Shown here: piece after piece, positions 1-64,000 of the stretch
Layout of the letters: each line of letters starts with the position of its first letter
Numbering within the stretch: the stretch's first letter is position 1
Source of the DNA: Chloroflexota bacterium
Lineage (GTDB): Bacteria > Chloroflexota > UBA11872 > VXOZ01
NCBI GenBank assembly: GCA_963663275.1
Contig: OY760183.1
Span: forward strand, 3,456,001-3,520,000
Direction of reading: 5' to 3'
DNA length: 64,000 nucleotides
The notes under the pieces: model-generated
The model's database searches: none
What the model was told of the DNA's origin: nothing
Seen by the model: the letters and a program-made list of their open reading frames with translations, nothing else
Made by a program: the position numbers and the translations under genes

Positions 1-554
1 AGGGCGAGATCGTCGTCGAGAACCGGCTCAAGGGCTTCATCTACCTGACGAACCTGCCCGCGTACGGCGACTCGCGTCCCGGCCTCTGGGAGGAGGACCG
101 CGTCGCTGAATACCTGGCCGCCGTGAAGGCGAACGACCTCAAGGCGCAGCGGGGCAATGGCGTCGTTGGCGACCTCGTAGCGTCCGGCGAAGTTTCCTGT
201 GCGCTGGAGATCAACCTCAGCTCCTTCCAGAACCTCTGGTCGAAGGGCGCGCCGCTGGACATCGTTCCGGTCGAGACCATCTCGGTGGAGCCGGTGCACC
301 ACTTCGTACCGAAGAACTCCCCCAATCCGAACGCGGCCAAGCTGTTCGCAGCGTTCCTGATGGGACCGGACGGCCGGGCTCTCTGGACGAAGGTTCGTCC
401 GACGTCCGACCTGACGCTCTCCGAGGACACGCCGTACGCCAACCTGGTCAAGTCCAAGGGCTCCAAGATCGTTCCGCCGGGGACCGAGCTGAACGACCAC
501 TTCGGCAGGCTGGGAACGAAGTACCTCGAGGCCATCGGTATCCCGACCGGATAG
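1..554 (+). CDS. ABC transporter substrate-binding protein (Fe3+/thiamine-type), 5' end outside window
   Basis: Frame open from base 3; KNSPNPNAAKLFAAFLMGPDG resembles the AfuA/FbpA C-terminal motif; directly upstream of permease and ATPase. Confidence 0.85.
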   Translation, partial: GEIVVENRLKGFIYLTNLPAYGDSRPGLWEEDRVAEYLAAVKANDLKAQRGNGVVGDLVASGEVSCALEINLSSFQNLWSKGAPLDIVPVETISVEPVHHFVPKNSPNPNAAKLFAAFLMGPDGRALWTKVRPTSDLTLSEDTPYANLVKSKGSKIVPPGTELNDHFGRLGTKYLEAIGIPTG

Positions 555-662
555 GACTCGAAGTCTGATGCAGCGAGGGCGCCGGGATGACGAATCATCA
601 TCCCGGCGCCCTGTGGCTTATGAGGAGCAGCACGGTTCTGCTCCGGGAGTGAACGGCGCGTC

Positions 663-2411
663 ATGATCGGGCAGCAGACAACGGTGGGACGCACCCTGCG
701 CCAGGGGCTGCGGACGGACCCGCAGGTGCTGATCGTCATCGGCTCCCTGGGGGCGCTGCTGGCGTTCCTCGTCGCCGTGCCCTTGGTGCTCGTGCTCTGG
801 TTCAGCTTCCGCACGGCGGGGCCCGGTGAGCGCGGCGGCACGTTCACCATCAGCAACTACGTCGACACCTTCCTGAACCCCCTCACGTACGAGCTGCTCA
901 TCAACACGTTCTGGTTCTCGGTCGGCTCGATAATCGTCGGCCTCATCATCGGCGTGGGATTTGCGTGGCTCATCGAGCGAACGAACACGCCGTTGCGCAA
1001 CTTCGGCTTCGTGTCCATCGTCATCAACAGCGCGATGCCTGCGGCGATGTTCGCCATCGCGTGGGTGCTCGTGCTGAACCCACGCACCGGCCTCGTGAAC
1101 CTGCCGTTCACGGCGTGGCTGGACTGGGACAAGGGACCGTTCAACCCGAACACGATGTGGGCGATGATCTTCGTGGAGGGCTTGCGGCTTGCCGCCACCA
1201 TCTTCCTCATGGTCATCGGCCTCTTCCGCAGCATGGACCCGTCGCTGGAGGAGGCGTCCTCCATGTCGCAGGTGGGCACGTTCAAGACAGCGCGCCACGT
1301 TACGCTGCCCATTATGACGCCGGGCATCCTGGGCGTCGTGGTCTACATCGCCACGTCGACGGTCGGCGTCTTCGAGATCCCGGGTGTGATGGGGATGCCG
1401 GCGGACATCCACGTGCTCGCCACGCGCATCTACCTGGCGACGAGCCAGGTGCCGCCGGACTACGGCTTCGCCACGAGCCTCGCGACGATCGCGGGCATCC
1501 TCGGCGTGGTCGGCATCTTCATCTACCACCGCGTGACGCGGATACAGCAGCGGTTCGCGACGGTGACGGGGAAGGGCTACCGTCCGCGGCGCATCGAATT
1601 GGGGCCGAAGGGCCGCTTCATCAGTGCGGGCCTCATCATCCTCTTCTTCATCCTCACGTTCGGCCTGCCGATGTTCATCCTCGTGTGGGCGAGCCTCATC
1701 CCGTTCTACCAGGCGCCGCTGCCGAAGGCGCTGGAGTTCGTCAGCCTGGACGCCTACCGCTTCATCCTCACCGGGCCGGGCAGGCACGAGTTCATGCAGG
1801 GCCTGCGGAACTCGCTGCTGCTCATTCTCGTGGTGCCCGCGCTGACGATGCTCCTCTCGGCGGTCGTCTCGTGGTTCGTGGTGCGGAGCAGGGCGCGAGG
1901 AAAGTCGATACTGGACATGCTGGCGTTCATGCCGCATACCGTGCCCGGCATCGTCATGGGGCTTGCGTGGCTCATCATCGGGCTGTTCGTCCTCGTACCC
2001 ACCTACGGGACGATATGGCTCATCGTCATCGCCCACATCTCGCTCTTCATCGCCTACGGCACGCGGACGACGAACGGGGCGATGTTCCAGATACACCGCG
2101 AGTTGGAGGAGGCCGGCGCGATGAGCGGGGCGGCGTGGTTCAGCACGTTCCGGCGCATCATCCTGCCGCTGCTCATGCCGTCGCTGGTCGCGGGCTGGCT
2201 GTGGGTCGCCATCCACAGCGGACGCGAGCTGACGGTGGCGCTGCTGCTGCAGTCCAGCTCCAACCGCATCATCTCGGCCTACGTCTGGCAGCAGTTCTTC
2301 GGCGGGCGGCTGAGCCTCGCCGCGGCGGCGGGCGTGGTGCTGGTGGTGCTCATCATCCTGCTCGTGGTGCTCACGCGGATCGTGGGCCAGCGGCTCAGCA
2401 GGCAACAGTAA
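663..2411 (+). CDS. ABC transporter permease, FbpB-like (two BPD_transp_1 halves)
   Basis: About 12 TM segments; two EAA loops (MDPSLEEASSMS, IHRELEEAGAMSGA). Confidence 0.92.
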   Translation: MIGQQTTVGRTLRQGLRTDPQVLIVIGSLGALLAFLVAVPLVLVLWFSFRTAGPGERGGTFTISNYVDTFLNPLTYELLINTFWFSVGSIIVGLIIGVGFAWLIERTNTPLRNFGFVSIVINSAMPAAMFAIAWVLVLNPRTGLVNLPFTAWLDWDKGPFNPNTMWAMIFVEGLRLAATIFLMVIGLFRSMDPSLEEASSMSQVGTFKTARHVTLPIMTPGILGVVVYIATSTVGVFEIPGVMGMPADIHVLATRIYLATSQVPPDYGFATSLATIAGILGVVGIFIYHRVTRIQQRFATVTGKGYRPRRIELGPKGRFISAGLIILFFILTFGLPMFILVWASLIPFYQAPLPKALEFVSLDAYRFILTGPGRHEFMQGLRNSLLLILVVPALTMLLSAVVSWFVVRSRARGKSILDMLAFMPHTVPGIVMGLAWLIIGLFVLVPTYGTIWLIVIAHISLFIAYGTRTTNGAMFQIHRELEEAGAMSGAAWFSTFRRIILPLLMPSLVAGWLWVAIHSGRELTVALLLQSSSNRIISAYVWQQFFGGRLSLAAAAGVVLVVLIILLVVLTRIVGQRLSRQQ

Positions 2412-2423
2412 GGGGAGGTCAAC

Positions 2424-3569
2424 GTGGCGGTAGCGCTTCAGGTCAGGAACCTCTTCAAGCGGTTCGACACCGATCAGGGCGAGGTGCGCGCGGTCGAGGA
2501 CGTGACGTTCGACGTCGAGTCGGGCGCGTTCTTCACGCTGCTCGGCCCGTCCGGCTGCGGCAAGTCCACGACGCTCCGCTGCATCGCGGGGCTCGAACGC
2601 CCGGACGACGGCGACATCACGCTGGAGGACGCCGTGCTCGTGTCATCGAGCCGGGCCATGTGGACGCCGCCGCACAAGCGGCCCATGGGTATGGTCTTCC
2701 AGTCCTACGCCATCTGGCCGCACATGAACGTTTTCGACAACGTCGCGTTCCCGCTGAAGCAGGGGCCGCAGAAGTTCTCCAACGCGGAGACGCGGGACCG
2801 CGTGATGCGCTCGCTCGCGCTCGTCCACCTGGACGGACTGGAGAAGCGTCCCGCGCCGCAGTTGAGCGGAGGCCAGCAGCAGCGGCTCGCGCTGGCGAGG
2901 GCGCTCGTGAACGAGCCGAAGGCGCTCCTGCTCGACGAACCCCTCAGCAACCTGGACGCCAAGCTGCGGGAGGAGATGCGCAACGAGTTGAAGCAGCTCA
3001 CCTCCACGCTCGGCATCACCACGCTGTTCGTGACGCACGACCAGTTGGAGGCGCTGACGCTCTCCGACCAGGTGGCCGTGATGGACAGCGGACGCCTCGT
3101 CCAGTACGGCCCGCCGCGCGAGATATACGAGGCCCCGCGCAACCGGTTCGCCGCGGAGTTCATCGGCTCGGCCAACTTCTTCGAGGGCACCGTCACAGAT
3201 GCCGTAGAGACGGGCGGCGTCACCGGCGTGGAGACGGAGCACGGCGTGCTGCGCTGCACGACGGCGGAGGCGGTGGGCAAGGGGACGCGGGTTGCCGTGG
3301 CCGTGCGGCCGGAGAACGTCGTGCTGCACACTGGCGCGCCTCCTGCCGGAGACGACGTCAACGTGCTCTCCGGCAGGGTGGCGAGCGTCGTCTACCTCGG
3401 CAACACGCTCGACTGCCAGGTGGAGGTGGGCGGCGCGTTGGTGAAGGCGGACGTGCATCCGGGCGAGGACGTGAATGAGAACGACGCGGTTACGCTGTCG
3501 TTCAAGGTATCGGCCTCCCGGGTCGTGCCGGTCGGCGTGGCCGTCGCGGCGGCGGAACAGGCGGGCTAA
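2424..3569 (+). CDS. ABC transporter ATP-binding protein, FbpC/PotA-like
   Basis: GPSGCGKST, LSGGQQQR, LLLDEP, C-terminal TOBE-like region; GGAGG RBS. Confidence 0.95.
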   Translation: MAVALQVRNLFKRFDTDQGEVRAVEDVTFDVESGAFFTLLGPSGCGKSTTLRCIAGLERPDDGDITLEDAVLVSSSRAMWTPPHKRPMGMVFQSYAIWPHMNVFDNVAFPLKQGPQKFSNAETRDRVMRSLALVHLDGLEKRPAPQLSGGQQQRLALARALVNEPKALLLDEPLSNLDAKLREEMRNELKQLTSTLGITTLFVTHDQLEALTLSDQVAVMDSGRLVQYGPPREIYEAPRNRFAAEFIGSANFFEGTVTDAVETGGVTGVETEHGVLRCTTAEAVGKGTRVAVAVRPENVVLHTGAPPAGDDVNVLSGRVASVVYLGNTLDCQVEVGGALVKADVHPGEDVNENDAVTLSFKVSASRVVPVGVAVAAAEQAG

Positions 3570-3588
3570 CCCCAACAGGAGCAGACGC

Positions 3589-4365
3589 ATGAGACTGGAG
3601 AACCAGGTAGCTATCGTTACGGGCGCGGGACGGAACATCGGCGAGTCGGTGGGCCACTATTTCGCCGGGGAGGGCGCGAAGGTCGCGCTCGTCGACGTAC
3701 GGCTGGAGGCCGCGCAGGCCGTTGCCGACGCGATCAACGCCGAGCACCCCGGTTGCGCCATCGCGGTCCAGGCGGACGTATCGTCGAGCGAGGACGTGCA
3801 GCACATGGTGAGTGCGACCGTCGAGGCGTTCGGCGGGGTGGACATCCTCGTGAACAACGCCGCGATCACCGACCACACGCCCGCGCTCGACCTGCCGGAG
3901 GACGAGTGGGACCGCATCATCGACGTGACGCTCAAGAGCGTGTTCCTGACGTGCAAGTACGCGGGGCGGCAGATGCGCGACCAGGGGCGCGGCGGCAAGA
4001 TCATCAACATCGCGTCCACGTCCGGCCACCGGGGCCGCGCCGACGCGACGGCGTACTCGGCGGCGAAGGGCGGCGTGCTGAACCTCACCCGCTCGCTCGC
4101 CATCCAGTTCGCGCAGTTCGGCGTGCGGGTGAACTCGCTGACCCCCAACCGCATCGGCTCGCCTGTTGGACAGGAAGAGCTGCCCGCGGAGGGCCGGGGC
4201 GTGTCGAACCTCGTGGGACGGCAGGGGATGCCGCCGGACATCGCGAAGGCGGTCGTCTTCCTCGCATCGGACGACGCCGACTTCATCGCGGCAGCCGACC
4301 TCCTGGTCGACGGAGGCTCGCTTGCTGGCAGCGTTCCATTCTCGTCCCCTCCCCCGAGCCGCTAG
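3589..4365 (+). CDS. SDR family NAD(P)-dependent oxidoreductase
   Basis: TGAGRNIG, NNAA, YSAAK motifs; AGGAG RBS before ATG 3589. Confidence 0.93.
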   Translation: MRLENQVAIVTGAGRNIGESVGHYFAGEGAKVALVDVRLEAAQAVADAINAEHPGCAIAVQADVSSSEDVQHMVSATVEAFGGVDILVNNAAITDHTPALDLPEDEWDRIIDVTLKSVFLTCKYAGRQMRDQGRGGKIINIASTSGHRGRADATAYSAAKGGVLNLTRSLAIQFAQFGVRVNSLTPNRIGSPVGQEELPAEGRGVSNLVGRQGMPPDIAKAVVFLASDDADFIAAADLLVDGGSLAGSVPFSSPPPSR

Positions 4366-4370
4366 ACAAC

Positions 4371-4435
4371 CGTCATTCCCGCCTTCTCCGGCAGCCCCGC
4401 CTTCTCCCGTCATTCCCGCGAAGGCGGGAATCCAG
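4371..4435 (+). repeat. REP-like palindrome family B (CGTCATTCCCGC-N4-GCGGGAATCCAG, dRS3-like) preceded by a 5' half copy
   Basis: Full copy 4408-4435; other copies at 15046, 32980, 38275(-), 56783(-). Confidence 0.88.
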
Positions 4436-4444
4436 CGTGTGGCT

Positions 4445-4888
4445 CTACGACAGCCACACCCGAAGCAGCACCGACTCCGACGCCGGCAGCGCGACGAGCG
4501 TCCGCGCGACCACGCCCCGCGACGCCAGCGCGCGCTCGACCTCCGGCGGGTCGTCGACGCCGCGCACGACGTCGATGCGCGCCTCGCGCTCGCGGCCCCG
4601 GTAGTAGACCGTCGCCGGAGCGCCGCTCTCGACGTTGCGCCACCAGAGCGCGCGGGCGCTCGTCAGGACGCGGAGCGCCCCGCCGCCGGACGGGCGGCAC
4701 ATCACCGGCACGAGGTACCTCCTGCCGGTGCGCCGCCCCTCGCAGCGGATGACCACGAAACGCGGACCGAGCAGCGGGTGCAGCCGCGAACGCACAACCC
4801 ACGCGATGAATGCGTTGACGCGGCGGAACACGGCGGGGATGACCGTTGCCACCATCCACCGTGCGAGTCCGAGCTTGAGCGCGCGCAT
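4445..4888 (-). CDS. Deazaflavin(F420)-dependent nitroreductase-like protein (DUF385-like)
   Basis: GRRTGRRYLVPV and WWRNV motifs. Confidence 0.7.
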   Translation of the reverse strand: MRALKLGLARWMVATVIPAVFRRVNAFIAWVVRSRLHPLLGPRFVVIRCEGRRTGRRYLVPVMCRPSGGGALRVLTSARALWWRNVESGAPATVYYRGREREARIDVVRGVDDPPEVERALASRGVVARTLVALPASESVLLRVWLS

Positions 4889-4893
4889 GGGGG

Positions 4894-6078
4894 CTAGGCT
4901 TGCAAGGACGGCGCAGTTTCGAATACGTGCGCAACTGCCTCTGACGGTAAGTAGCACGTTGAACTTCCTGTGCCATGCTTAATAAGCAGTCTTTTGCCGG
5001 TTAGCCAGGTCAGATGTCTTGCCAGAGTCCGCCTACTGGCAGCTCCTGCAGTTTCGCTCATGGCCCGCCTAAGCCCTTTGTTGGTTACCGGGCCTGAATT
5101 ACAAGCTATCACGAGGGCAGTTGCTCTAATGACGAAAGCGCGGCTTGCATTTTCCCAATTAAAGAGCAGTAGATCACCATGCGGACGCCATCGCAGGTCC
5201 AATGTAAGCAGTGGCATGTACTCAGCATTAAGCGCATGCGTGCCAGCCTTCAGCCTTCTGTGCTTAGCAAGTGCAGCATTAGCCTGTATCAAGTATGCAT
5301 GTAGGTAATACTCAACCCAAGATGTGAGGTCGTGAGCCGCCGGTTCATATACATTCCCAACGGCTTTCTCGATTGCCTCGTAGTAACGCTGGTCGTCCAT
5401 CCCGAAGTACTCTTCCAGCGATACGAGAGCCGGTGACTTGTAGCCTGCAAGGTACAGGACCAGTGCCTCTGTGACTCGCGCTGTCCGTCCGTTCCCATTC
5501 CAGAATGGATGGATGGCAATGAAGTTAATGTGAGCGAGAGCTGCCTTGCAATAAGGATGTAACCCTTGCGACGTGTTTAACCAACGGACATACTCGTCCA
5601 TAAGCATCTCAACGTGTTCAGCAGGCGGCGGGCGAAATGTCCTCACAAAGTTCTGCCCTTGGCGGTAACGCCCGGAGTCGTAAGGAGTATCGTCATCCCA
5701 AAGCAGTTTAGTAACACGGCAGTGAATTTCTTTAATCGTATCTTCATTGAGTCGTGGGGATGAGGCAGTACCAATGCTTCGCGCGTACTGCATGGCCTCG
5801 TAGTAATTGAGGACCTCCTGCCTCTCATTCTCAGGAGATGACACGGATTCGCCACTGATAAGGGATTCTACTTCGGGGAGAGTAAGAGGGTTGCCTTCTA
5901 GTTTGGTGGAGTAATGGGCACGCGACGCCATGGCTTGGCGTTCCATGATGTGGCGTCGGAGTTCGGGCGCGATCTCGCCTGCGGTGTGGCGGTGGGCGTC
6001 CAACTCCTCACGGATTGCCGACAGCTCGGTCAGTATCTCTCGAATGGCAGGCGTGGTTTTGAATTTCGTGTACAGCAT
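4894..6078 (-). CDS. Fic family protein with C-terminal HTH (paralog 1, lower GC)
   Basis: HPFWNGNGRTAR Fic motif; STKLEGN inhibitory motif; colinear with 8274-9380. Confidence 0.92.
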   Translation of the reverse strand: MLYTKFKTTPAIREILTELSAIREELDAHRHTAGEIAPELRRHIMERQAMASRAHYSTKLEGNPLTLPEVESLISGESVSSPENERQEVLNYYEAMQYARSIGTASSPRLNEDTIKEIHCRVTKLLWDDDTPYDSGRYRQGQNFVRTFRPPPAEHVEMLMDEYVRWLNTSQGLHPYCKAALAHINFIAIHPFWNGNGRTARVTEALVLYLAGYKSPALVSLEEYFGMDDQRYYEAIEKAVGNVYEPAAHDLTSWVEYYLHAYLIQANAALAKHRRLKAGTHALNAEYMPLLTLDLRWRPHGDLLLFNWENASRAFVIRATALVIACNSGPVTNKGLRRAMSETAGAASRRTLARHLTWLTGKRLLIKHGTGSSTCYLPSEAVAHVFETAPSLQA

Positions 6079-6196
6079 GCCGGTGTCCTTCTTGCCCGAC
6101 GGTGTGGCTGCCCTAGCCAGTGTAACGCCCCTGCTGGCGTCATCCAAGGTGTGTGTGGCAGACGTGGCGAGACTAGCGGTGCCGTACCGCGCTGTC

Positions 6197-6202
6197 TATA
6201 AT
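6197..6202 (+). promoter_or_regulatory. -10 box, probable leaderless transcript of the DpnI-like gene
   Basis: TATAAT 8 nt before ATG 6211, no SD sequence. Confidence 0.6.
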
Positions 6203-6210
6203 CCGCGCCG

Positions 6211-6990
6211 ATGGACTTGCGCCTAGACTTGACAGTCGCTCAGGGGTACAAGAGCAAGAGCCAGATGGCTCGGCGTCTGACGGAAGACTGGGCGACACGG
6301 AACCTCTATTGCCTTGCTTGTGCGTCTGCCCACCTTGATGCTGCGCGAGCGAACACTGCGGTTTGGGATTACTCGTGCTCGACGTGTGGGGCTCTCTATC
6401 AACTCAAGAGCCATGACCGCCCGTTCGGGCGAAGGGTCAGCAACTCACAATACGACCTCAAGATGCGCGCCATCGCACAAGGTCGAGCGCCGCATTACGC
6501 CTTCCTCCAGTATTCGATTCCTGACGCTGCTGTAGTTGACCTCTTCGTCGTGCCCGGCCACTTCCTGAGCCCTGCGGTTGTGGAGCGGAGGTCTCCATTA
6601 CCGCCCCACGCGAGGCGGGCGGGCTGGGTGGGCTCGAATATTCTGTTGGGGCTACTGCCGGAAGAAGGGCGCGTGCATGTTGTCGAGGCTGGTGTGTCCC
6701 GCAATCCTGATGAAGTCCGCGATGACTGGCAACGCTATGGGTTCCTCGCAGGCAAGAAGGGTGGCTGGGCTGCCGATGTGCTGTCGTGCATCCGTGTGCT
6801 GGAACGAGAGACACAGGTCAGGGAGTTCACTCTGCAGGACTTCTACCAGCGATTCGAGGCAGAACTCGCTTCGCGACACACGGACAACCGCAATGTGCAG
6901 GCGAAGATTCGCCAGCAGATGCAGGTGCTTGCCAGAGGCGGAGTGCTCCTGTTCGTTGACAGGCGGGGACGCTACAGGGTCATAGCCTGA
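6211..6990 (+). CDS. DpnI/Dam-replacing (DRP) family methylation-dependent restriction endonuclease
   Basis: YKSKSQMARRLTEDW, two CxxC, ARRAGWVGSNI, C-terminal wHTH NRNVQAKIRQQMQVL. Confidence 0.9.
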   Translation: MDLRLDLTVAQGYKSKSQMARRLTEDWATRNLYCLACASAHLDAARANTAVWDYSCSTCGALYQLKSHDRPFGRRVSNSQYDLKMRAIAQGRAPHYAFLQYSIPDAAVVDLFVVPGHFLSPAVVERRSPLPPHARRAGWVGSNILLGLLPEEGRVHVVEAGVSRNPDEVRDDWQRYGFLAGKKGGWAADVLSCIRVLERETQVREFTLQDFYQRFEAELASRHTDNRNVQAKIRQQMQVLARGGVLLFVDRRGRYRVIA

Positions 6991-6996
6991 TCACCC

Positions 6997-7347
6997 TTGA
7001 CACTTCCCATCGCCCCGATCAACGATCACGGCATGGCGCGTGACGGATTCCAACTTGTGCAAGAGGCTGTCTCCAACTGGGAGAGCCTCGACGGTGTCGC
7101 TGGCGTCGATGTGGTTGAGTTCCCCGACAATACGAACGAACACACCTACTTGGCGAAGATTGCGTTGCATGGTCAGTCGAGACCAGTGTTCATCCAGTTG
7201 GCGCTCATAGACCAAAGCGAGTTGATGGGGATGTCTGCGGGGATGGATATAGCAGACAACGAGTACCAAGCGACGCTTCCGGGATTGTACGAGGCGATAT
7301 TCGAGGAGGGCTTGCCCGTCCGGTGGCGTGACGATAGTTGGGAGTAA
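6997..7347 (+). CDS. Acidic hypothetical protein downstream of the DpnI-like gene
   Basis: 116-aa ORF starting 6 nt after the upstream stop; start codon uncertain. Confidence 0.5.
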   Translation: MTLPIAPINDHGMARDGFQLVQEAVSNWESLDGVAGVDVVEFPDNTNEHTYLAKIALHGQSRPVFIQLALIDQSELMGMSAGMDIADNEYQATLPGLYEAIFEEGLPVRWRDDSWE

Positions 7348-7349
7348 CG

Positions 7350-7446
7350 TTACTCCTCGTTCACCTCTCCCCCCGCCGACCGATAGACTCGCAGCACTGC
7401 CTCCGTGGGGACGTAGTGGGTGGCGCGGTCGGTGCCGTGACGCTCG
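7350..7446 (-). pseudogene. Orphan 3' end of a third Fic gene
   Basis: Translates RHGTDRATHYVPTEAVLRVYRSAGGEVNEE*, versus RRGRGRGIHYVPTETVLRVYRSAGGEEE* at 8274. Confidence 0.85.
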
Positions 7447-7463
7447 GGGATGATGACGTGGAC

Positions 7464-7892
7464 TCAGGCCTTTGCCTTGGCGGGCTGTTCTGACTCGCGG
7501 AGGGCGTCGAGGATGCGGCGTATGAGGGCGAGGTTGAACTGCGCGAGCTCGTCGGGGCTCGCCTGGCGCTCGCTGGCGAGATGGGGTTTGATGATGCGCT
7601 CCCACGCTTCGCGGAGCTCCGGGTGCTGGGGGAGGAAGAACCGCTCCCAGCTTTCCACGTGCGCGCCCAGGACCTCGTTCATCTCCGGGTGGAAACGCAA
7701 TACGGCGTACTTGCCCACATGCATGTTGTCTGCCGGCTGCACCGGCTCCTCACGCAGGTACAAGGTGTCCGCGTCGGCATAGTAGGAGTGTGTGAGCGAC
7801 GCGAGGCGTGCGTCGTCCCACCGGAGCATCTCCGAGGTCGGGGCGTCGATGTCCATCAAGGCGGCTATCTCGGCATCGTTGGGCTTGCCCAT
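7464..7892 (-). CDS. DUF2283-like protein, putative antitoxin
   Basis: YYADADTLYL...VLRFHPEMNEVLGAHVE fits the DUF2283 pattern; overlaps the upstream gene. Confidence 0.6.
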   Translation of the reverse strand: MGKPNDAEIAALMDIDAPTSEMLRWDDARLASLTHSYYADADTLYLREEPVQPADNMHVGKYAVLRFHPEMNEVLGAHVESWERFFLPQHPELREAWERIIKPHLASERQASPDELAQFNLALIRRILDALRESEQPAKAKA

Positions 7893-8224
7893 AGCAACCT
7901 GTCTCCTCTCCGAACGTTCCTCGACGGAAAAGCGGTTATGACCCGGCCGCTCACTGTTCCATCCTGCTCTCGATGATACTCCACCACGACCTTGGCATGC
8001 CTTCTGCTGAATGACGGGGATAGAGAGAACGTGAGGTAGAAGAGCTTCCTGTTGGAGTAGTCCCTGTCCTGATAGACGAGCAGCGGTTCGCGGATGGCCT
8101 GCTGCACGACCGCTGCATGCTCTTCCAACTCAGGGTGCTCCCGCAGGACGTGCAAACGCCACACGTCCGCGTCGCAGGAGACAGGGACGCCCTCGTAGTC
8201 GAGACATTCGAATTGGACCGCCAT
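7865..8224 (-). CDS. RelE/BECR-fold (DUF4258/PBECR-like) putative RNase toxin
   Basis: W..HV..EHPEL, AIREP, KVVVEY, VITAF pattern; paired with DUF2283-like gene. Confidence 0.6.
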   Translation of the reverse strand: MAVQFECLDYEGVPVSCDADVWRLHVLREHPELEEHAAVVQQAIREPLLVYQDRDYSNRKLFYLTFSLSPSFSRRHAKVVVEYHREQDGTVSGRVITAFPSRNVRRGDRLLWASPTMPR

Positions 8225-8273
8225 CTATGGGCCACGCTACCGGCGGACTGCGCCGCCGCGCAATGGGCGGATG

Positions 8274-9380
8274 TCACTCCTCCTCCCCTCCCGCAGACCG
8301 ATAGACCCTGAGCACGGTCTCGGTGGGGACGTAGTGTATGCCGCGCCCTCTGCCGCGACGGACGAGCAGCCCTGCCGCCACCATGCCGCGCAGGTGCCTC
8401 GCCGCCGTCTGGTTGCCGACGCTCGTGAACTCGCGGTAATCGCTGTTCGTGATGACTCCCAATCGGCAGGCAACCCACAGTCCGATGAGCCGGTCGAAGT
8501 CGCCCCATAACTGCGCCGCGAACGCATCTCCGAGCGCATCTGCCTGCGCTCTGATCAGCTGTTCCCTGGCGGCGGCAGCGTTGGCCTGCGCTGCGTGGGC
8601 GTGGAGGTAGTAGTCCGTCCACGGCGTCACGTCGCGGTCCTGGGGGTCGTAGGTCGGCCCGAGCGAGTCGGCTATCGCCCGATAGTAGCCCTGCGTGTCG
8701 CGCCCGAAGTACGCCTCCAGCGAGACGAGCTCCTGCGACCGGTAGCCCGCGAGGTAGAGGACGAGCGCTTCGAGGATGCGCGCCGTACGCCCGTTGCCGT
8801 CGTCGAACGGATGGATAGCGACGAAGTTGAGGTGGGCGAGCGCGGCGCGGTAGTAGGGGGGCAGTCCCTCGCGCGCCGTGTTGAGCCACTGCACGTACTC
8901 TTCCATGAGCGGCTGGACACGGTCGGGCGGCGGAGGGCGGAAGAGCGGGCGTTGCGTTGCGCTGTTGATGACGAAGTTCTGCACGAACCGGTACTGACCG
9001 GGGTTGTAGCCGCCGGGCAGCGACTTGGTGACGAGGAAGTGGATGGTCTTGACCGTCTCCTCTGTGATGCGCGGCGAGGCTGCGTTGGCGACGACCTGGA
9101 CGTACTCCATCGCCTCGCGGTAGTTGAGCGCTTCCTGCTGCTGGCTGACCGGCGCGGCGATCTGCCGGCCCCGCAGCAGGCTCTCGACCTGTTCCAGCGT
9201 GAGGGTGTTGCCCTCGATGCGGGTGGAGTAGTGGACGCTGAGGGCGATGGCGTGCCGCCGCAACTCGCCCATGTAGGCATCGGGGGCATCCTGGTAGCGG
9301 TCGAGGGTCTCGCGGGCGCGCTGGAGCTCGTCCAGCAGGCCGCTGGCGTCGAGCGACGGGGTGAAGCGCAGGTAGAGCAT
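8274..9380 (-). CDS. Fic family protein with C-terminal HTH (paralog 2)
   Basis: HPFDDGNGRTAR; STRIEGN; ITNSDYREF..TAARHLRGMV HTH-like tail. Confidence 0.93.
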   Translation of the reverse strand: MLYLRFTPSLDASGLLDELQRARETLDRYQDAPDAYMGELRRHAIALSVHYSTRIEGNTLTLEQVESLLRGRQIAAPVSQQQEALNYREAMEYVQVVANAASPRITEETVKTIHFLVTKSLPGGYNPGQYRFVQNFVINSATQRPLFRPPPPDRVQPLMEEYVQWLNTAREGLPPYYRAALAHLNFVAIHPFDDGNGRTARILEALVLYLAGYRSQELVSLEAYFGRDTQGYYRAIADSLGPTYDPQDRDVTPWTDYYLHAHAAQANAAAAREQLIRAQADALGDAFAAQLWGDFDRLIGLWVACRLGVITNSDYREFTSVGNQTAARHLRGMVAAGLLVRRGRGRGIHYVPTETVLRVYRSAGGEEE

Positions 9381-9407
9381 GGCGACCGTAAGCGACGATT
9401 AACCCGG

Positions 9408-9453
9408 TGCATCACACGATTCAATCGTGTGATGCATGCATTCTAATGCATCA
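9408..9453. promoter_or_regulatory. Perfect 14-bp inverted repeat plus second dyad upstream of fic; probable operator
   Basis: TGCATCACACGATT-C-AATCGTGTGATGCA followed by TGCATT-CT-AATGCA. Confidence 0.6.
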
Positions 9454-9489
9454 ACGGCTATGCGGCTACGCGCGGATGGCGTGGAGGGG

Positions 9490-12456
<2,967 letters not shown>

Positions 12457-12490
12457 GGGGCTAGATGGTATCACCTGCGCGGCGTTCGCC

Positions 12491-12838
12491 CTATCCCTGC
12501 GCTCGCGGCAGCGGGCGCCCCGGCAGGCGCGCCCAGACCTCGTCGCCGCGCACGAACGTCTCGAACGCCGTCGCGTCGTACGTGTAGCGGTCGAGGCACT
12601 CGCCGGTGACGATGTCGAAGATGGCCGAGTGCAGCGGGCAGATGACCTGCCCCGGCTCGACCGTGCCCCAGGAGAGCATCGCGCCCTGGTGCGGGCAGAA
12701 GTTCTCCAGCGTGCCGGTGCGCTCCCCGTCCCAGAAGACGGCTATCTCCCACCTGCTGTACCGGGGGTGCTCGATCTCGATGGCGAGCACGCCCTTCTCC
12801 TGCACCTCGCCCAGCGGGCAGAGGTAATACTCGTTCAC
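12491..12838 (-). CDS. Rieske [2Fe-2S] ferredoxin
   Basis: CPHQG...CPLH; GTG start overlaps upstream TGA. Confidence 0.88.
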
Positions 12839-13251
12839 TGGATCTCCAGGAGGGGCTGACCGGCCTCGACGGCCTGGTCCTTCTTGATCTTCACGCCCTT
12901 CACGACGCCGCTGCGCGCCATGCGCACGCTCTGCTCCATCTTCATCGACTCCAGCAGGCAGATCTCGTCGCCCGCCTCCAGTTCCTGCCCCTTCGTGACC
13001 GTGACGGAGACGATCTTGCCCGGCAGCGGACAGCGGATGACGCGCTCGTCGCCCTGCGTGATGCCGCGCAGACCGGGCAACTCCGCCTTGCGGGGCGTCG
13101 AGCGCCGCACCGGAACGCCGGCGTCTCCCGGGTTCCCGACCTCGACCGTGTAGCTCTCGCCGTCCACGACGACCTCGACCGGGTTCTGGAAGAGGTCGGC
13201 GATCTCGACGTCGTACCAATCGTCGTTGACTCGCACGCGCATCCGTTTCAC
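12835..13251 (-). CDS. accB: Biotin carboxyl carrier protein
   Basis: ESMKME biotinylation motif; coupled to biotin carboxylase. Confidence 0.88.
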
Positions 13252-14735
13252 TACAACACTCCGTTGCTGAGGCGGTTCACCATGGCCATGCGCCGGCCGT
13301 GCATCCGCCACCTGCTGAACTGTATCTGCTGCGGGGACTCCTGTTCCAGCGCCATGGCGACCGCTATCGCGGCGGCGAGCGCGCTGTTGCGCGCCGGTTC
13401 GTTCAGCATCCGCTCCAGGAACGCGTTGTCGAACGCGCCGCTCCTGAAGTCCTTGTGCTCCAGCACGCGCCGGACGAGCGGGATGTTCACGACCGGCCCC
13501 TCGACGACGTACTGGTCGAGCGCCGCCTGCATGCGGGCGATCGCCTCCTCCCGCGTCTCGCCGTGGACGATGAGCTTCGCCATCATCGACTCGTAGTGCG
13601 GCGACACCTCGTAGCCCTGGTACAGCGCGCTGTCGACGCGCACGTGCGGCCCCTCCGGCTCGACGAGCACCGAGACCGTGCCCGCGGTCGGCAGCAGCAT
13701 CACCGGGTCCTCCGGGTAGATGCGCGCCTCGATGGCCGCCCCGTGCCGGCGCACGTCGCTCTGCGAGAGCGGCAGACGCTCGCCTGCCGCGACCCGCAGC
13801 TGCAGCTCGACGAGGTCCAGCCCAGTGACCATCTCCGTGACGGGATGCTCCACCTGCAGCCGAGTGTTCATCTCCAGGAAGTAGAACCGCTCCTCCTTCG
13901 CGTCGTACAGGTACTCGATGGTGCCTGCGTTCGTGTAGCCGATGCTCTTCACGAGCCGGACCGCGGACTCGAGCAGTGCGCTCCGCACCTCAGGCGTCAG
14001 CTTCGCGCACGGCGTCTCCTCGACCACCTTCTGGTTGCGGCGCTGCACCGAGCAGTCGCGCTCGAACAGGTGCAGCGCCTTGCCGTGGTGGTCCGCGATG
14101 ACCTGCACCTCGACGTGCGACGCGTTCTGGATGCGGCGCTCCATGTAGACGCGGCTGCTGCCGAAGGCGTTCAGCGCCTGCGACCGGGCGCGCGTCACCG
14201 CCTCCTGCACCTCCGAGATGTCGTTCACGACGCGGATGCCCATGCCGCCGCCGCCGTCCGCCGCCTTGATCATCAGCGGGAAGCCGATGCCCCGGGCGAT
14301 GGCCACGGCCTGCGCGTCGTCTATCTCGCCCTCCGCGCCCGGGCTGATGGGCACCCCGGCCTCCCGCGCGAGCCGCCGCGCCATGATCTTGTCGCCCATC
14401 TGCGCGATGACCTTCGACGACGGCCCGATGAACGTGAGCCCTTCCTTCTCGACCGCCTCGACGAACGACGGGTTCTCGGAGAGGAAGCCGTAGCCGGGGT
14501 GGATGGCCTGCGCCTTGACCTTCCTGGCCGCCTTGATGATGTTCTCGCCGTTCAGGTACGACTCCGACGCGGGCGCCCCGCCGATCTGGACGGCGCGGTC
14601 GGCCATGCCGACGTGCTTCGCCTTCGCGTCGGCGGACGAGTACACCGCGACGGCCTCGATGCCGAGACGCTGGCAGGTGCGGATGACGCGGCAGGCGATC
14701 TCGCCGCGATTGGCGATGAGCACGGTGTCGAACAT
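13251..14735 (-). CDS. accC: Acyl-CoA carboxylase biotin carboxylase subunit
   Basis: LIANRGEIA, HPGYGFLSEN, ERDCSVQRRNQK, EMNTRLQVEHPVTE. Confidence 0.95.
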   Translation of the reverse strand: MFDTVLIANRGEIACRVIRTCQRLGIEAVAVYSSADAKAKHVGMADRAVQIGGAPASESYLNGENIIKAARKVKAQAIHPGYGFLSENPSFVEAVEKEGLTFIGPSSKVIAQMGDKIMARRLAREAGVPISPGAEGEIDDAQAVAIARGIGFPLMIKAADGGGGMGIRVVNDISEVQEAVTRARSQALNAFGSSRVYMERRIQNASHVEVQVIADHHGKALHLFERDCSVQRRNQKVVEETPCAKLTPEVRSALLESAVRLVKSIGYTNAGTIEYLYDAKEERFYFLEMNTRLQVEHPVTEMVTGLDLVELQLRVAAGERLPLSQSDVRRHGAAIEARIYPEDPVMLLPTAGTVSVLVEPEGPHVRVDSALYQGYEVSPHYESMMAKLIVHGETREEAIARMQAALDQYVVEGPVVNIPLVRRVLEHKDFRSGAFDNAFLERMLNEPARNSALAAAIAVAMALEQESPQQIQFSRWRMHGRRMAMVNRLSNGVL

Positions 14736-14790
14736 GGGATATCAGTGTAACGGGCGCAGCCGCCCCCGGCCAACCACATCTGGCCAGGGT

Positions 14791-14816
14791 GTGCCATTAA
14801 GTGCCAAAGTGTGCCA
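14791..14816. promoter_or_regulatory. Three GTGCCA direct repeats with exact 10-bp period upstream of accC
   Basis: GTGCCA at 14791, 14801, 14811. Confidence 0.45.
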
Positions 14817-14837
14817 TTCCACTCCTGCACCCCGGCC

Positions 14838-15073
14838 CGTCGTTCCTGCGGAGGCAGGAACCTCGTATCCTTCCCGCCCCGCTCATCCTGAGCCTGTCGA
14901 AGGACCGTGGCCGACGGCCCTCCGCCGTCACCGACCAGCGTACGCGCCCCAGCCGCGACCGCGAAAGGGGCGCGTGTCACGAATCCTCCCGCCATCCCCG
15001 CCCCTTCCGCCATCCCCGTCCCCTTCCGTCATTCCCGCACCCCTCCGTCATTCCCGCGCAGGCGGGAATCCAG
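14838..15073. repeat. Mosaic repeat cluster: REP-A (14838-14865), REP-C (14879-14904), island-edge element half (14933-14980), REP-B with stuttered 5' halves (14990-15073)
   Basis: Each unit recurs elsewhere in the window (38221-38391, 42154, 33191, 35102). Confidence 0.85.
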
Positions 15074-15095
15074 AGGGGGCGGGTAGGGTGGTGGG

Positions 15096-15510
15096 CTACA
15101 AGCGCACGGGGATCGACGTTTCAAGCCGTTCAGCAAGAACCGCCGGGTTCTTCGTCTCACACTCCCAAACCGTGATGACCGTCCAGCCCAAGCCCTCCAA
15201 CTCGCGGCGCTGGCGCTCGTCCCGTTTTCACGTTCTCTTGGAACTTGGCTTCCCAGAATTCACGATTAGTCTTCGGGGTGTACGCGAATCGACAGCCAGG
15301 ATGGCGGTGCCAGTAGCAGCCATGCACGAGGATAACCGTCCGCCTACTGGACATTACGATGTCTGGTCGGGCAGGTAGGTTCTTCTGGTGTAAACGATAC
15401 CTGTAGCCCATGCAATGGAGTAGTGAACGCACCAGTCGCTCAGGAGTGGTATTGGAGCCTCTGATGCGCGACATATTCCAACTTCGATGTTCAGCAGAGA
15501 GGCTGTCCAC
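15096..15510 (-). CDS. vsr: Very short patch repair endonuclease; +1 frameshift near 15226 (likely error)
   Basis: RSWNMSRIRGSNTTPE, VHGCYWHRH; removing one A restores RDERQRRELEGLGWTVITVWECE. Confidence 0.9.
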
Positions 15511-15524
15511 TATGCCACCCTCTC

Positions 15525-17060
15525 TCACGACTCAAAGAGTTCGGCTACCCGCTCCGCAATCTGGCTTGACAGCAGAGGAGGTACAGCGTTCCCTACCTGG
15601 CGATACTGCTCAGTGCGGTTGCCTTCAAAGAAGTAGTTGTCAGGGAATGTCTGCAATCGGGCCGCTTCCCTCACGGTGAGGCTTCTGCATTGCGCAGGAT
15701 CGTAATGGATGTAGTAGTGTCCGTCTTTCTGGATGTGACTCACTACAGTACGAGATGGTGCGTTCTGAGGCACGACACTGAACCGGTCAGCGAAATGAAT
15801 ACTCTTCAAGGCGTTGTAGATGTTCTGGTGATTCGGCATCAGGCCTGCGGGAAAATCACTGACCCGGAAAGGGCGCTCCGAATTCTCCATGAAACACGAT
15901 GCAAAGAGATAACGCCAGAGGTCATCGATGCGATGAGCCCTGGCTTCGTGATTCAAGGTTCCCGATAGACGTTCGTCTTCGAACCAATCGGGTTCATAGT
16001 CGCATTGAGAAGGGACATCCAGGAACCGTAGCGAACCTCGATCGCTGGACGGGACGGTGAGATTCTCAAGCACTTCGATGATTCTTTGCTGGAGAGGCTG
16101 TGGTATCTGTTGCCACCAGGAATGGTCGAGTATGCTCAGGATGGCCTCAACCCATGCTTCGGGGCTATCCTGAGTCGAAATCCCACTGCGTACGAAAGGC
16201 AGGCCGTCCAAGACCTCCATTGCGCTGACGGATTCACCTGCCCGTAAGAGTGGTTCGGGGTGCTTCTGAATATCATTACGGACACCTATAATGATAACCC
16301 GGTGGCGCGCTTGAGGAACGCCGTAATGCTCTGCTTTGACAACAAAATCGTTGGGATTGATTGGTTCACATTCTCCATTGACAGGCAACCTTCCAGCGGA
16401 AATAGGATACAGTTTGTACGTGTAGTTATGCGACATACAGATACCGTCTGGTGCTAGAGCTTGTGCTGGATCGGCCAAGTCAGCCAGCATGCGATAGAAG
16501 ATGGACCGGTCACGATACGATGAACTGAGTAAGCCTTTGACATTCTCGAAAACGAAGACACTTGGCCAGTAGCTTCCAATGATACCGAGGTACTCGCGAT
16601 ACAACTCGAAACGGACATCGGTATCGGGGTCGTAATGATCGAGCGATTGGTTTTTGACTCGACCAATCGTGGAGTACGCTTGGCAAGGCGGACCACCTAC
16701 CAAGACCCAATCATTGCTGCCGCGGATTGCTCTTGCTAGAGAGGCTTTGATGCGAGTATGATCCTGCGTTTTGCTGCCAAGTTCGACCTGTAGGCACCGC
16801 CGAAATGCTTCAGCTGCTTCAATGGGGTATTGCTGACACAGTTCAGCCCGTGTGATTCGGCCTGCCAGGTACGCATAATACTCATCTGGCATTTCATCTT
16901 TGGAGAATTGGTGAAAGAAGCTGCGCAACCAGAGAGTCTTGATAGGCGCATTATCCTTTTCTATTGAGAGGCGTAATTCGAACGGAGGCGAACTGAATCC
17001 TTCTCCTAATCCGCCGCACCCGGCGAAGACATCCACAACGGGTATGTGGCGAGTCATCAT
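15525..17060 (-). CDS. dcm: DNA (cytosine-5) methyltransferase
   Basis: FAGCGG, GGPPCQ, FENVKG, QARHR, REAARLQTFPD, QVGNAVPP. Confidence 0.96.
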   Translation of the reverse strand: MMTRHIPVVDVFAGCGGLGEGFSSPPFELRLSIEKDNAPIKTLWLRSFFHQFSKDEMPDEYYAYLAGRITRAELCQQYPIEAAEAFRRCLQVELGSKTQDHTRIKASLARAIRGSNDWVLVGGPPCQAYSTIGRVKNQSLDHYDPDTDVRFELYREYLGIIGSYWPSVFVFENVKGLLSSSYRDRSIFYRMLADLADPAQALAPDGICMSHNYTYKLYPISAGRLPVNGECEPINPNDFVVKAEHYGVPQARHRVIIIGVRNDIQKHPEPLLRAGESVSAMEVLDGLPFVRSGISTQDSPEAWVEAILSILDHSWWQQIPQPLQQRIIEVLENLTVPSSDRGSLRFLDVPSQCDYEPDWFEDERLSGTLNHEARAHRIDDLWRYLFASCFMENSERPFRVSDFPAGLMPNHQNIYNALKSIHFADRFSVVPQNAPSRTVVSHIQKDGHYYIHYDPAQCRSLTVREAARLQTFPDNYFFEGNRTEQYRQVGNAVPPLLSSQIAERVAELFES

Positions 17061-17283
17061 CGGAACGCGTCGACTTCTTCAGGGAGTAGTCCAAGCAGGC
17101 GCTCTCGGGTGACCACGTACATATCCCAAGTGGGGTCTACTTGGTTCAGAACAGCGGCTAGCCAACGTGGGCTGTTAGGCTCCTGCCCTCTGGTGCACCG
17201 TACAAAGGGCGCTTGGGGTCCCGAGCCTGCGGTCAGCACAGGGCGGGTCGCCCCTGCACCCTGCGAGGATAGTGTCCGTGCGG

Positions 17284-17311
17284 TTGCCAATACAACGACC
17301 TCTACTATAAT
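17284..17311 (+). promoter_or_regulatory. Sigma70-type promoter for the MORC-Z1 operon
   Basis: TTGCCA-N16-TATAAT. Confidence 0.55.
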
Positions 17312-17418
17312 TTGCCTTGTAAGGCCTCGTGGACAGGTACGCCCTGACCACTCCGGCAGCTTCCTGATGTTATCCCCTCCGGCCAACACCGGCTAGGTTC
17401 GCCTGACGATGGAGATAG

Positions 17419-18897
17419 ATGCGCACCGTTGACCTTCCACCTCATCCTTCGCCGCTCATCGAGAGCATGAGCGACATCGGGTATTCACTGAGCACAGCCC
17501 TTGCCGACCTTATCGACAACAGCATCACCGCGGGCGCAACGACCATCCATGTACTCGCCGATGACGGAGAGTCCCCGTTGAGAGTCGGACTGCTGGACGA
17601 CGGAGCGGGGATGAGCGAGGCGGAACTCTTCGAGGCGATGCGACTGGCGAGTCGCAGTCCACGTGAAGAGCGGGTGCATTCCGACCTCGGTCGTTTCGGC
17701 TTGGGTCTGAAGACTGCTTCATTCTCGCAGTGCCGGATGCTGACCGTTGTTACCAGAACTGAGGGTATGACGGCGTGCGCTCGCTGGGACCTGGATCGTG
17801 TCGCAGTGTCTGGCGGGTGGCTCGTGGAAGTTCCCGATGACTTGGCATCCATCCCATGGACAGAACTGCTCGGGGACACCGGCACACTCGTCGTCTGGGA
17901 GAAACTCCACGCAGATTCGGGTACTGGGGCATCTGATCAGGACGTCGCTGACTTCGTACGTCAGCTGGACGAGGCTCGGTCCCATCTTGAGCTGGTCTTT
18001 CACCGCTTCCTCGAAGGCGGGCCGGGACACGCGAGGATCCGCATCTCGCTGAACCACCGGCCATTGGAGCCGTTCGACCCGTTCCATTCCAATCATCCCG
18101 CGACAATTGCCGGACCCGCGGAGCGGATAAGGGTGGCGCGTGAGTATGTGCTTGTGCAGCCATTCACCCTTCCACACCACGGGAAGGTCACCCCTGGGGA
18201 GTGGGAACACTACGCGGGGCCTGAGGGGTACGTCAAAAACCAGGGCTTCTACGTGTATCGGGAGAGACGGCTGATCATTCATGGCACCTGGTTCGGGTTG
18301 GCACGACAGACCGAACTCACGAAACTCGCGCGCGTTCGCATCGATATGCCTAACTCGCTTGACGCTGCTTGGAAGATCGACGTCAAGAAAGCATCGGCGC
18401 AACTGCCTCCAGCAGTTCGAGAGCGCCTGAGGCGCATCATTGAGCCCATGGGAGCCGCCTCCAAGCGTGTGTACACGACCCGGGGACGGAGGCTCATCGA
18501 GGAGAACCGGATCCCTGTCTGGACCAGAGTTCAGAACAAGAACCAGATTCTCTACAGAATCAACGATGAGCACCCGATGATTGTGGGTCTTCTGTCACGA
18601 CTGCCTGCGGAGGCGCGCGGTGACTTCCTGCGGATCATCGAGGTTGCTGGAGCATCCCTGCCATTGGACGCGCTCTTCGCTGACCTCGGCGGCGGGACGG
18701 ACGCGGTTGTCGGCAGTGCCACCTCCGAGGAGGCTTTGCGTTATGCTGCCCTCACAACGTTTGATCACCTCATGAAGACGGCGAAATCAAGAGCCGACGC
18801 GCTCACCATCATGCAGGCGGCGGAACCGTTCCGCTCGAACTGGCAGCGCACAGCGCAGATGCTCGACACAGCGAATGACGAGGAAACAAGAGAATGA
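17419..18897 (+). CDS. MORC/MutL-like GHKL ATPase (MzaB-like)
   Basis: ALADLIDNSITA, DDGAGM, DLGRFGLGLKTASFSQ, QGFYVYRERRLI. Confidence 0.92.
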   Translation: MRTVDLPPHPSPLIESMSDIGYSLSTALADLIDNSITAGATTIHVLADDGESPLRVGLLDDGAGMSEAELFEAMRLASRSPREERVHSDLGRFGLGLKTASFSQCRMLTVVTRTEGMTACARWDLDRVAVSGGWLVEVPDDLASIPWTELLGDTGTLVVWEKLHADSGTGASDQDVADFVRQLDEARSHLELVFHRFLEGGPGHARIRISLNHRPLEPFDPFHSNHPATIAGPAERIRVAREYVLVQPFTLPHHGKVTPGEWEHYAGPEGYVKNQGFYVYRERRLIIHGTWFGLARQTELTKLARVRIDMPNSLDAAWKIDVKKASAQLPPAVRERLRRIIEPMGAASKRVYTTRGRRLIEENRIPVWTRVQNKNQILYRINDEHPMIVGLLSRLPAEARGDFLRIIEVAGASLPLDALFADLGGGTDAVVGSATSEEALRYAALTTFDHLMKTAKSRADALTIMQAAEPFRSNWQRTAQMLDTANDEETRE

Positions 18898-21611
18898 CTG
18901 ATCCCCTCACAAACCTTGAGAGCATGGTGGCTGCGGCTCTCGCCAATCAACGAGAGCCGACCGGAGAGGACATCCGTGAACTGATCGCCGGCCTCCGTCG
19001 ATTGCCAATGTTCGAGAGCGTCACCGAGGAAGAGGCCGAGCTGCTCGCGAAGCGATTCGAGGAAAGGGTGAGTGTCACGCAGCACCTCGGTGCCGTTCTG
19101 ACCGAACGCGACCACCAGCCTTGGCTGGCCGCCGCCCGAGCACGGATAGAACCGTATTACTGGGACCGCTACAGGCAGCACCTGATCCGGGAGGGATTTC
19201 CCAACGCCGGAATCACTACGTTGGATGAGGTCACTGACCGTGTTCTGGGGTTGATGCAGGATCCCCTGAGGGATGGGCCATGGGATCGGCGGGGGATGGT
19301 CGTCGGACACGTGCAGTCCGGCAAGACAGCCAACTATATAGGACTCATGTGTAAGGCAGCGGACGCTGGATACAAGCTGATCGTGATTATCGCGGGGATC
19401 CATAACAACCTCCGAAGCCAGACACAACGGCGAGTCGACGAGGGCTTCGTAGGTCGGGACAGCGCACGGTTGCTGAGCAAGCAGGCGGACATGTTTGTGG
19501 GGGTTGGTCGATTCGATCAGACGAGACGTCCGGTCACATTCACAAACACCAGCCGAGATTTCAACAAATCGACGGCGACCGGTGTCGGAATTCCTCTCCA
19601 GAATCTCACCGAACCCGCTGTTTTCGTCATCAAGAAGAATAGCAGCACCCTGAAGAACCTGATCGAATGGCTCAGGGAGCACAGTTCCAGAGGAGGTTCT
19701 CAGAGCATCAACGAGCCGATGTTGTTGGTCGATGATGAAGCCGACAACGCCTCCATCAATATCGCGCATGGGGCCGGAGAGGTTTCAAGAATCAACGGTC
19801 AGATTCGGGAGTTGCTCCACATTTTTGATCGGAGTTGCTATGTCGGGTACACAGCCACTCCTTTCGCTAACATCTTCATCGACCCGGACACGGATGACCA
19901 GATGCGCGGCGAGGACTTGTTCCCCCGGAGCTTCATCGTGAGCTTGGATCCCCCCTCGAACTACTTCGGAGCCACGACCGTCTTTCTCGATGACAGCGAC
20001 CGGTACATCCGCCACATTGAGGACAACGAGGACGTCCTTCCCATCAAACACTCCAAGGAAATCGTCATCACTTCTCTCCCTCCTTCTTTGGCCGATGCCG
20101 TGAGGGCCTTCATCCTTGGTCGAGCCATCCGTCTGGCGAGGGGACATGAAGGACAGCACTGCTCAATGCTGGTGAATGCGTCGCGCTTCATGAACGTCCA
20201 GCGCCAGCTCCGAAACGAAATTCACGCTCTGCTGGACAGCATCCAACGCTCCATCCGAGTGAACGGCGCATTACCACCGGATGCCGCACTCGCAGATGTG
20301 GAGCTCGGCGCACTCTACAAGGTCTGGAGGCGGGAGTTTCACAATACCGAGTTCGATTGGCCCGAAGTGCAAGAGAGACTTCACGCAGCCGCTGCTCCAA
20401 TCAGGGTGGTTGAGGTCAACAGCCAATCTCCAGGCACGCTGGACTACAGCGCCAATCGACAGGATGGACTCAACGTCATTGCAGTCGGTGGATTCTCCTT
20501 GTCCCGTGGGCTGACGCTCGAAGGACTGATGGTCAGCTACTTCATGCGTAACTCGATGATGTACGACACCCTGATGCAGATGGGGCGTTGGTTCGGCTAC
20601 AGGCCCGACTACGAAGACCTCTGCCGTATCTGGATGCCTGAGGCGGCGCAGGGTTGGTACGAGCATGTTGCCGAGTCCATTGAGGAACTGCGGGGTGAGT
20701 TCAGGAGTATGGAGGCGTCCAATGCAACTCCCGAGGAATTCGGCCTCAAGGTCAGGAGCCATCCGGATACACTGATCGTTACCGCACGCAACAAGATGGG
20801 AACCGGAGCCAGAGTTGTAGTGAGCATTGGTCTGGCGTTCAAGTTGATTGAGACGCACAGGCTTCGCAGGGATGACGAAAGCCTAGAGATCAACCGCGAG
20901 GCCGCACGGACGCTCTCCCAATCGCTCGGCGAAGCAGGATTCCCGATCGAAACCGCCGAGAAGGCGGAGTTTGGGTGGCTCCTGCGAGGAACTCCAGTGG
21001 GCCCCATCCTGAACTTCCTGACTCAATTCCGAAACCACGAGGGTTCACTGTTGACCAATGGCGACCCGGTGAGACGGTATATAGAGGAACGCCGAGATGA
21101 CGAGCTTGCAGAGTGGGACGTCCTTTTCGCAAGCGTGTGGACGGAAGCCAATACGGCGGATACTTCGTTAGGCAGAAGGATTTTACGTCAGCGAAGAACC
21201 GAAGGTGATAGGCGCGACGCCAAGACGCTGTTGATCGGCAGTCGACAGAGGGTGGCGACCAGAGGCATTGAGCGAACAGGGCTCACCGGTGAGCAACGGG
21301 CCCTTGCGGAGAAGGCGTATCGGGAGCAACGGGAGAGAGAGGGCAGGCCATCGGCGGTCGGACGGGTACAATACCCGGACTTGGTGTACAGAAAAATGAG
21401 GACGCGCCCCCTCCTCATGATTCATCTGATCGATATCGACACCGATGCCCATGGCGACCTGCTCTCTCAGCCCGTAGTTGCGTGGGGCATCAGTTTCCCC
21501 GCCACCCATAAAGAAGAGTCACGGGTAGCGTACGTGGTCAACACGACATGGCTCCGCGAGAACTTCCAAGAAGACGTGGACGAGGACGAGATGCAGGGAG
21601 ACGATGGCTGA
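18894..21611 (+). CDS. Z1-domain SF2 helicase-like protein (MzaC-like)
   Basis: GHVQSGKT, DDEADNAS, YTATPFAN, LSRGLTLEGL, DTLMQMGRWFGYR. Confidence 0.93.
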   Translation: MTDPLTNLESMVAAALANQREPTGEDIRELIAGLRRLPMFESVTEEEAELLAKRFEERVSVTQHLGAVLTERDHQPWLAAARARIEPYYWDRYRQHLIREGFPNAGITTLDEVTDRVLGLMQDPLRDGPWDRRGMVVGHVQSGKTANYIGLMCKAADAGYKLIVIIAGIHNNLRSQTQRRVDEGFVGRDSARLLSKQADMFVGVGRFDQTRRPVTFTNTSRDFNKSTATGVGIPLQNLTEPAVFVIKKNSSTLKNLIEWLREHSSRGGSQSINEPMLLVDDEADNASINIAHGAGEVSRINGQIRELLHIFDRSCYVGYTATPFANIFIDPDTDDQMRGEDLFPRSFIVSLDPPSNYFGATTVFLDDSDRYIRHIEDNEDVLPIKHSKEIVITSLPPSLADAVRAFILGRAIRLARGHEGQHCSMLVNASRFMNVQRQLRNEIHALLDSIQRSIRVNGALPPDAALADVELGALYKVWRREFHNTEFDWPEVQERLHAAAAPIRVVEVNSQSPGTLDYSANRQDGLNVIAVGGFSLSRGLTLEGLMVSYFMRNSMMYDTLMQMGRWFGYRPDYEDLCRIWMPEAAQGWYEHVAESIEELRGEFRSMEASNATPEEFGLKVRSHPDTLIVTARNKMGTGARVVVSIGLAFKLIETHRLRRDDESLEINREAARTLSQSLGEAGFPIETAEKAEFGWLLRGTPVGPILNFLTQFRNHEGSLLTNGDPVRRYIEERRDDELAEWDVLFASVWTEANTADTSLGRRILRQRRTEGDRRDAKTLLIGSRQRVATRGIERTGLTGEQRALAEKAYREQREREGRPSAVGRVQYPDLVYRKMRTRPLLMIHLIDIDTDAHGDLLSQPVVAWGISFPATHKEESRVAYVVNTTWLRENFQEDVDEDEMQGDDG

Positions 21612-22611
21612 GAACCCTTGGAGAGAAATCGAGCCTCCCAGCACCGCCAGTTCGGTCAAAGCCCGACGGGTCGATGCAGACCTGCCTTGGAATTTCTTCT
21701 GGGGCAAGGGGATGGACAACGCCGTCTTCCTCACGCTCAGCCACGATTCCGAGTCATCGCCGGTCATGCCTCTCCCCCGTCTGCAGGACATCGAGGTCAC
21801 CCTTTCGCCTACCGATGAGACCGGCACGCGGATCCTGGCTCTGAAACTGCTGGACGCTGCGCAGCAGGACATATTCCTCACCCTTTGCCTGGACATCATT
21901 GCCAGTACCGCGCATGCAGAGTCCGAAACTGAAGCGGTGTCGCTGGCCCTGACGAGGACGTGGCGATGGCGGCATCTTCTCAGGGGTGGAAGGAGTCTCC
22001 TCCTAACCCCGGAGGAACAGAAAGGGTTGATTGGCGAACTCCTCGTTCTGGAGCGCCTTCTGCTTCCCCAGCTGGGAGCCGCCGCCGCTGTAGGGGCTTG
22101 GCACGGGCCTCTGGATGCGCCCAAGGATTTTGAGGTCGGTCGCGTGGCAATCGAAGCAAAGGCGCATCGTGGTGGAGCTACTCCTCTTGTCTCAATCACA
22201 TCGGAGGATCAGTTGGACGAGAGTGGCGTTGACGCTCTCTTCCTCTACGTTGTCGAGCTCAACGAGGTGCCGCAGGAAGCAGATGATGGCATGACGGTCA
22301 CCGATATGGCTGAGCATGTGCGTGAGCGCATCTTCGCACTCGACCCCGGCGCTGCGGGTGCCCTTGAGTCGCTGTTGACTGCAGCAGGGCTCAGGATGGA
22401 GGACGATTACTCGGACTACCACTGGCTGGAGGGAGCCAGCCAGCTTTACCGTGTGGTGGATGGATTCCCCCGCATTGCGAGAGCCGAGTTGAGGTCGGGG
22501 GTCTCGCATGTTCGTTACTCAGTTTCGTTGCCCGAATGTGAGCCCTTCGTCACCACCGAGAGCGACCTGATAGAGATGCTCGCTCACCTAGGAGGACACA
22601 GTGCCGATTGA
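21604..22611 (+). CDS. PD-(D/E)XK motif protein DUF4420 (MzaD-like)
   Basis: QKGLIGELL, WHGP...KDF...IEAK, ISEDQLD-like motif. Confidence 0.88.
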   Translation: MAENPWREIEPPSTASSVKARRVDADLPWNFFWGKGMDNAVFLTLSHDSESSPVMPLPRLQDIEVTLSPTDETGTRILALKLLDAAQQDIFLTLCLDIIASTAHAESETEAVSLALTRTWRWRHLLRGGRSLLLTPEEQKGLIGELLVLERLLLPQLGAAAAVGAWHGPLDAPKDFEVGRVAIEAKAHRGGATPLVSITSEDQLDESGVDALFLYVVELNEVPQEADDGMTVTDMAEHVRERIFALDPGAAGALESLLTAAGLRMEDDYSDYHWLEGASQLYRVVDGFPRIARAELRSGVSHVRYSVSLPECEPFVTTESDLIEMLAHLGGHSAD

Positions 22612-24664
22612 AATCGACGAGTATTGCGAAGAACTGTTTCAGGAGGTCCATACCCGGGCGGACGCCGATGGTTGGTTCGTTGAGGATGTGTTCTTCGATG
22701 TCCTCTCGGAAACACTGATCGACGCTGGAGAGATTGAAACGGCAGACCGTGCCCACTACGTCTCTCCGCGGGGTGTCCGGGTGGACGGGTATGGAGGAGA
22801 CCCCCTTGATTCAGAGGGAGTCCTCAGCCTGATCATCGCCGATTTCAATCAAAGCCAGGAGGCCGCCACATTGACGGCGACCGACATGAACGCAACCTTC
22901 CGACGCCTCCACAACTTTCTGGAGCGATCATTGAACCCCGATTTCAGGAACAGCTTGGAGGAGTCGGATTCTGCATTTGGATTGGCGGACCTTATTGCCA
23001 CTCGTTGGCCGAGTATCTCGAAAGTGCGGCTGTTCCTTATGAGCAACAGGGTGCTCAGTTCCAGGGTGGACGGGCGCGAGGCCGGTGAGTTTCAAGGCAT
23101 ACCCGTGACCTACAGCGTTTGGGACTTGGGACGTATCCATCGGTACGTCATGTCAGGACACGAGCGTGAAGACATCGCGGTTGTGATGGATGAGTTTGGA
23201 GGGCCGCTGGTGGTGTTGCCTGCACACACGGGAACGACAGATCACGAGTCGTACTTGGCGGTCGTCCCCGGGATTGAACTCGCCAGAATCTACGATCGCT
23301 GGGGAGCCCGGCTCCTTGAGCAGAATGTCCGCGTATTCTTACAGGCTCGTGGGAAAGTCAATCGAGGCATCCGGAACACTATCTCCAATGACCCTGAGAT
23401 GTTCTTCGCCTACAACAACGGCATCACGGCGACCGCCGAGAGCATTGAAACTGAGGAATCCCCATCCGGTCTTCTCCTTACCGGCCTGCGCAATTTCCAG
23501 ATTGTCAACGGGGGTCAGACTACCGCGTCCATACACGAGGCATTACGGAACAAGGAGGCGGACCTTAGCCGTGTCTTCGTTCAAATGAAGCTGTCCGTTG
23601 TCGAACCCCAGCGTGCGTTGCAGGTTGTCCCGAGGATATCCGAGTATGCGAATAGCCAGAACCGAGTGAGCGCAGCCGACTTCTTCTCCAACCATCCATT
23701 TCACGTTCGCATGGAAGAGTTCTCACGCAGGCTCCTCGCGCCATCAAGTGACGGGAGCTTTCGCCAGTCGAAGTGGTTCTACGAGCGTGCGCGGGGGCAG
23801 TACCAGGACGCCCGTGGGCACCGTACCGCTGCTGAGAGGGCAAGGTTTGATCTTGAGTACCCCAAGAGGCAGGTCTTCACCAAGACTGACCTCGCCAAGT
23901 TCCTCAATGCGTGGCGACAGAAACCGGACACCGTCAGCAAGGGCGCTCAGAAGAACTTCGCCGACTTTGCACAGTTCATCGGTGAGGAGTGGCGGCGACG
24001 GCCCAACGATTTTAACGAGATGTTCTTCAGAGAAGCAGTGGCCAAGGCGATTGTTTTCAGAGCGGTTGAACACCTCGTGGGAGAGCAGCCTTGGTACCAG
24101 GGAGGCTACCGTGCGAACGTTGTTGCCTACACCATCGCGAAGCTCGCCCATGATGTCACACAAGGGGAAGGATCCATCAACTTCGAGAGAATCTGGCGTG
24201 CACAGGAAGTCTCACCCGGACTTCGGGCCGCATTGGCGGTTGGAGCCGAGGCAGTCCATGAAGTAATCATCAATCCTCCAGAGCGCATGCGGAATGTGAC
24301 TGAGTGGGCAAAACAGCAGGCATGCTGGCACCGTGTGGAAAGTCTGGACGTGGCATGGCCTGCGTCCTTGTCAGCGGAGTTGCTTAGCGCAGGAGACCGA
24401 AGCGATGCCAAGCGCGCCGCAGTCAAGGATCAGCAGATGCTGAATGGCATAGACGCCCAGACAACGGTTGTGGAAGCAGGTCCTGAATTCTGGGGTAGTC
24501 TCAAGGAGTGGGGAGCGTCAAGAGGACTACTCTCGCCTGACGAGATGGGAATGCTCGATGTCGCCGCTTCTCGCGTTCCGTCCGAAAGGCAAAGCGTGAG
24601 AATCATTGAGACGCTCAGGCGGCTCAACGAGGAAGGATTCTCATCGGGAATCGAGTCAAGCTGA
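22601..24664 (+). CDS. AIPR family protein (MzaE-like)
   Basis: LLEQNVRVFL, FFAYNNGIT, QIVNGGQTT, WFYERARGQY. Confidence 0.93.
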   Translation: MPIEIDEYCEELFQEVHTRADADGWFVEDVFFDVLSETLIDAGEIETADRAHYVSPRGVRVDGYGGDPLDSEGVLSLIIADFNQSQEAATLTATDMNATFRRLHNFLERSLNPDFRNSLEESDSAFGLADLIATRWPSISKVRLFLMSNRVLSSRVDGREAGEFQGIPVTYSVWDLGRIHRYVMSGHEREDIAVVMDEFGGPLVVLPAHTGTTDHESYLAVVPGIELARIYDRWGARLLEQNVRVFLQARGKVNRGIRNTISNDPEMFFAYNNGITATAESIETEESPSGLLLTGLRNFQIVNGGQTTASIHEALRNKEADLSRVFVQMKLSVVEPQRALQVVPRISEYANSQNRVSAADFFSNHPFHVRMEEFSRRLLAPSSDGSFRQSKWFYERARGQYQDARGHRTAAERARFDLEYPKRQVFTKTDLAKFLNAWRQKPDTVSKGAQKNFADFAQFIGEEWRRRPNDFNEMFFREAVAKAIVFRAVEHLVGEQPWYQGGYRANVVAYTIAKLAHDVTQGEGSINFERIWRAQEVSPGLRAALAVGAEAVHEVIINPPERMRNVTEWAKQQACWHRVESLDVAWPASLSAELLSAGDRSDAKRAAVKDQQMLNGIDAQTTVVEAGPEFWGSLKEWGASRGLLSPDEMGMLDVAASRVPSERQSVRIIETLRRLNEEGFSSGIESS

Positions 24665-24675
24665 TCCCCCAACCA

Positions 24676-24893
24676 CTGACACCCGCCCCTATCGCCGTCG
24701 AGGGGCGGCCGCGTACGCTGGTTGCATGACCGTCGATCGTGCACGACCCATAGAGAGCGTCTATAGCTCGGGGTCCAGCTATAGACAGGACCTATGGCTC
24801 CGCGACTATACACACAGCTGCGGTGACGCCTTGACGCCTTACCCCCGGAAGCAGGCCACGGCCTTGTCGATAAAGGCGTCAAAATGACGCCTT
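24676..24893 (+). repeat. Island-edge element, full copy (TACGCT-N6-ATG, twin CYATAG-N7-CTATRG dyads, GGAAGCAGGCCRCGGCCTTG block, 4x TGACGCCTT)
   Basis: Reverse-complement match to 33121-33312 and 35102-35224. Confidence 0.85.
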
Positions 24894-24916
24894 GCGCACC
24901 TTGCTCGGAGTGCCCC

Positions 24917-26566
24917 CTAGAGCACGGCCATCATGTGGTGCTGGACGCGGTTGCCGCGCTGGACGCCCATCTTCATCACCTGCCGCGCCGGGCGGTCGTC
25001 CGGGTCCGGGAACATCGCGGCCCATGCGGCGTCGATGGCGGGCAGGTCGGCGTAGTCCTGGATGAGCAGCGTGATGAGGCCGACGTTGTCCATCGTGCCG
25101 CCGCCCGACTCCACGAGCGAGCGGATGTTGCGGATGCCGTGGCGCGCCTGCCCCTCGATGCCCTTCACCGGCTCCAGCTTGTCCGGCCCCGCCGTGTCGA
25201 CGCCGGAGACGCCGCCCGAGCAGAAGAGGTCGCCGATGCGCGCGCCCATCGGGATGGGGTCGTGGTGGCCGTGCCCCTCTATCTCGTGGTTCGTCCGCTC
25301 GCCGCCTATCCTGCCGATGACCTGCATCTGGATCTGCCCGCCCATGGGGTAGCGGTACGTCTTGCGCGCCGCCTGGTACCGGCCGATGGGCCACGCCTCC
25401 AGGTACACGTCCACCATGTACGGCTGGTAGGCGAAGTCGTTCAGGTACACCCACTGCAGCACCACGTCGTCCACCGTGCCGCCCGCGTGCTCCATGAACA
25501 CGCGCATGTTGTCGAAGCACTGGTCGGTCTGCGCGTCCTCGCCGGTGACCGGCAGCGAGGTCGAGAGGTCCCACGGCACGATGACGGACGAGAAGACGTA
25601 GTCGCCCATCCGCACGCCGTTCGGGAGCGGGTCGCGGTGCGTGAGCCCGGGCACCTCGATGCGCTGCCGCTTCTGCCCGGCGACGCCTATCGCGTGCAGC
25701 TCGACGCCCTCGCCGGGCGGCAGCGGGTAGGAGGTCGTCTTGCGCGCGGGCCGGTTGTCCGGGTCCGGGAACAGCTCCAGCCAGCCGGTGTTGATGTGGG
25801 GCCGGAAGTCCTGGCTGTCGATGAAGTTCGTGACGATGCCGATGTCGTCGGTCGAGAGCCCGGCGGACTCCACGAGCGTCCGGAGGTTCCGCCACGCGTT
25901 GAGGAACTGCTCCGCGGGATCGTCCGGCATCACGCCGGTCTCGAGGTCGATGCCGCGGATGCCGGAGGTGAAGAACATCCCGCCGACCTGCACCAGGTCA
26001 GGGGCGATGGCGTCCGGTACGCTGAGGCCGGGCAGGCGCGTCGCCGCGCGCTTGTTCGGCCTGCCGGGCGCGCCCTTGTCGCTCAGCGCGGGGCCGGGCG
26101 CGCTGCGGAACTGCGGACGGAGCGATGCGTCGGCCAGCCGGGCGTCGCCCGCGGGCTTGACCATCGCCTCGGCGCCCGCGAGCGCGAGCCGCTCGTCGCG
26201 GTCCTCGTCGCCGGCGCCGCTCACGCCGATGCCGCCGATGACCTCGCTCGCCCGGTGCAGCGTCAGCCCGCCGTGCAGCGTCGTGACGCCGTCGTTCGAC
26301 CAGTCGGCGACGGTGCGGCCGTCGTGCGCTATCTGCTGGCGGTAGATGAGCGTGTCGCGCCCGATGAAGGCGGCGGTGTACGCCTTGCGCTCGGCGTTCC
26401 GCACGTCGGTCGCGGACGCGCCGTCGCGGCGCACGGAGTAGACGAGCGCGCCGCTCTCGTCCACGACCGCCAGGGCGAACGGGCGCTCGTCGGGCCGCGC
26501 CGCGGCCATCGCCGCTGCTATCGCGCGCTCGGCGTCTTCCAGGCTGATCGTCTCGCGTGCGGGCAT
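24917..26566 (-). CDS. GlcG/HbpS heme-binding domain fused to three RidA/YjgF domains
   Basis: N-terminal KAYTAA and IGGIGVSG; three repeats ending RPARK, QAARK, RPARQ. Confidence 0.85.
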   Translation of the reverse strand: MPARETISLEDAERAIAAAMAAARPDERPFALAVVDESGALVYSVRRDGASATDVRNAERKAYTAAFIGRDTLIYRQQIAHDGRTVADWSNDGVTTLHGGLTLHRASEVIGGIGVSGAGDEDRDERLALAGAEAMVKPAGDARLADASLRPQFRSAPGPALSDKGAPGRPNKRAATRLPGLSVPDAIAPDLVQVGGMFFTSGIRGIDLETGVMPDDPAEQFLNAWRNLRTLVESAGLSTDDIGIVTNFIDSQDFRPHINTGWLELFPDPDNRPARKTTSYPLPPGEGVELHAIGVAGQKRQRIEVPGLTHRDPLPNGVRMGDYVFSSVIVPWDLSTSLPVTGEDAQTDQCFDNMRVFMEHAGGTVDDVVLQWVYLNDFAYQPYMVDVYLEAWPIGRYQAARKTYRYPMGGQIQMQVIGRIGGERTNHEIEGHGHHDPIPMGARIGDLFCSGGVSGVDTAGPDKLEPVKGIEGQARHGIRNIRSLVESGGGTMDNVGLITLLIQDYADLPAIDAAWAAMFPDPDDRPARQVMKMGVQRGNRVQHHMMAVL

Positions 26567-26569
26567 GTC

Positions 26570-26857
26570 TCAGACTCCTTCCACCGCGATCACGGAGGCC
26601 GTCGCGGCCTCCCAGCGGATCCCCACGATGCCCTGGTACGCGCCGGAGTTGTACCAGGCCTGCAGCGTCTCCATGTCCGGGAACTCCAGCACGACGACGC
26701 GCTTCGGCTGCCACCCGCCCTCGAGCACCTCGCTCGCGCCGCCGCGGACGACGAACCGCCCGCCGAACGGCTCCAGCGTCGCGGGCACCTGCGCGCCGTA
26801 CCCCGCGTACGAGTCGGGGTCGTGCACGTCGACGTCGGCTATCAGGTACGCGGGCAT
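26570..26857 (-). CDS. DUF1330 protein
   Basis: GGRFVVRGG...VVLEFPD...WYNSGAYQ. Confidence 0.9.
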   Translation of the reverse strand: MPAYLIADVDVHDPDSYAGYGAQVPATLEPFGGRFVVRGGASEVLEGGWQPKRVVVLEFPDMETLQAWYNSGAYQGIVGIRWEAATASVIAVEGV

Positions 26858-27276
26858 CACTTCACCCCCATCGCTTCGAGGCCGATGCGCGCCAGCGCCT
26901 CGTCCCGTATCGTCGAGTTGCCGCTCATCGCTATCCCGCCGACGACCTGCCCGCCGGAGACGATGGCGAGCCCGCCCTGGAGCGTCGTCAGCTTCGGGTC
27001 GCCCCAGTCGTCGAGCGTCCGCCGGTTCGCCTTCACGACGTGGTCGCGGAAGTCGACGGTGTTCATGCCGATGCGCGCGGCGGTGTACGCCTTCGCCCGG
27101 GCGCGCCCCAGCATCCGCGCCGGCGCGCCGTCGACGCGGGCGCAGAGCACCTCCGCGCCGTGGGCGTCCGTGATGCAGAGCGCGCCGGGATTGTCCGTGC
27201 CGTCGGCGAACTCGGCGAATATCGCCTCCTTCGCCTTCAGGGCCTCCTCGAGGCCGATGCTCTTCGTCTCGAACAT
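26857..27276 (-). CDS. GlcG/HbpS heme-binding protein
   Basis: KAYTAA, GGLAI...VVGGIAMSG. Confidence 0.88.
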   Translation of the reverse strand: MFETKSIGLEEALKAKEAIFAEFADGTDNPGALCITDAHGAEVLCARVDGAPARMLGRARAKAYTAARIGMNTVDFRDHVVKANRRTLDDWGDPKLTTLQGGLAIVSGGQVVGGIAMSGNSTIRDEALARIGLEAMGVK

Positions 27277-27279
27277 GGC

Positions 27280-28050
27280 TTACATCTCCCGCAGCAGCCG
27301 GCCGAAGCCGGGTATCTTGTCGTCCACTCCGGCGAGGCGCAGCGACTGCCACGCCATCGCCTGCATGCTGCTCACGACCGGCACGCCGAACTCCTGCTCC
27401 AGCGTCTCGACGACGGCGACGCTCGGCATGAGCGCGCCCGTGATCCAGACGCCGTCGGCGTTGGGCGTCGCGCGGAACAGGTCCGCCGCCATCCGCCGCA
27501 CGATGCCGAGGTCCATCGTGGAGACCTCGTACGCGCGCAGCTCGCCGCCCGCCACCTCGCCGACCACCGAGCCCGCGTTCGCGACCTCGATGTCCGCGTT
27601 CGAGACGTACTCCGCGAGCTGCGCGTGCGTCTTGTCGTCGAACGGCGTCAGCATCGCCACTCGGCGCATGCCGAGCGCGTTCATCGCCTTGATGCACGAG
27701 CCGAGGTCGGTCGCCGCGGGCGTGTCGGTGACGCTGCCGATGCGGGCCAGGATCTCGTCCTCGAACTTCCAGCCGCGCCCGGCGATGATGGGCACGCCCG
27801 CCTGCATGATCGACTGCGGGCGGCGGGTCATGATCTCCTCGGTCGCCGCCGGCAGGCGCTCGATGCCCGCCGCGTACGACCGCTCGCCCTCCGAGAGGAC
27901 GACGCCGAGCGAGGTCATGACGATGGTCACGCCCTCCGGCGCGATGAGGTAGAACTCGTACGAGTTGTTCTCGTGCGCGGGCGACGGGGTGATGAACCCG
28001 CACCGTGCGCGCCAGCCGTAGGGGCGGTCTGCGGTCGCGTTCAGCGCCAT
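27280..28050 (-). CDS. Maleate isomerase/arylmalonate decarboxylase-like (Asp/Glu racemase superfamily) protein
   Basis: GWRARCGFITPS, LGMRRVAMLTPF, LEQEFGVPVVSS, PGFGRLL. Confidence 0.8.
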   Translation of the reverse strand: MALNATADRPYGWRARCGFITPSPAHENNSYEFYLIAPEGVTIVMTSLGVVLSEGERSYAAGIERLPAATEEIMTRRPQSIMQAGVPIIAGRGWKFEDEILARIGSVTDTPAATDLGSCIKAMNALGMRRVAMLTPFDDKTHAQLAEYVSNADIEVANAGSVVGEVAGGELRAYEVSTMDLGIVRRMAADLFRATPNADGVWITGALMPSVAVVETLEQEFGVPVVSSMQAMAWQSLRLAGVDDKIPGFGRLLREM

Positions 28051-28105
28051 GCGTCCTTCTCCTCTACCGGGGTGGGCGCAGTCTACCCCCGCGTGGGGTG
28101 CAGGG

Positions 28106-28741
28106 CTAGCCGCGGCGCTTGCGCAGCTCCGCCCAGACGTCGTCCGGCGAGAGGCCGGCGTCGGCGAGCAGCACGAGCGCGTGGTAGAAGAGGTCGGCGA
28201 CCTCGCCGGGGAGGCTCCCGGTGTCCTGCGTCGCCGCGGAGAGCGCGACCTCCACGCCCTCCTCGCCCACCTTCTGCGCCATGCGCGCCGTGCCGCTCTC
28301 GAACAGCGACGTGGTGTAGCTGCCCTCCGGGCGCTCCTGCTGTCGCTGGCGTATGACCTGGAAGACCTCCGAGAGCACGCCGGGCCCCGCGTCGCTGCGC
28401 TCGTACTCCGGCGAGTCCGGGAGCGTCGTGAAGAAGCACGAGCGCTTGCCGGTGTGGCACGCCGGGCCGTCCGCCCGCACCTGGAACAGCAGCACGTCGC
28501 CATCGCAGTCGACCTGCGCCGACGAGACGTGCAGGAACGCGCCGGACGTCGCGCCCTTGTGCCAGGGCGCCTGGCGCGAGCGGCTGTAGAAGTGCATCTC
28601 GCCCGACTCCAGCGTGCGCGCGACCGCGTCCGGGTTCATGTACGCGACCATCAGCACCTCGCCGGTGGCCTCGTCCTGGCATATCGCCGGCACGAGCCCC
28701 TGGGCGTCCAGCTGTATCCGTGGGTTGTCTGCGGTCGTCAT
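28106..28741 (-). CDS. hisIE: Bifunctional phosphoribosyl-AMP cyclohydrolase/phosphoribosyl-ATP diphosphatase
   Basis: DCDGD, ACHTG, SYTTSLF, QKVGEEGVE. Confidence 0.95.
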   Translation of the reverse strand: MTTADNPRIQLDAQGLVPAICQDEATGEVLMVAYMNPDAVARTLESGEMHFYSRSRQAPWHKGATSGAFLHVSSAQVDCDGDVLLFQVRADGPACHTGKRSCFFTTLPDSPEYERSDAGPGVLSEVFQVIRQRQQERPEGSYTTSLFESGTARMAQKVGEEGVEVALSAATQDTGSLPGEVADLFYHALVLLADAGLSPDDVWAELRKRRG

Positions 28742-28767
28742 CGGGTCCCTCCCGCGTTCGCGGCGCG

Positions 28768-29508
28768 TCAGTCCAGCAGCGCCGGGATCTCGGACAGATC
28801 GCTCACGACGTGGTCCGGCGGCAGCAGCGCGCCGTTCTCCGGCGGCGGCGTGCGCCCCGGCGTGTCCTGCGTTCGTTGCACGAGCACGGTCTGCATGCCG
28901 GCCAGCTTCGCCCCGTGCGCGTCGTCGTACGGCGAGTCGCCCACGTAGAGCACCGCTTCCGGCGCGACGTCCATCTCCCGGAGGAAGCGGGCGAAGATGC
29001 GCGGGTCCGGCTTGTAGGCGCACGCCTCCTCCGACGAGAGGACGTAGGAGAAGCAGTCCCAGCCGTTGTGCGCGATCGTCCCGTGCAGGAAGCGGTCGTC
29101 CGCGTTGGAGAGCACGGCGAGCGTGCGCGTCCTCCCCAGCGCTTCGAGCGCGTCGTTCGTCTCGGGGAAGGCGTCCCTGGCGGCGAGCGCGGTCACGCTG
29201 TCGGACGCGGCCTGCTCCGCGTCGCCGGTCAGCCCCATCGCCTCGAACGTCTGCGCGAAGGCGTCGCGCCACGCTTCCCAGTACGTCCTGAACGGCGGGC
29301 TCGACTCGGGGTCGGCCATGTTCGTGCGCGTCTTGCGGAACTGCACGTCGCGGATGGCCCACTCCTTCCAGAACGCGAGGGCGTCCACGGGCAGGCGTTG
29401 CCCGTCCACGATCGCCTTGTGCGCCATCTGCCATTCCGCCGTGTCGTTCTTCACGAGCGTGCTGAACATGTCGAAGGCGACGATTTCGATGTTGCGGAGG
29501 TCCGTCAT
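28768..29508 (-). CDS. HAD family hydrolase (haloacid dehalogenase-like)
   Basis: FDMFSTL, LSNAD, YKPDP, VGDS..DD. Confidence 0.88.
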   Translation of the reverse strand: MTDLRNIEIVAFDMFSTLVKNDTAEWQMAHKAIVDGQRLPVDALAFWKEWAIRDVQFRKTRTNMADPESSPPFRTYWEAWRDAFAQTFEAMGLTGDAEQAASDSVTALAARDAFPETNDALEALGRTRTLAVLSNADDRFLHGTIAHNGWDCFSYVLSSEEACAYKPDPRIFARFLREMDVAPEAVLYVGDSPYDDAHGAKLAGMQTVLVQRTQDTPGRTPPPENGALLPPDHVVSDLSEIPALLD

Positions 29509-29512
29509 CGCC

Positions 29513-30352
29513 TCAGTGGACCTCGCGCGTGGGGATGCCCTGCGCCGCCAGCGAACGCTTCACGTCCGCGATGACGTGCCGGCCGTAGTGGAAGATGGAC
29601 GCTGCGAGCGCCGCGTCGGCGTGGCCGTCGGTCACCGCCTGCGCGAGATGCTCGATGCAGCCCGCGCCGCCGCTCGCGATGACGGGGACGGGGACGGCGT
29701 CGGCCACCGCGCGGGTGAGCTCGAGGTCGTAGCCGTCCTGGTGGCCGTCGGCGTCCATGCTCGTCAGCAGCACCTCGCCCGCGCCGAGCTCGGCCGTATA
29801 CTCCGCCCAGCGCACCGCGTCGATGCCCGTCGGCGTGCGTCCGCCGTGGATGTACACCTCCCACTGCGACTCCGGGCCAACGGCGAGCGCTCCCTTGCCG
29901 GGGTGCCCGTCCGCGAGCAGCGACGGGTCCGCCGCCGGACTGTCCGGCGCGATGCGGCGAGCGTCGATCGCGATGACGAGGCACTGGTTGCCGAACGCCG
30001 CAGTCGCCGCCGCGAACGCGTCGGGGTTCAGCACCGCCGCGGTGTTCATCGACACCTTGTCGGCGCCCGCGTTCAGCAGCTTCCGCACGTCCTCGACGGT
30101 GCGCACGCCCCCGCCGACCGTCAGCGGGATGAACACCTGCTCCGATACGTGCTCGACCACGTCGATGATCGTGTCGCGCCCGTCCGAGCTGGCGGTGATG
30201 TCGAGGAAGACGAGTTCGTCCGCGCCCTCGCGGTCGTAGAAGGCCGCGAGCTCGACCGGGTCTCCGGCGTCGCGCAGGTTGACGAACGACGCGCCCTTGA
30301 CGACGCGCCCGCCGGTGACGTCGAGGCACGGGATGATGCGCTTGGTGAGCAT
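29513..30352 (-). CDS. hisF: Imidazole glycerol phosphate synthase cyclase subunit
   Basis: [38 protein letters not shown]. Confidence 0.97.
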
Positions 30353-30394
30353 AGTCCTAACAGGATAACGGACGCGCCCCGAGAGCGGAGCGGC

Positions 30395-31033
30395 TTACGC
30401 TGTCCACTGCACGTTGCCGTGCAGGTCCGCGGGCTGCGGCTTGCTCTTGAAGACGGCGAACTCCGCCTTCGACGCCGCGAGGGTCGTGTCTGCGCCGTGG
30501 CCGGGCAGCACGAGCGAGCCGTCGGGCAGCGTGAGCAGCCGTTCCTCGATGCTCTGTACGACCTGCCGGAGGTCGTCCGGCGTGTTCGTGCGCCCGGGGC
30601 CGCCGGGGAAGAGCGTGTCGCCGGAGACGAGCGTGCCGTCGGCGAAGAGGCAGACCGCGCCGGGCGTGTGCCCCGGCGTGTGCAGGATGCGGATGCGCGT
30701 CGCGCCGACGTGCAGTTCGTCGTTGTGGGCGAGCAGCGCGTCCGGCTCGCCGGGCAGCCTGCGGGCGTCGCTCTCGTGCACCGAGACGGGGAGGTCGGTG
30801 AGCCGCTTGAGGTCGGCGTAGCCCGCGACGTGGTCCGGGTGCGTGTGCGTGACGACGACGCCCTTCACCTGGAAGCCGTCCGCCTCGCTCAACAGCCGCT
30901 CGACCTCCGCCGGCGCGTCGACGAGGTACGCCTCCTTCGTGGCCGGGTCGGCGATGACGTAGCCGTTGTTGTCGTACGGCCCCATGCCGGCGACCTTGAA
31001 CACGAGATGCGGGCCATCGTAGACGAGCGTCAT
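30395..31033 (-). CDS. MBL-fold metallo-hydrolase (glyoxalase II-like)
   Basis: THTHPDH, HTPGHTPG, SGDTLF, LPGHG. Confidence 0.92.
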   Translation of the reverse strand: MTLVYDGPHLVFKVAGMGPYDNNGYVIADPATKEAYLVDAPAEVERLLSEADGFQVKGVVVTHTHPDHVAGYADLKRLTDLPVSVHESDARRLPGEPDALLAHNDELHVGATRIRILHTPGHTPGAVCLFADGTLVSGDTLFPGGPGRTNTPDDLRQVVQSIEERLLTLPDGSLVLPGHGADTTLAASKAEFAVFKSKPQPADLHGNVQWTA

Positions 31034-31055
31034 GCGCTGCTCCTCCGTAAACTTC

Positions 31056-32060
31056 CTACCGCAGCGCCGGCAGCACCTCTGCGGCGGCGAGGCGTATCGC
31101 GCCCTCGACGACCTCGCGCGGCGTGCCCGGCCACCCGAAGCGCAGCGACGCGTGCGTAACGCCCACGTCCGCGAAGCGCTGGAGGTCGGCGGTGACGTCG
31201 TCCGGGCTCCCGACGATGAAGCGCCCCGCGGCCAACTCCTCGAACGGCGCGGTGAAGTCCTCCTCGCCGGGGAGCGCCTTGTCCTGACCCCACGCGGCGT
31301 ACGCCTTGTACTTGCCTTCGAGGAACGGGCGCGCCGTCGCGATCGCCTCCTCACGTGTTGGCGCGACGAACGTCTCGCGCGACATCGGCAGCGTGTCGAC
31401 GGGCGGGTGGCCGTGCTCGGCGCGCACTGTCTTGTACAGCTCCACCTGCCGCGCCAGCGTGTCGAACGGCGCGTGCGGGTTCAGGTACCACGTCTCGCCG
31501 TTGCGGGCGATGCGGCGCACCATGCCGTCGCCGTTCGCGGCGATCCAGATGCGCGGGTGCGGCTGCTGGATGGGGCGTATGCCGAGGTGCACGCCGGTGA
31601 CCTTCGTGAAGCGGCCCTCGAACGTCACCTCGCCGCCGGCCCAGAGCTGCTTGGCGAGGCGCAGGTTCTCGAACATCCGCGCGATGCGGTCCTCGTGCGT
31701 GACGCCGAACGCCTCGTACTCCTCGTCGCGGTAGCCGAGCGCGGCGTTGACGATGACGCGCCCGTTCGTGAGCACGTCGAGCGTTGCGACGTCCTCGGCC
31801 ATCTGCACGGGGTTCTGCAGCGGAATGAGGACGGTCGAGAGCATGTCCATGTCGCCGGTCTCGGCGCTGATGCGGGCGAGCGCGATGAGCGGCTGCAGCA
31901 TCTGGAACGGGTGCGAGAGGTAGTGCTGCCCGGCGTAGATGTAGTCGAAGCCGAGTTCGCGCCCGACGCGCACGAGGTGGAGCACGTCGGCGAAGCGCTG
32001 CACCATGTCGCCGTCGCCGGAGTGCTGGAGGAGGCCGGAGAGGGAGAGGCCGAACTTCAT
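31056..32060 (-). CDS. LLM class flavin-dependent oxidoreductase
   Basis: MKFGL, NPVQMAEDVATLDVLTNGR, PIQQPHPRIWIA. Confidence 0.92.
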   Translation of the reverse strand: MKFGLSLSGLLQHSGDGDMVQRFADVLHLVRVGRELGFDYIYAGQHYLSHPFQMLQPLIALARISAETGDMDMLSTVLIPLQNPVQMAEDVATLDVLTNGRVIVNAALGYRDEEYEAFGVTHEDRIARMFENLRLAKQLWAGGEVTFEGRFTKVTGVHLGIRPIQQPHPRIWIAANGDGMVRRIARNGETWYLNPHAPFDTLARQVELYKTVRAEHGHPPVDTLPMSRETFVAPTREEAIATARPFLEGKYKAYAAWGQDKALPGEEDFTAPFEELAAGRFIVGSPDDVTADLQRFADVGVTHASLRFGWPGTPREVVEGAIRLAAAEVLPALR

Positions 32061-32146
32061 GCGGCTAATCCTAGCGCATGCGCCCGAGCGACGCCCGCTC
32101 CCGCTGCTATCATTCCCCGCGCACCCCAGGACGGAGGACGAGACCG

Positions 32147-32971
32147 ATGGACCGCACAGCCCGCATCGCGCAGCGCATCACCGGAGCGCGGATATTCGAG
32201 TACGCCATCATCGCGCTCATCCTCGCGAGCGGCGCGCTGCTCGGACTCGCCACCTCGCCCGACATCGTCGACCAGTACGGCGACGCGATCGCGATGGGCA
32301 ACCGGGTCATCCTCGGCGTGTTCATCGTGGAGGCCGCGCTGAAGATGCTGGCGCTCGCCCCGACTCCCCAGCGCTACTTCCGCGACGGCTGGAACGTCTT
32401 CGACTTCGCCATCATCGTCTTCGCGCTCGTGCCCGCGACCGGCTCGTTCGCGATGGTCGCGCGGCTCGGACGGCTGCTGCGCGTGCTGCGCCTCATCTCC
32501 GCGATCAAGGAGCTGCGGCTCATCGTCGGGGCGCTCGTGCGCTCCATCCCCAGCGTCGCCAACATCATGATGCTCATGAGCATCGTCGTGTACATCTACG
32601 CCATCGTCGGCTACCACCTCTTCCACGAGGCCGACCCTACCCACTGGCGCACGCTCGGCATATCGCTGCTGTCGCTCTTCCGCGTCATCACGCTGGAGGA
32701 CTGGACGGACATCATGTACGCCGCGATGGAGCACAACGGCCTCGCGTGGCTCTACTTCCTCAGCTTCGTGGTCGGCGGCACGTTCGTCGTGGCGAACCTC
32801 TTCATCGCGGTCGTCATCAACAATCTGGACAAGGCGAAGGTCGACCAGCTCAAGACGCTGGAGGAGCCGGTCTCGCGGGAGGAACTGCTGCGCGAACTCC
32901 GCACGACGCAGGAGACGCTCCGCCGCCTGGAGGACCGGCTCGGCGCATACGGAGAGGAGGAGGGGCGGTAG
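32147..32971 (+). CDS. Bacterial voltage-gated cation channel (BacNav-like, 6TM)
   Basis: WNVFDF, S4 RLGRLLRVLRLI, filter TLEDWTD, NLFIAVVINN, C-terminal coiled coil. Confidence 0.93.
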   Translation: MDRTARIAQRITGARIFEYAIIALILASGALLGLATSPDIVDQYGDAIAMGNRVILGVFIVEAALKMLALAPTPQRYFRDGWNVFDFAIIVFALVPATGSFAMVARLGRLLRVLRLISAIKELRLIVGALVRSIPSVANIMMLMSIVVYIYAIVGYHLFHEADPTHWRTLGISLLSLFRVITLEDWTDIMYAAMEHNGLAWLYFLSFVVGGTFVVANLFIAVVINNLDKAKVDQLKTLEEPVSREELLRELRTTQETLRRLEDRLGAYGEEEGR

Positions 32972-32979
32972 CCCTCTCT

Positions 32980-33007
32980 CGTCATTCCCGCGCAGGCGGG
33001 AATCCAG
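32980..33007 (+). repeat. REP-B palindrome
   Basis: CGTCATTCCCGCGCAGGCGGGAATCCAG. Confidence 0.9.
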
Positions 33008-33015
33008 TGGCCCTG

Positions 33016-33350
33016 GACAAGGTGTGCAACCGGCCTCGGAAGCTGCACATCTTGTTACCGTCGCTACGAGTAAACCAAGGGTTCCGTTTGAGCATCTTGA
33101 GCACCTTGTGTTGCTCTGCGCAAGGCCGCGGCCTGCTTCCCGTGAAAGTTGAACAAGGTGTGCGATGATTTCAAAAGTTTGCGGCCTGACCCATAGACCA
33201 GATCTATGGCTGGGCGCCGAGCTATAGACGCTCTCTATGGCTGCTGTCCGCACGACGGTCATGGAACCAGCGTACGCGGTCAGAGGGTGACCACGAAAGG
33301 GGCGCGTGTCACTGGGGTGATAGCCCGCGCAGGCGGGGGAAGCGCGCAGC
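33016..33350 (-). repeat. Island-edge element, full copy with CAAGRTG repeat cluster and degenerate REP-B
   Basis: Core 33191-33312 matches 35102-35224 directly and 24676-24797 inverted. Confidence 0.85.
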
Positions 33351-33500
33351 CCTCTTGTCATTCCTGCCTACCCACTAGCTAGGCACGAGCTTCGTGTCGG
33401 GGTCAAGGCAATCCACAACCACACGCTACCCGCGCCTCGGAGCGCACTTGCCCCGCCTGCGCTTGATGCCTTGTTTACGGCTACGATGAGCGCCACTCCA

Positions 33501-33529
33501 TTGACGGGGTTCTACGCGGGTTGGACAAT
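33501..33529 (+). promoter_or_regulatory. Sigma70-type promoter
   Basis: TTGACG-N17-GACAAT upstream of ORF 33592, which has an AGGAGGT RBS. Confidence 0.5.
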
Positions 33530-33591
33530 GAAGCGGCTGGAGGTATCAGTTCCTGCCCTTGGCGCAGCCCACCCCTATCAGGAGGTAAAGC

Positions 33592-33867
33592 ATGGGCAAC
33601 GATAACCACCACCGGACGCGAGGTTTCTCACAGGAGGAGGTCACGCTCGCCCTGCGCATCCTGCGCTGGGTCGTCGATGCGCTTGGCCCTTCGCCTGCGA
33701 TAGAGGCAGTCACTCGCGCCCAGCGCATCTTGCGTTGGATAGCCGACGCGCTCGACCCATTTACAACGCGGGCAGCCGTGCCGCCTGCGGCTGCTCAGGT
33801 GGAGGCACTCGCCGAGAAGCCGTCCCTGACTCCAGACGAGGTGCGCCTGTTCGAGGTGCTGAACTGA
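33592..33867 (+). CDS. Hypothetical protein with internal repeat
   Basis: Strong RBS; RILRWVVDALGP / RILRWIADALDP repeat. Confidence 0.65.
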   Translation: MGNDNHHRTRGFSQEEVTLALRILRWVVDALGPSPAIEAVTRAQRILRWIADALDPFTTRAAVPPAAAQVEALAEKPSLTPDEVRLFEVLN

Positions 33868-34061
33868 TGTCGCCCGAAGGGCTGTTCGTGCTGCTCAGGG
33901 CTGCTGGCGTGCTGCTCATCATCGGCGGCCCAGCGCTGCTCGCCATCGGTGCCTGGGGTGGCGGCAGGTTGACGAGCAAGGACTTCGTGGGTGCCGCGTG
34001 GCTGGTCGGGTTCGGGTTCGTGCTGATATGGGTGGTCGGAGTGGTGCAAGGCACAGCATGA
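33867..34061 (+). CDS. Small two-TM membrane protein
   Basis: TGATG coupling with upstream ORF; two hydrophobic stretches. Confidence 0.6.
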   Translation: MSPEGLFVLLRAAGVLLIIGGPALLAIGAWGGGRLTSKDFVGAAWLVGFGFVLIWVVGVVQGTA

Positions 34062-34356
34062 CCCTCCGAAAGCAGGGTCACTTCCACGCGACGTAGGGCT
34101 GGCTTAGCGGGCACGGGGAGGAGCGGTAGGGCGGGTTGTCTCCTCCGTCATTCAAGTGGAATCTGGCATCCCAGCGTGTGGGTGCGCTCCAGCGTGTAGC
34201 ACTAAGACAATCTTGGCCTGCGCAATCTCATAGGCCGCTCCAGAGCCCCTCTGATCTGGGAGTACTGCATTACTGGCCTGAGTATCAGACCAGCGCGTGC
34301 TTTGCCTTCGATGCATGCGCTACGAACCGAGTCATGATTTCCCTCCTCCGCATTCG

Positions 34357-34563
34357 CTACAGTTGCTCCATTGCAGCGTTCACAACCGCTTCTGGCATTC
34401 CATAGTGGTCAACCAGTGTTCGCCGTAAGTCATCCACTGGCAACTCCTGCTGGGGAGACATCAGCACGATCGGCGGTGCGGCGGAGTTGAGGCGATTCCG
34501 ATACACCACGAATATGGTGGCCACCTCGTAGCCGAGTTGGTCCATCAGTGCGTCAGGATCCAT
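34357..34563 (-). CDS. Small protein, possibly divergent HicA-like
   Basis: 68 aa, LMDQLGYEV start, helix-strand-helix pattern; follows HicB-like gene; no obvious catalytic His. Confidence 0.4.
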   Translation of the reverse strand: MDPDALMDQLGYEVATIFVVYRNRLNSAAPPIVLMSPQQELPVDDLRRTLVDHYGMPEAVVNAAMEQL

Positions 34564-34572
34564 GGTACTCGT

Positions 34573-34896
34573 TTACTCTACGCCGGCGAGTGCCAGAGGT
34601 ACCTCAAAGGTCTGGCTTCCTCCGGTGGGTAGAGGAGCCAGTGGCGACTCATTCGTGAAAGATATGGAGACTTGGCTCCCGCTCAGGTACGCAACCAACT
34701 GCTCCCTGGAACTGAACCCATCGGCCCAGAGAGCCACTGCGACCTGCGCACGCGCGAACAGGGATGCCAAGTCCCTCGCGTAGACGTACGTACCAATCTG
34801 GTCGATCCAACCGGCCAGATATTCCTCGCCCTGCTCGGGAAGGCGGCGCTCCACGGTGATACTGAGATTTGCTCTCATGGTCTCTGACCTCATCAC
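34573..34896 (-). CDS. HicB-like protein
   Basis: YLAGWIDQIGTYVYARDLASLFARAQVAVALW resembles the HicB N-terminal fold; GAGGAG RBS. Confidence 0.5.
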   Translation of the reverse strand: MMRSETMRANLSITVERRLPEQGEEYLAGWIDQIGTYVYARDLASLFARAQVAVALWADGFSSREQLVAYLSGSQVSISFTNESPLAPLPTGGSQTFEVPLALAGVE

Positions 34897-35101
34897 TCGT
34901 CTCCTCTTTCTCCTATCTCCTCTGAAGCTAGAGTACCATAGCGGCGCGTCACGGGCGCGTCAACTGCCCGCCGCAGCGGGCTTCCATGCCTAGTCATGGC
35001 AGTGCTCATCCGACGCGGTAGAACTGAATCATCCACGCCGCTGGCTCAGCGCGCAGCCGCGCCCAGCCGAGAGCACCACCTCGTCCAAGCTCAACGCGGC
35101 C

Positions 35102-35260
35102 CCATAGGCTCTGCCTATGGCTGGCCCCCGAGCTATAGACGCTGTCTTATGGCTGCTGTCCGCACGACGGTCATGCGACCAGCGTACGCAATCGCGCGAC
35201 GACTGCGTAAGAGGCGCGTGTCACTGATCCGACGGCCCGCGCAGGTGGGAACCTCGCAGC
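35102..35260 (-). repeat. Island-edge element core copy with degenerate REP-B
   Basis: Direct repeat of 33191-33350. Confidence 0.85.
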
Positions 35261-35286
35261 AAGGAAGGGACGCAGGGCTATGGCTT

Positions 35287-35333
35287 TGATGCAAAACCCC
35301 TCCCTGATGCAAAAGGCGGGAGGCTGATGCAAA
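35287..35333. repeat. Three TGATGCAAA direct repeats
   Basis: Starts at 35287, 35305, 35325. Confidence 0.7.
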
Positions 35334-35349
35334 GCCCCTAACCAGTTGG

Positions 35350-36627
35350 TCAGCAGTAGAACCCTTGGGCACGGTCACCCATTGCGGTCATCTCATTGGC
35401 CAATGCTAGGAGCGTACTCGGTAGTTGATCGTCCCTGAACTCATAAATCCGCGCCGCCATCCGAGACAGGAACCCATAGTGGTCTTGGCATGTGGCCGGG
35501 ACTCCCTGCACCTCAGTGATGCTATCAGCAACAGCGAGCAGTTGAGTCGTCACTTTGCGACGCTGGGGCGAGTTGGGGTCTTGGAGAATGAAGGTTGAAT
35601 CGATTTCTTCACCCATAATCCTCGCGAGTTCGAGTGCTATGGGCGTGACCGCATCCAGGTACTCCACAAGGGTGAGTTCTATGGGTGTTGGAGTCGGACG
35701 TGGTGTCGGTGTTGGGGAGGGAGTCGGCGTGGGCGTGGGCGGTAGTCCCATCAAATTTCCCAGCTCTAGGTCGTTCACAATGGTGTGAAGCCAGATTGCG
35801 ATGGTGGTGTCTGGTGGCCACCAGAACCCGAGCTCTTCCATGAACGCCCGGCTTTCCAATGAGGGCGTATCCACTGAGGCCTCGTAGCCTAGGTGGATAC
35901 CCGTGAGAATCCCTATGATCTTGTACTCTCCTGCTGTGACCAATGCGCCGCCAGAGTAACCCCTCTCCACCTCCACATCGGACCCTATCTCGTTCAGCCC
36001 TCGAATGCCGATGATTTCTCCAGATGAAGCGACAACTTGGCCGTTGTCTTCATAAGCGACTGCGTACACTCTGTCCCCTCGCTGCGGGATGCCTTCCTGT
36101 ACCAACTCTGCTGCAAGGAACACCGGGGAACAGCAAACAGACAACAAGGCGATGTCCAGCTCAGCGTCATACACCTCGATCTCCGCTGGGAAGCTCTTGG
36201 CACCGTACTTACCTGCAATGCTCACCTCGATACCTTGTGGGGTCTCGTCGACGACATGGTAAGCAGTGAGGATGTAAGCGGCTCCCCTGGGGTCAGTGCT
36301 GATGACGACTCCGGAGCCGCGAAAGCCGATGTCCAAGCCGAGACGCGTGACGATGTTCACCAAGCTCCGGTCGTAGCGATCCAGTCCGGCCCCGATTGGG
36401 TACGGTGTCGGAGTCGCCGTCGGTCGTGGGGTCGGCGTCGGGGTGAACGTGGGTAGGGGCGTTGGAGAAGGCAGAGGCGTGAGATTGGGGGTGCGGGTTG
36501 GGGTCGGGACAGGAGCGTTCGTGGGAGTCGGTGGGACGGGAGTATTGGTTGGCCCAGATGGAGAAGGCTCGACAGCCGTGCAGGCTACGAGCAGCAGCAC
36601 TCCCGTGAGGAACAATGAACGTAGCAC
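35350..36627 (-). CDS. Trypsin-like serine protease lipoprotein with PT-rich linkers
   Basis: Lipobox LLVAC; TAYHVV, DIALL, GYSGG triad; AGGAGG before GTG 36627. Confidence 0.88.
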
Positions 36628-36912
36628 GAGGAACCCTCCTGTGGCATAGGCGAAGGTGCTTGCAACAGCGCTTCTGACCCACGTGAACCCGACAGGAGGG
36701 CGCATGGCCCTCCGTCTATGCTCAGATGGGTTCACGCCCACACTTAGGTGGGCGGGTACATCAAAGCGCTGTTGCACATAGCACCATAGCCGAGAGTGGC
36801 GATGGGCTGCAAGCAGCGAGAGTTGGGCCCGCGCTGCGCAGGAGGCGCTCCGCCGCTTGGAGGATCGGCTCAGGGGGTATGGTAGGGGCGGTAAGGAGCT
36901 ACTGAGACTGGA

Positions 36913-38133
36913 CTACTCTGAATCTGACAGTGCATCGGCGGCTTCAAACCCGCTATGCGTAACTCTAAACCACTCTCCTTTACCGCTGATATCCTGGACA
37001 AACCCTAGGGTCACAAGATTCTGTAGCGCCTGTTCCCATTGGGCCTCAGACCTAGTATTGCCCATCTCAGGGAATTGCTTACGATTAGTTTCAAGTATCA
37101 ATCCGCCGAATACACGGACTTTGTGTATATTGCCGTTAGGGTCTTTAACTGCTTCTGATAGAAGCAGTTTACAATCGTCAGAAAAGTCCTGCTGCCGCTC
37201 AGTGGTAGTATCTGGTTTTGACGATTCTTTTGGCAGGGCTGCAATCACAGCATCGAAGTCACCAGCTTTGTACCAACGCCTTCCATCCAGCTTAACTGGA
37301 CATCCGGCCGCCTCCAGGCGCTGCGCGAAGTCTTGACGCTGTTCTGGAGAGCTATCCAATCGGATTGTATGTATTCCTGAAATATTGCTGAATGGCCGTA
37401 GGTTGCCGAGTTGCACTATAACTGTGCGACTCGGATGGCTAGCCATCGCTGCGCCTGCTTCAAATAGCACATTCTGTCTTGCCTGTCCGGTTAGGACAGA
37501 CTCAAAGGAACCATCATCTGGTTTGCGGAGTTGCTCTATAAGCCGCGCTTCGTCATCTGGAGTCAACAGCACTACCACAGCATGCGCTTGTGAGAAAGCG
37601 GCATTCAATATCTCACCGATATACGGTGCCGGGTTACCTGTTGCTTTTACAGCCTCAGACCACTCTATCGGATGAAGATCAATCGATTGAAGGAATTCAA
37701 AGACGGCGTCGCGCGCAGCATCATTTCTACCATGAGAGACGAAGACGGCTCGTGCATCTGCTGAGGGTCTGGATTGCTGGTCATCGACAACTGAACTCGA
37801 TTCACTGCCAGGTGGTTTAGTTATCAACATGTTGGTGACGTCTCGCCCTTTATTTGCGATGTCCGAATCAATGGTAGTATCGGCAAAAACGTTGCCAGAT
37901 CGTCGCTCCTGCTCTACTTCAAGACGGAGATGACTGGAATCTATCTCAGTTTCAGTAATTCGCAGTTGTTCAATGTCATCGACTGATATTGACTGGCCGT
38001 TGATTGTGATTGGTTGTCCCGCATGATAAGGGGCAATGATACGTTCTTCTAGTTCTTCCCAGTGCAAATCAAGCCAGACTACATCCCAAGAGCGGTCTGA
38101 TTTCTTTGTGATGCTTACGTGATAACAAGTCAT
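36913..38133 (-). CDS. TIR-domain nucleotide-binding protein (Cap12/PycTIR-type TIR) with extra N- and C-terminal domains
   Basis: VFVSHGRN, AVVVLLTPDD, QARQNVLFEAG; low GC. Confidence 0.88.
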   Translation of the reverse strand: MTCYHVSITKKSDRSWDVVWLDLHWEELEERIIAPYHAGQPITINGQSISVDDIEQLRITETEIDSSHLRLEVEQERRSGNVFADTTIDSDIANKGRDVTNMLITKPPGSESSSVVDDQQSRPSADARAVFVSHGRNDAARDAVFEFLQSIDLHPIEWSEAVKATGNPAPYIGEILNAAFSQAHAVVVLLTPDDEARLIEQLRKPDDGSFESVLTGQARQNVLFEAGAAMASHPSRTVIVQLGNLRPFSNISGIHTIRLDSSPEQRQDFAQRLEAAGCPVKLDGRRWYKAGDFDAVIAALPKESSKPDTTTERQQDFSDDCKLLLSEAVKDPNGNIHKVRVFGGLILETNRKQFPEMGNTRSEAQWEQALQNLVTLGFVQDISGKGEWFRVTHSGFEAADALSDSE

Positions 38134-38220
38134 GTGGTACCCTCAGGAACGTGTTGATTTCGTCTGGGCTGTCAGCCTCGCTATGCGGCCTGAGCTGATT
38201 CTACTCCACCTGTCAGCTTC

Positions 38221-38391
38221 GTGACACGCGCCCCTTTCGCGGTCGCCCTGCGCACGTGTGGCCTGGCGGTCACGCTGGATTCCCGTCGGTGCGGGAATGA
38301 CGAGACTCCTGCATCTCAGGGGCTGCGAGGTTCCTGTCTCCGCAGGAACGACGGGGGGCACAGGAACGACGGGGGTACGCGGGAACGATGG
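38221..38391. repeat. Mosaic repeat cluster: element half (38221-38246), REP-B (38275-38302), REP-A (38326-38353) with stuttered halves
   Basis: Contains the same units as 14838-15073, inverted. Confidence 0.85.
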
Positions 38392-38394
38392 GGC

Positions 38395-40711
38395 CTACCC
38401 GCGCGAGGAGCGGCTGCCGCGGCGCGCCGAGGCTTTGCCCTTGCGCCCCCGAGGAGCCACTCCGCGAGGAAGCGCCGTTCCGCGCAGCGGCCCCGTTGCG
38501 AGCGGCTGCGCCGTTCTTGGAGGCGGCCCCGTTGCGCGGGGCGGGGCGGGACGGCGACTTGTGCGCCGTGCGGCTCACGCTGCGCACGCCGCGCACGCCC
38601 TCGATCCGCGTGAACAGCCGCGAGAGCTGCTCGATGCTCGTCACCTGCGTGGTCAGGTGGATGACCACCATCCCGCCCTCGACCGGCTCCGTCGTGGAGC
38701 CGGCGATGTTCACGTGCTCGGCGGACGTCGCGCCCGTGATGTCGTGCAGCAGCCCCACGCGGTCGAAGCACTCGATGACGATGCGGGCGGGGAAGACGTT
38801 GCGGCTCTGCCCCCACGTCACCGGCACGATGCGGTCCGTCTCCGACACGCTGCGGACGTTGGGGCAGTCCACCTTGTGGACGGTGACGCCCCGCGTGCGG
38901 GTGATGAAGCCCTCGATCTCGTCGCCCGGCAGCGGGTTGCAGCACTCGCCCATGCGGGTGAGGAGGTCGCCGACGCCGAGGACGCTGACGCTGCCGAGCA
39001 CGGGGGCCTCGGGCGTGTCCGGCGCTTCCCGCGGCAGCGCGCGCTCCGCCGCCGCCTGCGCCGCGGAGAGCCGCCCTGCGATCTGCGCTATCGTCACGAG
39101 CCCGGAGCCGATCGCCGCGTACAGGTCGTCCGTGTGCTCGTAGTGGAACCAGCGGGCGACCTCGACCTCGTCCACCTGCGCGGAGAGGCGCTTCAGCTCC
39201 TTCTTCAGGATGGCGCGCCCCCGCTCGATGTTCGTGCCGCGCTCCTGGTGCCGGAACCACGAGCGTATCGCCTGCCGCGCGCTCGCCGTCTTCACGTAGT
39301 CCAGGTGCGGGTTCAGCCAGTCCAGGCTCGGCCCGCGCGCCACCTTGCTGGTCAGCACCTCGACGGTGTCGCCGTTCTTCAGCGGCGTGTTGAGGGCGAC
39401 GAGCCGCCCGTTCACCTTCGCGCCGATGCACTTGTGGCCGATCTCCGTGTGGATGCGGTAGGCGAAGTCGATGGGCGTCGCGCCCGCGGGCAGTTCGCGT
39501 ATCTCGTTCTTCGGGGTGTAGACGAACACCTGGTCGCGGAAGAGGTCGCCGGTGACGTTCTCCAGGAACTCGTCGGTCACGCTCACGTCGCGCTGCCACT
39601 CCAGCAGCTGGCGGAGCCACGTCATCCGCTCCTCGAACTGGCTGCTGCGCGCGCCGCCTTCCTTGTAGCTCCAGTGGGACGCGACGCCGTACTCGGAGAT
39701 GCGGTGCATCTCGTGCGTGCGCACCTGCACCTCCACCGGCAGCCCGTCGATGGAGCGCACCGTCGTGTGCAGCGACTGGTACATGTTCTCCTTGGGGCTG
39801 GCGATGTAGTCGTCGAACTGGCCGGGAACGGGGCGCCAGAGCGAGTGCACGAGGCCGAGCACGCCGTAGCAGTCCTGCACCGTGGGGACGAGGACGCGCA
39901 CCGCGAAGAGGTCGTAGATGTCGCTCATCTGCTTCCCCTGCGCGGCGTACGACTGCGTCTTCCGGAAGATGCTGTAGATGTGCTTGGGGCGTCCGGTCAC
40001 CTCGGCGTCGAAGCCGGCGTTGGCGAGCTCGTCCCGCAGCAGGTCGGTCACCTGCTTGATGTACGCCTCCCGCTCCGTGCGCTTGGTGGAGAGCAGGGTG
40101 GAGATGCTCCGGTACTGGTTCGGCTGGATGTAGCGGAAGGCGAGGTCCTCCAGCTGCCACTTGATCTCGCCCATGCCGAGGCGGTGCGCGAGCGGTGCGT
40201 AGATGTCCAGCGTCTCCTGCGCGATGGCGACGCGCCGGTCCGGCGGCAGCGCGCGGAGCGTCTGCATGTTGTGCAGCCGGTCCGCCAGCTTGATGAGCAC
40301 GACGCGGATGTCGTTCGCCATTGCGACGAGCATCTTGCGCAGGCTCTCCGCCTCGCTGTCGCTCTTGGCGATGAGCGGCATGGCGCCGCCGGTGATGGTG
40401 TCCATGCGCGTGAGCTTGGTGACGCCGTCGGCCAGTTTCGCCACGTCCTCGCCGAACTCCCTGCGGAGGTCGTCCAGGCACACGTCGCAGTCTTCGAGAA
40501 CGTCGTGGAGGAGCGCCGCGGCGACCGTCGGCGCGTCGAGGTTGAGGTCGGCGAGGTACTCGGCGACGGAGATGGGGTGCTCGATGTAGTCCTCGCCGGA
40601 CCTGCGCTTCTGCCCCTCGTGCGCGGCGGCGGCGAAATCGAGCGCCCGTTCGATCATCTCGGCTCGGTCGCCGGGCAGGTAGCCGCGCACTTTGTCGAGA
40701 AGGCTATGCAC
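38395..40711 (-). CDS. rel: Bifunctional (p)ppGpp synthetase/hydrolase; probable +1 error near 38448 (as sequenced, reads through to 38270)
   Basis: HD motif LLHDVLED, KLADRLHN, RPKHIYSI, YQSLHTT, TGS and ACT domains. Confidence 0.95.
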
Positions 40712-40717
40712 GCCCGC

Positions 40718-40747
40718 ATTATACGGCCAACGGCAACTTACTATAAT
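40718..40747. promoter_or_regulatory. Back-to-back TATAAT -10 boxes for leaderless rel and hisS
   Basis: ATTATA 40718-40723 and TATAAT 40742-40747, each 6 nt from its start codon. Confidence 0.75.
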
Positions 40748-40753
40748 GGGCCG

Positions 40754-42035
40754 ATGCACCAGGCCCCCAGAGGAACAGCCGACATCCTGCCCGAGCAGCG
40801 GCGGTACTGGTCGTTCGTGTACGGCACGGTCGCCGGGGCCGCAGGGGCGTTCGGCTACGAGCGCATCGACACGCCCGTCTTCGAGGACACGGCGCTCTTC
40901 GCCCGCACGGTCGGCGAGGAGACGGACATCGTCCAGAAGGAGATGTACAGCTTCCAGGACCGGGGCGGACAGGAGATCACGCTCCGGCCCGAGGGAACGG
41001 CCGCCGTCTGCCGCGCGTACCTGGAGCACGGCCTGCACAACCGGCCGCTGCCGGTGCGCCTCTACTACCTCTGCCCGATGTTCCGCTACGACCGCCCGCA
41101 GGCCGGACGCTACCGCCAGTTCCACCAGTTCGGCATCGAGGCGATCGGCGACCCGGACGCGACCGTCGATCTGGAGGTGCTGCAGCTCGCGATGGAGAGC
41201 ATGGAGCGGCTCGGCCTCGGCGGCATGACGCTCGTGCTCAACAACATCGGCGACGCCGCCGACAGGCCGCGCTACGTCGAGGCGCTCCGCGAGCACTTCA
41301 GCCCGCATGCCGCCCACATGGGGAAGGACGACCGCCGCCGCCTCGACACCAACCCGCTGCGCCTGCTCGACTCCAAGGAGCTCGCGGGCGAGTCGTTCAT
41401 GGCGTCCGCCCCGCGCAGCGTCGACTACCTCGGCGGCGAGGCGCGCGAACACTGGCAGGAGCTGCTCGGCTACCTCGACGCGCTCGGCATCCCGTACCGG
41501 CTCGACCACACACTCGTGCGCGGGCTGGACTACTACACCCGCACCGTCTTCGAGGTGCACCCGTCGCGCGAGGGAGCGCAGAGCGCGGTATGCGCCGGCG
41601 GGCGCTACGACGGCCTCATCGAGCAGTTGGGCGGACGCCCCACGCCGGGCATCGGCTTCGCGGCGGGGATCGAGCGCCTCATCCTGAACCTGAGAGAGCA
41701 GGGGACGGAGCCGCCCGGCACGGACCCGGCGCCGCTGGTGATGGCCTATCGCGGGGAGCGCGCCAAGGCGGAGGCGGTCCGCCTCGCCGCGACGCTCCGC
41801 TCCGCCTCGGGACGCGGCGGTCGTCGTCGCGCCTCCGCGCAGCCTCAAGGCGCAACTGCGGTACGCGTCGGCGCTCGGCGCGCGCGGGGTCTTCATCCTG
41901 GGCGACGCGGAGCTCGAGAACGGCACGGTGACGTACCGCGACATGGCGACGAGCGAGCAGCGCGAAGTGGCGATGGCGCGGGCGGCGGAGGCGGCAGCAC
42001 GCCTGATCCCCTCTCCCTCAAGGGGAGAGGGTTAG
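40754..42035 (+). CDS. hisS: Histidine--tRNA ligase; frameshift near 41810 (likely error)
   Basis: PRGTADILP, LRPEGTA, FRYDRPQAGRYRQF, LVRGLDYY, GGRYDGL; shifted frame gives SLKAQLRYA...ILGDAEL. Confidence 0.95.
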
Positions 42036-42179
42036 GGAGAGGGTACTGGGGGGGAGGCGCGGAGCACGGCGTATGCCCCACCGCCCCCCGCCGGTCCACC
42101 CTCATCCCAACCTTCTCCCCTCAAGGGAGAAGGAGCCGGAATCCCCCTCTCCACCCTTCGACAGGCTCAGGGTGAACGG
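42007..42179. repeat. REP-D palindromes (CCCTCTCCC-N-GGGAGAGGG) x2 and REP-C (CTTCGACAGGCTCAG)
   Basis: Similar to 49835-49911 and 14879-14904. Confidence 0.8.
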
Positions 42180-42199
42180 GACCCAGACGCGGCACGCTC

Positions 42200-43425
42200 T
42201 CAGAACACGAGGTCGAGGAAGTGGATGGGGTTGGTTCTGCGGACGATCTCGGCTGTGGTGAGCGACTGCCCGGCGTTCACCCAGAACTCGACGACCCGCT
42301 CCGACGTAGCGCGAGACGTCGAGCGCTACCGGCAGCTCGTACCCGCCGGCGGTCACGACCTCCCTGGTGAACCAGAGGGTGTCCCGTCCTTCCCTGCTCA
42401 CCTTCGCGTACAGCCGCGTGCCGACCGGGGCAGGCTCGCCGTCGACGGTGATGTCGCCCAGGAACACGATGGGGATGGGACGGCGGCGCGCCGGGCGGGC
42501 CGGAGGCGTCGGGCACGGGCGGCGCGATCTGCGTGTGTCCGGTGCGCAATAGCGGGATGAGGACGCCCTTGAACGCGTCGGTGGACGCCGCGTAGACCTC
42601 CCCGCCCTGGCCGACGCCCCTCCGGCTGAGCCAGGCAGCGGGCATCCGCAGGCCCTGGAGTTCGCCCTTGTCGTTGATGAGCGCAGCGCCGTCGAACGCG
42701 GAGCTCTCCCCGATGTGCAGCTGGATGTAGCCGTAACCGATCGGGGAGAAGATGAACCCCCGCGCAGTCACCGGGCGCGGGCTGAGCGTCTCCTCGTCCG
42801 GGTCGTACTGCATCAGCGCCATCTGCTCACCGATGCCGGGAGCCCTGGTGGAGAGCGGGAGGAAGTCGTAGACGCGAGGCTCGCCGGTGGGAGTGAGCAG
42901 CGCGAGCCCCTGCTCGTCGCTCCTGCCTGTCACCCACGCGACGCCCTCCGTGCCGTCGGCCAGGGTGAACGTCACCTGCGGGGCGTTCCCCAGCGGGCCG
43001 GACACGGTGAGTATCTCGCCGTTCTCGCTGACGACCGCGCCGGTCCAGACGTTCTCGCCGAGCGTGAGCTTGACCACCGCGCTCGCCGCCTGGGCCGCGG
43101 CCTCTTGCGGCGTGAGCACGGGCTCAGGCGTGGGAGTGGCGGTCGGCTCCGGCGCCGGGGTAGGCGTTGGCGTGGCCGTCGGCGCCGGGGTGGGGGTGGA
43201 CGTTGGGGTAGGCGTTGGTGTGGCCGTCGGCACCGGGGTGGGGGTGGACGTTGGGGTAGGCGTGGGGGAGGGCGTCGGCGTTGCCGTGGGCGGGGCCTGG
43301 GTTGGCGTGGGGGTGGGCGCCGGCGCGGGCTCTTCTTCCTGCGAAGCGTCGAATGCGAAAACGAGCGCCAGCACGAAGACGGCTGCAAGGACGATCAGGA
43401 TTGGTATGCGCAGGGATTTCCGCAT
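42200..43425 (-). CDS. PT-rich exported protein with inactive trypsin-like domain; two apparent frameshifts (about 42480 and 42297)
   Basis: Paralog of 43487-44704; reconstructed end VEFWVNAGQ...HFLDLVF* parallels IEFWINGK...ELDLAF*. Confidence 0.75.
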
Positions 43426-43486
43426 GGCTTATAGGTTCATCGCAGGGACGGCGGACGTGCTCCGCCCCCACTTCATGCAGGTTCAG

Positions 43487-44704
43487 TTAGAACGCGAGAT
43501 CCAGTTCCTCTTGTTGGAATGCATGTCCCTGCCCTGTGTAGGTTGCTCCCCTGTCAGCCCTCTTACCGTTGATCCAGAACTCTATGCTGCCCCCGTTGTA
43601 GTTACTGGTTGGGGCAGAGATGTTGAGAATGACGAACCCCGTCTCTGTAGTCGTTTCCGAGTCCCAGTAATCGGGTTGACCGGACTTCTGGAGTTTGGCG
43701 TACACCCGGGTTCCCACCGGCGCAGCCGCTCCGTCTATGGTTACGTTGCACACGAAGATGGCGGGTATGGACGGCGGGCTTGTACCCGGCCCATCCTGTG
43801 TTGGCGCAGGAGGGGCTATTTGTATGACGCCGGTCCGCAGGGTGGGGATGGCGGTCGTTCCGATCTGTGCCGCATCGACGGCGCAGACCTCGCCCGGGGC
43901 GCATGCCTGGCGCTGCAGCAGCCAGAGTTCAGGCATGCGGATGCCCTGGATCTTCCCCTCGGGGTTGATCAGCATCGCTCCATCCGCTGTGGACCCGGTT
44001 GCCTGGAACTTGATGTAGCTGTATCCCAGAGGTGAGGCGTTATAACCGTTCACGCGGGTGACCCGCTGGTCCAACGTTGGCGAGAAGCTGGAGTGCTGGA
44101 GCAGCCCGAGCTGGTCTCCTATCGTGGGAGGGGTCGCCGAGAGCGCGATGGTGTCGTACGGGGGCGAGGGGTTGATGGGGCTGAGCAGGGCCAGCCCTGA
44201 ACCAGTATCGTCCCTGCCGATCACCCATGCCTGCCCCTGGTTGCCGTTCTCCAGGATGAAGTCGGCGACGGGTGCGCTTCCCAGCGCGGCGGAGGTCGTC
44301 AATATCTCGCCGCTCTCGTTGATGACGGCGCCCGTCCAGACGGTCTCGTTCGCCAGCAGCCTGACCATCGCCTTGCTGGAGAAGTCGACGACTTCTTCCT
44401 GCGTGGGCGTGGGCGTTGCGGTCGGCGTTGCGGTGGGCGTGGGCGTGTGGGTGGCCGTGGGCGTCGGCGTCGGGGTGAGGGTTGCCGTGGGCGTAGGCGT
44501 TACGGTGGGGGTGGCCGTTGCGGTAGGCGTTGGGGTGGGCGTCGCCGTTGGGGTGGGCGTCGCCGTGGGCAGCGCGGTCGGCGTCGCGGCGACGGGCACG
44601 ACCGCAGGCTGCGGGTCCGCGCAGGCGACGGTCATCGTCATCGCAAGCGCGACGGCGAGGATGGCAGACAGAGGGGCAGCCGCAGATATCCGCATAGGCC
44701 TCAT
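43487..44704 (-). CDS. PT-rich lipoprotein with inactive trypsin-like domain
   Basis: Lipobox TVAC; WTGAVINESGEILTT; GAMLINPEGKIQGI; catalytic His and Ser absent. Confidence 0.8.
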   Translation of the reverse strand: MRPMRISAAAPLSAILAVALAMTMTVACADPQPAVVPVAATPTALPTATPTPTATPTPTPTATATPTVTPTPTATLTPTPTPTATHTPTPTATPTATPTPTQEEVVDFSSKAMVRLLANETVWTGAVINESGEILTTSAALGSAPVADFILENGNQGQAWVIGRDDTGSGLALLSPINPSPPYDTIALSATPPTIGDQLGLLQHSSFSPTLDQRVTRVNGYNASPLGYSYIKFQATGSTADGAMLINPEGKIQGIRMPELWLLQRQACAPGEVCAVDAAQIGTTAIPTLRTGVIQIAPPAPTQDGPGTSPPSIPAIFVCNVTIDGAAAPVGTRVYAKLQKSGQPDYWDSETTTETGFVILNISAPTSNYNGGSIEFWINGKRADRGATYTGQGHAFQQEELDLAF

Positions 44705-44827
44705 TCGGGGTAGCAAGTTATGTCGTCCACGGCGGGGACAATGGAGCGATTCTATGCTGCCGGGAGGGGCGTCTCCAATGAGTTTGGGATGCCTGTTTGA
44801 CCCTGTGCTATGCTGAAACGCCCTGCC

Positions 44828-45901
44828 ATGTTCGAACGGCTCGATAATCTGCTGAAGCGTCGTGAGGAGATAGACACGCTCCTCGCTTCGCCGGAAGTCG
44901 TTGCCGATCCGGCGCAGCTCACGAGGCTGGGCAGGGAGCGTGCCGCCCTGCTGCCGGTGGTGACCGCGTGGGAGCGGCTCCAGACCGCCCGGAACGAACT
45001 CGATGAAGCGAAAGAGCTCGCTTCGGATGCCGACCCGGAAGTCGCGGCGCTGGCCGTGGAGGAGGCCGAGAGCCTCGATGCCGAGGTGGAGCGGCTGAAC
45101 GGGGAGCTGCGCGAGGCCCTGCTCCCGAAAGACCCGAACGACAGCAAGAACGTGATCATGGAGATCCGCGGCGGGGCCGGGGGAGACGAGGCTGCGCTGT
45201 TCGCGGGCGATCTGTTCCGCATGTACCAGCGGTACGCGCAACGGCACGGGTTGCGCGTGGACATCGTCAACACGAGCGAGACCGAACAGGGCGGGTTGAA
45301 AGAGGTGGTCTGCGAGATCGAGGGAGCGGACGCCTACCGTCTCCTGAAGCATGAGAGCGGTGTGCATCGCGTGCAGCGCGTTCCCGTGACCGAGGCGCAG
45401 GGGCGCATACACACCTCGACCGCCACCGTCGCCGTGTTGCCCGAGGCGGACGAAGTGGACGTGGACATCAGACCCGAGGACCTGCGGGTGGACATCTTCC
45501 ACTCCGGCGGCCCCGGCGGGCAGAACGTGAACAAGGTCGCCACCGCCGTGCGCGTCGTGCACAACCCCACGGGCATCATGGTCGTCTCGCAGGACGAACG
45601 GTCGCAGCTGCGGAACAAGACGAAGGCGATGGCCGTGCTCCGCTCACGCCTCTACGAGCAGCAGCTGCGCGAGCAGCAGGCCGCTACGTCGGCGGCGCGG
45701 CGCTCCCAGGTGGGCGCGGGCGACCGCTCGGAGAAGGTGCGCACCTACAACTTCCCGCAGGACCGCCTCACGGACCATCGCATCGGCATGTCGGTCCACG
45801 GTCTGCAGGAGATCATGGCCGGTCAGATCGACGCGGTGGTCGATGCGTTGCTGCGGGACGAGCAGGCCCGGTTGCTGGAGGAGGCGGAGGCAGCCGTCTG
45901 A
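44828..45901 (+). CDS. prfA: Peptide chain release factor 1
   Basis: PVT motif, GGQ motif, RTYNFPQDRLTDHR. Confidence 0.97.
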   Translation: MFERLDNLLKRREEIDTLLASPEVVADPAQLTRLGRERAALLPVVTAWERLQTARNELDEAKELASDADPEVAALAVEEAESLDAEVERLNGELREALLPKDPNDSKNVIMEIRGGAGGDEAALFAGDLFRMYQRYAQRHGLRVDIVNTSETEQGGLKEVVCEIEGADAYRLLKHESGVHRVQRVPVTEAQGRIHTSTATVAVLPEADEVDVDIRPEDLRVDIFHSGGPGGQNVNKVATAVRVVHNPTGIMVVSQDERSQLRNKTKAMAVLRSRLYEQQLREQQAATSAARRSQVGAGDRSEKVRTYNFPQDRLTDHRIGMSVHGLQEIMAGQIDAVVDALLRDEQARLLEEAEAAV

Positions 45902-45906
45902 CGAGG

Positions 45907-46010
45907 TGTCATTCCGAGCGGAGCGCAGCGAAGTCGAGGAATCTCTCGGGCAACGGTCTGCCGCTCACGGACGCTCCGTGAGGGATGCTTCGGCTCCGCT
46001 CAGCATGACG
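45907..46010. repeat. REP-E inverted pair (GTCATYCYGAGCGGAG...); partial third copy 46486-46512
   Basis: GTCATTCCGAGCGGAGCGCAGCGAAGTCGAGGAATCTC and inverted GATGCTTCGGCTCCGCTCAGCATGAC. Confidence 0.7.
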
Positions 46011-46429
46011 AGTTCGCTTGCGTCGGAAGCCGAAGCAGCGGGGAGCGTCTCGTCCCACTCCATGCCTCCGCGCTTCCACTCGTAGGCCCAGCCCGCGACC
46101 ATCACGGCGGTGAAGAACAGGATGGCCCCGAACGCGGACCAGCCCATGACGCCTGCCTGGGACGCCCACGGGAAGAGGAAGACGACCTCCACGTCGAACA
46201 GGAGGAAGAGGAGCGCGAAGCGGTAGTAGCGCACGTTGAAGCGCTCCCAGCGCCCGCGCTCCGGCTCCATGCCGCACTCGTACGGGGTGTACTTGATGGG
46301 GTTGGGCCGGAACGGCCGGGCCTTGATCCGGGTGGCAACCTGGGAGAGCACGAGCACGCTTGCGGGTATGACGACCGCAACAGCGGAGAGCATCAGGACG
46401 AGCCCGTACTGCCGGAGATAGTCTTCCAT
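45965..46429 (-). CDS. nuoA: NADH-quinone oxidoreductase subunit A, stand-alone
   Basis: KYTPYECGMEP, FLLFDVEVVFLFPWA, YEWKRGGMEW. Confidence 0.92.
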   Translation of the reverse strand: MEDYLRQYGLVLMLSAVAVVIPASVLVLSQVATRIKARPFRPNPIKYTPYECGMEPERGRWERFNVRYYRFALLFLLFDVEVVFLFPWASQAGVMGWSAFGAILFFTAVMVAGWAYEWKRGGMEWDETLPAASASDASELVMLSGAEASLTERP

Positions 46430-46517
46430 GGCCTCATGCTATGGACGCCGGGACGCGGGCGTCAAGCCGGGGAGTCGAGGGCTTTGTCATGTTGAGCGGA
46501 GCTCGGAATGACAATCC

Positions 46518-46610
46518 TTGCATCACGAGCGACTCAGGTGCTAGCATGCGCTATTGTGTCCGCTTGTTCCGCAGGGAACTCCGCAAGCGGTACTTTCCGG
46601 AAAGGGGGGC
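46518..46610 (+). promoter_or_regulatory. speD promoter and structured 5' leader
   Basis: TTGCAT-N18-TAGCAT; hairpin CCGCTTG...CAAGCGG; CTTTCCGGAAAG dyad overlapping SD. Confidence 0.4.
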
Positions 46611-46617
46611 TGCTTGA

Positions 46618-46993
46618 TTGGAAGCGCTGGGTCGCCACGTTCTGCTGGAGCTCCGCTCCTGTAATCCCGCATCGCTCGATGACCTTCCCCCTGCTGGAAG
46701 GCATGATGCTGCGCGCCGCCGAGGAAACCGGCGCGACCGTTATAGACAAGATCTTCCACCAGTTCAGTCCCCAGGGCGTCACCGGCGTCATCGCGATCGC
46801 CGAATCCCATCTGTGCATCCATACCTGGCCCGAGTTCTCGTACGCCGCGGTAGACATCTTCACCTGCGGCGAGAACTTCGATCCCACCGAGGCGGCCAGG
46901 CTCATCATCGCAGGCCTCGAATCGGCTGACTCGGAGATAAGGGAGATCGAACGCGGTGTCGATATCCTCTCCTCCGTCGCCGCCCCCGCCTGA
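46618..46993 (+). CDS. speD: S-adenosylmethionine decarboxylase proenzyme; +1 frameshift at C5 run 46687-46691
   Basis: MEALGRHVLLEL...LDDLP in one frame; HQFSPQGVT, AESHLCIHTWPE, DIFTCG in the +1 frame. Confidence 0.93.
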
Positions 46994-47028
46994 CATGAAC
47001 GGACTCTCCCCCCCGGACGCTCTGGTAC

Positions 47029-47925
47029 ATGGAGTACCTGACGCCTGACCTCGTGCAGGCATCCAGCGTCCGGCAGGTCATCTACGAAGGCGACACTCCC
47101 TATCAGCACGTGCAGGTGCTCGAGACCGGCCCCTTCGGCAGGATGCTGGTGCTGGACGGCAAGACGCAGTCCTCCGAGTCCGACGAATGGGTCTACCATG
47201 AGGCGCTCGTCCAGCCGGTGATGCTTGCGCACGCGGACCCCCGGCGCGTCATGGTCGCCGGCGGCGGCGAGGGCGCGACCATCCGGGAGGTGCTGCGGCA
47301 CGGCTCGGTCGAGGAGGTCGTCATGGTCGATCTCGACAAGGCCGTGGTCGACCTCTGCAAGGAGCATCTCCCTGAGCACCATCGCGGGGCGTTCGACGAC
47401 CCGCGCGTAACCCTGCTGCACGAGGACGCGCTGGCGTACCTCGAACAGCGGGAGACGCCGTTCGACGTCATCGTCATCGACGTGCCGGACCCGCTGGAGG
47501 GCGGGCCTGCGTACCTGCTCTTCACGGTGGAGTTCTACGAACTCGTGCGGGCGCGGCTCGCGCCGGACGGGCTGATGGTCGCGCAGTCCGGCCCCACAGG
47601 GCCCACGAACGTGCGCGAGGTCTTCACGGCGATCGCTCAGACGATGGGGCGGGTGTTCGACCACGCGTCCGGCTATCACGCGCACATCCCCAGTTTCGGG
47701 ATGACGTGGGGGTTCATCGCCTGCGGCGGCGCGGACGCCCCCGACCCCGGCGCGATGAGCGATGCGGAGGTGGACGCGCGCGTGCGCGAGCGCGTCGCAT
47801 CGCCGCTGCGCTTCTACGACGGCGCGGCGCACCGGGGGATGTTCGGCCTGCCGAAGTACGTGCGCGAGGCGGTCGCCGCGGAGACGCGCGTCATCACGCG
47901 CGACAACCCCATCTACGCGGTCTAG
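47029..47925 (+). CDS. speE: Polyamine aminopropyltransferase; true start possibly ATG 46995 across a C7 run
   Basis: LVLDGKTQS, YHEALV, GGGEGATIRE, FDVIVIDVPDP. Confidence 0.94.
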   Translation: MEYLTPDLVQASSVRQVIYEGDTPYQHVQVLETGPFGRMLVLDGKTQSSESDEWVYHEALVQPVMLAHADPRRVMVAGGGEGATIREVLRHGSVEEVVMVDLDKAVVDLCKEHLPEHHRGAFDDPRVTLLHEDALAYLEQRETPFDVIVIDVPDPLEGGPAYLLFTVEFYELVRARLAPDGLMVAQSGPTGPTNVREVFTAIAQTMGRVFDHASGYHAHIPSFGMTWGFIACGGADAPDPGAMSDAEVDARVRERVASPLRFYDGAAHRGMFGLPKYVREAVAAETRVITRDNPIYAV

Positions 47926-48070
47926 GCGCACCCGCCGGAGGTCGCCACAGACGCGGAGAAGGGGCGCAGCGCGCCCCTTCTCTACTCGCGGCCAGTTGCT
48001 CTCGCTTCAGGCGGGAGAGCCCGGGGAGGATCGGGCTCCCCCGCCACGGCTAGGAGCCGCCCTTCTTGCT

Positions 48071-48535
48071 TCAGGAAGCGACCGAGTCCGATGACGTTTC
48101 ACCGGAGTCTCCGCCTCTGTCCTTCCAGCCGTACCCCCAGGACCCGCCGCGCTTGCCGCCGTGGTGGCCCCGTCCGAAGCCGAACTTCTTGCCCCGTCCG
48201 TCCCCGGGGCCCAGCTCGGGCGTGCCCAGGTAGCGATCGAGGTACGCGTCCGCCTGCTCCTGCGTGATCTTGCCTTCCTCGACCATCGCCGCGAGCTTGT
48301 CGCGCAGCTGCTGCTCCCAGGCTGCCTTCCGCTCTGCCTGCAGTTCCTCTCTGGTCTCGTCCACCGCGGTCTGGAGCTCCTCCTGCCCGATGCCGAGCTT
48401 GCCCGCGAGTATCTCCACGAAGCGCGACACGGTGGAATCGTCGTCCGACTCGCTCTGGGCGAACGCTGTTCCTGCGATGGCTCCGGTCAGGAGCAGGGCT
48501 GTGAGGGCCGAAATGACTATCCACTTTCTGCGCAT
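48071..48535 (-). CDS. Exported hypothetical protein
   Basis: Signal peptide ending AFA; VEEGKITQEQAD; GGAGG RBS. Confidence 0.8.
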   Translation of the reverse strand: MRRKWIVISALTALLLTGAIAGTAFAQSESDDDSTVSRFVEILAGKLGIGQEELQTAVDETREELQAERKAAWEQQLRDKLAAMVEEGKITQEQADAYLDRYLGTPELGPGDGRGKKFGFGRGHHGGKRGGSWGYGWKDRGGDSGETSSDSVAS

Positions 48536-48698
48536 GGAATGCTGCCTCCTCGATTTGCGATTGCTGTTGTTCCGTAACGCGCGCTACCAGACACTACGCG
48601 CCGGGCCTCCGTGCGGATTCATCGTACCGGGCGGGTTCCCCGAAGCGCGCAGCGCTACCTCGTTGAAGGCGCAGTGCGGCGGGTGCATAGTTGACGGG

Positions 48699-49208
48699 AT
48701 GAACCCGATAGACCTGCTCATCCTCGTGCTGGTGGTCGGCGGCGGTTTCCTCGGCTGGGTGAACGGCGTCGTGAAATGGCTGTTCACCTTCCTGGGGCTC
48801 ATCGTCGGCGTCTTCGTCGCCAGCAGGCTCTACGGGACGCTCGACTGGGCCATCCCGCTGGTCGACAGCGACGGCCTGCGGCAGTTCATCGTGTTCATCC
48901 TCATCGTCGCCGCCGCGTCGATAGGGGGGTGGATGCTGGGACGAGCGGTCAAGAAGGCGTTGAGCATCCTGCTGATGGGGTGGGTCGACAGAGGCGCGGG
49001 AATGGCTCTGGGCCTGCTCGTGGGCCTGCTTGCCGGGTCTGCCGTCGCCCTGGCCGCGAGCACCGTGCCGTCCGATGGGGTGCGGCAGGCGGTCGAGGAG
49101 TCGCTTCTGGCGGCCACGCTCCTGGATGCGACCTCGTTCCTGCGCGGGCTCATGCCGTCCGAGTTCGACGTGAAGATTTCGTTGTTCGGCGGCGCCGGCC
49201 GCGCATAG
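48699..49208 (+). CDS. CvpA (colicin V production) family membrane protein
   Basis: MNPIDL...GWVNG, WVDRGAGMALG. Confidence 0.85.
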   Translation: MNPIDLLILVLVVGGGFLGWVNGVVKWLFTFLGLIVGVFVASRLYGTLDWAIPLVDSDGLRQFIVFILIVAAASIGGWMLGRAVKKALSILLMGWVDRGAGMALGLLVGLLAGSAVALAASTVPSDGVRQAVEESLLAATLLDATSFLRGLMPSEFDVKISLFGGAGRA

Positions 49209-49305
49209 CCCTGTGGCCGGTTAACGGACAGAGGTTGCCGTATGCTCCGCCGCGCTCTTATGATTTGAGCGTGCGGGCCTCTGAACGGACGGTGGGCCCG
49301 CTGGG

Positions 49306-49848
49306 GTGGACGCTCTGAGCGAGGCTGTTCTCATCCTGAACCAGAACTACGAGCCGTTGAACGTCTGCGGCGTGAGGCGGGCGCTGCTCCTTGTCCTGGG
49401 GCAGAAGGCGCAGCCCCTCGAGTTGGGTACCGGCGCGTACCACTCCGTGTCGCAGAACTTCCCCATCCCCTCGGTCATACGCCTGCTGTACATGGTGAAG
49501 CGGCCGCTCTTCACGCGCCGCCTCTCCCGCCGCGAGGTGTTCTGGCGGGACCAGTTCTCGTGCCAGTACTGCGGCAGGCAGACGCGGGAGCTGACGCTCG
49601 ACCACGTCGTGCCCCGCGTGCTGAACGGCCCGCACACGTGGGAGAACGTCGTGGCGGCCTGCGTGCCGTGCAACCATCGCAAGGCGGGGCGCACGCCCGC
49701 GCAGGCGAACATGCGCCTGCTGCGCGAGCCGTCGCCGCCGAGGGCGAACCCGTACTACCACCTGATGCACCGCAGCCTGCCCGACGAGTGGAGCATGTAC
49801 CTCCCGTGGATGGCGCAGCCGCGCCGACCCTTATCCCCTCTCCCTTGA
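49306..49848 (+). CDS. HNH endonuclease (McrA-like)
   Basis: LILNQNYEPL, RDQFSCQYCG, TLDHVVPR, WENVVAACVPCNHRK. Confidence 0.92.
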   Translation: MDALSEAVLILNQNYEPLNVCGVRRALLLVLGQKAQPLELGTGAYHSVSQNFPIPSVIRLLYMVKRPLFTRRLSRREVFWRDQFSCQYCGRQTRELTLDHVVPRVLNGPHTWENVVAACVPCNHRKAGRTPAQANMRLLREPSPPRANPYYHLMHRSLPDEWSMYLPWMAQPRRPLSPLP

Positions 49849-50892
49849 GGGGAGAGGGTCAGGGTGAGGGTGAACCAGCGAGGGGAGAGGGTCAGGGTGA
49901 GGGTGAACCAGCAGCGGCGCTTCCAGCATGAACACGTCCAGCGCGAGGCGGACGTTGGCGTTGCGCTCCAGCGCCTCGATGGTGCGGGTGACGTTCTGCG
50001 CCCACCGGACGACGCCGGCCGGTTGCAGGGCGCCCGCGTGCCGTTCCAGCACCTCCCGCCAGGAGAGGTTGGTGATGCTTGCGCCGTGCCCCTGCTGGAT
50101 GAGCATGACGTCCCGCAGCCAGCGCAGCCAGAGGAAGAGCTCCTCCCGGCCCGCGCCGCGGTCGCGGTCGATGCGCCGTGCGAGTTCGCCCGCGTAGGTG
50201 AACCGCTCCTCCAGCCCGCCATCGATGGCGTCCACGATCTGCTCCATCCGCTGGTGCACCGACGCGTAGAGCGTATCGTCTCCGGTTGCGGCGATGGCCC
50301 AGCCGATGCAGCCGCGCGAGAGGCGGGCGAGCACCTGCGCCTGCTCTGCGCTCACGCCGTGCTCCTCCTGCAGGACGCGCGCGACCTCATCCACCGGCAG
50401 GGGGCGGAAGTAGAGGGTCTGGCAGCGGGAGCGGACCGTCGGCAACTGGTTGTCCGCGCTCGTGCCGACGAGGATGAGCACCACGTCGTCCGGCGGCTCC
50501 TCCAGCACCTTGAGCAGGGCGTTGGCGGCGTCGCGGGTGAGGAGGTCGGCCTCGGTGATGACGAACACGCGGGTGCGTCCTTCGTAGGGGCGCAGGTGGG
50601 CGGAGTTGATGAGGTCGCGCACCGCGTCGATGCCGATGGACGCGGCATTCCCGCCGAGGTCGATGAGGCGCACGTCGGCGTGGTTGCCCTCGGCGATGCG
50701 GGTGCAGCTCGGGCAGACGCCGCACGGGGGCGTATCCGCGTCGCAGTTCAGGGCCTGTGCGAACTGGACGGCGAGGGTCGCCTTGCCCAGGTGCGCGGGG
50801 CCGGTGAAGAGGTAGGCGTGGTGGAGGCGGCTCTCCGCCAGTGAGCGTTCCAGGGTCTGAACGGGGAGCTGCTGGCCGTGCAGACGGAGCAT
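49831..50892 (-). CDS. holB: DNA polymerase III subunit delta'
   Basis: HAYLFTGP..GK, PCGVCPSC, ANALLKVLEEPP, TVRSRC. Confidence 0.93.
   Translation of the reverse strand: MLRLHGQQLPVQTLERSLAESRLHHAYLFTGPAHLGKATLAVQFAQALNCDADTPPCGVCPSCTRIAEGNHADVRLIDLGGNAASIGIDAVRDLINSAHLRPYEGRTRVFVITEADLLTRDAANALLKVLEEPPDDVVLILVGTSADNQLPTVRSRCQTLYFRPLPVDEVARVLQEEHGVSAEQAQVLARLSRGCIGWAIAATGDDTLYASVHQRMEQIVDAIDGGLEERFTYAGELARRIDRDRGAGREELFLWLRWLRDVMLIQQGHGASITNLSWREVLERHAGALQPAGVVRWAQNVTRTIEALERNANVRLALDVFMLEAPLLVHPHPDPLPSLVHPHPDPLPSRERG
49835..49912. repeat. REP-D with tandem duplication of its right arm, overlapping both convergent stop codons
   Basis: GAGGGGAGAGGGTCAGGGTGAGGGTGAACCAGC x2. Confidence 0.85.
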
Positions 50893-50895
50893 GGG

Positions 50896-52212
50896 TCAGA
50901 CGACGTCCTGCGCGATGAGGTCCTCGTACGATTCGCGGCGCCGCATCAGGGTCGCCGCGCCCTCCGACGCCATGACGATGGCGGGGCGGCCGTTCATGTT
51001 GTAGACGCTGGCCATGGAGGGGGCGTACGCGCCGGACGCGGGGATGGCGATGATGTCGTTCGCGCGCACGGGAGCGAGGGAGGCGTCGTGGATCAGTACG
51101 TCGCCGGACTCGCAGTACTTCCCGGCGATGGTGACGGTCTCCGTGGCTTCGTCGCCGGCGCGGTTGGCGACGTTGGCGATGTAGCGCGAGCCGTAGAGCG
51201 CGGGGCGGATGTTGTCGCCCATGCCGCCGTCCACGGAGACGTAGGTGCGGACGCCGGGCACCTCCTTGATGGCGCCGACGGTGTAGACGGCGACCCCGGC
51301 AGGGCCGGCGAGCGAGCGTCCGGGCTCGATGGTCAGCTCGGGCCGGGGCAGCCCGTTGGCCGTGCAGCCGTCCGTGAGCGCGCCGACGATGGCCTCGGCG
51401 TAGTCGTCTATCGCGGGGGGCTCGTCGTCCTCTGTGTAGGCGATGGCGAAGCCGCCGCCGGGACTGAAGCGGCGCATGTCGAGGCCGTATTCGCCCATGC
51501 GCGCCGCGAACCGCAGCACCCGCTCGATCGCCTCGGTGTACGGCTCCAGTTCGAAGATGGGCGAGCCGAGGTGGAAGTGGATGCCCTGCATGTCCAGGTT
51601 GGGCGCGGCCATCACCTGCCGGACCGCCTCCTCGGCGTCGCCGGTCTCGATGGGGAAGCCGAACTTGCTGTCGAGCACACCTGTGGTGGTGAGGCGGTGG
51701 GTGTGCGGGTCGATGGAGGGCGAGACCCTGATGAGGACGGGCTGCCTGCGTCCGACCGCGCCAGCCGCTTCGTTCAGCAGGCGCAGTTCGTGGAAGCTGT
51801 CTATCACGAAGGTCCCAACGCCCCAGGCGACTCCCTGTGCGATCTCCTCGGGCGTCTTGTTGTTGCCGTGGAAGTCGACGGCGGCGAGGTTGACGCCCGC
51901 GGCGCGGAGCACGGCGACCTCGCCGCCCGACACCACGTCGAAACCGAGTCCGAGGCCCGCGAGGTAGCGCGCGAGCGGGACGTTGATGAACGCCTTGCAG
52001 GCGTAGACGACGCGGCTCTCGGGGTAGCGCGAGCGGAAGGCGTCCAGGAAGCCCTCCGCCTGGTTGCGGAGCGTCGCCTCGTCGAACACGTAGAGGGGCG
52101 TGCCGAACTCGCGGGCGAGCGCGGTGACGTCGCAGCCGCCGACCTCGAGGTGGCCGTCATCGTTGACGGCGGTGGTGATGGGGAAGACTTTCGATTGCAG
52201 GGGGACGGACAT
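50896..52212 (-). CDS. lysA: Diaminopimelate decarboxylase
   Basis: FGTPLYV, YACKAF, HFHLGS, EPGRS, GKYCESGD. Confidence 0.95.
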   Translation of the reverse strand: MSVPLQSKVFPITTAVNDDGHLEVGGCDVTALAREFGTPLYVFDEATLRNQAEGFLDAFRSRYPESRVVYACKAFINVPLARYLAGLGLGFDVVSGGEVAVLRAAGVNLAAVDFHGNNKTPEEIAQGVAWGVGTFVIDSFHELRLLNEAAGAVGRRQPVLIRVSPSIDPHTHRLTTTGVLDSKFGFPIETGDAEEAVRQVMAAPNLDMQGIHFHLGSPIFELEPYTEAIERVLRFAARMGEYGLDMRRFSPGGGFAIAYTEDDEPPAIDDYAEAIVGALTDGCTANGLPRPELTIEPGRSLAGPAGVAVYTVGAIKEVPGVRTYVSVDGGMGDNIRPALYGSRYIANVANRAGDEATETVTIAGKYCESGDVLIHDASLAPVRANDIIAIPASGAYAPSMASVYNMNGRPAIVMASEGAATLMRRRESYEDLIAQDVV

Positions 52213-52361
52213 GGGGTTCTCCTGTGAGTGGTCGCGGGTTAAGTATGCCGCCTCGCGCCGCCGCGCGCCATCGGCGGGAGGGGTCCTCACCGCTCATGGC
52301 GACCCGTCGACTATCCCCCGCGCCCTTCGTCTCGACACACAGTGCAACCCCGGGACCGGGC

Positions 52362-53411
52362 TTAGTCGCCCATGGCCCCGCCGATGTCCCTGCGCTTGAA
52401 TATCCAGGAAGTCGCTGCAACGAAGAAGACGGTATATGCGAGGACGGTCACGAAGGCCTCGCTCGTTTCCGAAGAACCTTCGCCGACCGGCGTGGCTGTC
52501 CAGGCGCGGAAGCCCTGAATCAGAAGCCGGTCCGCGGCATTGGCAAGCGTGTCGCTGAGGTTGAGAAGCGGCGCGGCGATGGATTCGACGATGAAATACC
52601 CGACTGAGAGCGCTATCCCCAGACCGCGAGAAGACGTAAGCACGGTGGCGAAGGCGCTGAGCGCTATGAATGGCAGGAATCCATAGATGCTCTTGAACGA
52701 GATGATGGCCACGTCGGACCACTTACCGGCATCGACGAGCCCTCCCGTCTCGTCCGGGGAGAGCAGACCGGCTGCCAGGCTGGACGCAACGGATACCGCT
52801 GCGATGACGGTGAGTACGCCGGCGCATAGGCACAGGAGCAGAAGGAGTTTCGCGGAGAGGAATCTCCACCGTCCGATGCCTCCGGCGAGGACCGTCCGCA
52901 GGGTGCCCCACCCGTATTCAGATCCCACGAGGGAAGCCGTGAGGATCATGATGAGCAGGAGGCCTATCGCAACGGGGCCCAGTGAAGAAAACCCGGAGAT
53001 GCTTGCGGTCATGCTGTTCGGCAGTGTGAAACCCCTGCGAAGCTCCTCGGCGGATTGGAAGTTGTCGCATGTCCCGTCGGCAAGCCATTCGTCCACATTC
53101 TTCCAGTACTCCTGCAGCCGCTCTTCAGGGATCTGATCAAGGCCTGTTGGGACTCGGCCCCTCACCGCATCCGCGCAGGTCATCGTCACCGAGACCTCCC
53201 GGCCTTCCTCTTCCCATGAGACGCTGTAAGAAGCGAAGGCGCCGGTGACGACCTGTTGCACCGTGTCGTTGTGGTAGGCCAGATAGTTGGTCCAGATGCC
53301 CATTTGCGAGATCAGCACGGCTACCGCGAGCAGGACCCACGGCATCCGGAGCCGCCGGAGCTTGAACCACTCCCATCTTGTGAGACGGAGGACTTCCTGT
53401 ATCGGCATCAT
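52362..53411 (-). CDS. ABC-2 type exporter permease
   Basis: SEYGWGTLRTVL, FLSAK, FKRRDI; multiple TM segments. Confidence 0.85.
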   Translation of the reverse strand: MMPIQEVLRLTRWEWFKLRRLRMPWVLLAVAVLISQMGIWTNYLAYHNDTVQQVVTGAFASYSVSWEEEGREVSVTMTCADAVRGRVPTGLDQIPEERLQEYWKNVDEWLADGTCDNFQSAEELRRGFTLPNSMTASISGFSSLGPVAIGLLLIMILTASLVGSEYGWGTLRTVLAGGIGRWRFLSAKLLLLLCLCAGVLTVIAAVSVASSLAAGLLSPDETGGLVDAGKWSDVAIISFKSIYGFLPFIALSAFATVLTSSRGLGIALSVGYFIVESIAAPLLNLSDTLANAADRLLIQGFRAWTATPVGEGSSETSEAFVTVLAYTVFFVAATSWIFKRRDIGGAMGD

Positions 53412-54535
53412 GCGTTCTCCGGTCTTTCTTCCCGGGCGTTGGTGACTTCGAGGAAGTATCGTTCCAGGGCGCCGCGACCCGGGTTTGCCTCGATCACGTA
53501 GACGCCCGAGCGTCCGAGGGCCGTGGAGACCAGCGCTGACCTGTCGCTTGGAGCGGATACGACGATTACGCCGTTCTCCGTCTGCACGTCTTCGATCCAG
53601 TCCAGCTCGGAGAGGATTGCCACGGCCTTCTCGTCGTCGGTGGTACTGAGCCGGATCTGATTTCCAGATTGGAGGATCTCTGAAACGCCCCCTTGGGCGA
53701 TGAGCGTTCCCTTGGACATGATGGCCACGCTGTCGCACACCTGCTCGACCTCATTGAGCAGGTGACTCGCCATGAGCACCGTTCTCCCGTCTGCACAGAG
53801 TTCGCGGATCAGGTGGCGGACTTCGGCCATGCCCGCAGGGTCCATGCCATTCGTGGGTTCATCGAGGAAGAGCACCTCAGGGCCGCCGAGAAGGGCAAAG
53901 GCAAGGCCCAGGCGCTGCTTCATGCCGAGCGAGTACGTGCTGAAGCGTTTGTCCCCGCTGTCTGCGAGCCCGACCCTGTCGAGCAAGCCGTCGATGTCTT
54001 CCGGTGCGCCCCGTTCGAAGATGCCTTGGAAGTAGAGAAGGTTCTCTCGACCGGTGAGGTAGGGGTAGAAGGATGGATACTCGATGATCGCGCCCACGCG
54101 GCGCAGGGACTCTTCGAGCCCGGCGGTAGAGCCGAAGAGGCTGAAGGTGCCGGAGGTCGGCCGCACCAACCCAAGCAGCATCCCCATCGTGGTTGTCTTC
54201 CCTGATCCATTCGGACCAAGCAGCGCGAAGGCGTGGCCGTGCGGGACGGACATTGAGAGGCCGTCCACAGCCGCGATACTCCCGTAGACCTTGGTAAGCG
54301 CCTCGGTCTCTATGATGGGCCTGTCCTTGCTCATGCCGAACCCTCCTGCGTGTTCCCTGATAGCAGAAGCCGCAAGGTCGAAGAGCAACTGCGTCCATAT
54401 GACCAGCCTTCGCAGACCTCTGCCGTCGCAACGCATCCTGTCGCGGAAGAACTGCAGCATCAGCTCTCCGTACTCTCGCCGGAATTCCCTCGGGTACACC
54501 ACGAGGAGCACCCGGTACACGCCTTCAGAGAACAT
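53408..54535 (-). CDS. ABC exporter ATP-binding protein with N-terminal YPxxFRxxYG extension
   Basis: GPNGSGKTT, YSLGMKQR, LDEPTNGMD. Confidence 0.9.
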   Translation of the reverse strand: MFSEGVYRVLLVVYPREFRREYGELMLQFFRDRMRCDGRGLRRLVIWTQLLFDLAASAIREHAGGFGMSKDRPIIETEALTKVYGSIAAVDGLSMSVPHGHAFALLGPNGSGKTTTMGMLLGLVRPTSGTFSLFGSTAGLEESLRRVGAIIEYPSFYPYLTGRENLLYFQGIFERGAPEDIDGLLDRVGLADSGDKRFSTYSLGMKQRLGLAFALLGGPEVLFLDEPTNGMDPAGMAEVRHLIRELCADGRTVLMASHLLNEVEQVCDSVAIMSKGTLIAQGGVSEILQSGNQIRLSTTDDEKAVAILSELDWIEDVQTENGVIVVSAPSDRSALVSTALGRSGVYVIEANPGRGALERYFLEVTNAREERPENA

Positions 54536-54908
54536 GTCGGATCCCTCGCCTCCGGACGACATTCGCCTGCCTTGTCCTTGCAGTGCGGGCGAGTTGCTCT
54601 AAACGGACCACCTCGGCATCGAGGACGCGGGCGCCCAAGTCGGTCAGGCGGTAGTAACGTCGACGTTCGTCGTCTAATGCGGGGTCTGGCCGTTCGGAGC
54701 TCTCTTCGATCAGCCCGGCCTTCAGCATCTGCTTGACGGCCCCGTACAGCGTGCCCGGACCCATGGTGACCGCGCCGCCGGTGAACGCTTCGATCTCCTT
54801 CATGATGGCGTAGCCGTGATTGTCCCCGGTGGCCAGGGCGAGCAGGATGTGCAACTGAGAGGTCGGCAAGGGGAGCATCTCAGGGGTCAGTCGAGTCGGC
54901 GTTGTCAC
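54525..54908 (-). CDS. PadR family transcriptional regulator
   Basis: HGYAIMKEI, GPGTLY, RRRYYRLT. Confidence 0.92.
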   Translation of the reverse strand: MTTPTRLTPEMLPLPTSQLHILLALATGDNHGYAIMKEIEAFTGGAVTMGPGTLYGAVKQMLKAGLIEESSERPDPALDDERRRYYRLTDLGARVLDAEVVRLEQLARTARTRQANVVRRRGIRHVL

Positions 54909-55060
54909 TGTGGTCCTGCCAGGAGTTCCCGTTCGTTCACTGCAACGAAGTATAACGTCTGCCGCTATACCGTCTATCGATATAGCATACACCGATATAT
55001 ATGTCAATGCCCTCCTCATGGAGGGATAATGCCCCCGACAAGTTGCCGCCAGGAGAAGCC

Positions 55061-55609
55061 ATGCCACGCATCGAGATGATTACCGACAAGGGCCAGATCC
55101 CCGAGGACCGGCACGCCGAGTTCGACGCGATCGTCGAAACGCTTCACGGGGTGCGCGGGCCTTTCGCCGTCCTCATGCACAGCCCCGGCCTCGCCCGGAA
55201 AGTCATGGAGGCCGGCGCGCAGGTCCGGTTGGGCTCGACGCTCAGCCCGGTCGAGCGCGAACTGGCCATCATCGCCGTCGCCAGGGAGAAGGACGCGACC
55301 TACGAGTGGGCCGCGCACGTGAGAGCCGGACGCGCCGCCGGCATGCGGGAAGAGGCCATCGAAGCCGTCAGGCACAGGCAGGACACCGGCGGCCTTGAAG
55401 AGGACGAGCGTGACATCATCGAGTTCGTACGGCAACTCCTGCGGAACAACAAGGTCGAGCAAGACCTCTTCGACGCGCTGGAGGGCCGCAAGGGCGTCCG
55501 ATGGCTCGTCGAACTCGCTGCCACCGTCGGTCAGTACCAGTACATCTCGGCGATCAATACCGCGTTCGGCGTCGTTGCGGCCCCGGACGCGGACCAGCTC
55601 CCCGTCTGA
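55061..55609 (+). CDS. Carboxymuconolactone decarboxylase/AhpD-like protein
   Basis: GPFAVLMHSP, RELAI, YEWAAH. Confidence 0.88.
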   Translation: MPRIEMITDKGQIPEDRHAEFDAIVETLHGVRGPFAVLMHSPGLARKVMEAGAQVRLGSTLSPVERELAIIAVAREKDATYEWAAHVRAGRAAGMREEAIEAVRHRQDTGGLEEDERDIIEFVRQLLRNNKVEQDLFDALEGRKGVRWLVELAATVGQYQYISAINTAFGVVAAPDADQLPV

Positions 55610-55704
55610 GGCGCTCCGGCCCCGCTCAACATGACATGACTCGTCATGCGGCGCCGTGCTGCGTTGCGCTAGAATCCCGCCATCCGTTCGAGGGAGGAAC
55701 GAAC

Positions 55705-56763
55705 ATGAAGGCAGCGGTGATGCAGGGCGTCGACTGGGACCTCGTGATCGAGGACTTCGAGACGCCGGACGTTGACGACGACGACGTGCTGCTCGAAGTG
55801 ACGGCGTGCGGCGTCTGCCACACGGACCTGAAGGTGCAGGACGGATCGATACCCACTTCGCTGCCCGCCGTGCTGGGGCACGAAGTCTCCGGCGTGGTCG
55901 TGGGCACGGGCAAGAACCAGCGGGACCACTTCAAGGACGGCGACAGCGTGACGGTGGGCATGCGCTTCCGCTGCGGGCGCTGCGAATACTGCATGACCGG
56001 GCTGTCGAACCTCTGCCAGCAGATGCCGCTCGGCTCGCCGTACCGCAGGGCGGGCGGGGAGACGGTGACGCGCTGGAACGTCGGCGGCTTCACGCAGCTG
56101 CTGTCGGTGCCGGCGTACATGGTGTTCCACCTGCCGGACGGCGTGGGGCTGGAGGAGTCGTGCATCGTGGGCTGCCGGGTGACGACCGCCTACAACGCGG
56201 TGAAGAACGGCGCGCACCTCGCGCCGGGCGAGTCGGCGATGGTCATCGGGTGCGGCGGCGTGGGGCTGAACATCATCCAGATGCTGCGGCTGTTCGGCGC
56301 GTACCCCATCGTCGCGGTGGACGTGGTCGGCAGCAAGCTGGAGGCGGCGATCTCCTACGGCGCGTCCCACATCGTGAACGCGGCCTCCGACGACCCGGTG
56401 GAGGCGACGAAGGAGATCACGAAGGGCGGCGCGCGCAAGACGTTCGAGGCGATCGGCAACCCGGTGACCGCCGACCAGATCGTGCGGGCGACGCGCCCGA
56501 CGGGCACGGCCACCATCGTCGGCGCGATGCCGCCGGGCCCCATCACCATCAACGACTCGCGCTTCCCGTTCAAGGAGATCAAGGTGACGGGCGTGGCGAT
56601 GCGCCGGACGAGCGACGTGACCGAGGTGCTCGACCTCGTGTCGCAGGGTCGCATCGAGCTCGGCTCGTTCATCACGAAGAGGTACGGGTTCGAGCAGATC
56701 AACGAGGCGATCGAGGACGTGCACCACGGCAACGTGCTGATGGGCATCACGCTGTGGAATTAA
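55705..56763 (+). CDS. Zn-dependent alcohol dehydrogenase (MDR)
   Basis: GVCHTD, LGHE, CGRCEYC...C, GCGGVG. Confidence 0.93.
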   Translation: MKAAVMQGVDWDLVIEDFETPDVDDDDVLLEVTACGVCHTDLKVQDGSIPTSLPAVLGHEVSGVVVGTGKNQRDHFKDGDSVTVGMRFRCGRCEYCMTGLSNLCQQMPLGSPYRRAGGETVTRWNVGGFTQLLSVPAYMVFHLPDGVGLEESCIVGCRVTTAYNAVKNGAHLAPGESAMVIGCGGVGLNIIQMLRLFGAYPIVAVDVVGSKLEAAISYGASHIVNAASDDPVEATKEITKGGARKTFEAIGNPVTADQIVRATRPTGTATIVGAMPPGPITINDSRFPFKEIKVTGVAMRRTSDVTEVLDLVSQGRIELGSFITKRYGFEQINEAIEDVHHGNVLMGITLWN

Positions 56764-56782
56764 GACCAGGGCCAGGGCTGCG

Positions 56783-56808
56783 GGATTCCCGCCTGCGCGG
56801 GAATGACG
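56783..56808 (-). repeat. REP-B palindrome
   Basis: GGATTCCCGCCTGCGCGGGAATGACG. Confidence 0.88.
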
Positions 56809-56838
56809 GGTAAGATTGAACGGCGAAAGGAGGGCGGC

Positions 56839-57636
56839 ATGACACAGGCGTTCGGAGCGTACGGGCTAGGCACGGCGAAAGGCATCGGGGAGCACCTCGC
56901 CTTCCTGGAGCCGACGCCCAAGCGGATCCGCGCGACGTTCGGCGGCGAGACGATCGTCGACAGCAGGCACGCGGTCCTCATGTACGAGACGCGGCACCAG
57001 CCGGTCTACTACTTCCCGATGGCCGACGTGCGGATGGACCTGCTGGAGGAGACCGACAAGAGCACCTTCTGACCGATCAAGGGAGACGCTCAGTACTGGA
57101 GCGTCAAGGTCGGCGACCGGGTGGAGGAGAACGCGGTCTGGGCATACCAGGAGCCGTTGGAAGGCTGCCTGGACGCGCGGGACTACGTGGCGTTCTACTG
57201 GAACAGGATGGACGGCTGGTTCGAGGAGGAGGAAGAGGTCTTCATCGGCCCGAAGGACCCGTACACGCGCGTCGACTGCCTGCGAAGTTCGCGCCACGTG
57301 CGCGTGGAGTTGAACGGCGTCACCGTCGCGGAGACGGACAGCCCCGTGATGCTGCTGGAGACCGGGCTGCCGCACCGCTACTACATCCCCGGCAAGGACG
57401 TGCGGAAGGAGCTGCTGCGCCCGAGCGAGCGCGTGCTGGGCTCCACGTACAAGGGGCTGGCGGGCTACTTCCACGCGGACGTGGGCGGCGAGACGTTCGA
57501 GGACGTGGCGTGGACGTACCGCGACCCGACCGCGGAGTGCGCGAAGATCACGGGGTACGTCTGCTTCCCGCAGGGCAAGGCGGACGTGTACGTGGACGGC
57601 GAACTGGAGCCGAAGCCCAACACGAGGTGGGATTAG
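56839..57636 (+). CDS. Tandem DUF427 protein with in-frame TGA at codon 78; probable selenocysteine
   Basis: ORFs 56803-57072 and 57121-57636 are in the same frame; read-through gives STF-U-PIKGDAQYW at the TxCPxKGxAxY motif. Confidence 0.85.
57073..57113 (+). promoter_or_regulatory. Candidate bacterial SECIS hairpin
   Basis: Lower stem CCGATC/GGTCGG, upper stem GACGCTC/GAGCGTC, loop AGTACTG starting 19 nt after TGA. Confidence 0.7.
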
Positions 57637-57642
57637 CGGGCC

Positions 57643-58494
57643 CTACTCCTCGAACTCGCCGCGCAGTTCGCGGTAGAGGCGGGACATGAGCGGCGGGAGG
57701 CGGTCCTCCTGCCGTCCCCACCCGGAGAACGGGCCGAGGTCGAGCGACGCCAGCGCCTCCTCCTCGGAGTGGCCCTGCGCGAAACTGCGCTTGCCCTGCT
57801 CCGTGATGCGCAGCAGGCACTCGCGCATCTCGGCCATGTCGGCGCGCGTCCCCAGCGGCCCGTGCCCCGGCACCACGACGTCGCACTCGACCTGCGCCGC
57901 ACGGTCGGCGGTGTCCGCCCACGCGAGCGGGAAGCCGTCGCGCGCGTTCGGGATGTACCGGTGGAAGGAGAGGTCGCCCGCGAACAGCACGCCCTCCGTC
58001 GGCAGGTAGACGGCGATGTCGCCGCGCGTGTGCGCTCTGCCGAAGAAGCGCAGCTCGACGGGCCGCTCGCCGAGATGGAGCGTGAGGGTGTCGCTGAACG
58101 TGAGGTTGGGGGGCGTCTGCGGCAGGTCGCGCCACTCCTCGTAGAGCGCGGGGTAGAGGTCGCGCAGGAACGCGCGGTGCGTATCCCACTCGGCGGCGAG
58201 GTCGTCGCGGCAGGTGTCGTGTGCGACGATGGGCGCCTGCGGCATGAGCGCGTTGCCGAAGAGGTGGTCGCCGTGCCAGTGCGTGTTCACGACGTAGCGC
58301 ACGGGTTTGTCGGTCACGCGGCGCGCCTCGGCGAGCAGCCGCTCCGCGAGCGCGGGCGTCATGAGCGTGTCGATGATGACGACGCCCTCCTCCTCGACGA
58401 GGAAGCCCGCGTCCGTCGCGCCGCCCGCCTGGATGAATGCGTACGCGCCGGGGGCGACCTCGATGGCGCCGGTCTGGTAATCGCCCTGCGTCAT
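57643..58494 (-). CDS. MBL-fold metallo-hydrolase (cyclase-like)
   Basis: NTHWHGDH, AHTRGD, FAGDL, VPGHG. Confidence 0.9.
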   Translation of the reverse strand: MTQGDYQTGAIEVAPGAYAFIQAGGATDAGFLVEEEGVVIIDTLMTPALAERLLAEARRVTDKPVRYVVNTHWHGDHLFGNALMPQAPIVAHDTCRDDLAAEWDTHRAFLRDLYPALYEEWRDLPQTPPNLTFSDTLTLHLGERPVELRFFGRAHTRGDIAVYLPTEGVLFAGDLSFHRYIPNARDGFPLAWADTADRAAQVECDVVVPGHGPLGTRADMAEMRECLLRITEQGKRSFAQGHSEEEALASLDLGPFSGWGRQEDRLPPLMSRLYRELRGEFEE

Positions 58495-59432
58495 GCCCGC
58501 AACTCCGGCACGACCTTGGCGCTCAGCAGGTCGACGGTGCGCTGTACGTCGGCGAGGCTTCGCGCCTGCGGGAGGAAGACGAAGTGGCTCACGCCCGCCT
58601 CCGCGTACTCCGCGAGCGTCGCTGCGATCTGCTGCGGCTCGCCGGTGAGCGCGCCGCGCTTCTCCGCACCCGCGAGGTCCGGCTCGCTCCGCAGGTCGAC
58701 GAGCACCCGGAGCGAGAGCGCGACCGCGTTGTCGCCGCGTCCGTGGGCCGCCGCCTCCTCGTTCATGGCGCGGTGCGCCTCCGCGAGCGCCTGGGGCGTC
58801 GTGGCGAACAGCGGCGGGAACCAGGCGTCGCCGTACTTCGCGGCGCGGCGCATCACCGGTTTGCTGTGGCCGCCGACCCAGATGGGCGGGTGGGGCGTCT
58901 GCGCGGGGTGCGGGTAGGACTCGACGCCCTGCACGTCGAAGAAACGCCCCTCGAAGCGCACCTCCGGCTCCGTCCAAGCCGCGCGCACGAGGCGGAGGCT
59001 CTCGTCGAGCACAGCGCCGCGCCGGTCGAAGTCGAGGCCGAGCGCGTCGAACTCCTCGCGGAGCCAGCCCGCCGCGACGCCGAGGATGCTCCGTCCGCCG
59101 GAGAGCACGTCCAGCGTCGCCGTCGTCTTGGCCGCCGCGAGGGGGTGGCGCAGGGGGAGCAGCGTGACCGCCGTGCCGAGCTTCACCCGCGACGTGAACC
59201 CCGCCACCCAGGCGAGCGTCGTGAACTGGTCGAGGAAGGGCAGCCCGGGCGCGATGAGGAACTCGCCGTCGGCGCTGTAGGGATAGGTGGAGGTGTGGCT
59301 GGTCGGGAGCACGACGTGGTCGGCTGCCCAGACGGAGTCGAGGCCGGACGCCTCGGCCTGCCCGGCGACGAGCCGCACGGCTGAGGGGTCGTCCATGCCG
59401 ATGGTGGGGAGCGACACGCCGAACTCAATCAT
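58491..59432 (-). CDS. LLM class F420-dependent oxidoreductase
   Basis: SVWAADHVV, ATLDVLSGGR, GWLREEF, PPIWVGG. Confidence 0.92.
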   Translation of the reverse strand: MIEFGVSLPTIGMDDPSAVRLVAGQAEASGLDSVWAADHVVLPTSHTSTYPYSADGEFLIAPGLPFLDQFTTLAWVAGFTSRVKLGTAVTLLPLRHPLAAAKTTATLDVLSGGRSILGVAAGWLREEFDALGLDFDRRGAVLDESLRLVRAAWTEPEVRFEGRFFDVQGVESYPHPAQTPHPPIWVGGHSKPVMRRAAKYGDAWFPPLFATTPQALAEAHRAMNEEAAAHGRGDNAVALSLRVLVDLRSEPDLAGAEKRGALTGEPQQIAATLAEYAEAGVSHFVFLPQARSLADVQRTVDLLSAKVVPELRA

Positions 59433-59506
59433 GGGGTGCATGGTACAGGACGAGGCGTCGCCCGCGTATACTTGCGCGGCATCCTTGACCGTACGGAGGC
59501 GCACCG

Positions 59507-60238
59507 ATGGCGCTCGACCCGAGAGACTTTCTCGCCGAGATGCAGCAGTTGCAGGAGCGGAAGCACAGCCGCAAGCACCCGCTGTTCGACATGATCGAGG
59601 AGGGCAGGCTCACGCGCCCGCAGCTCAACGGCTTCATCAAGCAGTTCTACCTGCTCTTCCCCAAGCCGTTCCCGAAGCCGATCGCGGCGATGTTCGCCCG
59701 CGCTCCGCAGGACACGGAACTCGAGCGCATGTGGTTCGAGAACCTCTCGGAGGAGGCCGAGGGCGGCGAGACCGGCACCGCGGGCCACAAGGAGCTGTAC
59801 ATCCGCTTCGCCGAGGCCGCCGGCATCCCTCGCGACGAACTCAACGCGACCCAGCCGCTGCCGGAGACGCGGGGCCTGCTCAACTGGCGCGAGTTGCTCA
59901 TCGGCCAGCGCTCGTGGCTGGAGCTGTACGCGTCGCAGGGGTTGGCGCTGGAGGGCACGGCCAGCGGTCGGATGCACCGCGTGGTCAACGGCCTCGTCGA
60001 CCACTACGGCTTCGAGCGCGACAGCGACGACATCCTGTACTGGACGCTGCACATGTCGGTCGACGAGGAGCACATGAAGGTGGGCCCGTACGTCATTGAG
60101 AAGTACGCGGTGAGCGACTTGGAACAGCAGTCGGTGCGGGAGTCGCTGAACGCGACGCTCGACATCTTCTGGCTGGTCTACGACGGCATCGTGCGCGCCT
60201 TCGTGGACGAGGACCCGCTGTACGAGGAGTGGCGGTAG
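59507..60238 (+). CDS. Heme-oxygenase-like diiron enzyme (CADD/PqqC/TenA-like)
   Basis: HPLF, ENLSEE..G...H, YWTLHMSVDEEH. Confidence 0.82.
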   Translation: MALDPRDFLAEMQQLQERKHSRKHPLFDMIEEGRLTRPQLNGFIKQFYLLFPKPFPKPIAAMFARAPQDTELERMWFENLSEEAEGGETGTAGHKELYIRFAEAAGIPRDELNATQPLPETRGLLNWRELLIGQRSWLELYASQGLALEGTASGRMHRVVNGLVDHYGFERDSDDILYWTLHMSVDEEHMKVGPYVIEKYAVSDLEQQSVRESLNATLDIFWLVYDGIVRAFVDEDPLYEEWR

Positions 60239-60249
60239 GGGGTACCCCC

Positions 60250-61432
60250 TTACGTTCGGGTGGGGGCGGCGCCGGGGGCGGTCCAGCGGTGGGTGGGCTG
60301 CTTCTGCCAGACGTCCTCGTCGATGTTGGTGTCGACGATGGGGTGGTCCGGGTCGCGGATGACGCCCAGCGGGTCCTCGCCGTGCGCGACACGCTCCATC
60401 TGCTCGAACATCGTGCGGCGCAGCAGGACGACGCCCCGGTCGGAGTACGAGAGGTGCTCGACGGAGCGGTCGGTGACGGGGCCCTGCGTCTCCCATGCCA
60501 TGTGATCCTGCGAGAGCACGGAGCGGCGGTCGTACCACGCCTCCGGGTGGCTCTTGTCCGCAGGCTCCTTGTACGTCTCGATGTACTCGACGGGTGGGTC
60601 CCACGTCGTCTCGTCCGGCTGGCCGTCCTCGTTCAGCCAGAAGTTGATGTGGACGTGCCAGGTGTGGGTGTCGTCAATCGGCGTGCGGAACTGCGTGCTC
60701 GGCCCCTGGCGGAGGATGGACGGGAAGAGGACGGGGTGCTCGTCCACGACGCCGTTGGTGTAGGTGCGCTTCTTCATCAAGCCGTAGCCGGTGAGGTAGA
60801 ACTCGAACGAGTCCACGTCGTCGGTGAAGCCGCGCGTCGTGTTGACGGGCTCGCGCTGGCCGCGCGCGTAGTACTCCTGGTGGAGTATCTGGAGGTGCGC
60901 CGGGTCCATGGAGTTCTCCATGGCCTGGAACCAGTTGCAGTCCAGCACGGGGTGGGACGTTTATCTTGCGGCGTCCGTCCTCCCGCACGAGCGTGTCGAA
61001 CGGGGTGAAGACGGGCGCGGGCCTCGGGCCCATGTACGCCCAGACGACGCCGAGGTAGACCTTGCAGTCGTAGGCGGGCTGCTTGACGGAGCGCATAATC
61101 GCCTCGTTCTTCTCGGGCGGCGTTTCGAGGATGTTGCCCTCGGTGTCGTAGAGCCAGCCGTGGTAGGCGCAGGCGATGCCGCGCTCCTCGACGCGCCCGT
61201 AGACGAGCGACGCGCTGCGGTGCGCGCAGTGGTCGGCGAGCAGCCCCCAGCGCCCGGACTTGTCGCGGAAGATGACGAGGTCCTCGCCGAGGATGCGGAC
61301 AGCCTTCGTCGGGCGCTCGTCCGTGACCTCGGACGCGATGGCGATGGGGTGCCAGTAGCGCCGGAGCAGTTCGCCCGCGGGCGTGCCGGGGCCGACGCGC
61401 GTGAGTTTCTCGTTGTCCGCTTTCGTCAGCAT
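60250..61432 (-). CDS. Rieske non-heme iron oxygenase alpha subunit; +1 frameshift near 60955 (likely error)
   Basis: VGPGTPAGELLRRYWHP, CAHR...CAYHGW, then CNWFQAMENSMDPAH in shifted frame. Confidence 0.9.
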
Positions 61433-61455
61433 GACGCTCTTCCTCCCGTGCCGGG

Positions 61456-62826
61456 CTAGACGTTCTGGCCCACCATCTTGCGGCGCTCGATGGAGTCCGC
61501 GCCGCCCTCGATGCCGCGCTGGGTCAGGATCGGGCTGTACTTGCTCGCCATGCCCTGGCGCCGGATGCCCTTCTGTCCCTCCCCGCGCTCCTCGTACTGC
61601 TCGTTCCGGCGAGACTTGTGCTCCGTGTCCATGCCGAGGTAGACGTTGGACGCCGGGTCGCGGAACGTGTTGATGGGGTCGCCGCCGTCCTCGACGATGC
61701 GGATGTTCTCCTCCAGCATGCGGCGGAACATGATGATGCCCTTGTCCGAGCGCCCGAGCGACTCCTTGGTGCGGTCGGCTATCGCGCCCTGCGTTATCCA
61801 CGCGGCGACGTCCTGCGCGGAGTTGGAGTCGAGTATCTCGAAGCGGACACGCCCGTCCTCGGCGAGTTGGATGAGCGGCGGGAAGAAGAGCGGCACGTCC
61901 TCGTCGCGCTGCTCGGGGTCGTCCGCCGACAGCTTCGGGTGGCACATCACCCACCAGTGGCCGGTGTGCGTGTCGTCCAGCGGCACGCGGATCTGGAACG
62001 ACGGGCCGACGCCTGCGCCCATGCCGCCCCCGCGCCTGCCGTCCCACGTGTCGATCGCGGTGCCGCTGCCGCCCTGGCGGAGGAAGTAGGGGAAGACGAT
62101 GGGGTGGCCCTGCGCCCACTCGCCGTCCTCGTAGCTGCCGCCCTTGACGAGCCTGCGCTTGTAGATGCCGTACTGGAACTTGTCGAAGCCGATGCGCTCG
62201 TTCTCGTAGCGCTTGCGGACCTTGTCGCCCTCGCCGCGCATCTCCAGGATGTAGTTCGCCCACTCGCCGTGCAGCCACTCGGAGTGGACGGGGTCGAGTG
62301 AGTTCTCCTGGCACTGGAGCCAGTTGCTCGGCAGTTCCGTGTATCCGATGTCCCGCACGACGTTGTCGAGCGCGAACACGTCCCAGTTGGGGAGGAGCGG
62401 CACGGGGGCCGGGCCGAGGTAGGCGAAGATGAGGCCGGCCTTCACCTCCAGCGGGTACGCCTTGATGCGCACCTTGTCCTTGAAGCGGTTGTCCGGGGCC
62501 TCGGTCTCCTCGTAGGGCTGTTCGAGGCAGCGGCCCGTCTCGTCGAACATCCAGCCGTGGTAGGGGCAGCGGATGCCGTCGTCGGTGGGAATGCCGTAGA
62601 CCATGCCCATGCGGCGGTGGGGGCAGTAGTTGTCCACGAGGCCGAAGACGCCCTGGTTGCTCTTGTAGAGGATGAGGTCCTCGCCGAGCAGTTTGATGGG
62701 CTTGGTCGAACGGTCATTCATCATGGCGACGGCGGCGATGGGGTGCCAGTAGCGGCGCATCAGTTCGCCGGTCGGCGTGCCGGGACCTACTCTCGTCAGG
62801 CGGTCGTTCTGTTCAGCGGTCAGCAT
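61456..62826 (-). CDS. Rieske non-heme iron oxygenase alpha subunit (phthalate 4,5-dioxygenase/LigX-like)
   Basis: CPHR...CPYHGW, NWLQCQENSLDPVHSEWLH, QDVAAWITQG. Confidence 0.93.
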   Translation of the reverse strand: MLTAEQNDRLTRVGPGTPTGELMRRYWHPIAAVAMMNDRSTKPIKLLGEDLILYKSNQGVFGLVDNYCPHRRMGMVYGIPTDDGIRCPYHGWMFDETGRCLEQPYEETEAPDNRFKDKVRIKAYPLEVKAGLIFAYLGPAPVPLLPNWDVFALDNVVRDIGYTELPSNWLQCQENSLDPVHSEWLHGEWANYILEMRGEGDKVRKRYENERIGFDKFQYGIYKRRLVKGGSYEDGEWAQGHPIVFPYFLRQGGSGTAIDTWDGRRGGGMGAGVGPSFQIRVPLDDTHTGHWWVMCHPKLSADDPEQRDEDVPLFFPPLIQLAEDGRVRFEILDSNSAQDVAAWITQGAIADRTKESLGRSDKGIIMFRRMLEENIRIVEDGGDPINTFRDPASNVYLGMDTEHKSRRNEQYEERGEGQKGIRRQGMASKYSPILTQRGIEGGADSIERRKMVGQNV

Positions 62827-62859
62827 CAGCGTTCCTCCCTCGGGTTGCTGTCTTTCTGC

Positions 62860-63954
62860 TTATCCTGCGGTACCGGCGAGAACGGGGGACTCCACGGTGA
62901 TGCCGTAGAAGTCCAGGGCGTTCTGCCCCATGATGTCGTCGATCACGTTCGGCGCGAGGCCGCCCTCCTCCTTGATGATGCGCATCGCCTCGATCTCGCT
63001 CGACTGGTCCTGGTGGCCGTAGTCGGTGCCGATGAGGATGTGGCGGTGGTTCACGTACTTGAGCACGTCGGGGAGGTTGTCGTCGGTCTGGGCGGTGACC
63101 CAGATGTTGTACGCGCCGAGCACATCCTCCTCCAACTCGCGGCCCCGCGTCTCCAGCCTGCGGCGCAGGTCGTGGATGGCGTAGGGCAGCCACTGGCTGC
63201 TCGCCTCGATGTAGCCCCAGCGCAGGTCCGGGAACTTCTTGGGCGTGGCGGTGGTGACGAGCTGGTGGAAGCTGGCGACGGACATGAGGCGCAGACCGCC
63301 GAACGTGCCGCCGATGCCGTCCTTCGCCATGAGGCCGCGGATGTAGGCGTTGGAGTTGCCGATGTGGATGGCGATGGGCTGGTTCAGCCGCGAGGCCTCC
63401 TCGTAGACGGGGTAGAAGTACTCGTCTATCAGCAGCCGCTCGTCCTCGATGGTGCGCATCGTGACGCCGCAGGCGCCGTGCTCCGCAGACCAGCGCAACT
63501 GCTCCAGCGCCTCGTCCATCGTGGCGAGCGGGAGGATGGACGTCCACCGGAGGCGCCCGTTGCTCTGCTGCCAGATGTCGGCGAGCCAGCGGTTGTAGCT
63601 CTTGGCGAGGGCGACCTCGGTGTCCGGGTTCTCGCACATGCGCCCGATGTACATGGTGGGGTAGAGCACCTGCACGTCTATGCCGAGTTCGTCCATGTGG
63701 GCGACGCGTCCGGGGATGTCCTCCATGTAGCGCTTGGAGTCGTCCGTCACCATGTTGCGCTTCACCTTGTCGGAGAGGCCGAAAGCGGCGACGGGCCCGC
63801 GCGCGCGGCCGCGTATCTCGCCGTCTATCTTCCAGAACTTGGCGCCGGTGCCGTCGTCCACCACCTGCGGGCGGTGCTTCTCATCGCCGGGGTCCATGTA
63901 GTCCCAGGTCTGCTCCGTCTCGACCACGTGCGCGTCAGAGTCGATAACCGGCAT
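62860..63954 (-). CDS. Amidohydrolase family 2 protein
   Basis: IDSDAHVVE, MDELGIDVQVLYPT, YNRWLAD, GTDYGH. Confidence 0.92.
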   Translation of the reverse strand: MPVIDSDAHVVETEQTWDYMDPGDEKHRPQVVDDGTGAKFWKIDGEIRGRARGPVAAFGLSDKVKRNMVTDDSKRYMEDIPGRVAHMDELGIDVQVLYPTMYIGRMCENPDTEVALAKSYNRWLADIWQQSNGRLRWTSILPLATMDEALEQLRWSAEHGACGVTMRTIEDERLLIDEYFYPVYEEASRLNQPIAIHIGNSNAYIRGLMAKDGIGGTFGGLRLMSVASFHQLVTTATPKKFPDLRWGYIEASSQWLPYAIHDLRRRLETRGRELEEDVLGAYNIWVTAQTDDNLPDVLKYVNHRHILIGTDYGHQDQSSEIEAMRIIKEEGGLAPNVIDDIMGQNALDFYGITVESPVLAGTAG

Positions 63955-64000
63955 GGCTGCCCTCCTTGCCGCTCCCGTTTCCGGCGTCCGCTCCGGAGCG

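Follow-up and report, generated by a model that had tools for sequence, protein, structure and literature searches.

The locus lies in a window of 64,000 nt (the whole stretch of DNA that was analyzed, positions 3,456,001 to 3,520,000 of contig OY760183.1 from a Chloroflexota bacterium) and holds a plus-strand gene for a protein of two DUF427 domains, the reading frame of which contains an internal TGA. Upstream, two genes on the plus strand code for a CMD/AhpD-like protein and a Zn-dependent alcohol dehydrogenase, and downstream, in convergent orientation, are a metallo-beta-lactamase-fold gene and a luciferase-like monooxygenase gene. The features of the gene and of the spacer in front of it are as follows, in window coordinates.

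56783..56810, no strand assigned: palindromic dispersed repeat, REP-like, in the spacer from the alcohol dehydrogenase gene to the DUF427 gene
56829..56833, plus strand: Shine-Dalgarno-like GGAGG, read from the sequence, 5 nt before the ATG
56839..57636, plus strand: predicted complete CDS of 265 codons and a TAG, with the putative Sec at codon 78
56926..57201, plus strand: DUF427 domain 1, residues 30-121, predicted beta-tent, with the motif T-x-U-P-I-K-G-D-A-x-Y-W
57070..57072, plus strand: UGA probably read as selenocysteine, residue 78, from its conservation and the Cys of stop-free homologues
57073..57113, plus strand: SECIS-like hairpin of 41 nt, with pairing kept in relatives and low synonymous change
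57298..57570, plus strand: DUF427 domain 2, the second PF04248 match, with a degenerate motif
57439..57456, plus strand: second-domain motif G-S-T-Y-K-G, with Ser202 at the Cys position of homologues

The TGA at 57070-57072 is in frame with the ATG at 56839 and the TAG at 57634-57636 and is the sole interruption of that frame. With TGA translated as U, the protein reads ...DKSTF-U-PIKGDAQYWSVKVG across the site. In a Pfam profile search the read-through protein matched PF04248 (DUF427; current Pfam short name NTP_transf_9) twice, with an E-value of 6.3e-65 and 215.5 bits against a cut-off of 22.1, each single domain scoring 104-110 bits. There was no other Pfam match to the read-through protein at E up to 0.01, and no NCBIfam model matched it. 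The second-domain motif reads LGSTYKGLAGY, with Ser where homologues carry Cys. A sequence-only reading of the window had described one continuous frame broken by the TGA, a read-through product of 265 aa with tandem DUF427 domains and a second domain that has lost its Cys, and the frame, the two Pfam matches and the serine bear it out on each point.

Under translation table 11 the frame is split into an 89-aa ORF that ends at the TGA and a 171-aa ORF that starts from the GTG at 57121. Public sets carry the gene as the truncated 171-aa protein, an annotation that the read-through corrects; close relatives are present there as the 171-aa piece only, in 8 of the best 120 clusters (e.g., P0002, 92% identity). 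Both the split frame and the truncated entries could be taken to mean that the TGA is a nonsense mutation or a sequencing error and the gene a pseudogene. The GTG-started ORF exists and is a database entry, which also lends itself to a second explanation, in which translation terminates at the UGA and two products are made, a 77-residue N-terminal peptide and the 171-residue protein from GTG 57121. The conservation of the locus makes the first of these explanations hardly credible and the second highly improbable, as set out below.

A scan of one genome per species yielded 53 loci. The same codon is TGA in 46 full-length loci and in one N-terminal fragment; one further fragment stops short of the TGA site, and five distant homologues (34-46% identity) lack both the stop and the domain-1 motif. 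Across the 46 full-length loci the MTQ... start and the ...RWD end are kept. The window and 47 related Dehalococcoidia/SAR202 loci, which range over 56-96% protein identity, all have the TGA (48 of 48), always in the context ST[FHRT]-U-PI[KR]G[DG]A[QR]YW; in this set L060 and L061 are identical in sequence, and L022, L067 and L070 come from one MAG. Of the 57 genomes in the family of one carrier genome (G061), 42 contain exactly one TGA in a match that covers the full length (52-96% identity) and two more show it in partial matches; stop-free homologues alone are present in 12, and one genome is without any. Position 78 is Cys in all 13 stop-free homologues aligned (52-56% identity), within the motif T-x-C-P-x-K-G-[DEQ]-A-x-Y. 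The earlier reading had named a TGA unique to this sequence as the sign of a nonsense mutation and a TGA shared by homologues and aligned to Cys as the sign of recoding. It is the latter that is found, in 47 related loci and 42 of 57 family genomes, with 48 TGA codons out of 48 and 13 cysteines out of 13.

Selection on the protein bears on both explanations. The ratio pN/pS amounts to 0.36 over codons 1-77, falls to 0.16 in the 16 codons from the TGA to the GTG and is 0.31 for the remainder. Purifying selection on both sides of the TGA excludes a pseudogene as well as a split gene. If translation stopped at the UGA and resumed at the GTG, the 16 codons between them would be untranslated, yet they are the most constrained part of the gene and encode the core motif PIKGDAQYW. 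Such a split would moreover divide domain 1 midway through the beta-tent.

As for a sequencing error, the letters at the TGA were compared with independent assemblies. A sponge-metagenome DNA contig (56779-57503) bridges the TGA, as do metatranscriptome contigs from two studies (56869-57233 and 56935-57313), the RNA libraries of which may contain DNA. No change at the TGA is among the differences listed for the bridging contigs, 105 lesser differences lying outside the list. The sequence-only reading had pointed to reads with TGC or TGT as a way in which it could fail, and this one DNA contig and two RNA contigs agree with the TGA as far as the listed differences go. RNA contigs of run X18 end at 57096 or begin at 57087, and none of them bridges with 31 letters on both sides. 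A systematic error common to the related assemblies is excluded by their divergence (56-96%).

Directly 3′ of the UGA lies the SECIS-like hairpin. Its lower stem pairs 57073-57078 with 57108-57113. The upper part can be drawn in two ways. In the first, a 7-bp stem pairs 57085-57091 with 57099-57105 and closes a 7-nt loop, AGUACUG at 57092-57098, with its start 19 nt downstream of the UGA and G as its second base. In the RNAalifold model, the upper helix has 8 bp between 57085-57092 and 57097-57105, A57100 is bulged, and the loop is GUAC at 57093-57096, reading GUAC or GUAU across sequences. The hairpin alignment comprises 31 distinct versions of 57067-57120. With the bulged A, every cell of the upper helix pairs across the 31 distinct sequences (248 of 248). 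The model of the 7-bp stem with its 7-nt loop, the 6-bp lower stem included, has 93.8% of cells paired, and U57090-A57100 fails in 11 of 31 sequences; it was set aside in favor of the bulged-A model, which fits all. The fold thus agrees with the two-stem hairpin proposed from the window alone, with its loop at 19 nt from the UGA and G in second place, and the pairing in homologues supports it further.

Changes in the upper helix keep the pairing. The one-sided changes that preserve it are U-G to C-G (11 sequences), A-U to G-U (seven) and a further A-U to G-U (one). A double change from C-G to U-A is found in L060 and L063, at the price of a Val-to-Ile replacement from its 3′ member. The tree puts L060 within the inner clade (support for its place 88/83) and L063 at the base of the clade, and from these separate places the double change probably arose twice. 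The lower stem is looser overall than the upper helix: it has one C-G to U-A double change (two sequences), and its pair 57075-57111 is unpaired in 10 of 31.

The coding sequence over the hairpin is also constrained at the nucleotide level. In a codon alignment of 46 distinct genes, taken in 10-codon windows, synonymous diversity has its minimum of 0.14 at codons 81-90; an overlapping window has 0.21 and all others 0.27-0.48. The codons of Ser88 (AGC), Val89 (GTC) and Gln85 (CAG) are invariant. The covariation statistics are modest: shuffled controls equal the observed score in 11-13 of 500 cases and double changes occur at two pairs only, as may be expected of a hairpin that hardly varies. 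The signal for the candidate SECIS is the pairing kept in relatives together with suppressed synonymous change and compensatory changes, the synonymous constraint being the stronger. Folding energy was considered as evidence for the hairpin and rejected: the 61-nt fold has -18.6 kcal/mol and z = -0.47, and 53 of 200 shuffles of this GC-rich DNA are at least as stable, so that it does no better than shuffled sequence.

The arrangement resembles that of the E. coli fdhF type of gene, with an in-frame UGA at the Cys of homologues, a hairpin 3′ of it, a bulged base and a G-U that opens a small loop, whereas the protein family differs. In the DUF427 gene the loop G-U stands 24-25 nt from the U of the UGA, and the fdhF SECIS has G23/U24, which is close to this spacing. 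A likeness to the predicted hairpin after the UGA of selD in the contig's own genome was also sought, and on comparison there was none in sequence.

The contig's genome has the genes for Sec insertion. The profile scores are 558 bits for selA (cut-off 268), 367 for selB (242) and 352 for selD (125); the selD gene is itself of the Sec type, with U in DCAG-U-AGK, and there is a tRNA-SeC with anticodon tca. All four genes by which the earlier reading had proposed to judge the genome (selA, selB, selC and selD) are therefore present. Both selA and selB are above cut-off in the other carrier genomes tested (five of five), that is, in six of six carriers with the contig's genome included. There is no general reassignment of TGA, for among 14 neighboring ORFs with Pfam support it serves as the ordinary stop of 5.

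There is a third way to account for an open frame across the UGA, namely that it is read as an ordinary amino acid (e.g., Trp or Cys by near-cognate decoding) and that the hairpin aids read-through with no part for SelB or selenium. In other systems, read-through of a stop codon can be stimulated by a hairpin that follows it, and Sec insertion is inferred here from sequence. Against this stand selA and selB in every carrier tested, a UGA exactly at the invariant Cys, which is the classical Sec/Cys pattern, next to ORFs in which TGA is a normal stop, and a hairpin the place of which, with a G-U at the start of the loop, fits the pattern of bacterial SECIS elements. We consider such read-through very unlikely. 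Taken together, we put the probability at about 0.9 that the TGA at 57070-57072 is a genuine Sec codon with a conserved SECIS hairpin, and at much the same that the gene product is a selenoprotein of 265 residues with two DUF427 beta-tent domains.

The machinery and the window may not belong to the same organism. The DUF427 Sec gene was found in 0 of 60 relatives of the contig's genome, and the region 55700-59500 is absent, the short repeat excepted, in 16 of 16 same-genus genomes. In genomes of another family (G061, G073 and G085), positions 1-20000 and 44001-64000 of the window have syntenic counterparts with 84-95% nucleotide identity. In contrast, the selB locus of the contig shows synteny and 73% identity to its own genus, and to G061 and G073 it is alignable only in part, at 69%. 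Tetranucleotide use deviates in every 20-kb bin from 3,400,001 to 3,520,000 of the contig (z 2.7-3.9), and the flanking bins examined are near 0. On these comparisons the window seems to derive from another lineage than the remainder of the contig, which suggests that the last ~130 kb are a large recent transfer or else a chimeric join. The absence of the gene in the contig's relatives would then be due to the foreign origin of the window, rather than to rarity of the gene. With the Sec machinery possibly that of another organism, the support from machinery comes mainly from the five related carriers; because these have their own, the selenoprotein reading does not depend on whether the contig was joined or the DNA transferred.

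Under the Sec reading, the UGA at codon 78 would be recoded by the ordinary bacterial route, as the conservation of codon and hairpin implies. SelA and SelD would make the charged tRNA, and the 41-nt hairpin would act as the SECIS, bringing SelB with Sec-tRNA(Sec) to the ribosome.

The structure of the protein was modeled with AlphaFold (AF2), with a pLDDT of 89.7 and a pTM of 0.84. In the model, residue 78 ends a strand (69-78) and is followed by a turn to the strand 82-91. The best structural match is 3DJM, the DUF427 protein of Rhodobacter sphaeroides (VIA-align Z 18.3, rmsd 2.0 over 113 residues, model residues 140-253; Foldseek E 7.3e-9), which is also the only solved relative by sequence (E 2.5e-13), with T-A-C-P-L-K-G-E-A-S-Y-Y aligned to the query motif. 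It shares the fold and the motif and differs in having a single domain, Cys in place of Sec and no assigned function. Lupas et al. (2015; PMC4287342) places DUF427 in the beta-tent fold, as a member without a zinc site. Matches to other beta-tent proteins span model residues 24-143: Mis18/yippee (Z 9.3 and 8.0), YPEL5 (6.6), RIG-I/MDA5 (6.4), cereblon (6.0), human MsrB1 (5.9, model residues 24-133), Mss4 (4.8), TCTP (4.5) and Gfa (4.2), where a Z below 8 may reflect a common arrangement only and is no indication of function. Unlike the other beta-tent proteins, the tandem DUF427 protein is without a CxxC pair.

The likeness to MsrB deserves comment. MsrB, of which human MsrB1 is a selenoprotein, shares the beta-tent with DUF427 and shows that the fold can hold a catalytic Cys or Sec. 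In contrast to this likeness of fold, MsrB and the other beta-tent proteins show no significant likeness in sequence with the DUF427 protein, which by sequence does not belong to MsrB, PF04248 being its sole Pfam match and an NCBIfam match being absent.

Sec78 lies inside the only strongly conserved motif of DUF427 (T-x-C/U-P-x-K-G-x-A-x-Y). Where one of two homologues has Sec and the other Cys, the position usually marks a catalytic redox cysteine. With Sec in place of an invariant Cys, we take residue 78 as the likely reactive centre of DUF427, redox-active or nucleophilic. One could go further and read DUF427 as a previously unrecognized class of Cys/Sec-dependent oxidoreductase on the beta-tent fold, a distant functional analogue of MsrB, which would attack an oxidized sulfur or selenium small molecule through its T-x-C/U-P-x-K-G motif, the second site of the SAR202 tandem form having decayed because Sec made the first so reactive; we regard this as speculative and rather unlikely. 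Candidate substrates under this oxidoreductase reading are a sulfoxide, a selenoxide or an oxidized thio- or seleno-imidazole. One lead toward it is a 2026 survey (PMC13674229, Table 1), in which COG2343/DUF427 is given as co-encoded with ergothioneine/selenoneine-type synthases at 5.7%. An EgtB-type synthase was sought in the present material, with none above cut-off in the contig's genome and none in the 11 neighborhoods scanned.

It is useful to compare the gene with its Cys counterparts. Tandem DUF427 proteins with Cys, such as those annotated in Rubrobacter and Rubrobacteraceae, have the same two domains in 264-289 aa, at 52-58% identity, and the motif T-x-C-P-x-K-G-x-A-x-Y. They differ in having Cys in both domains (C-P-Y-K-G in domain 2), where the Sec clade has Ser except for three early loci. 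In a maximum-likelihood tree of 41 rows, all 12 Sec rows form one clade (100/100) that is nested among Cys forms. L054, L062 and L063 branch first in this clade and have kept the second-domain Cys (C-P-Y-K-G), and the inner Sec clade (99/96) has Ser in the second-domain motif. Early Sec branches with a second-domain Cys imply that Sec replaced Cys once, in a Dehalococcoidia/SAR202 lineage, and that the Cys of domain 2 was lost later as the second site decayed. The outcome would be a pseudo-dimer with a single active site. Carrier genomes also hold a stop-free tandem paralogue (~46% identity) in which the motif is absent from domain 1 and kept in domain 2; with the motif in domain 2 alone, the paralogue indicates that tandem DUF427 proteins with one site are not unusual.

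To place the protein among known selenoproteins, several inventories were consulted. DUF427/PF04248 is absent from the family table of a 2026 review (PMC13188914) in the portion of that source available, and it is absent from the supplements of deep-Sep (PMC12013277) and GOS (PMC2398784). BSepDB gathers previously reported families; its family list is outside this comparison, and its Table 2 already reports the carrier group as rich in selenoproteins. Literature on DUF427 with selenoproteins yielded nothing relevant, the titles and opening lines of abstracts on DUF427 being without selenium recoding. Literature under the name NTP_transf_9 was unrelated, and there was none on selenoproteins in SAR202. 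The remark of the sequence-only reading that DUF427 is not known among the classical selenoprotein families agrees with the inventories checked, which leave aside the BSepDB list. On the sequence evidence, DUF427 is a putative addition to the bacterial selenoprotein families, absent from the inventories checked, and the recoding mechanism proposed for it is canonical.

It is important to consider what the Sec codon says about the domain. DUF427 is widespread and uncharacterized, and the Sec/Cys pair indicates both the residue and the chemistry of interest; as the usual mark of redox function, the pair points to residue 78 as the target. At least 42 species-level genomes, all from one Chloroflexota family that is marine and sponge-associated, keep the full-length predicted selenoprotein.

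The surroundings of the gene give little guidance to its role. Gene order is kept in close relatives only: by tblastn the alcohol dehydrogenase is the next gene upstream at 16 of 47 loci, by Pfam at 2 of 11 more distant loci, and with unrelated neighbors at the remaining distant loci there is no operon logic. The REP-like repeat in the spacer occurs 27 times in the contig with up to 3 mismatches, 7 copies lying within the last 131 kb, and has many copies in same-genus genomes, and depth in a sponge metagenome is 2838 at 56783..56810. It is outside the recoding signal.

Beyond the tandem form, a single protein search returned 4051 matches, and DUF427 is found in 96 of 301 sampled genomes of the phylum, with one unpublished genome (G361) counted in. 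Within this 301-genome sample, five genomes have a TGA inside a DUF427 match. In four of these five, with genes of other DUF427 subfamilies, the same Cys position is TGA, in five genes: a long single-domain DUF427 gene with T-U-P-F-K-G (L094), two adjacent DUF427 genes with T-U-P-W-[RK]-G (L097) and a form of ~95 residues with T-U-G-W-K-G from two congeneric genomes (L095 and L096).

The window looks foreign to the remainder of the genome in which it was assembled, and the same probably holds for the final ~130 kb of the contig (about 3,400,001 to its end at 3,531,182). Synteny at 84-95% identity links the window to three genomes of another family (G061, G073 and G085, the first of which carries the Sec-DUF427 gene). 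Within the contig's own genus, the 3.8-kb stretch tested (55700-59500) was absent from 16 of 16 genomes. From 3.40 Mb onward, all 20-kb bins of the contig deviate in tetranucleotide use, with z between 2.7 and 3.9. This points either to a join between unrelated sequences during assembly (a chimera) or to the recent acquisition of a large segment by transfer. The contig's genome also holds a selD gene outside the window:

G000:C1:3051010-3051993, (-) strand, selD (locus L014)

This gene has a TGA in frame where the catalytic Cys stands (DCAG-U-AGK), so the selenophosphate synthetase of this genome is itself a selenoprotein.

A question of record assignment concerns two of the Sec-DUF427 loci. 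The proteins of L061, from a record titled Rhodospirillaceae, and L060, from SAR202, are identical, and the loci also agree at every position of the 90-nt segment compared at the TGA. The assignment of the L061 contig to Rhodospirillaceae is probably a binning error.

TGA at the same Cys position is also found in other DUF427 subfamilies, in four Chloroflexota genomes (L094, L095, L096 and L097), where the forms include a long single-domain protein, two adjacent genes on one contig and a form of ~95 residues. A hairpin was predicted 3′ of each TGA in this set wherever the sequence was folded. Matches resembling a stop-free tandem paralogue occur in most carrier genomes of the family surveyed, and two loci represent it:

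L068:3001-3714, stop-free tandem DUF427 paralogue, ~46% identity
L069:3001-3714, stop-free tandem DUF427 paralogue, ~46% identity

Its layout is reversed relative to the Sec-DUF427 protein, with a first domain that lacks the Cys motif and a second that carries C-A-Y-K-G-E-A.

The spacer between the alcohol dehydrogenase gene and the DUF427 gene contains a dispersed repeat:

56783-56810, palindromic dispersed repeat of 28 nt, arms ATTCCCGC and GCGGGAAT

Further copies in the window lie near 4406, 15044 and 32978. The contig as a whole has 27 copies at ≤3 mismatches, seven of them within its last 131 kb. Many copies are also present in same-genus genomes and related loci, and the repeat is found at very high depth in sponge metagenomes.

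Elsewhere in the window, two transporter ORFs overlap, as listed, by ~330 nt, which may reflect an overlong 5′ extension of an ORF or one of the indel defects mentioned in the note:

52362-53738, (-) strand, ABC-2 permease ORF
53408-54562, (-) strand, ABC ATPase ORF
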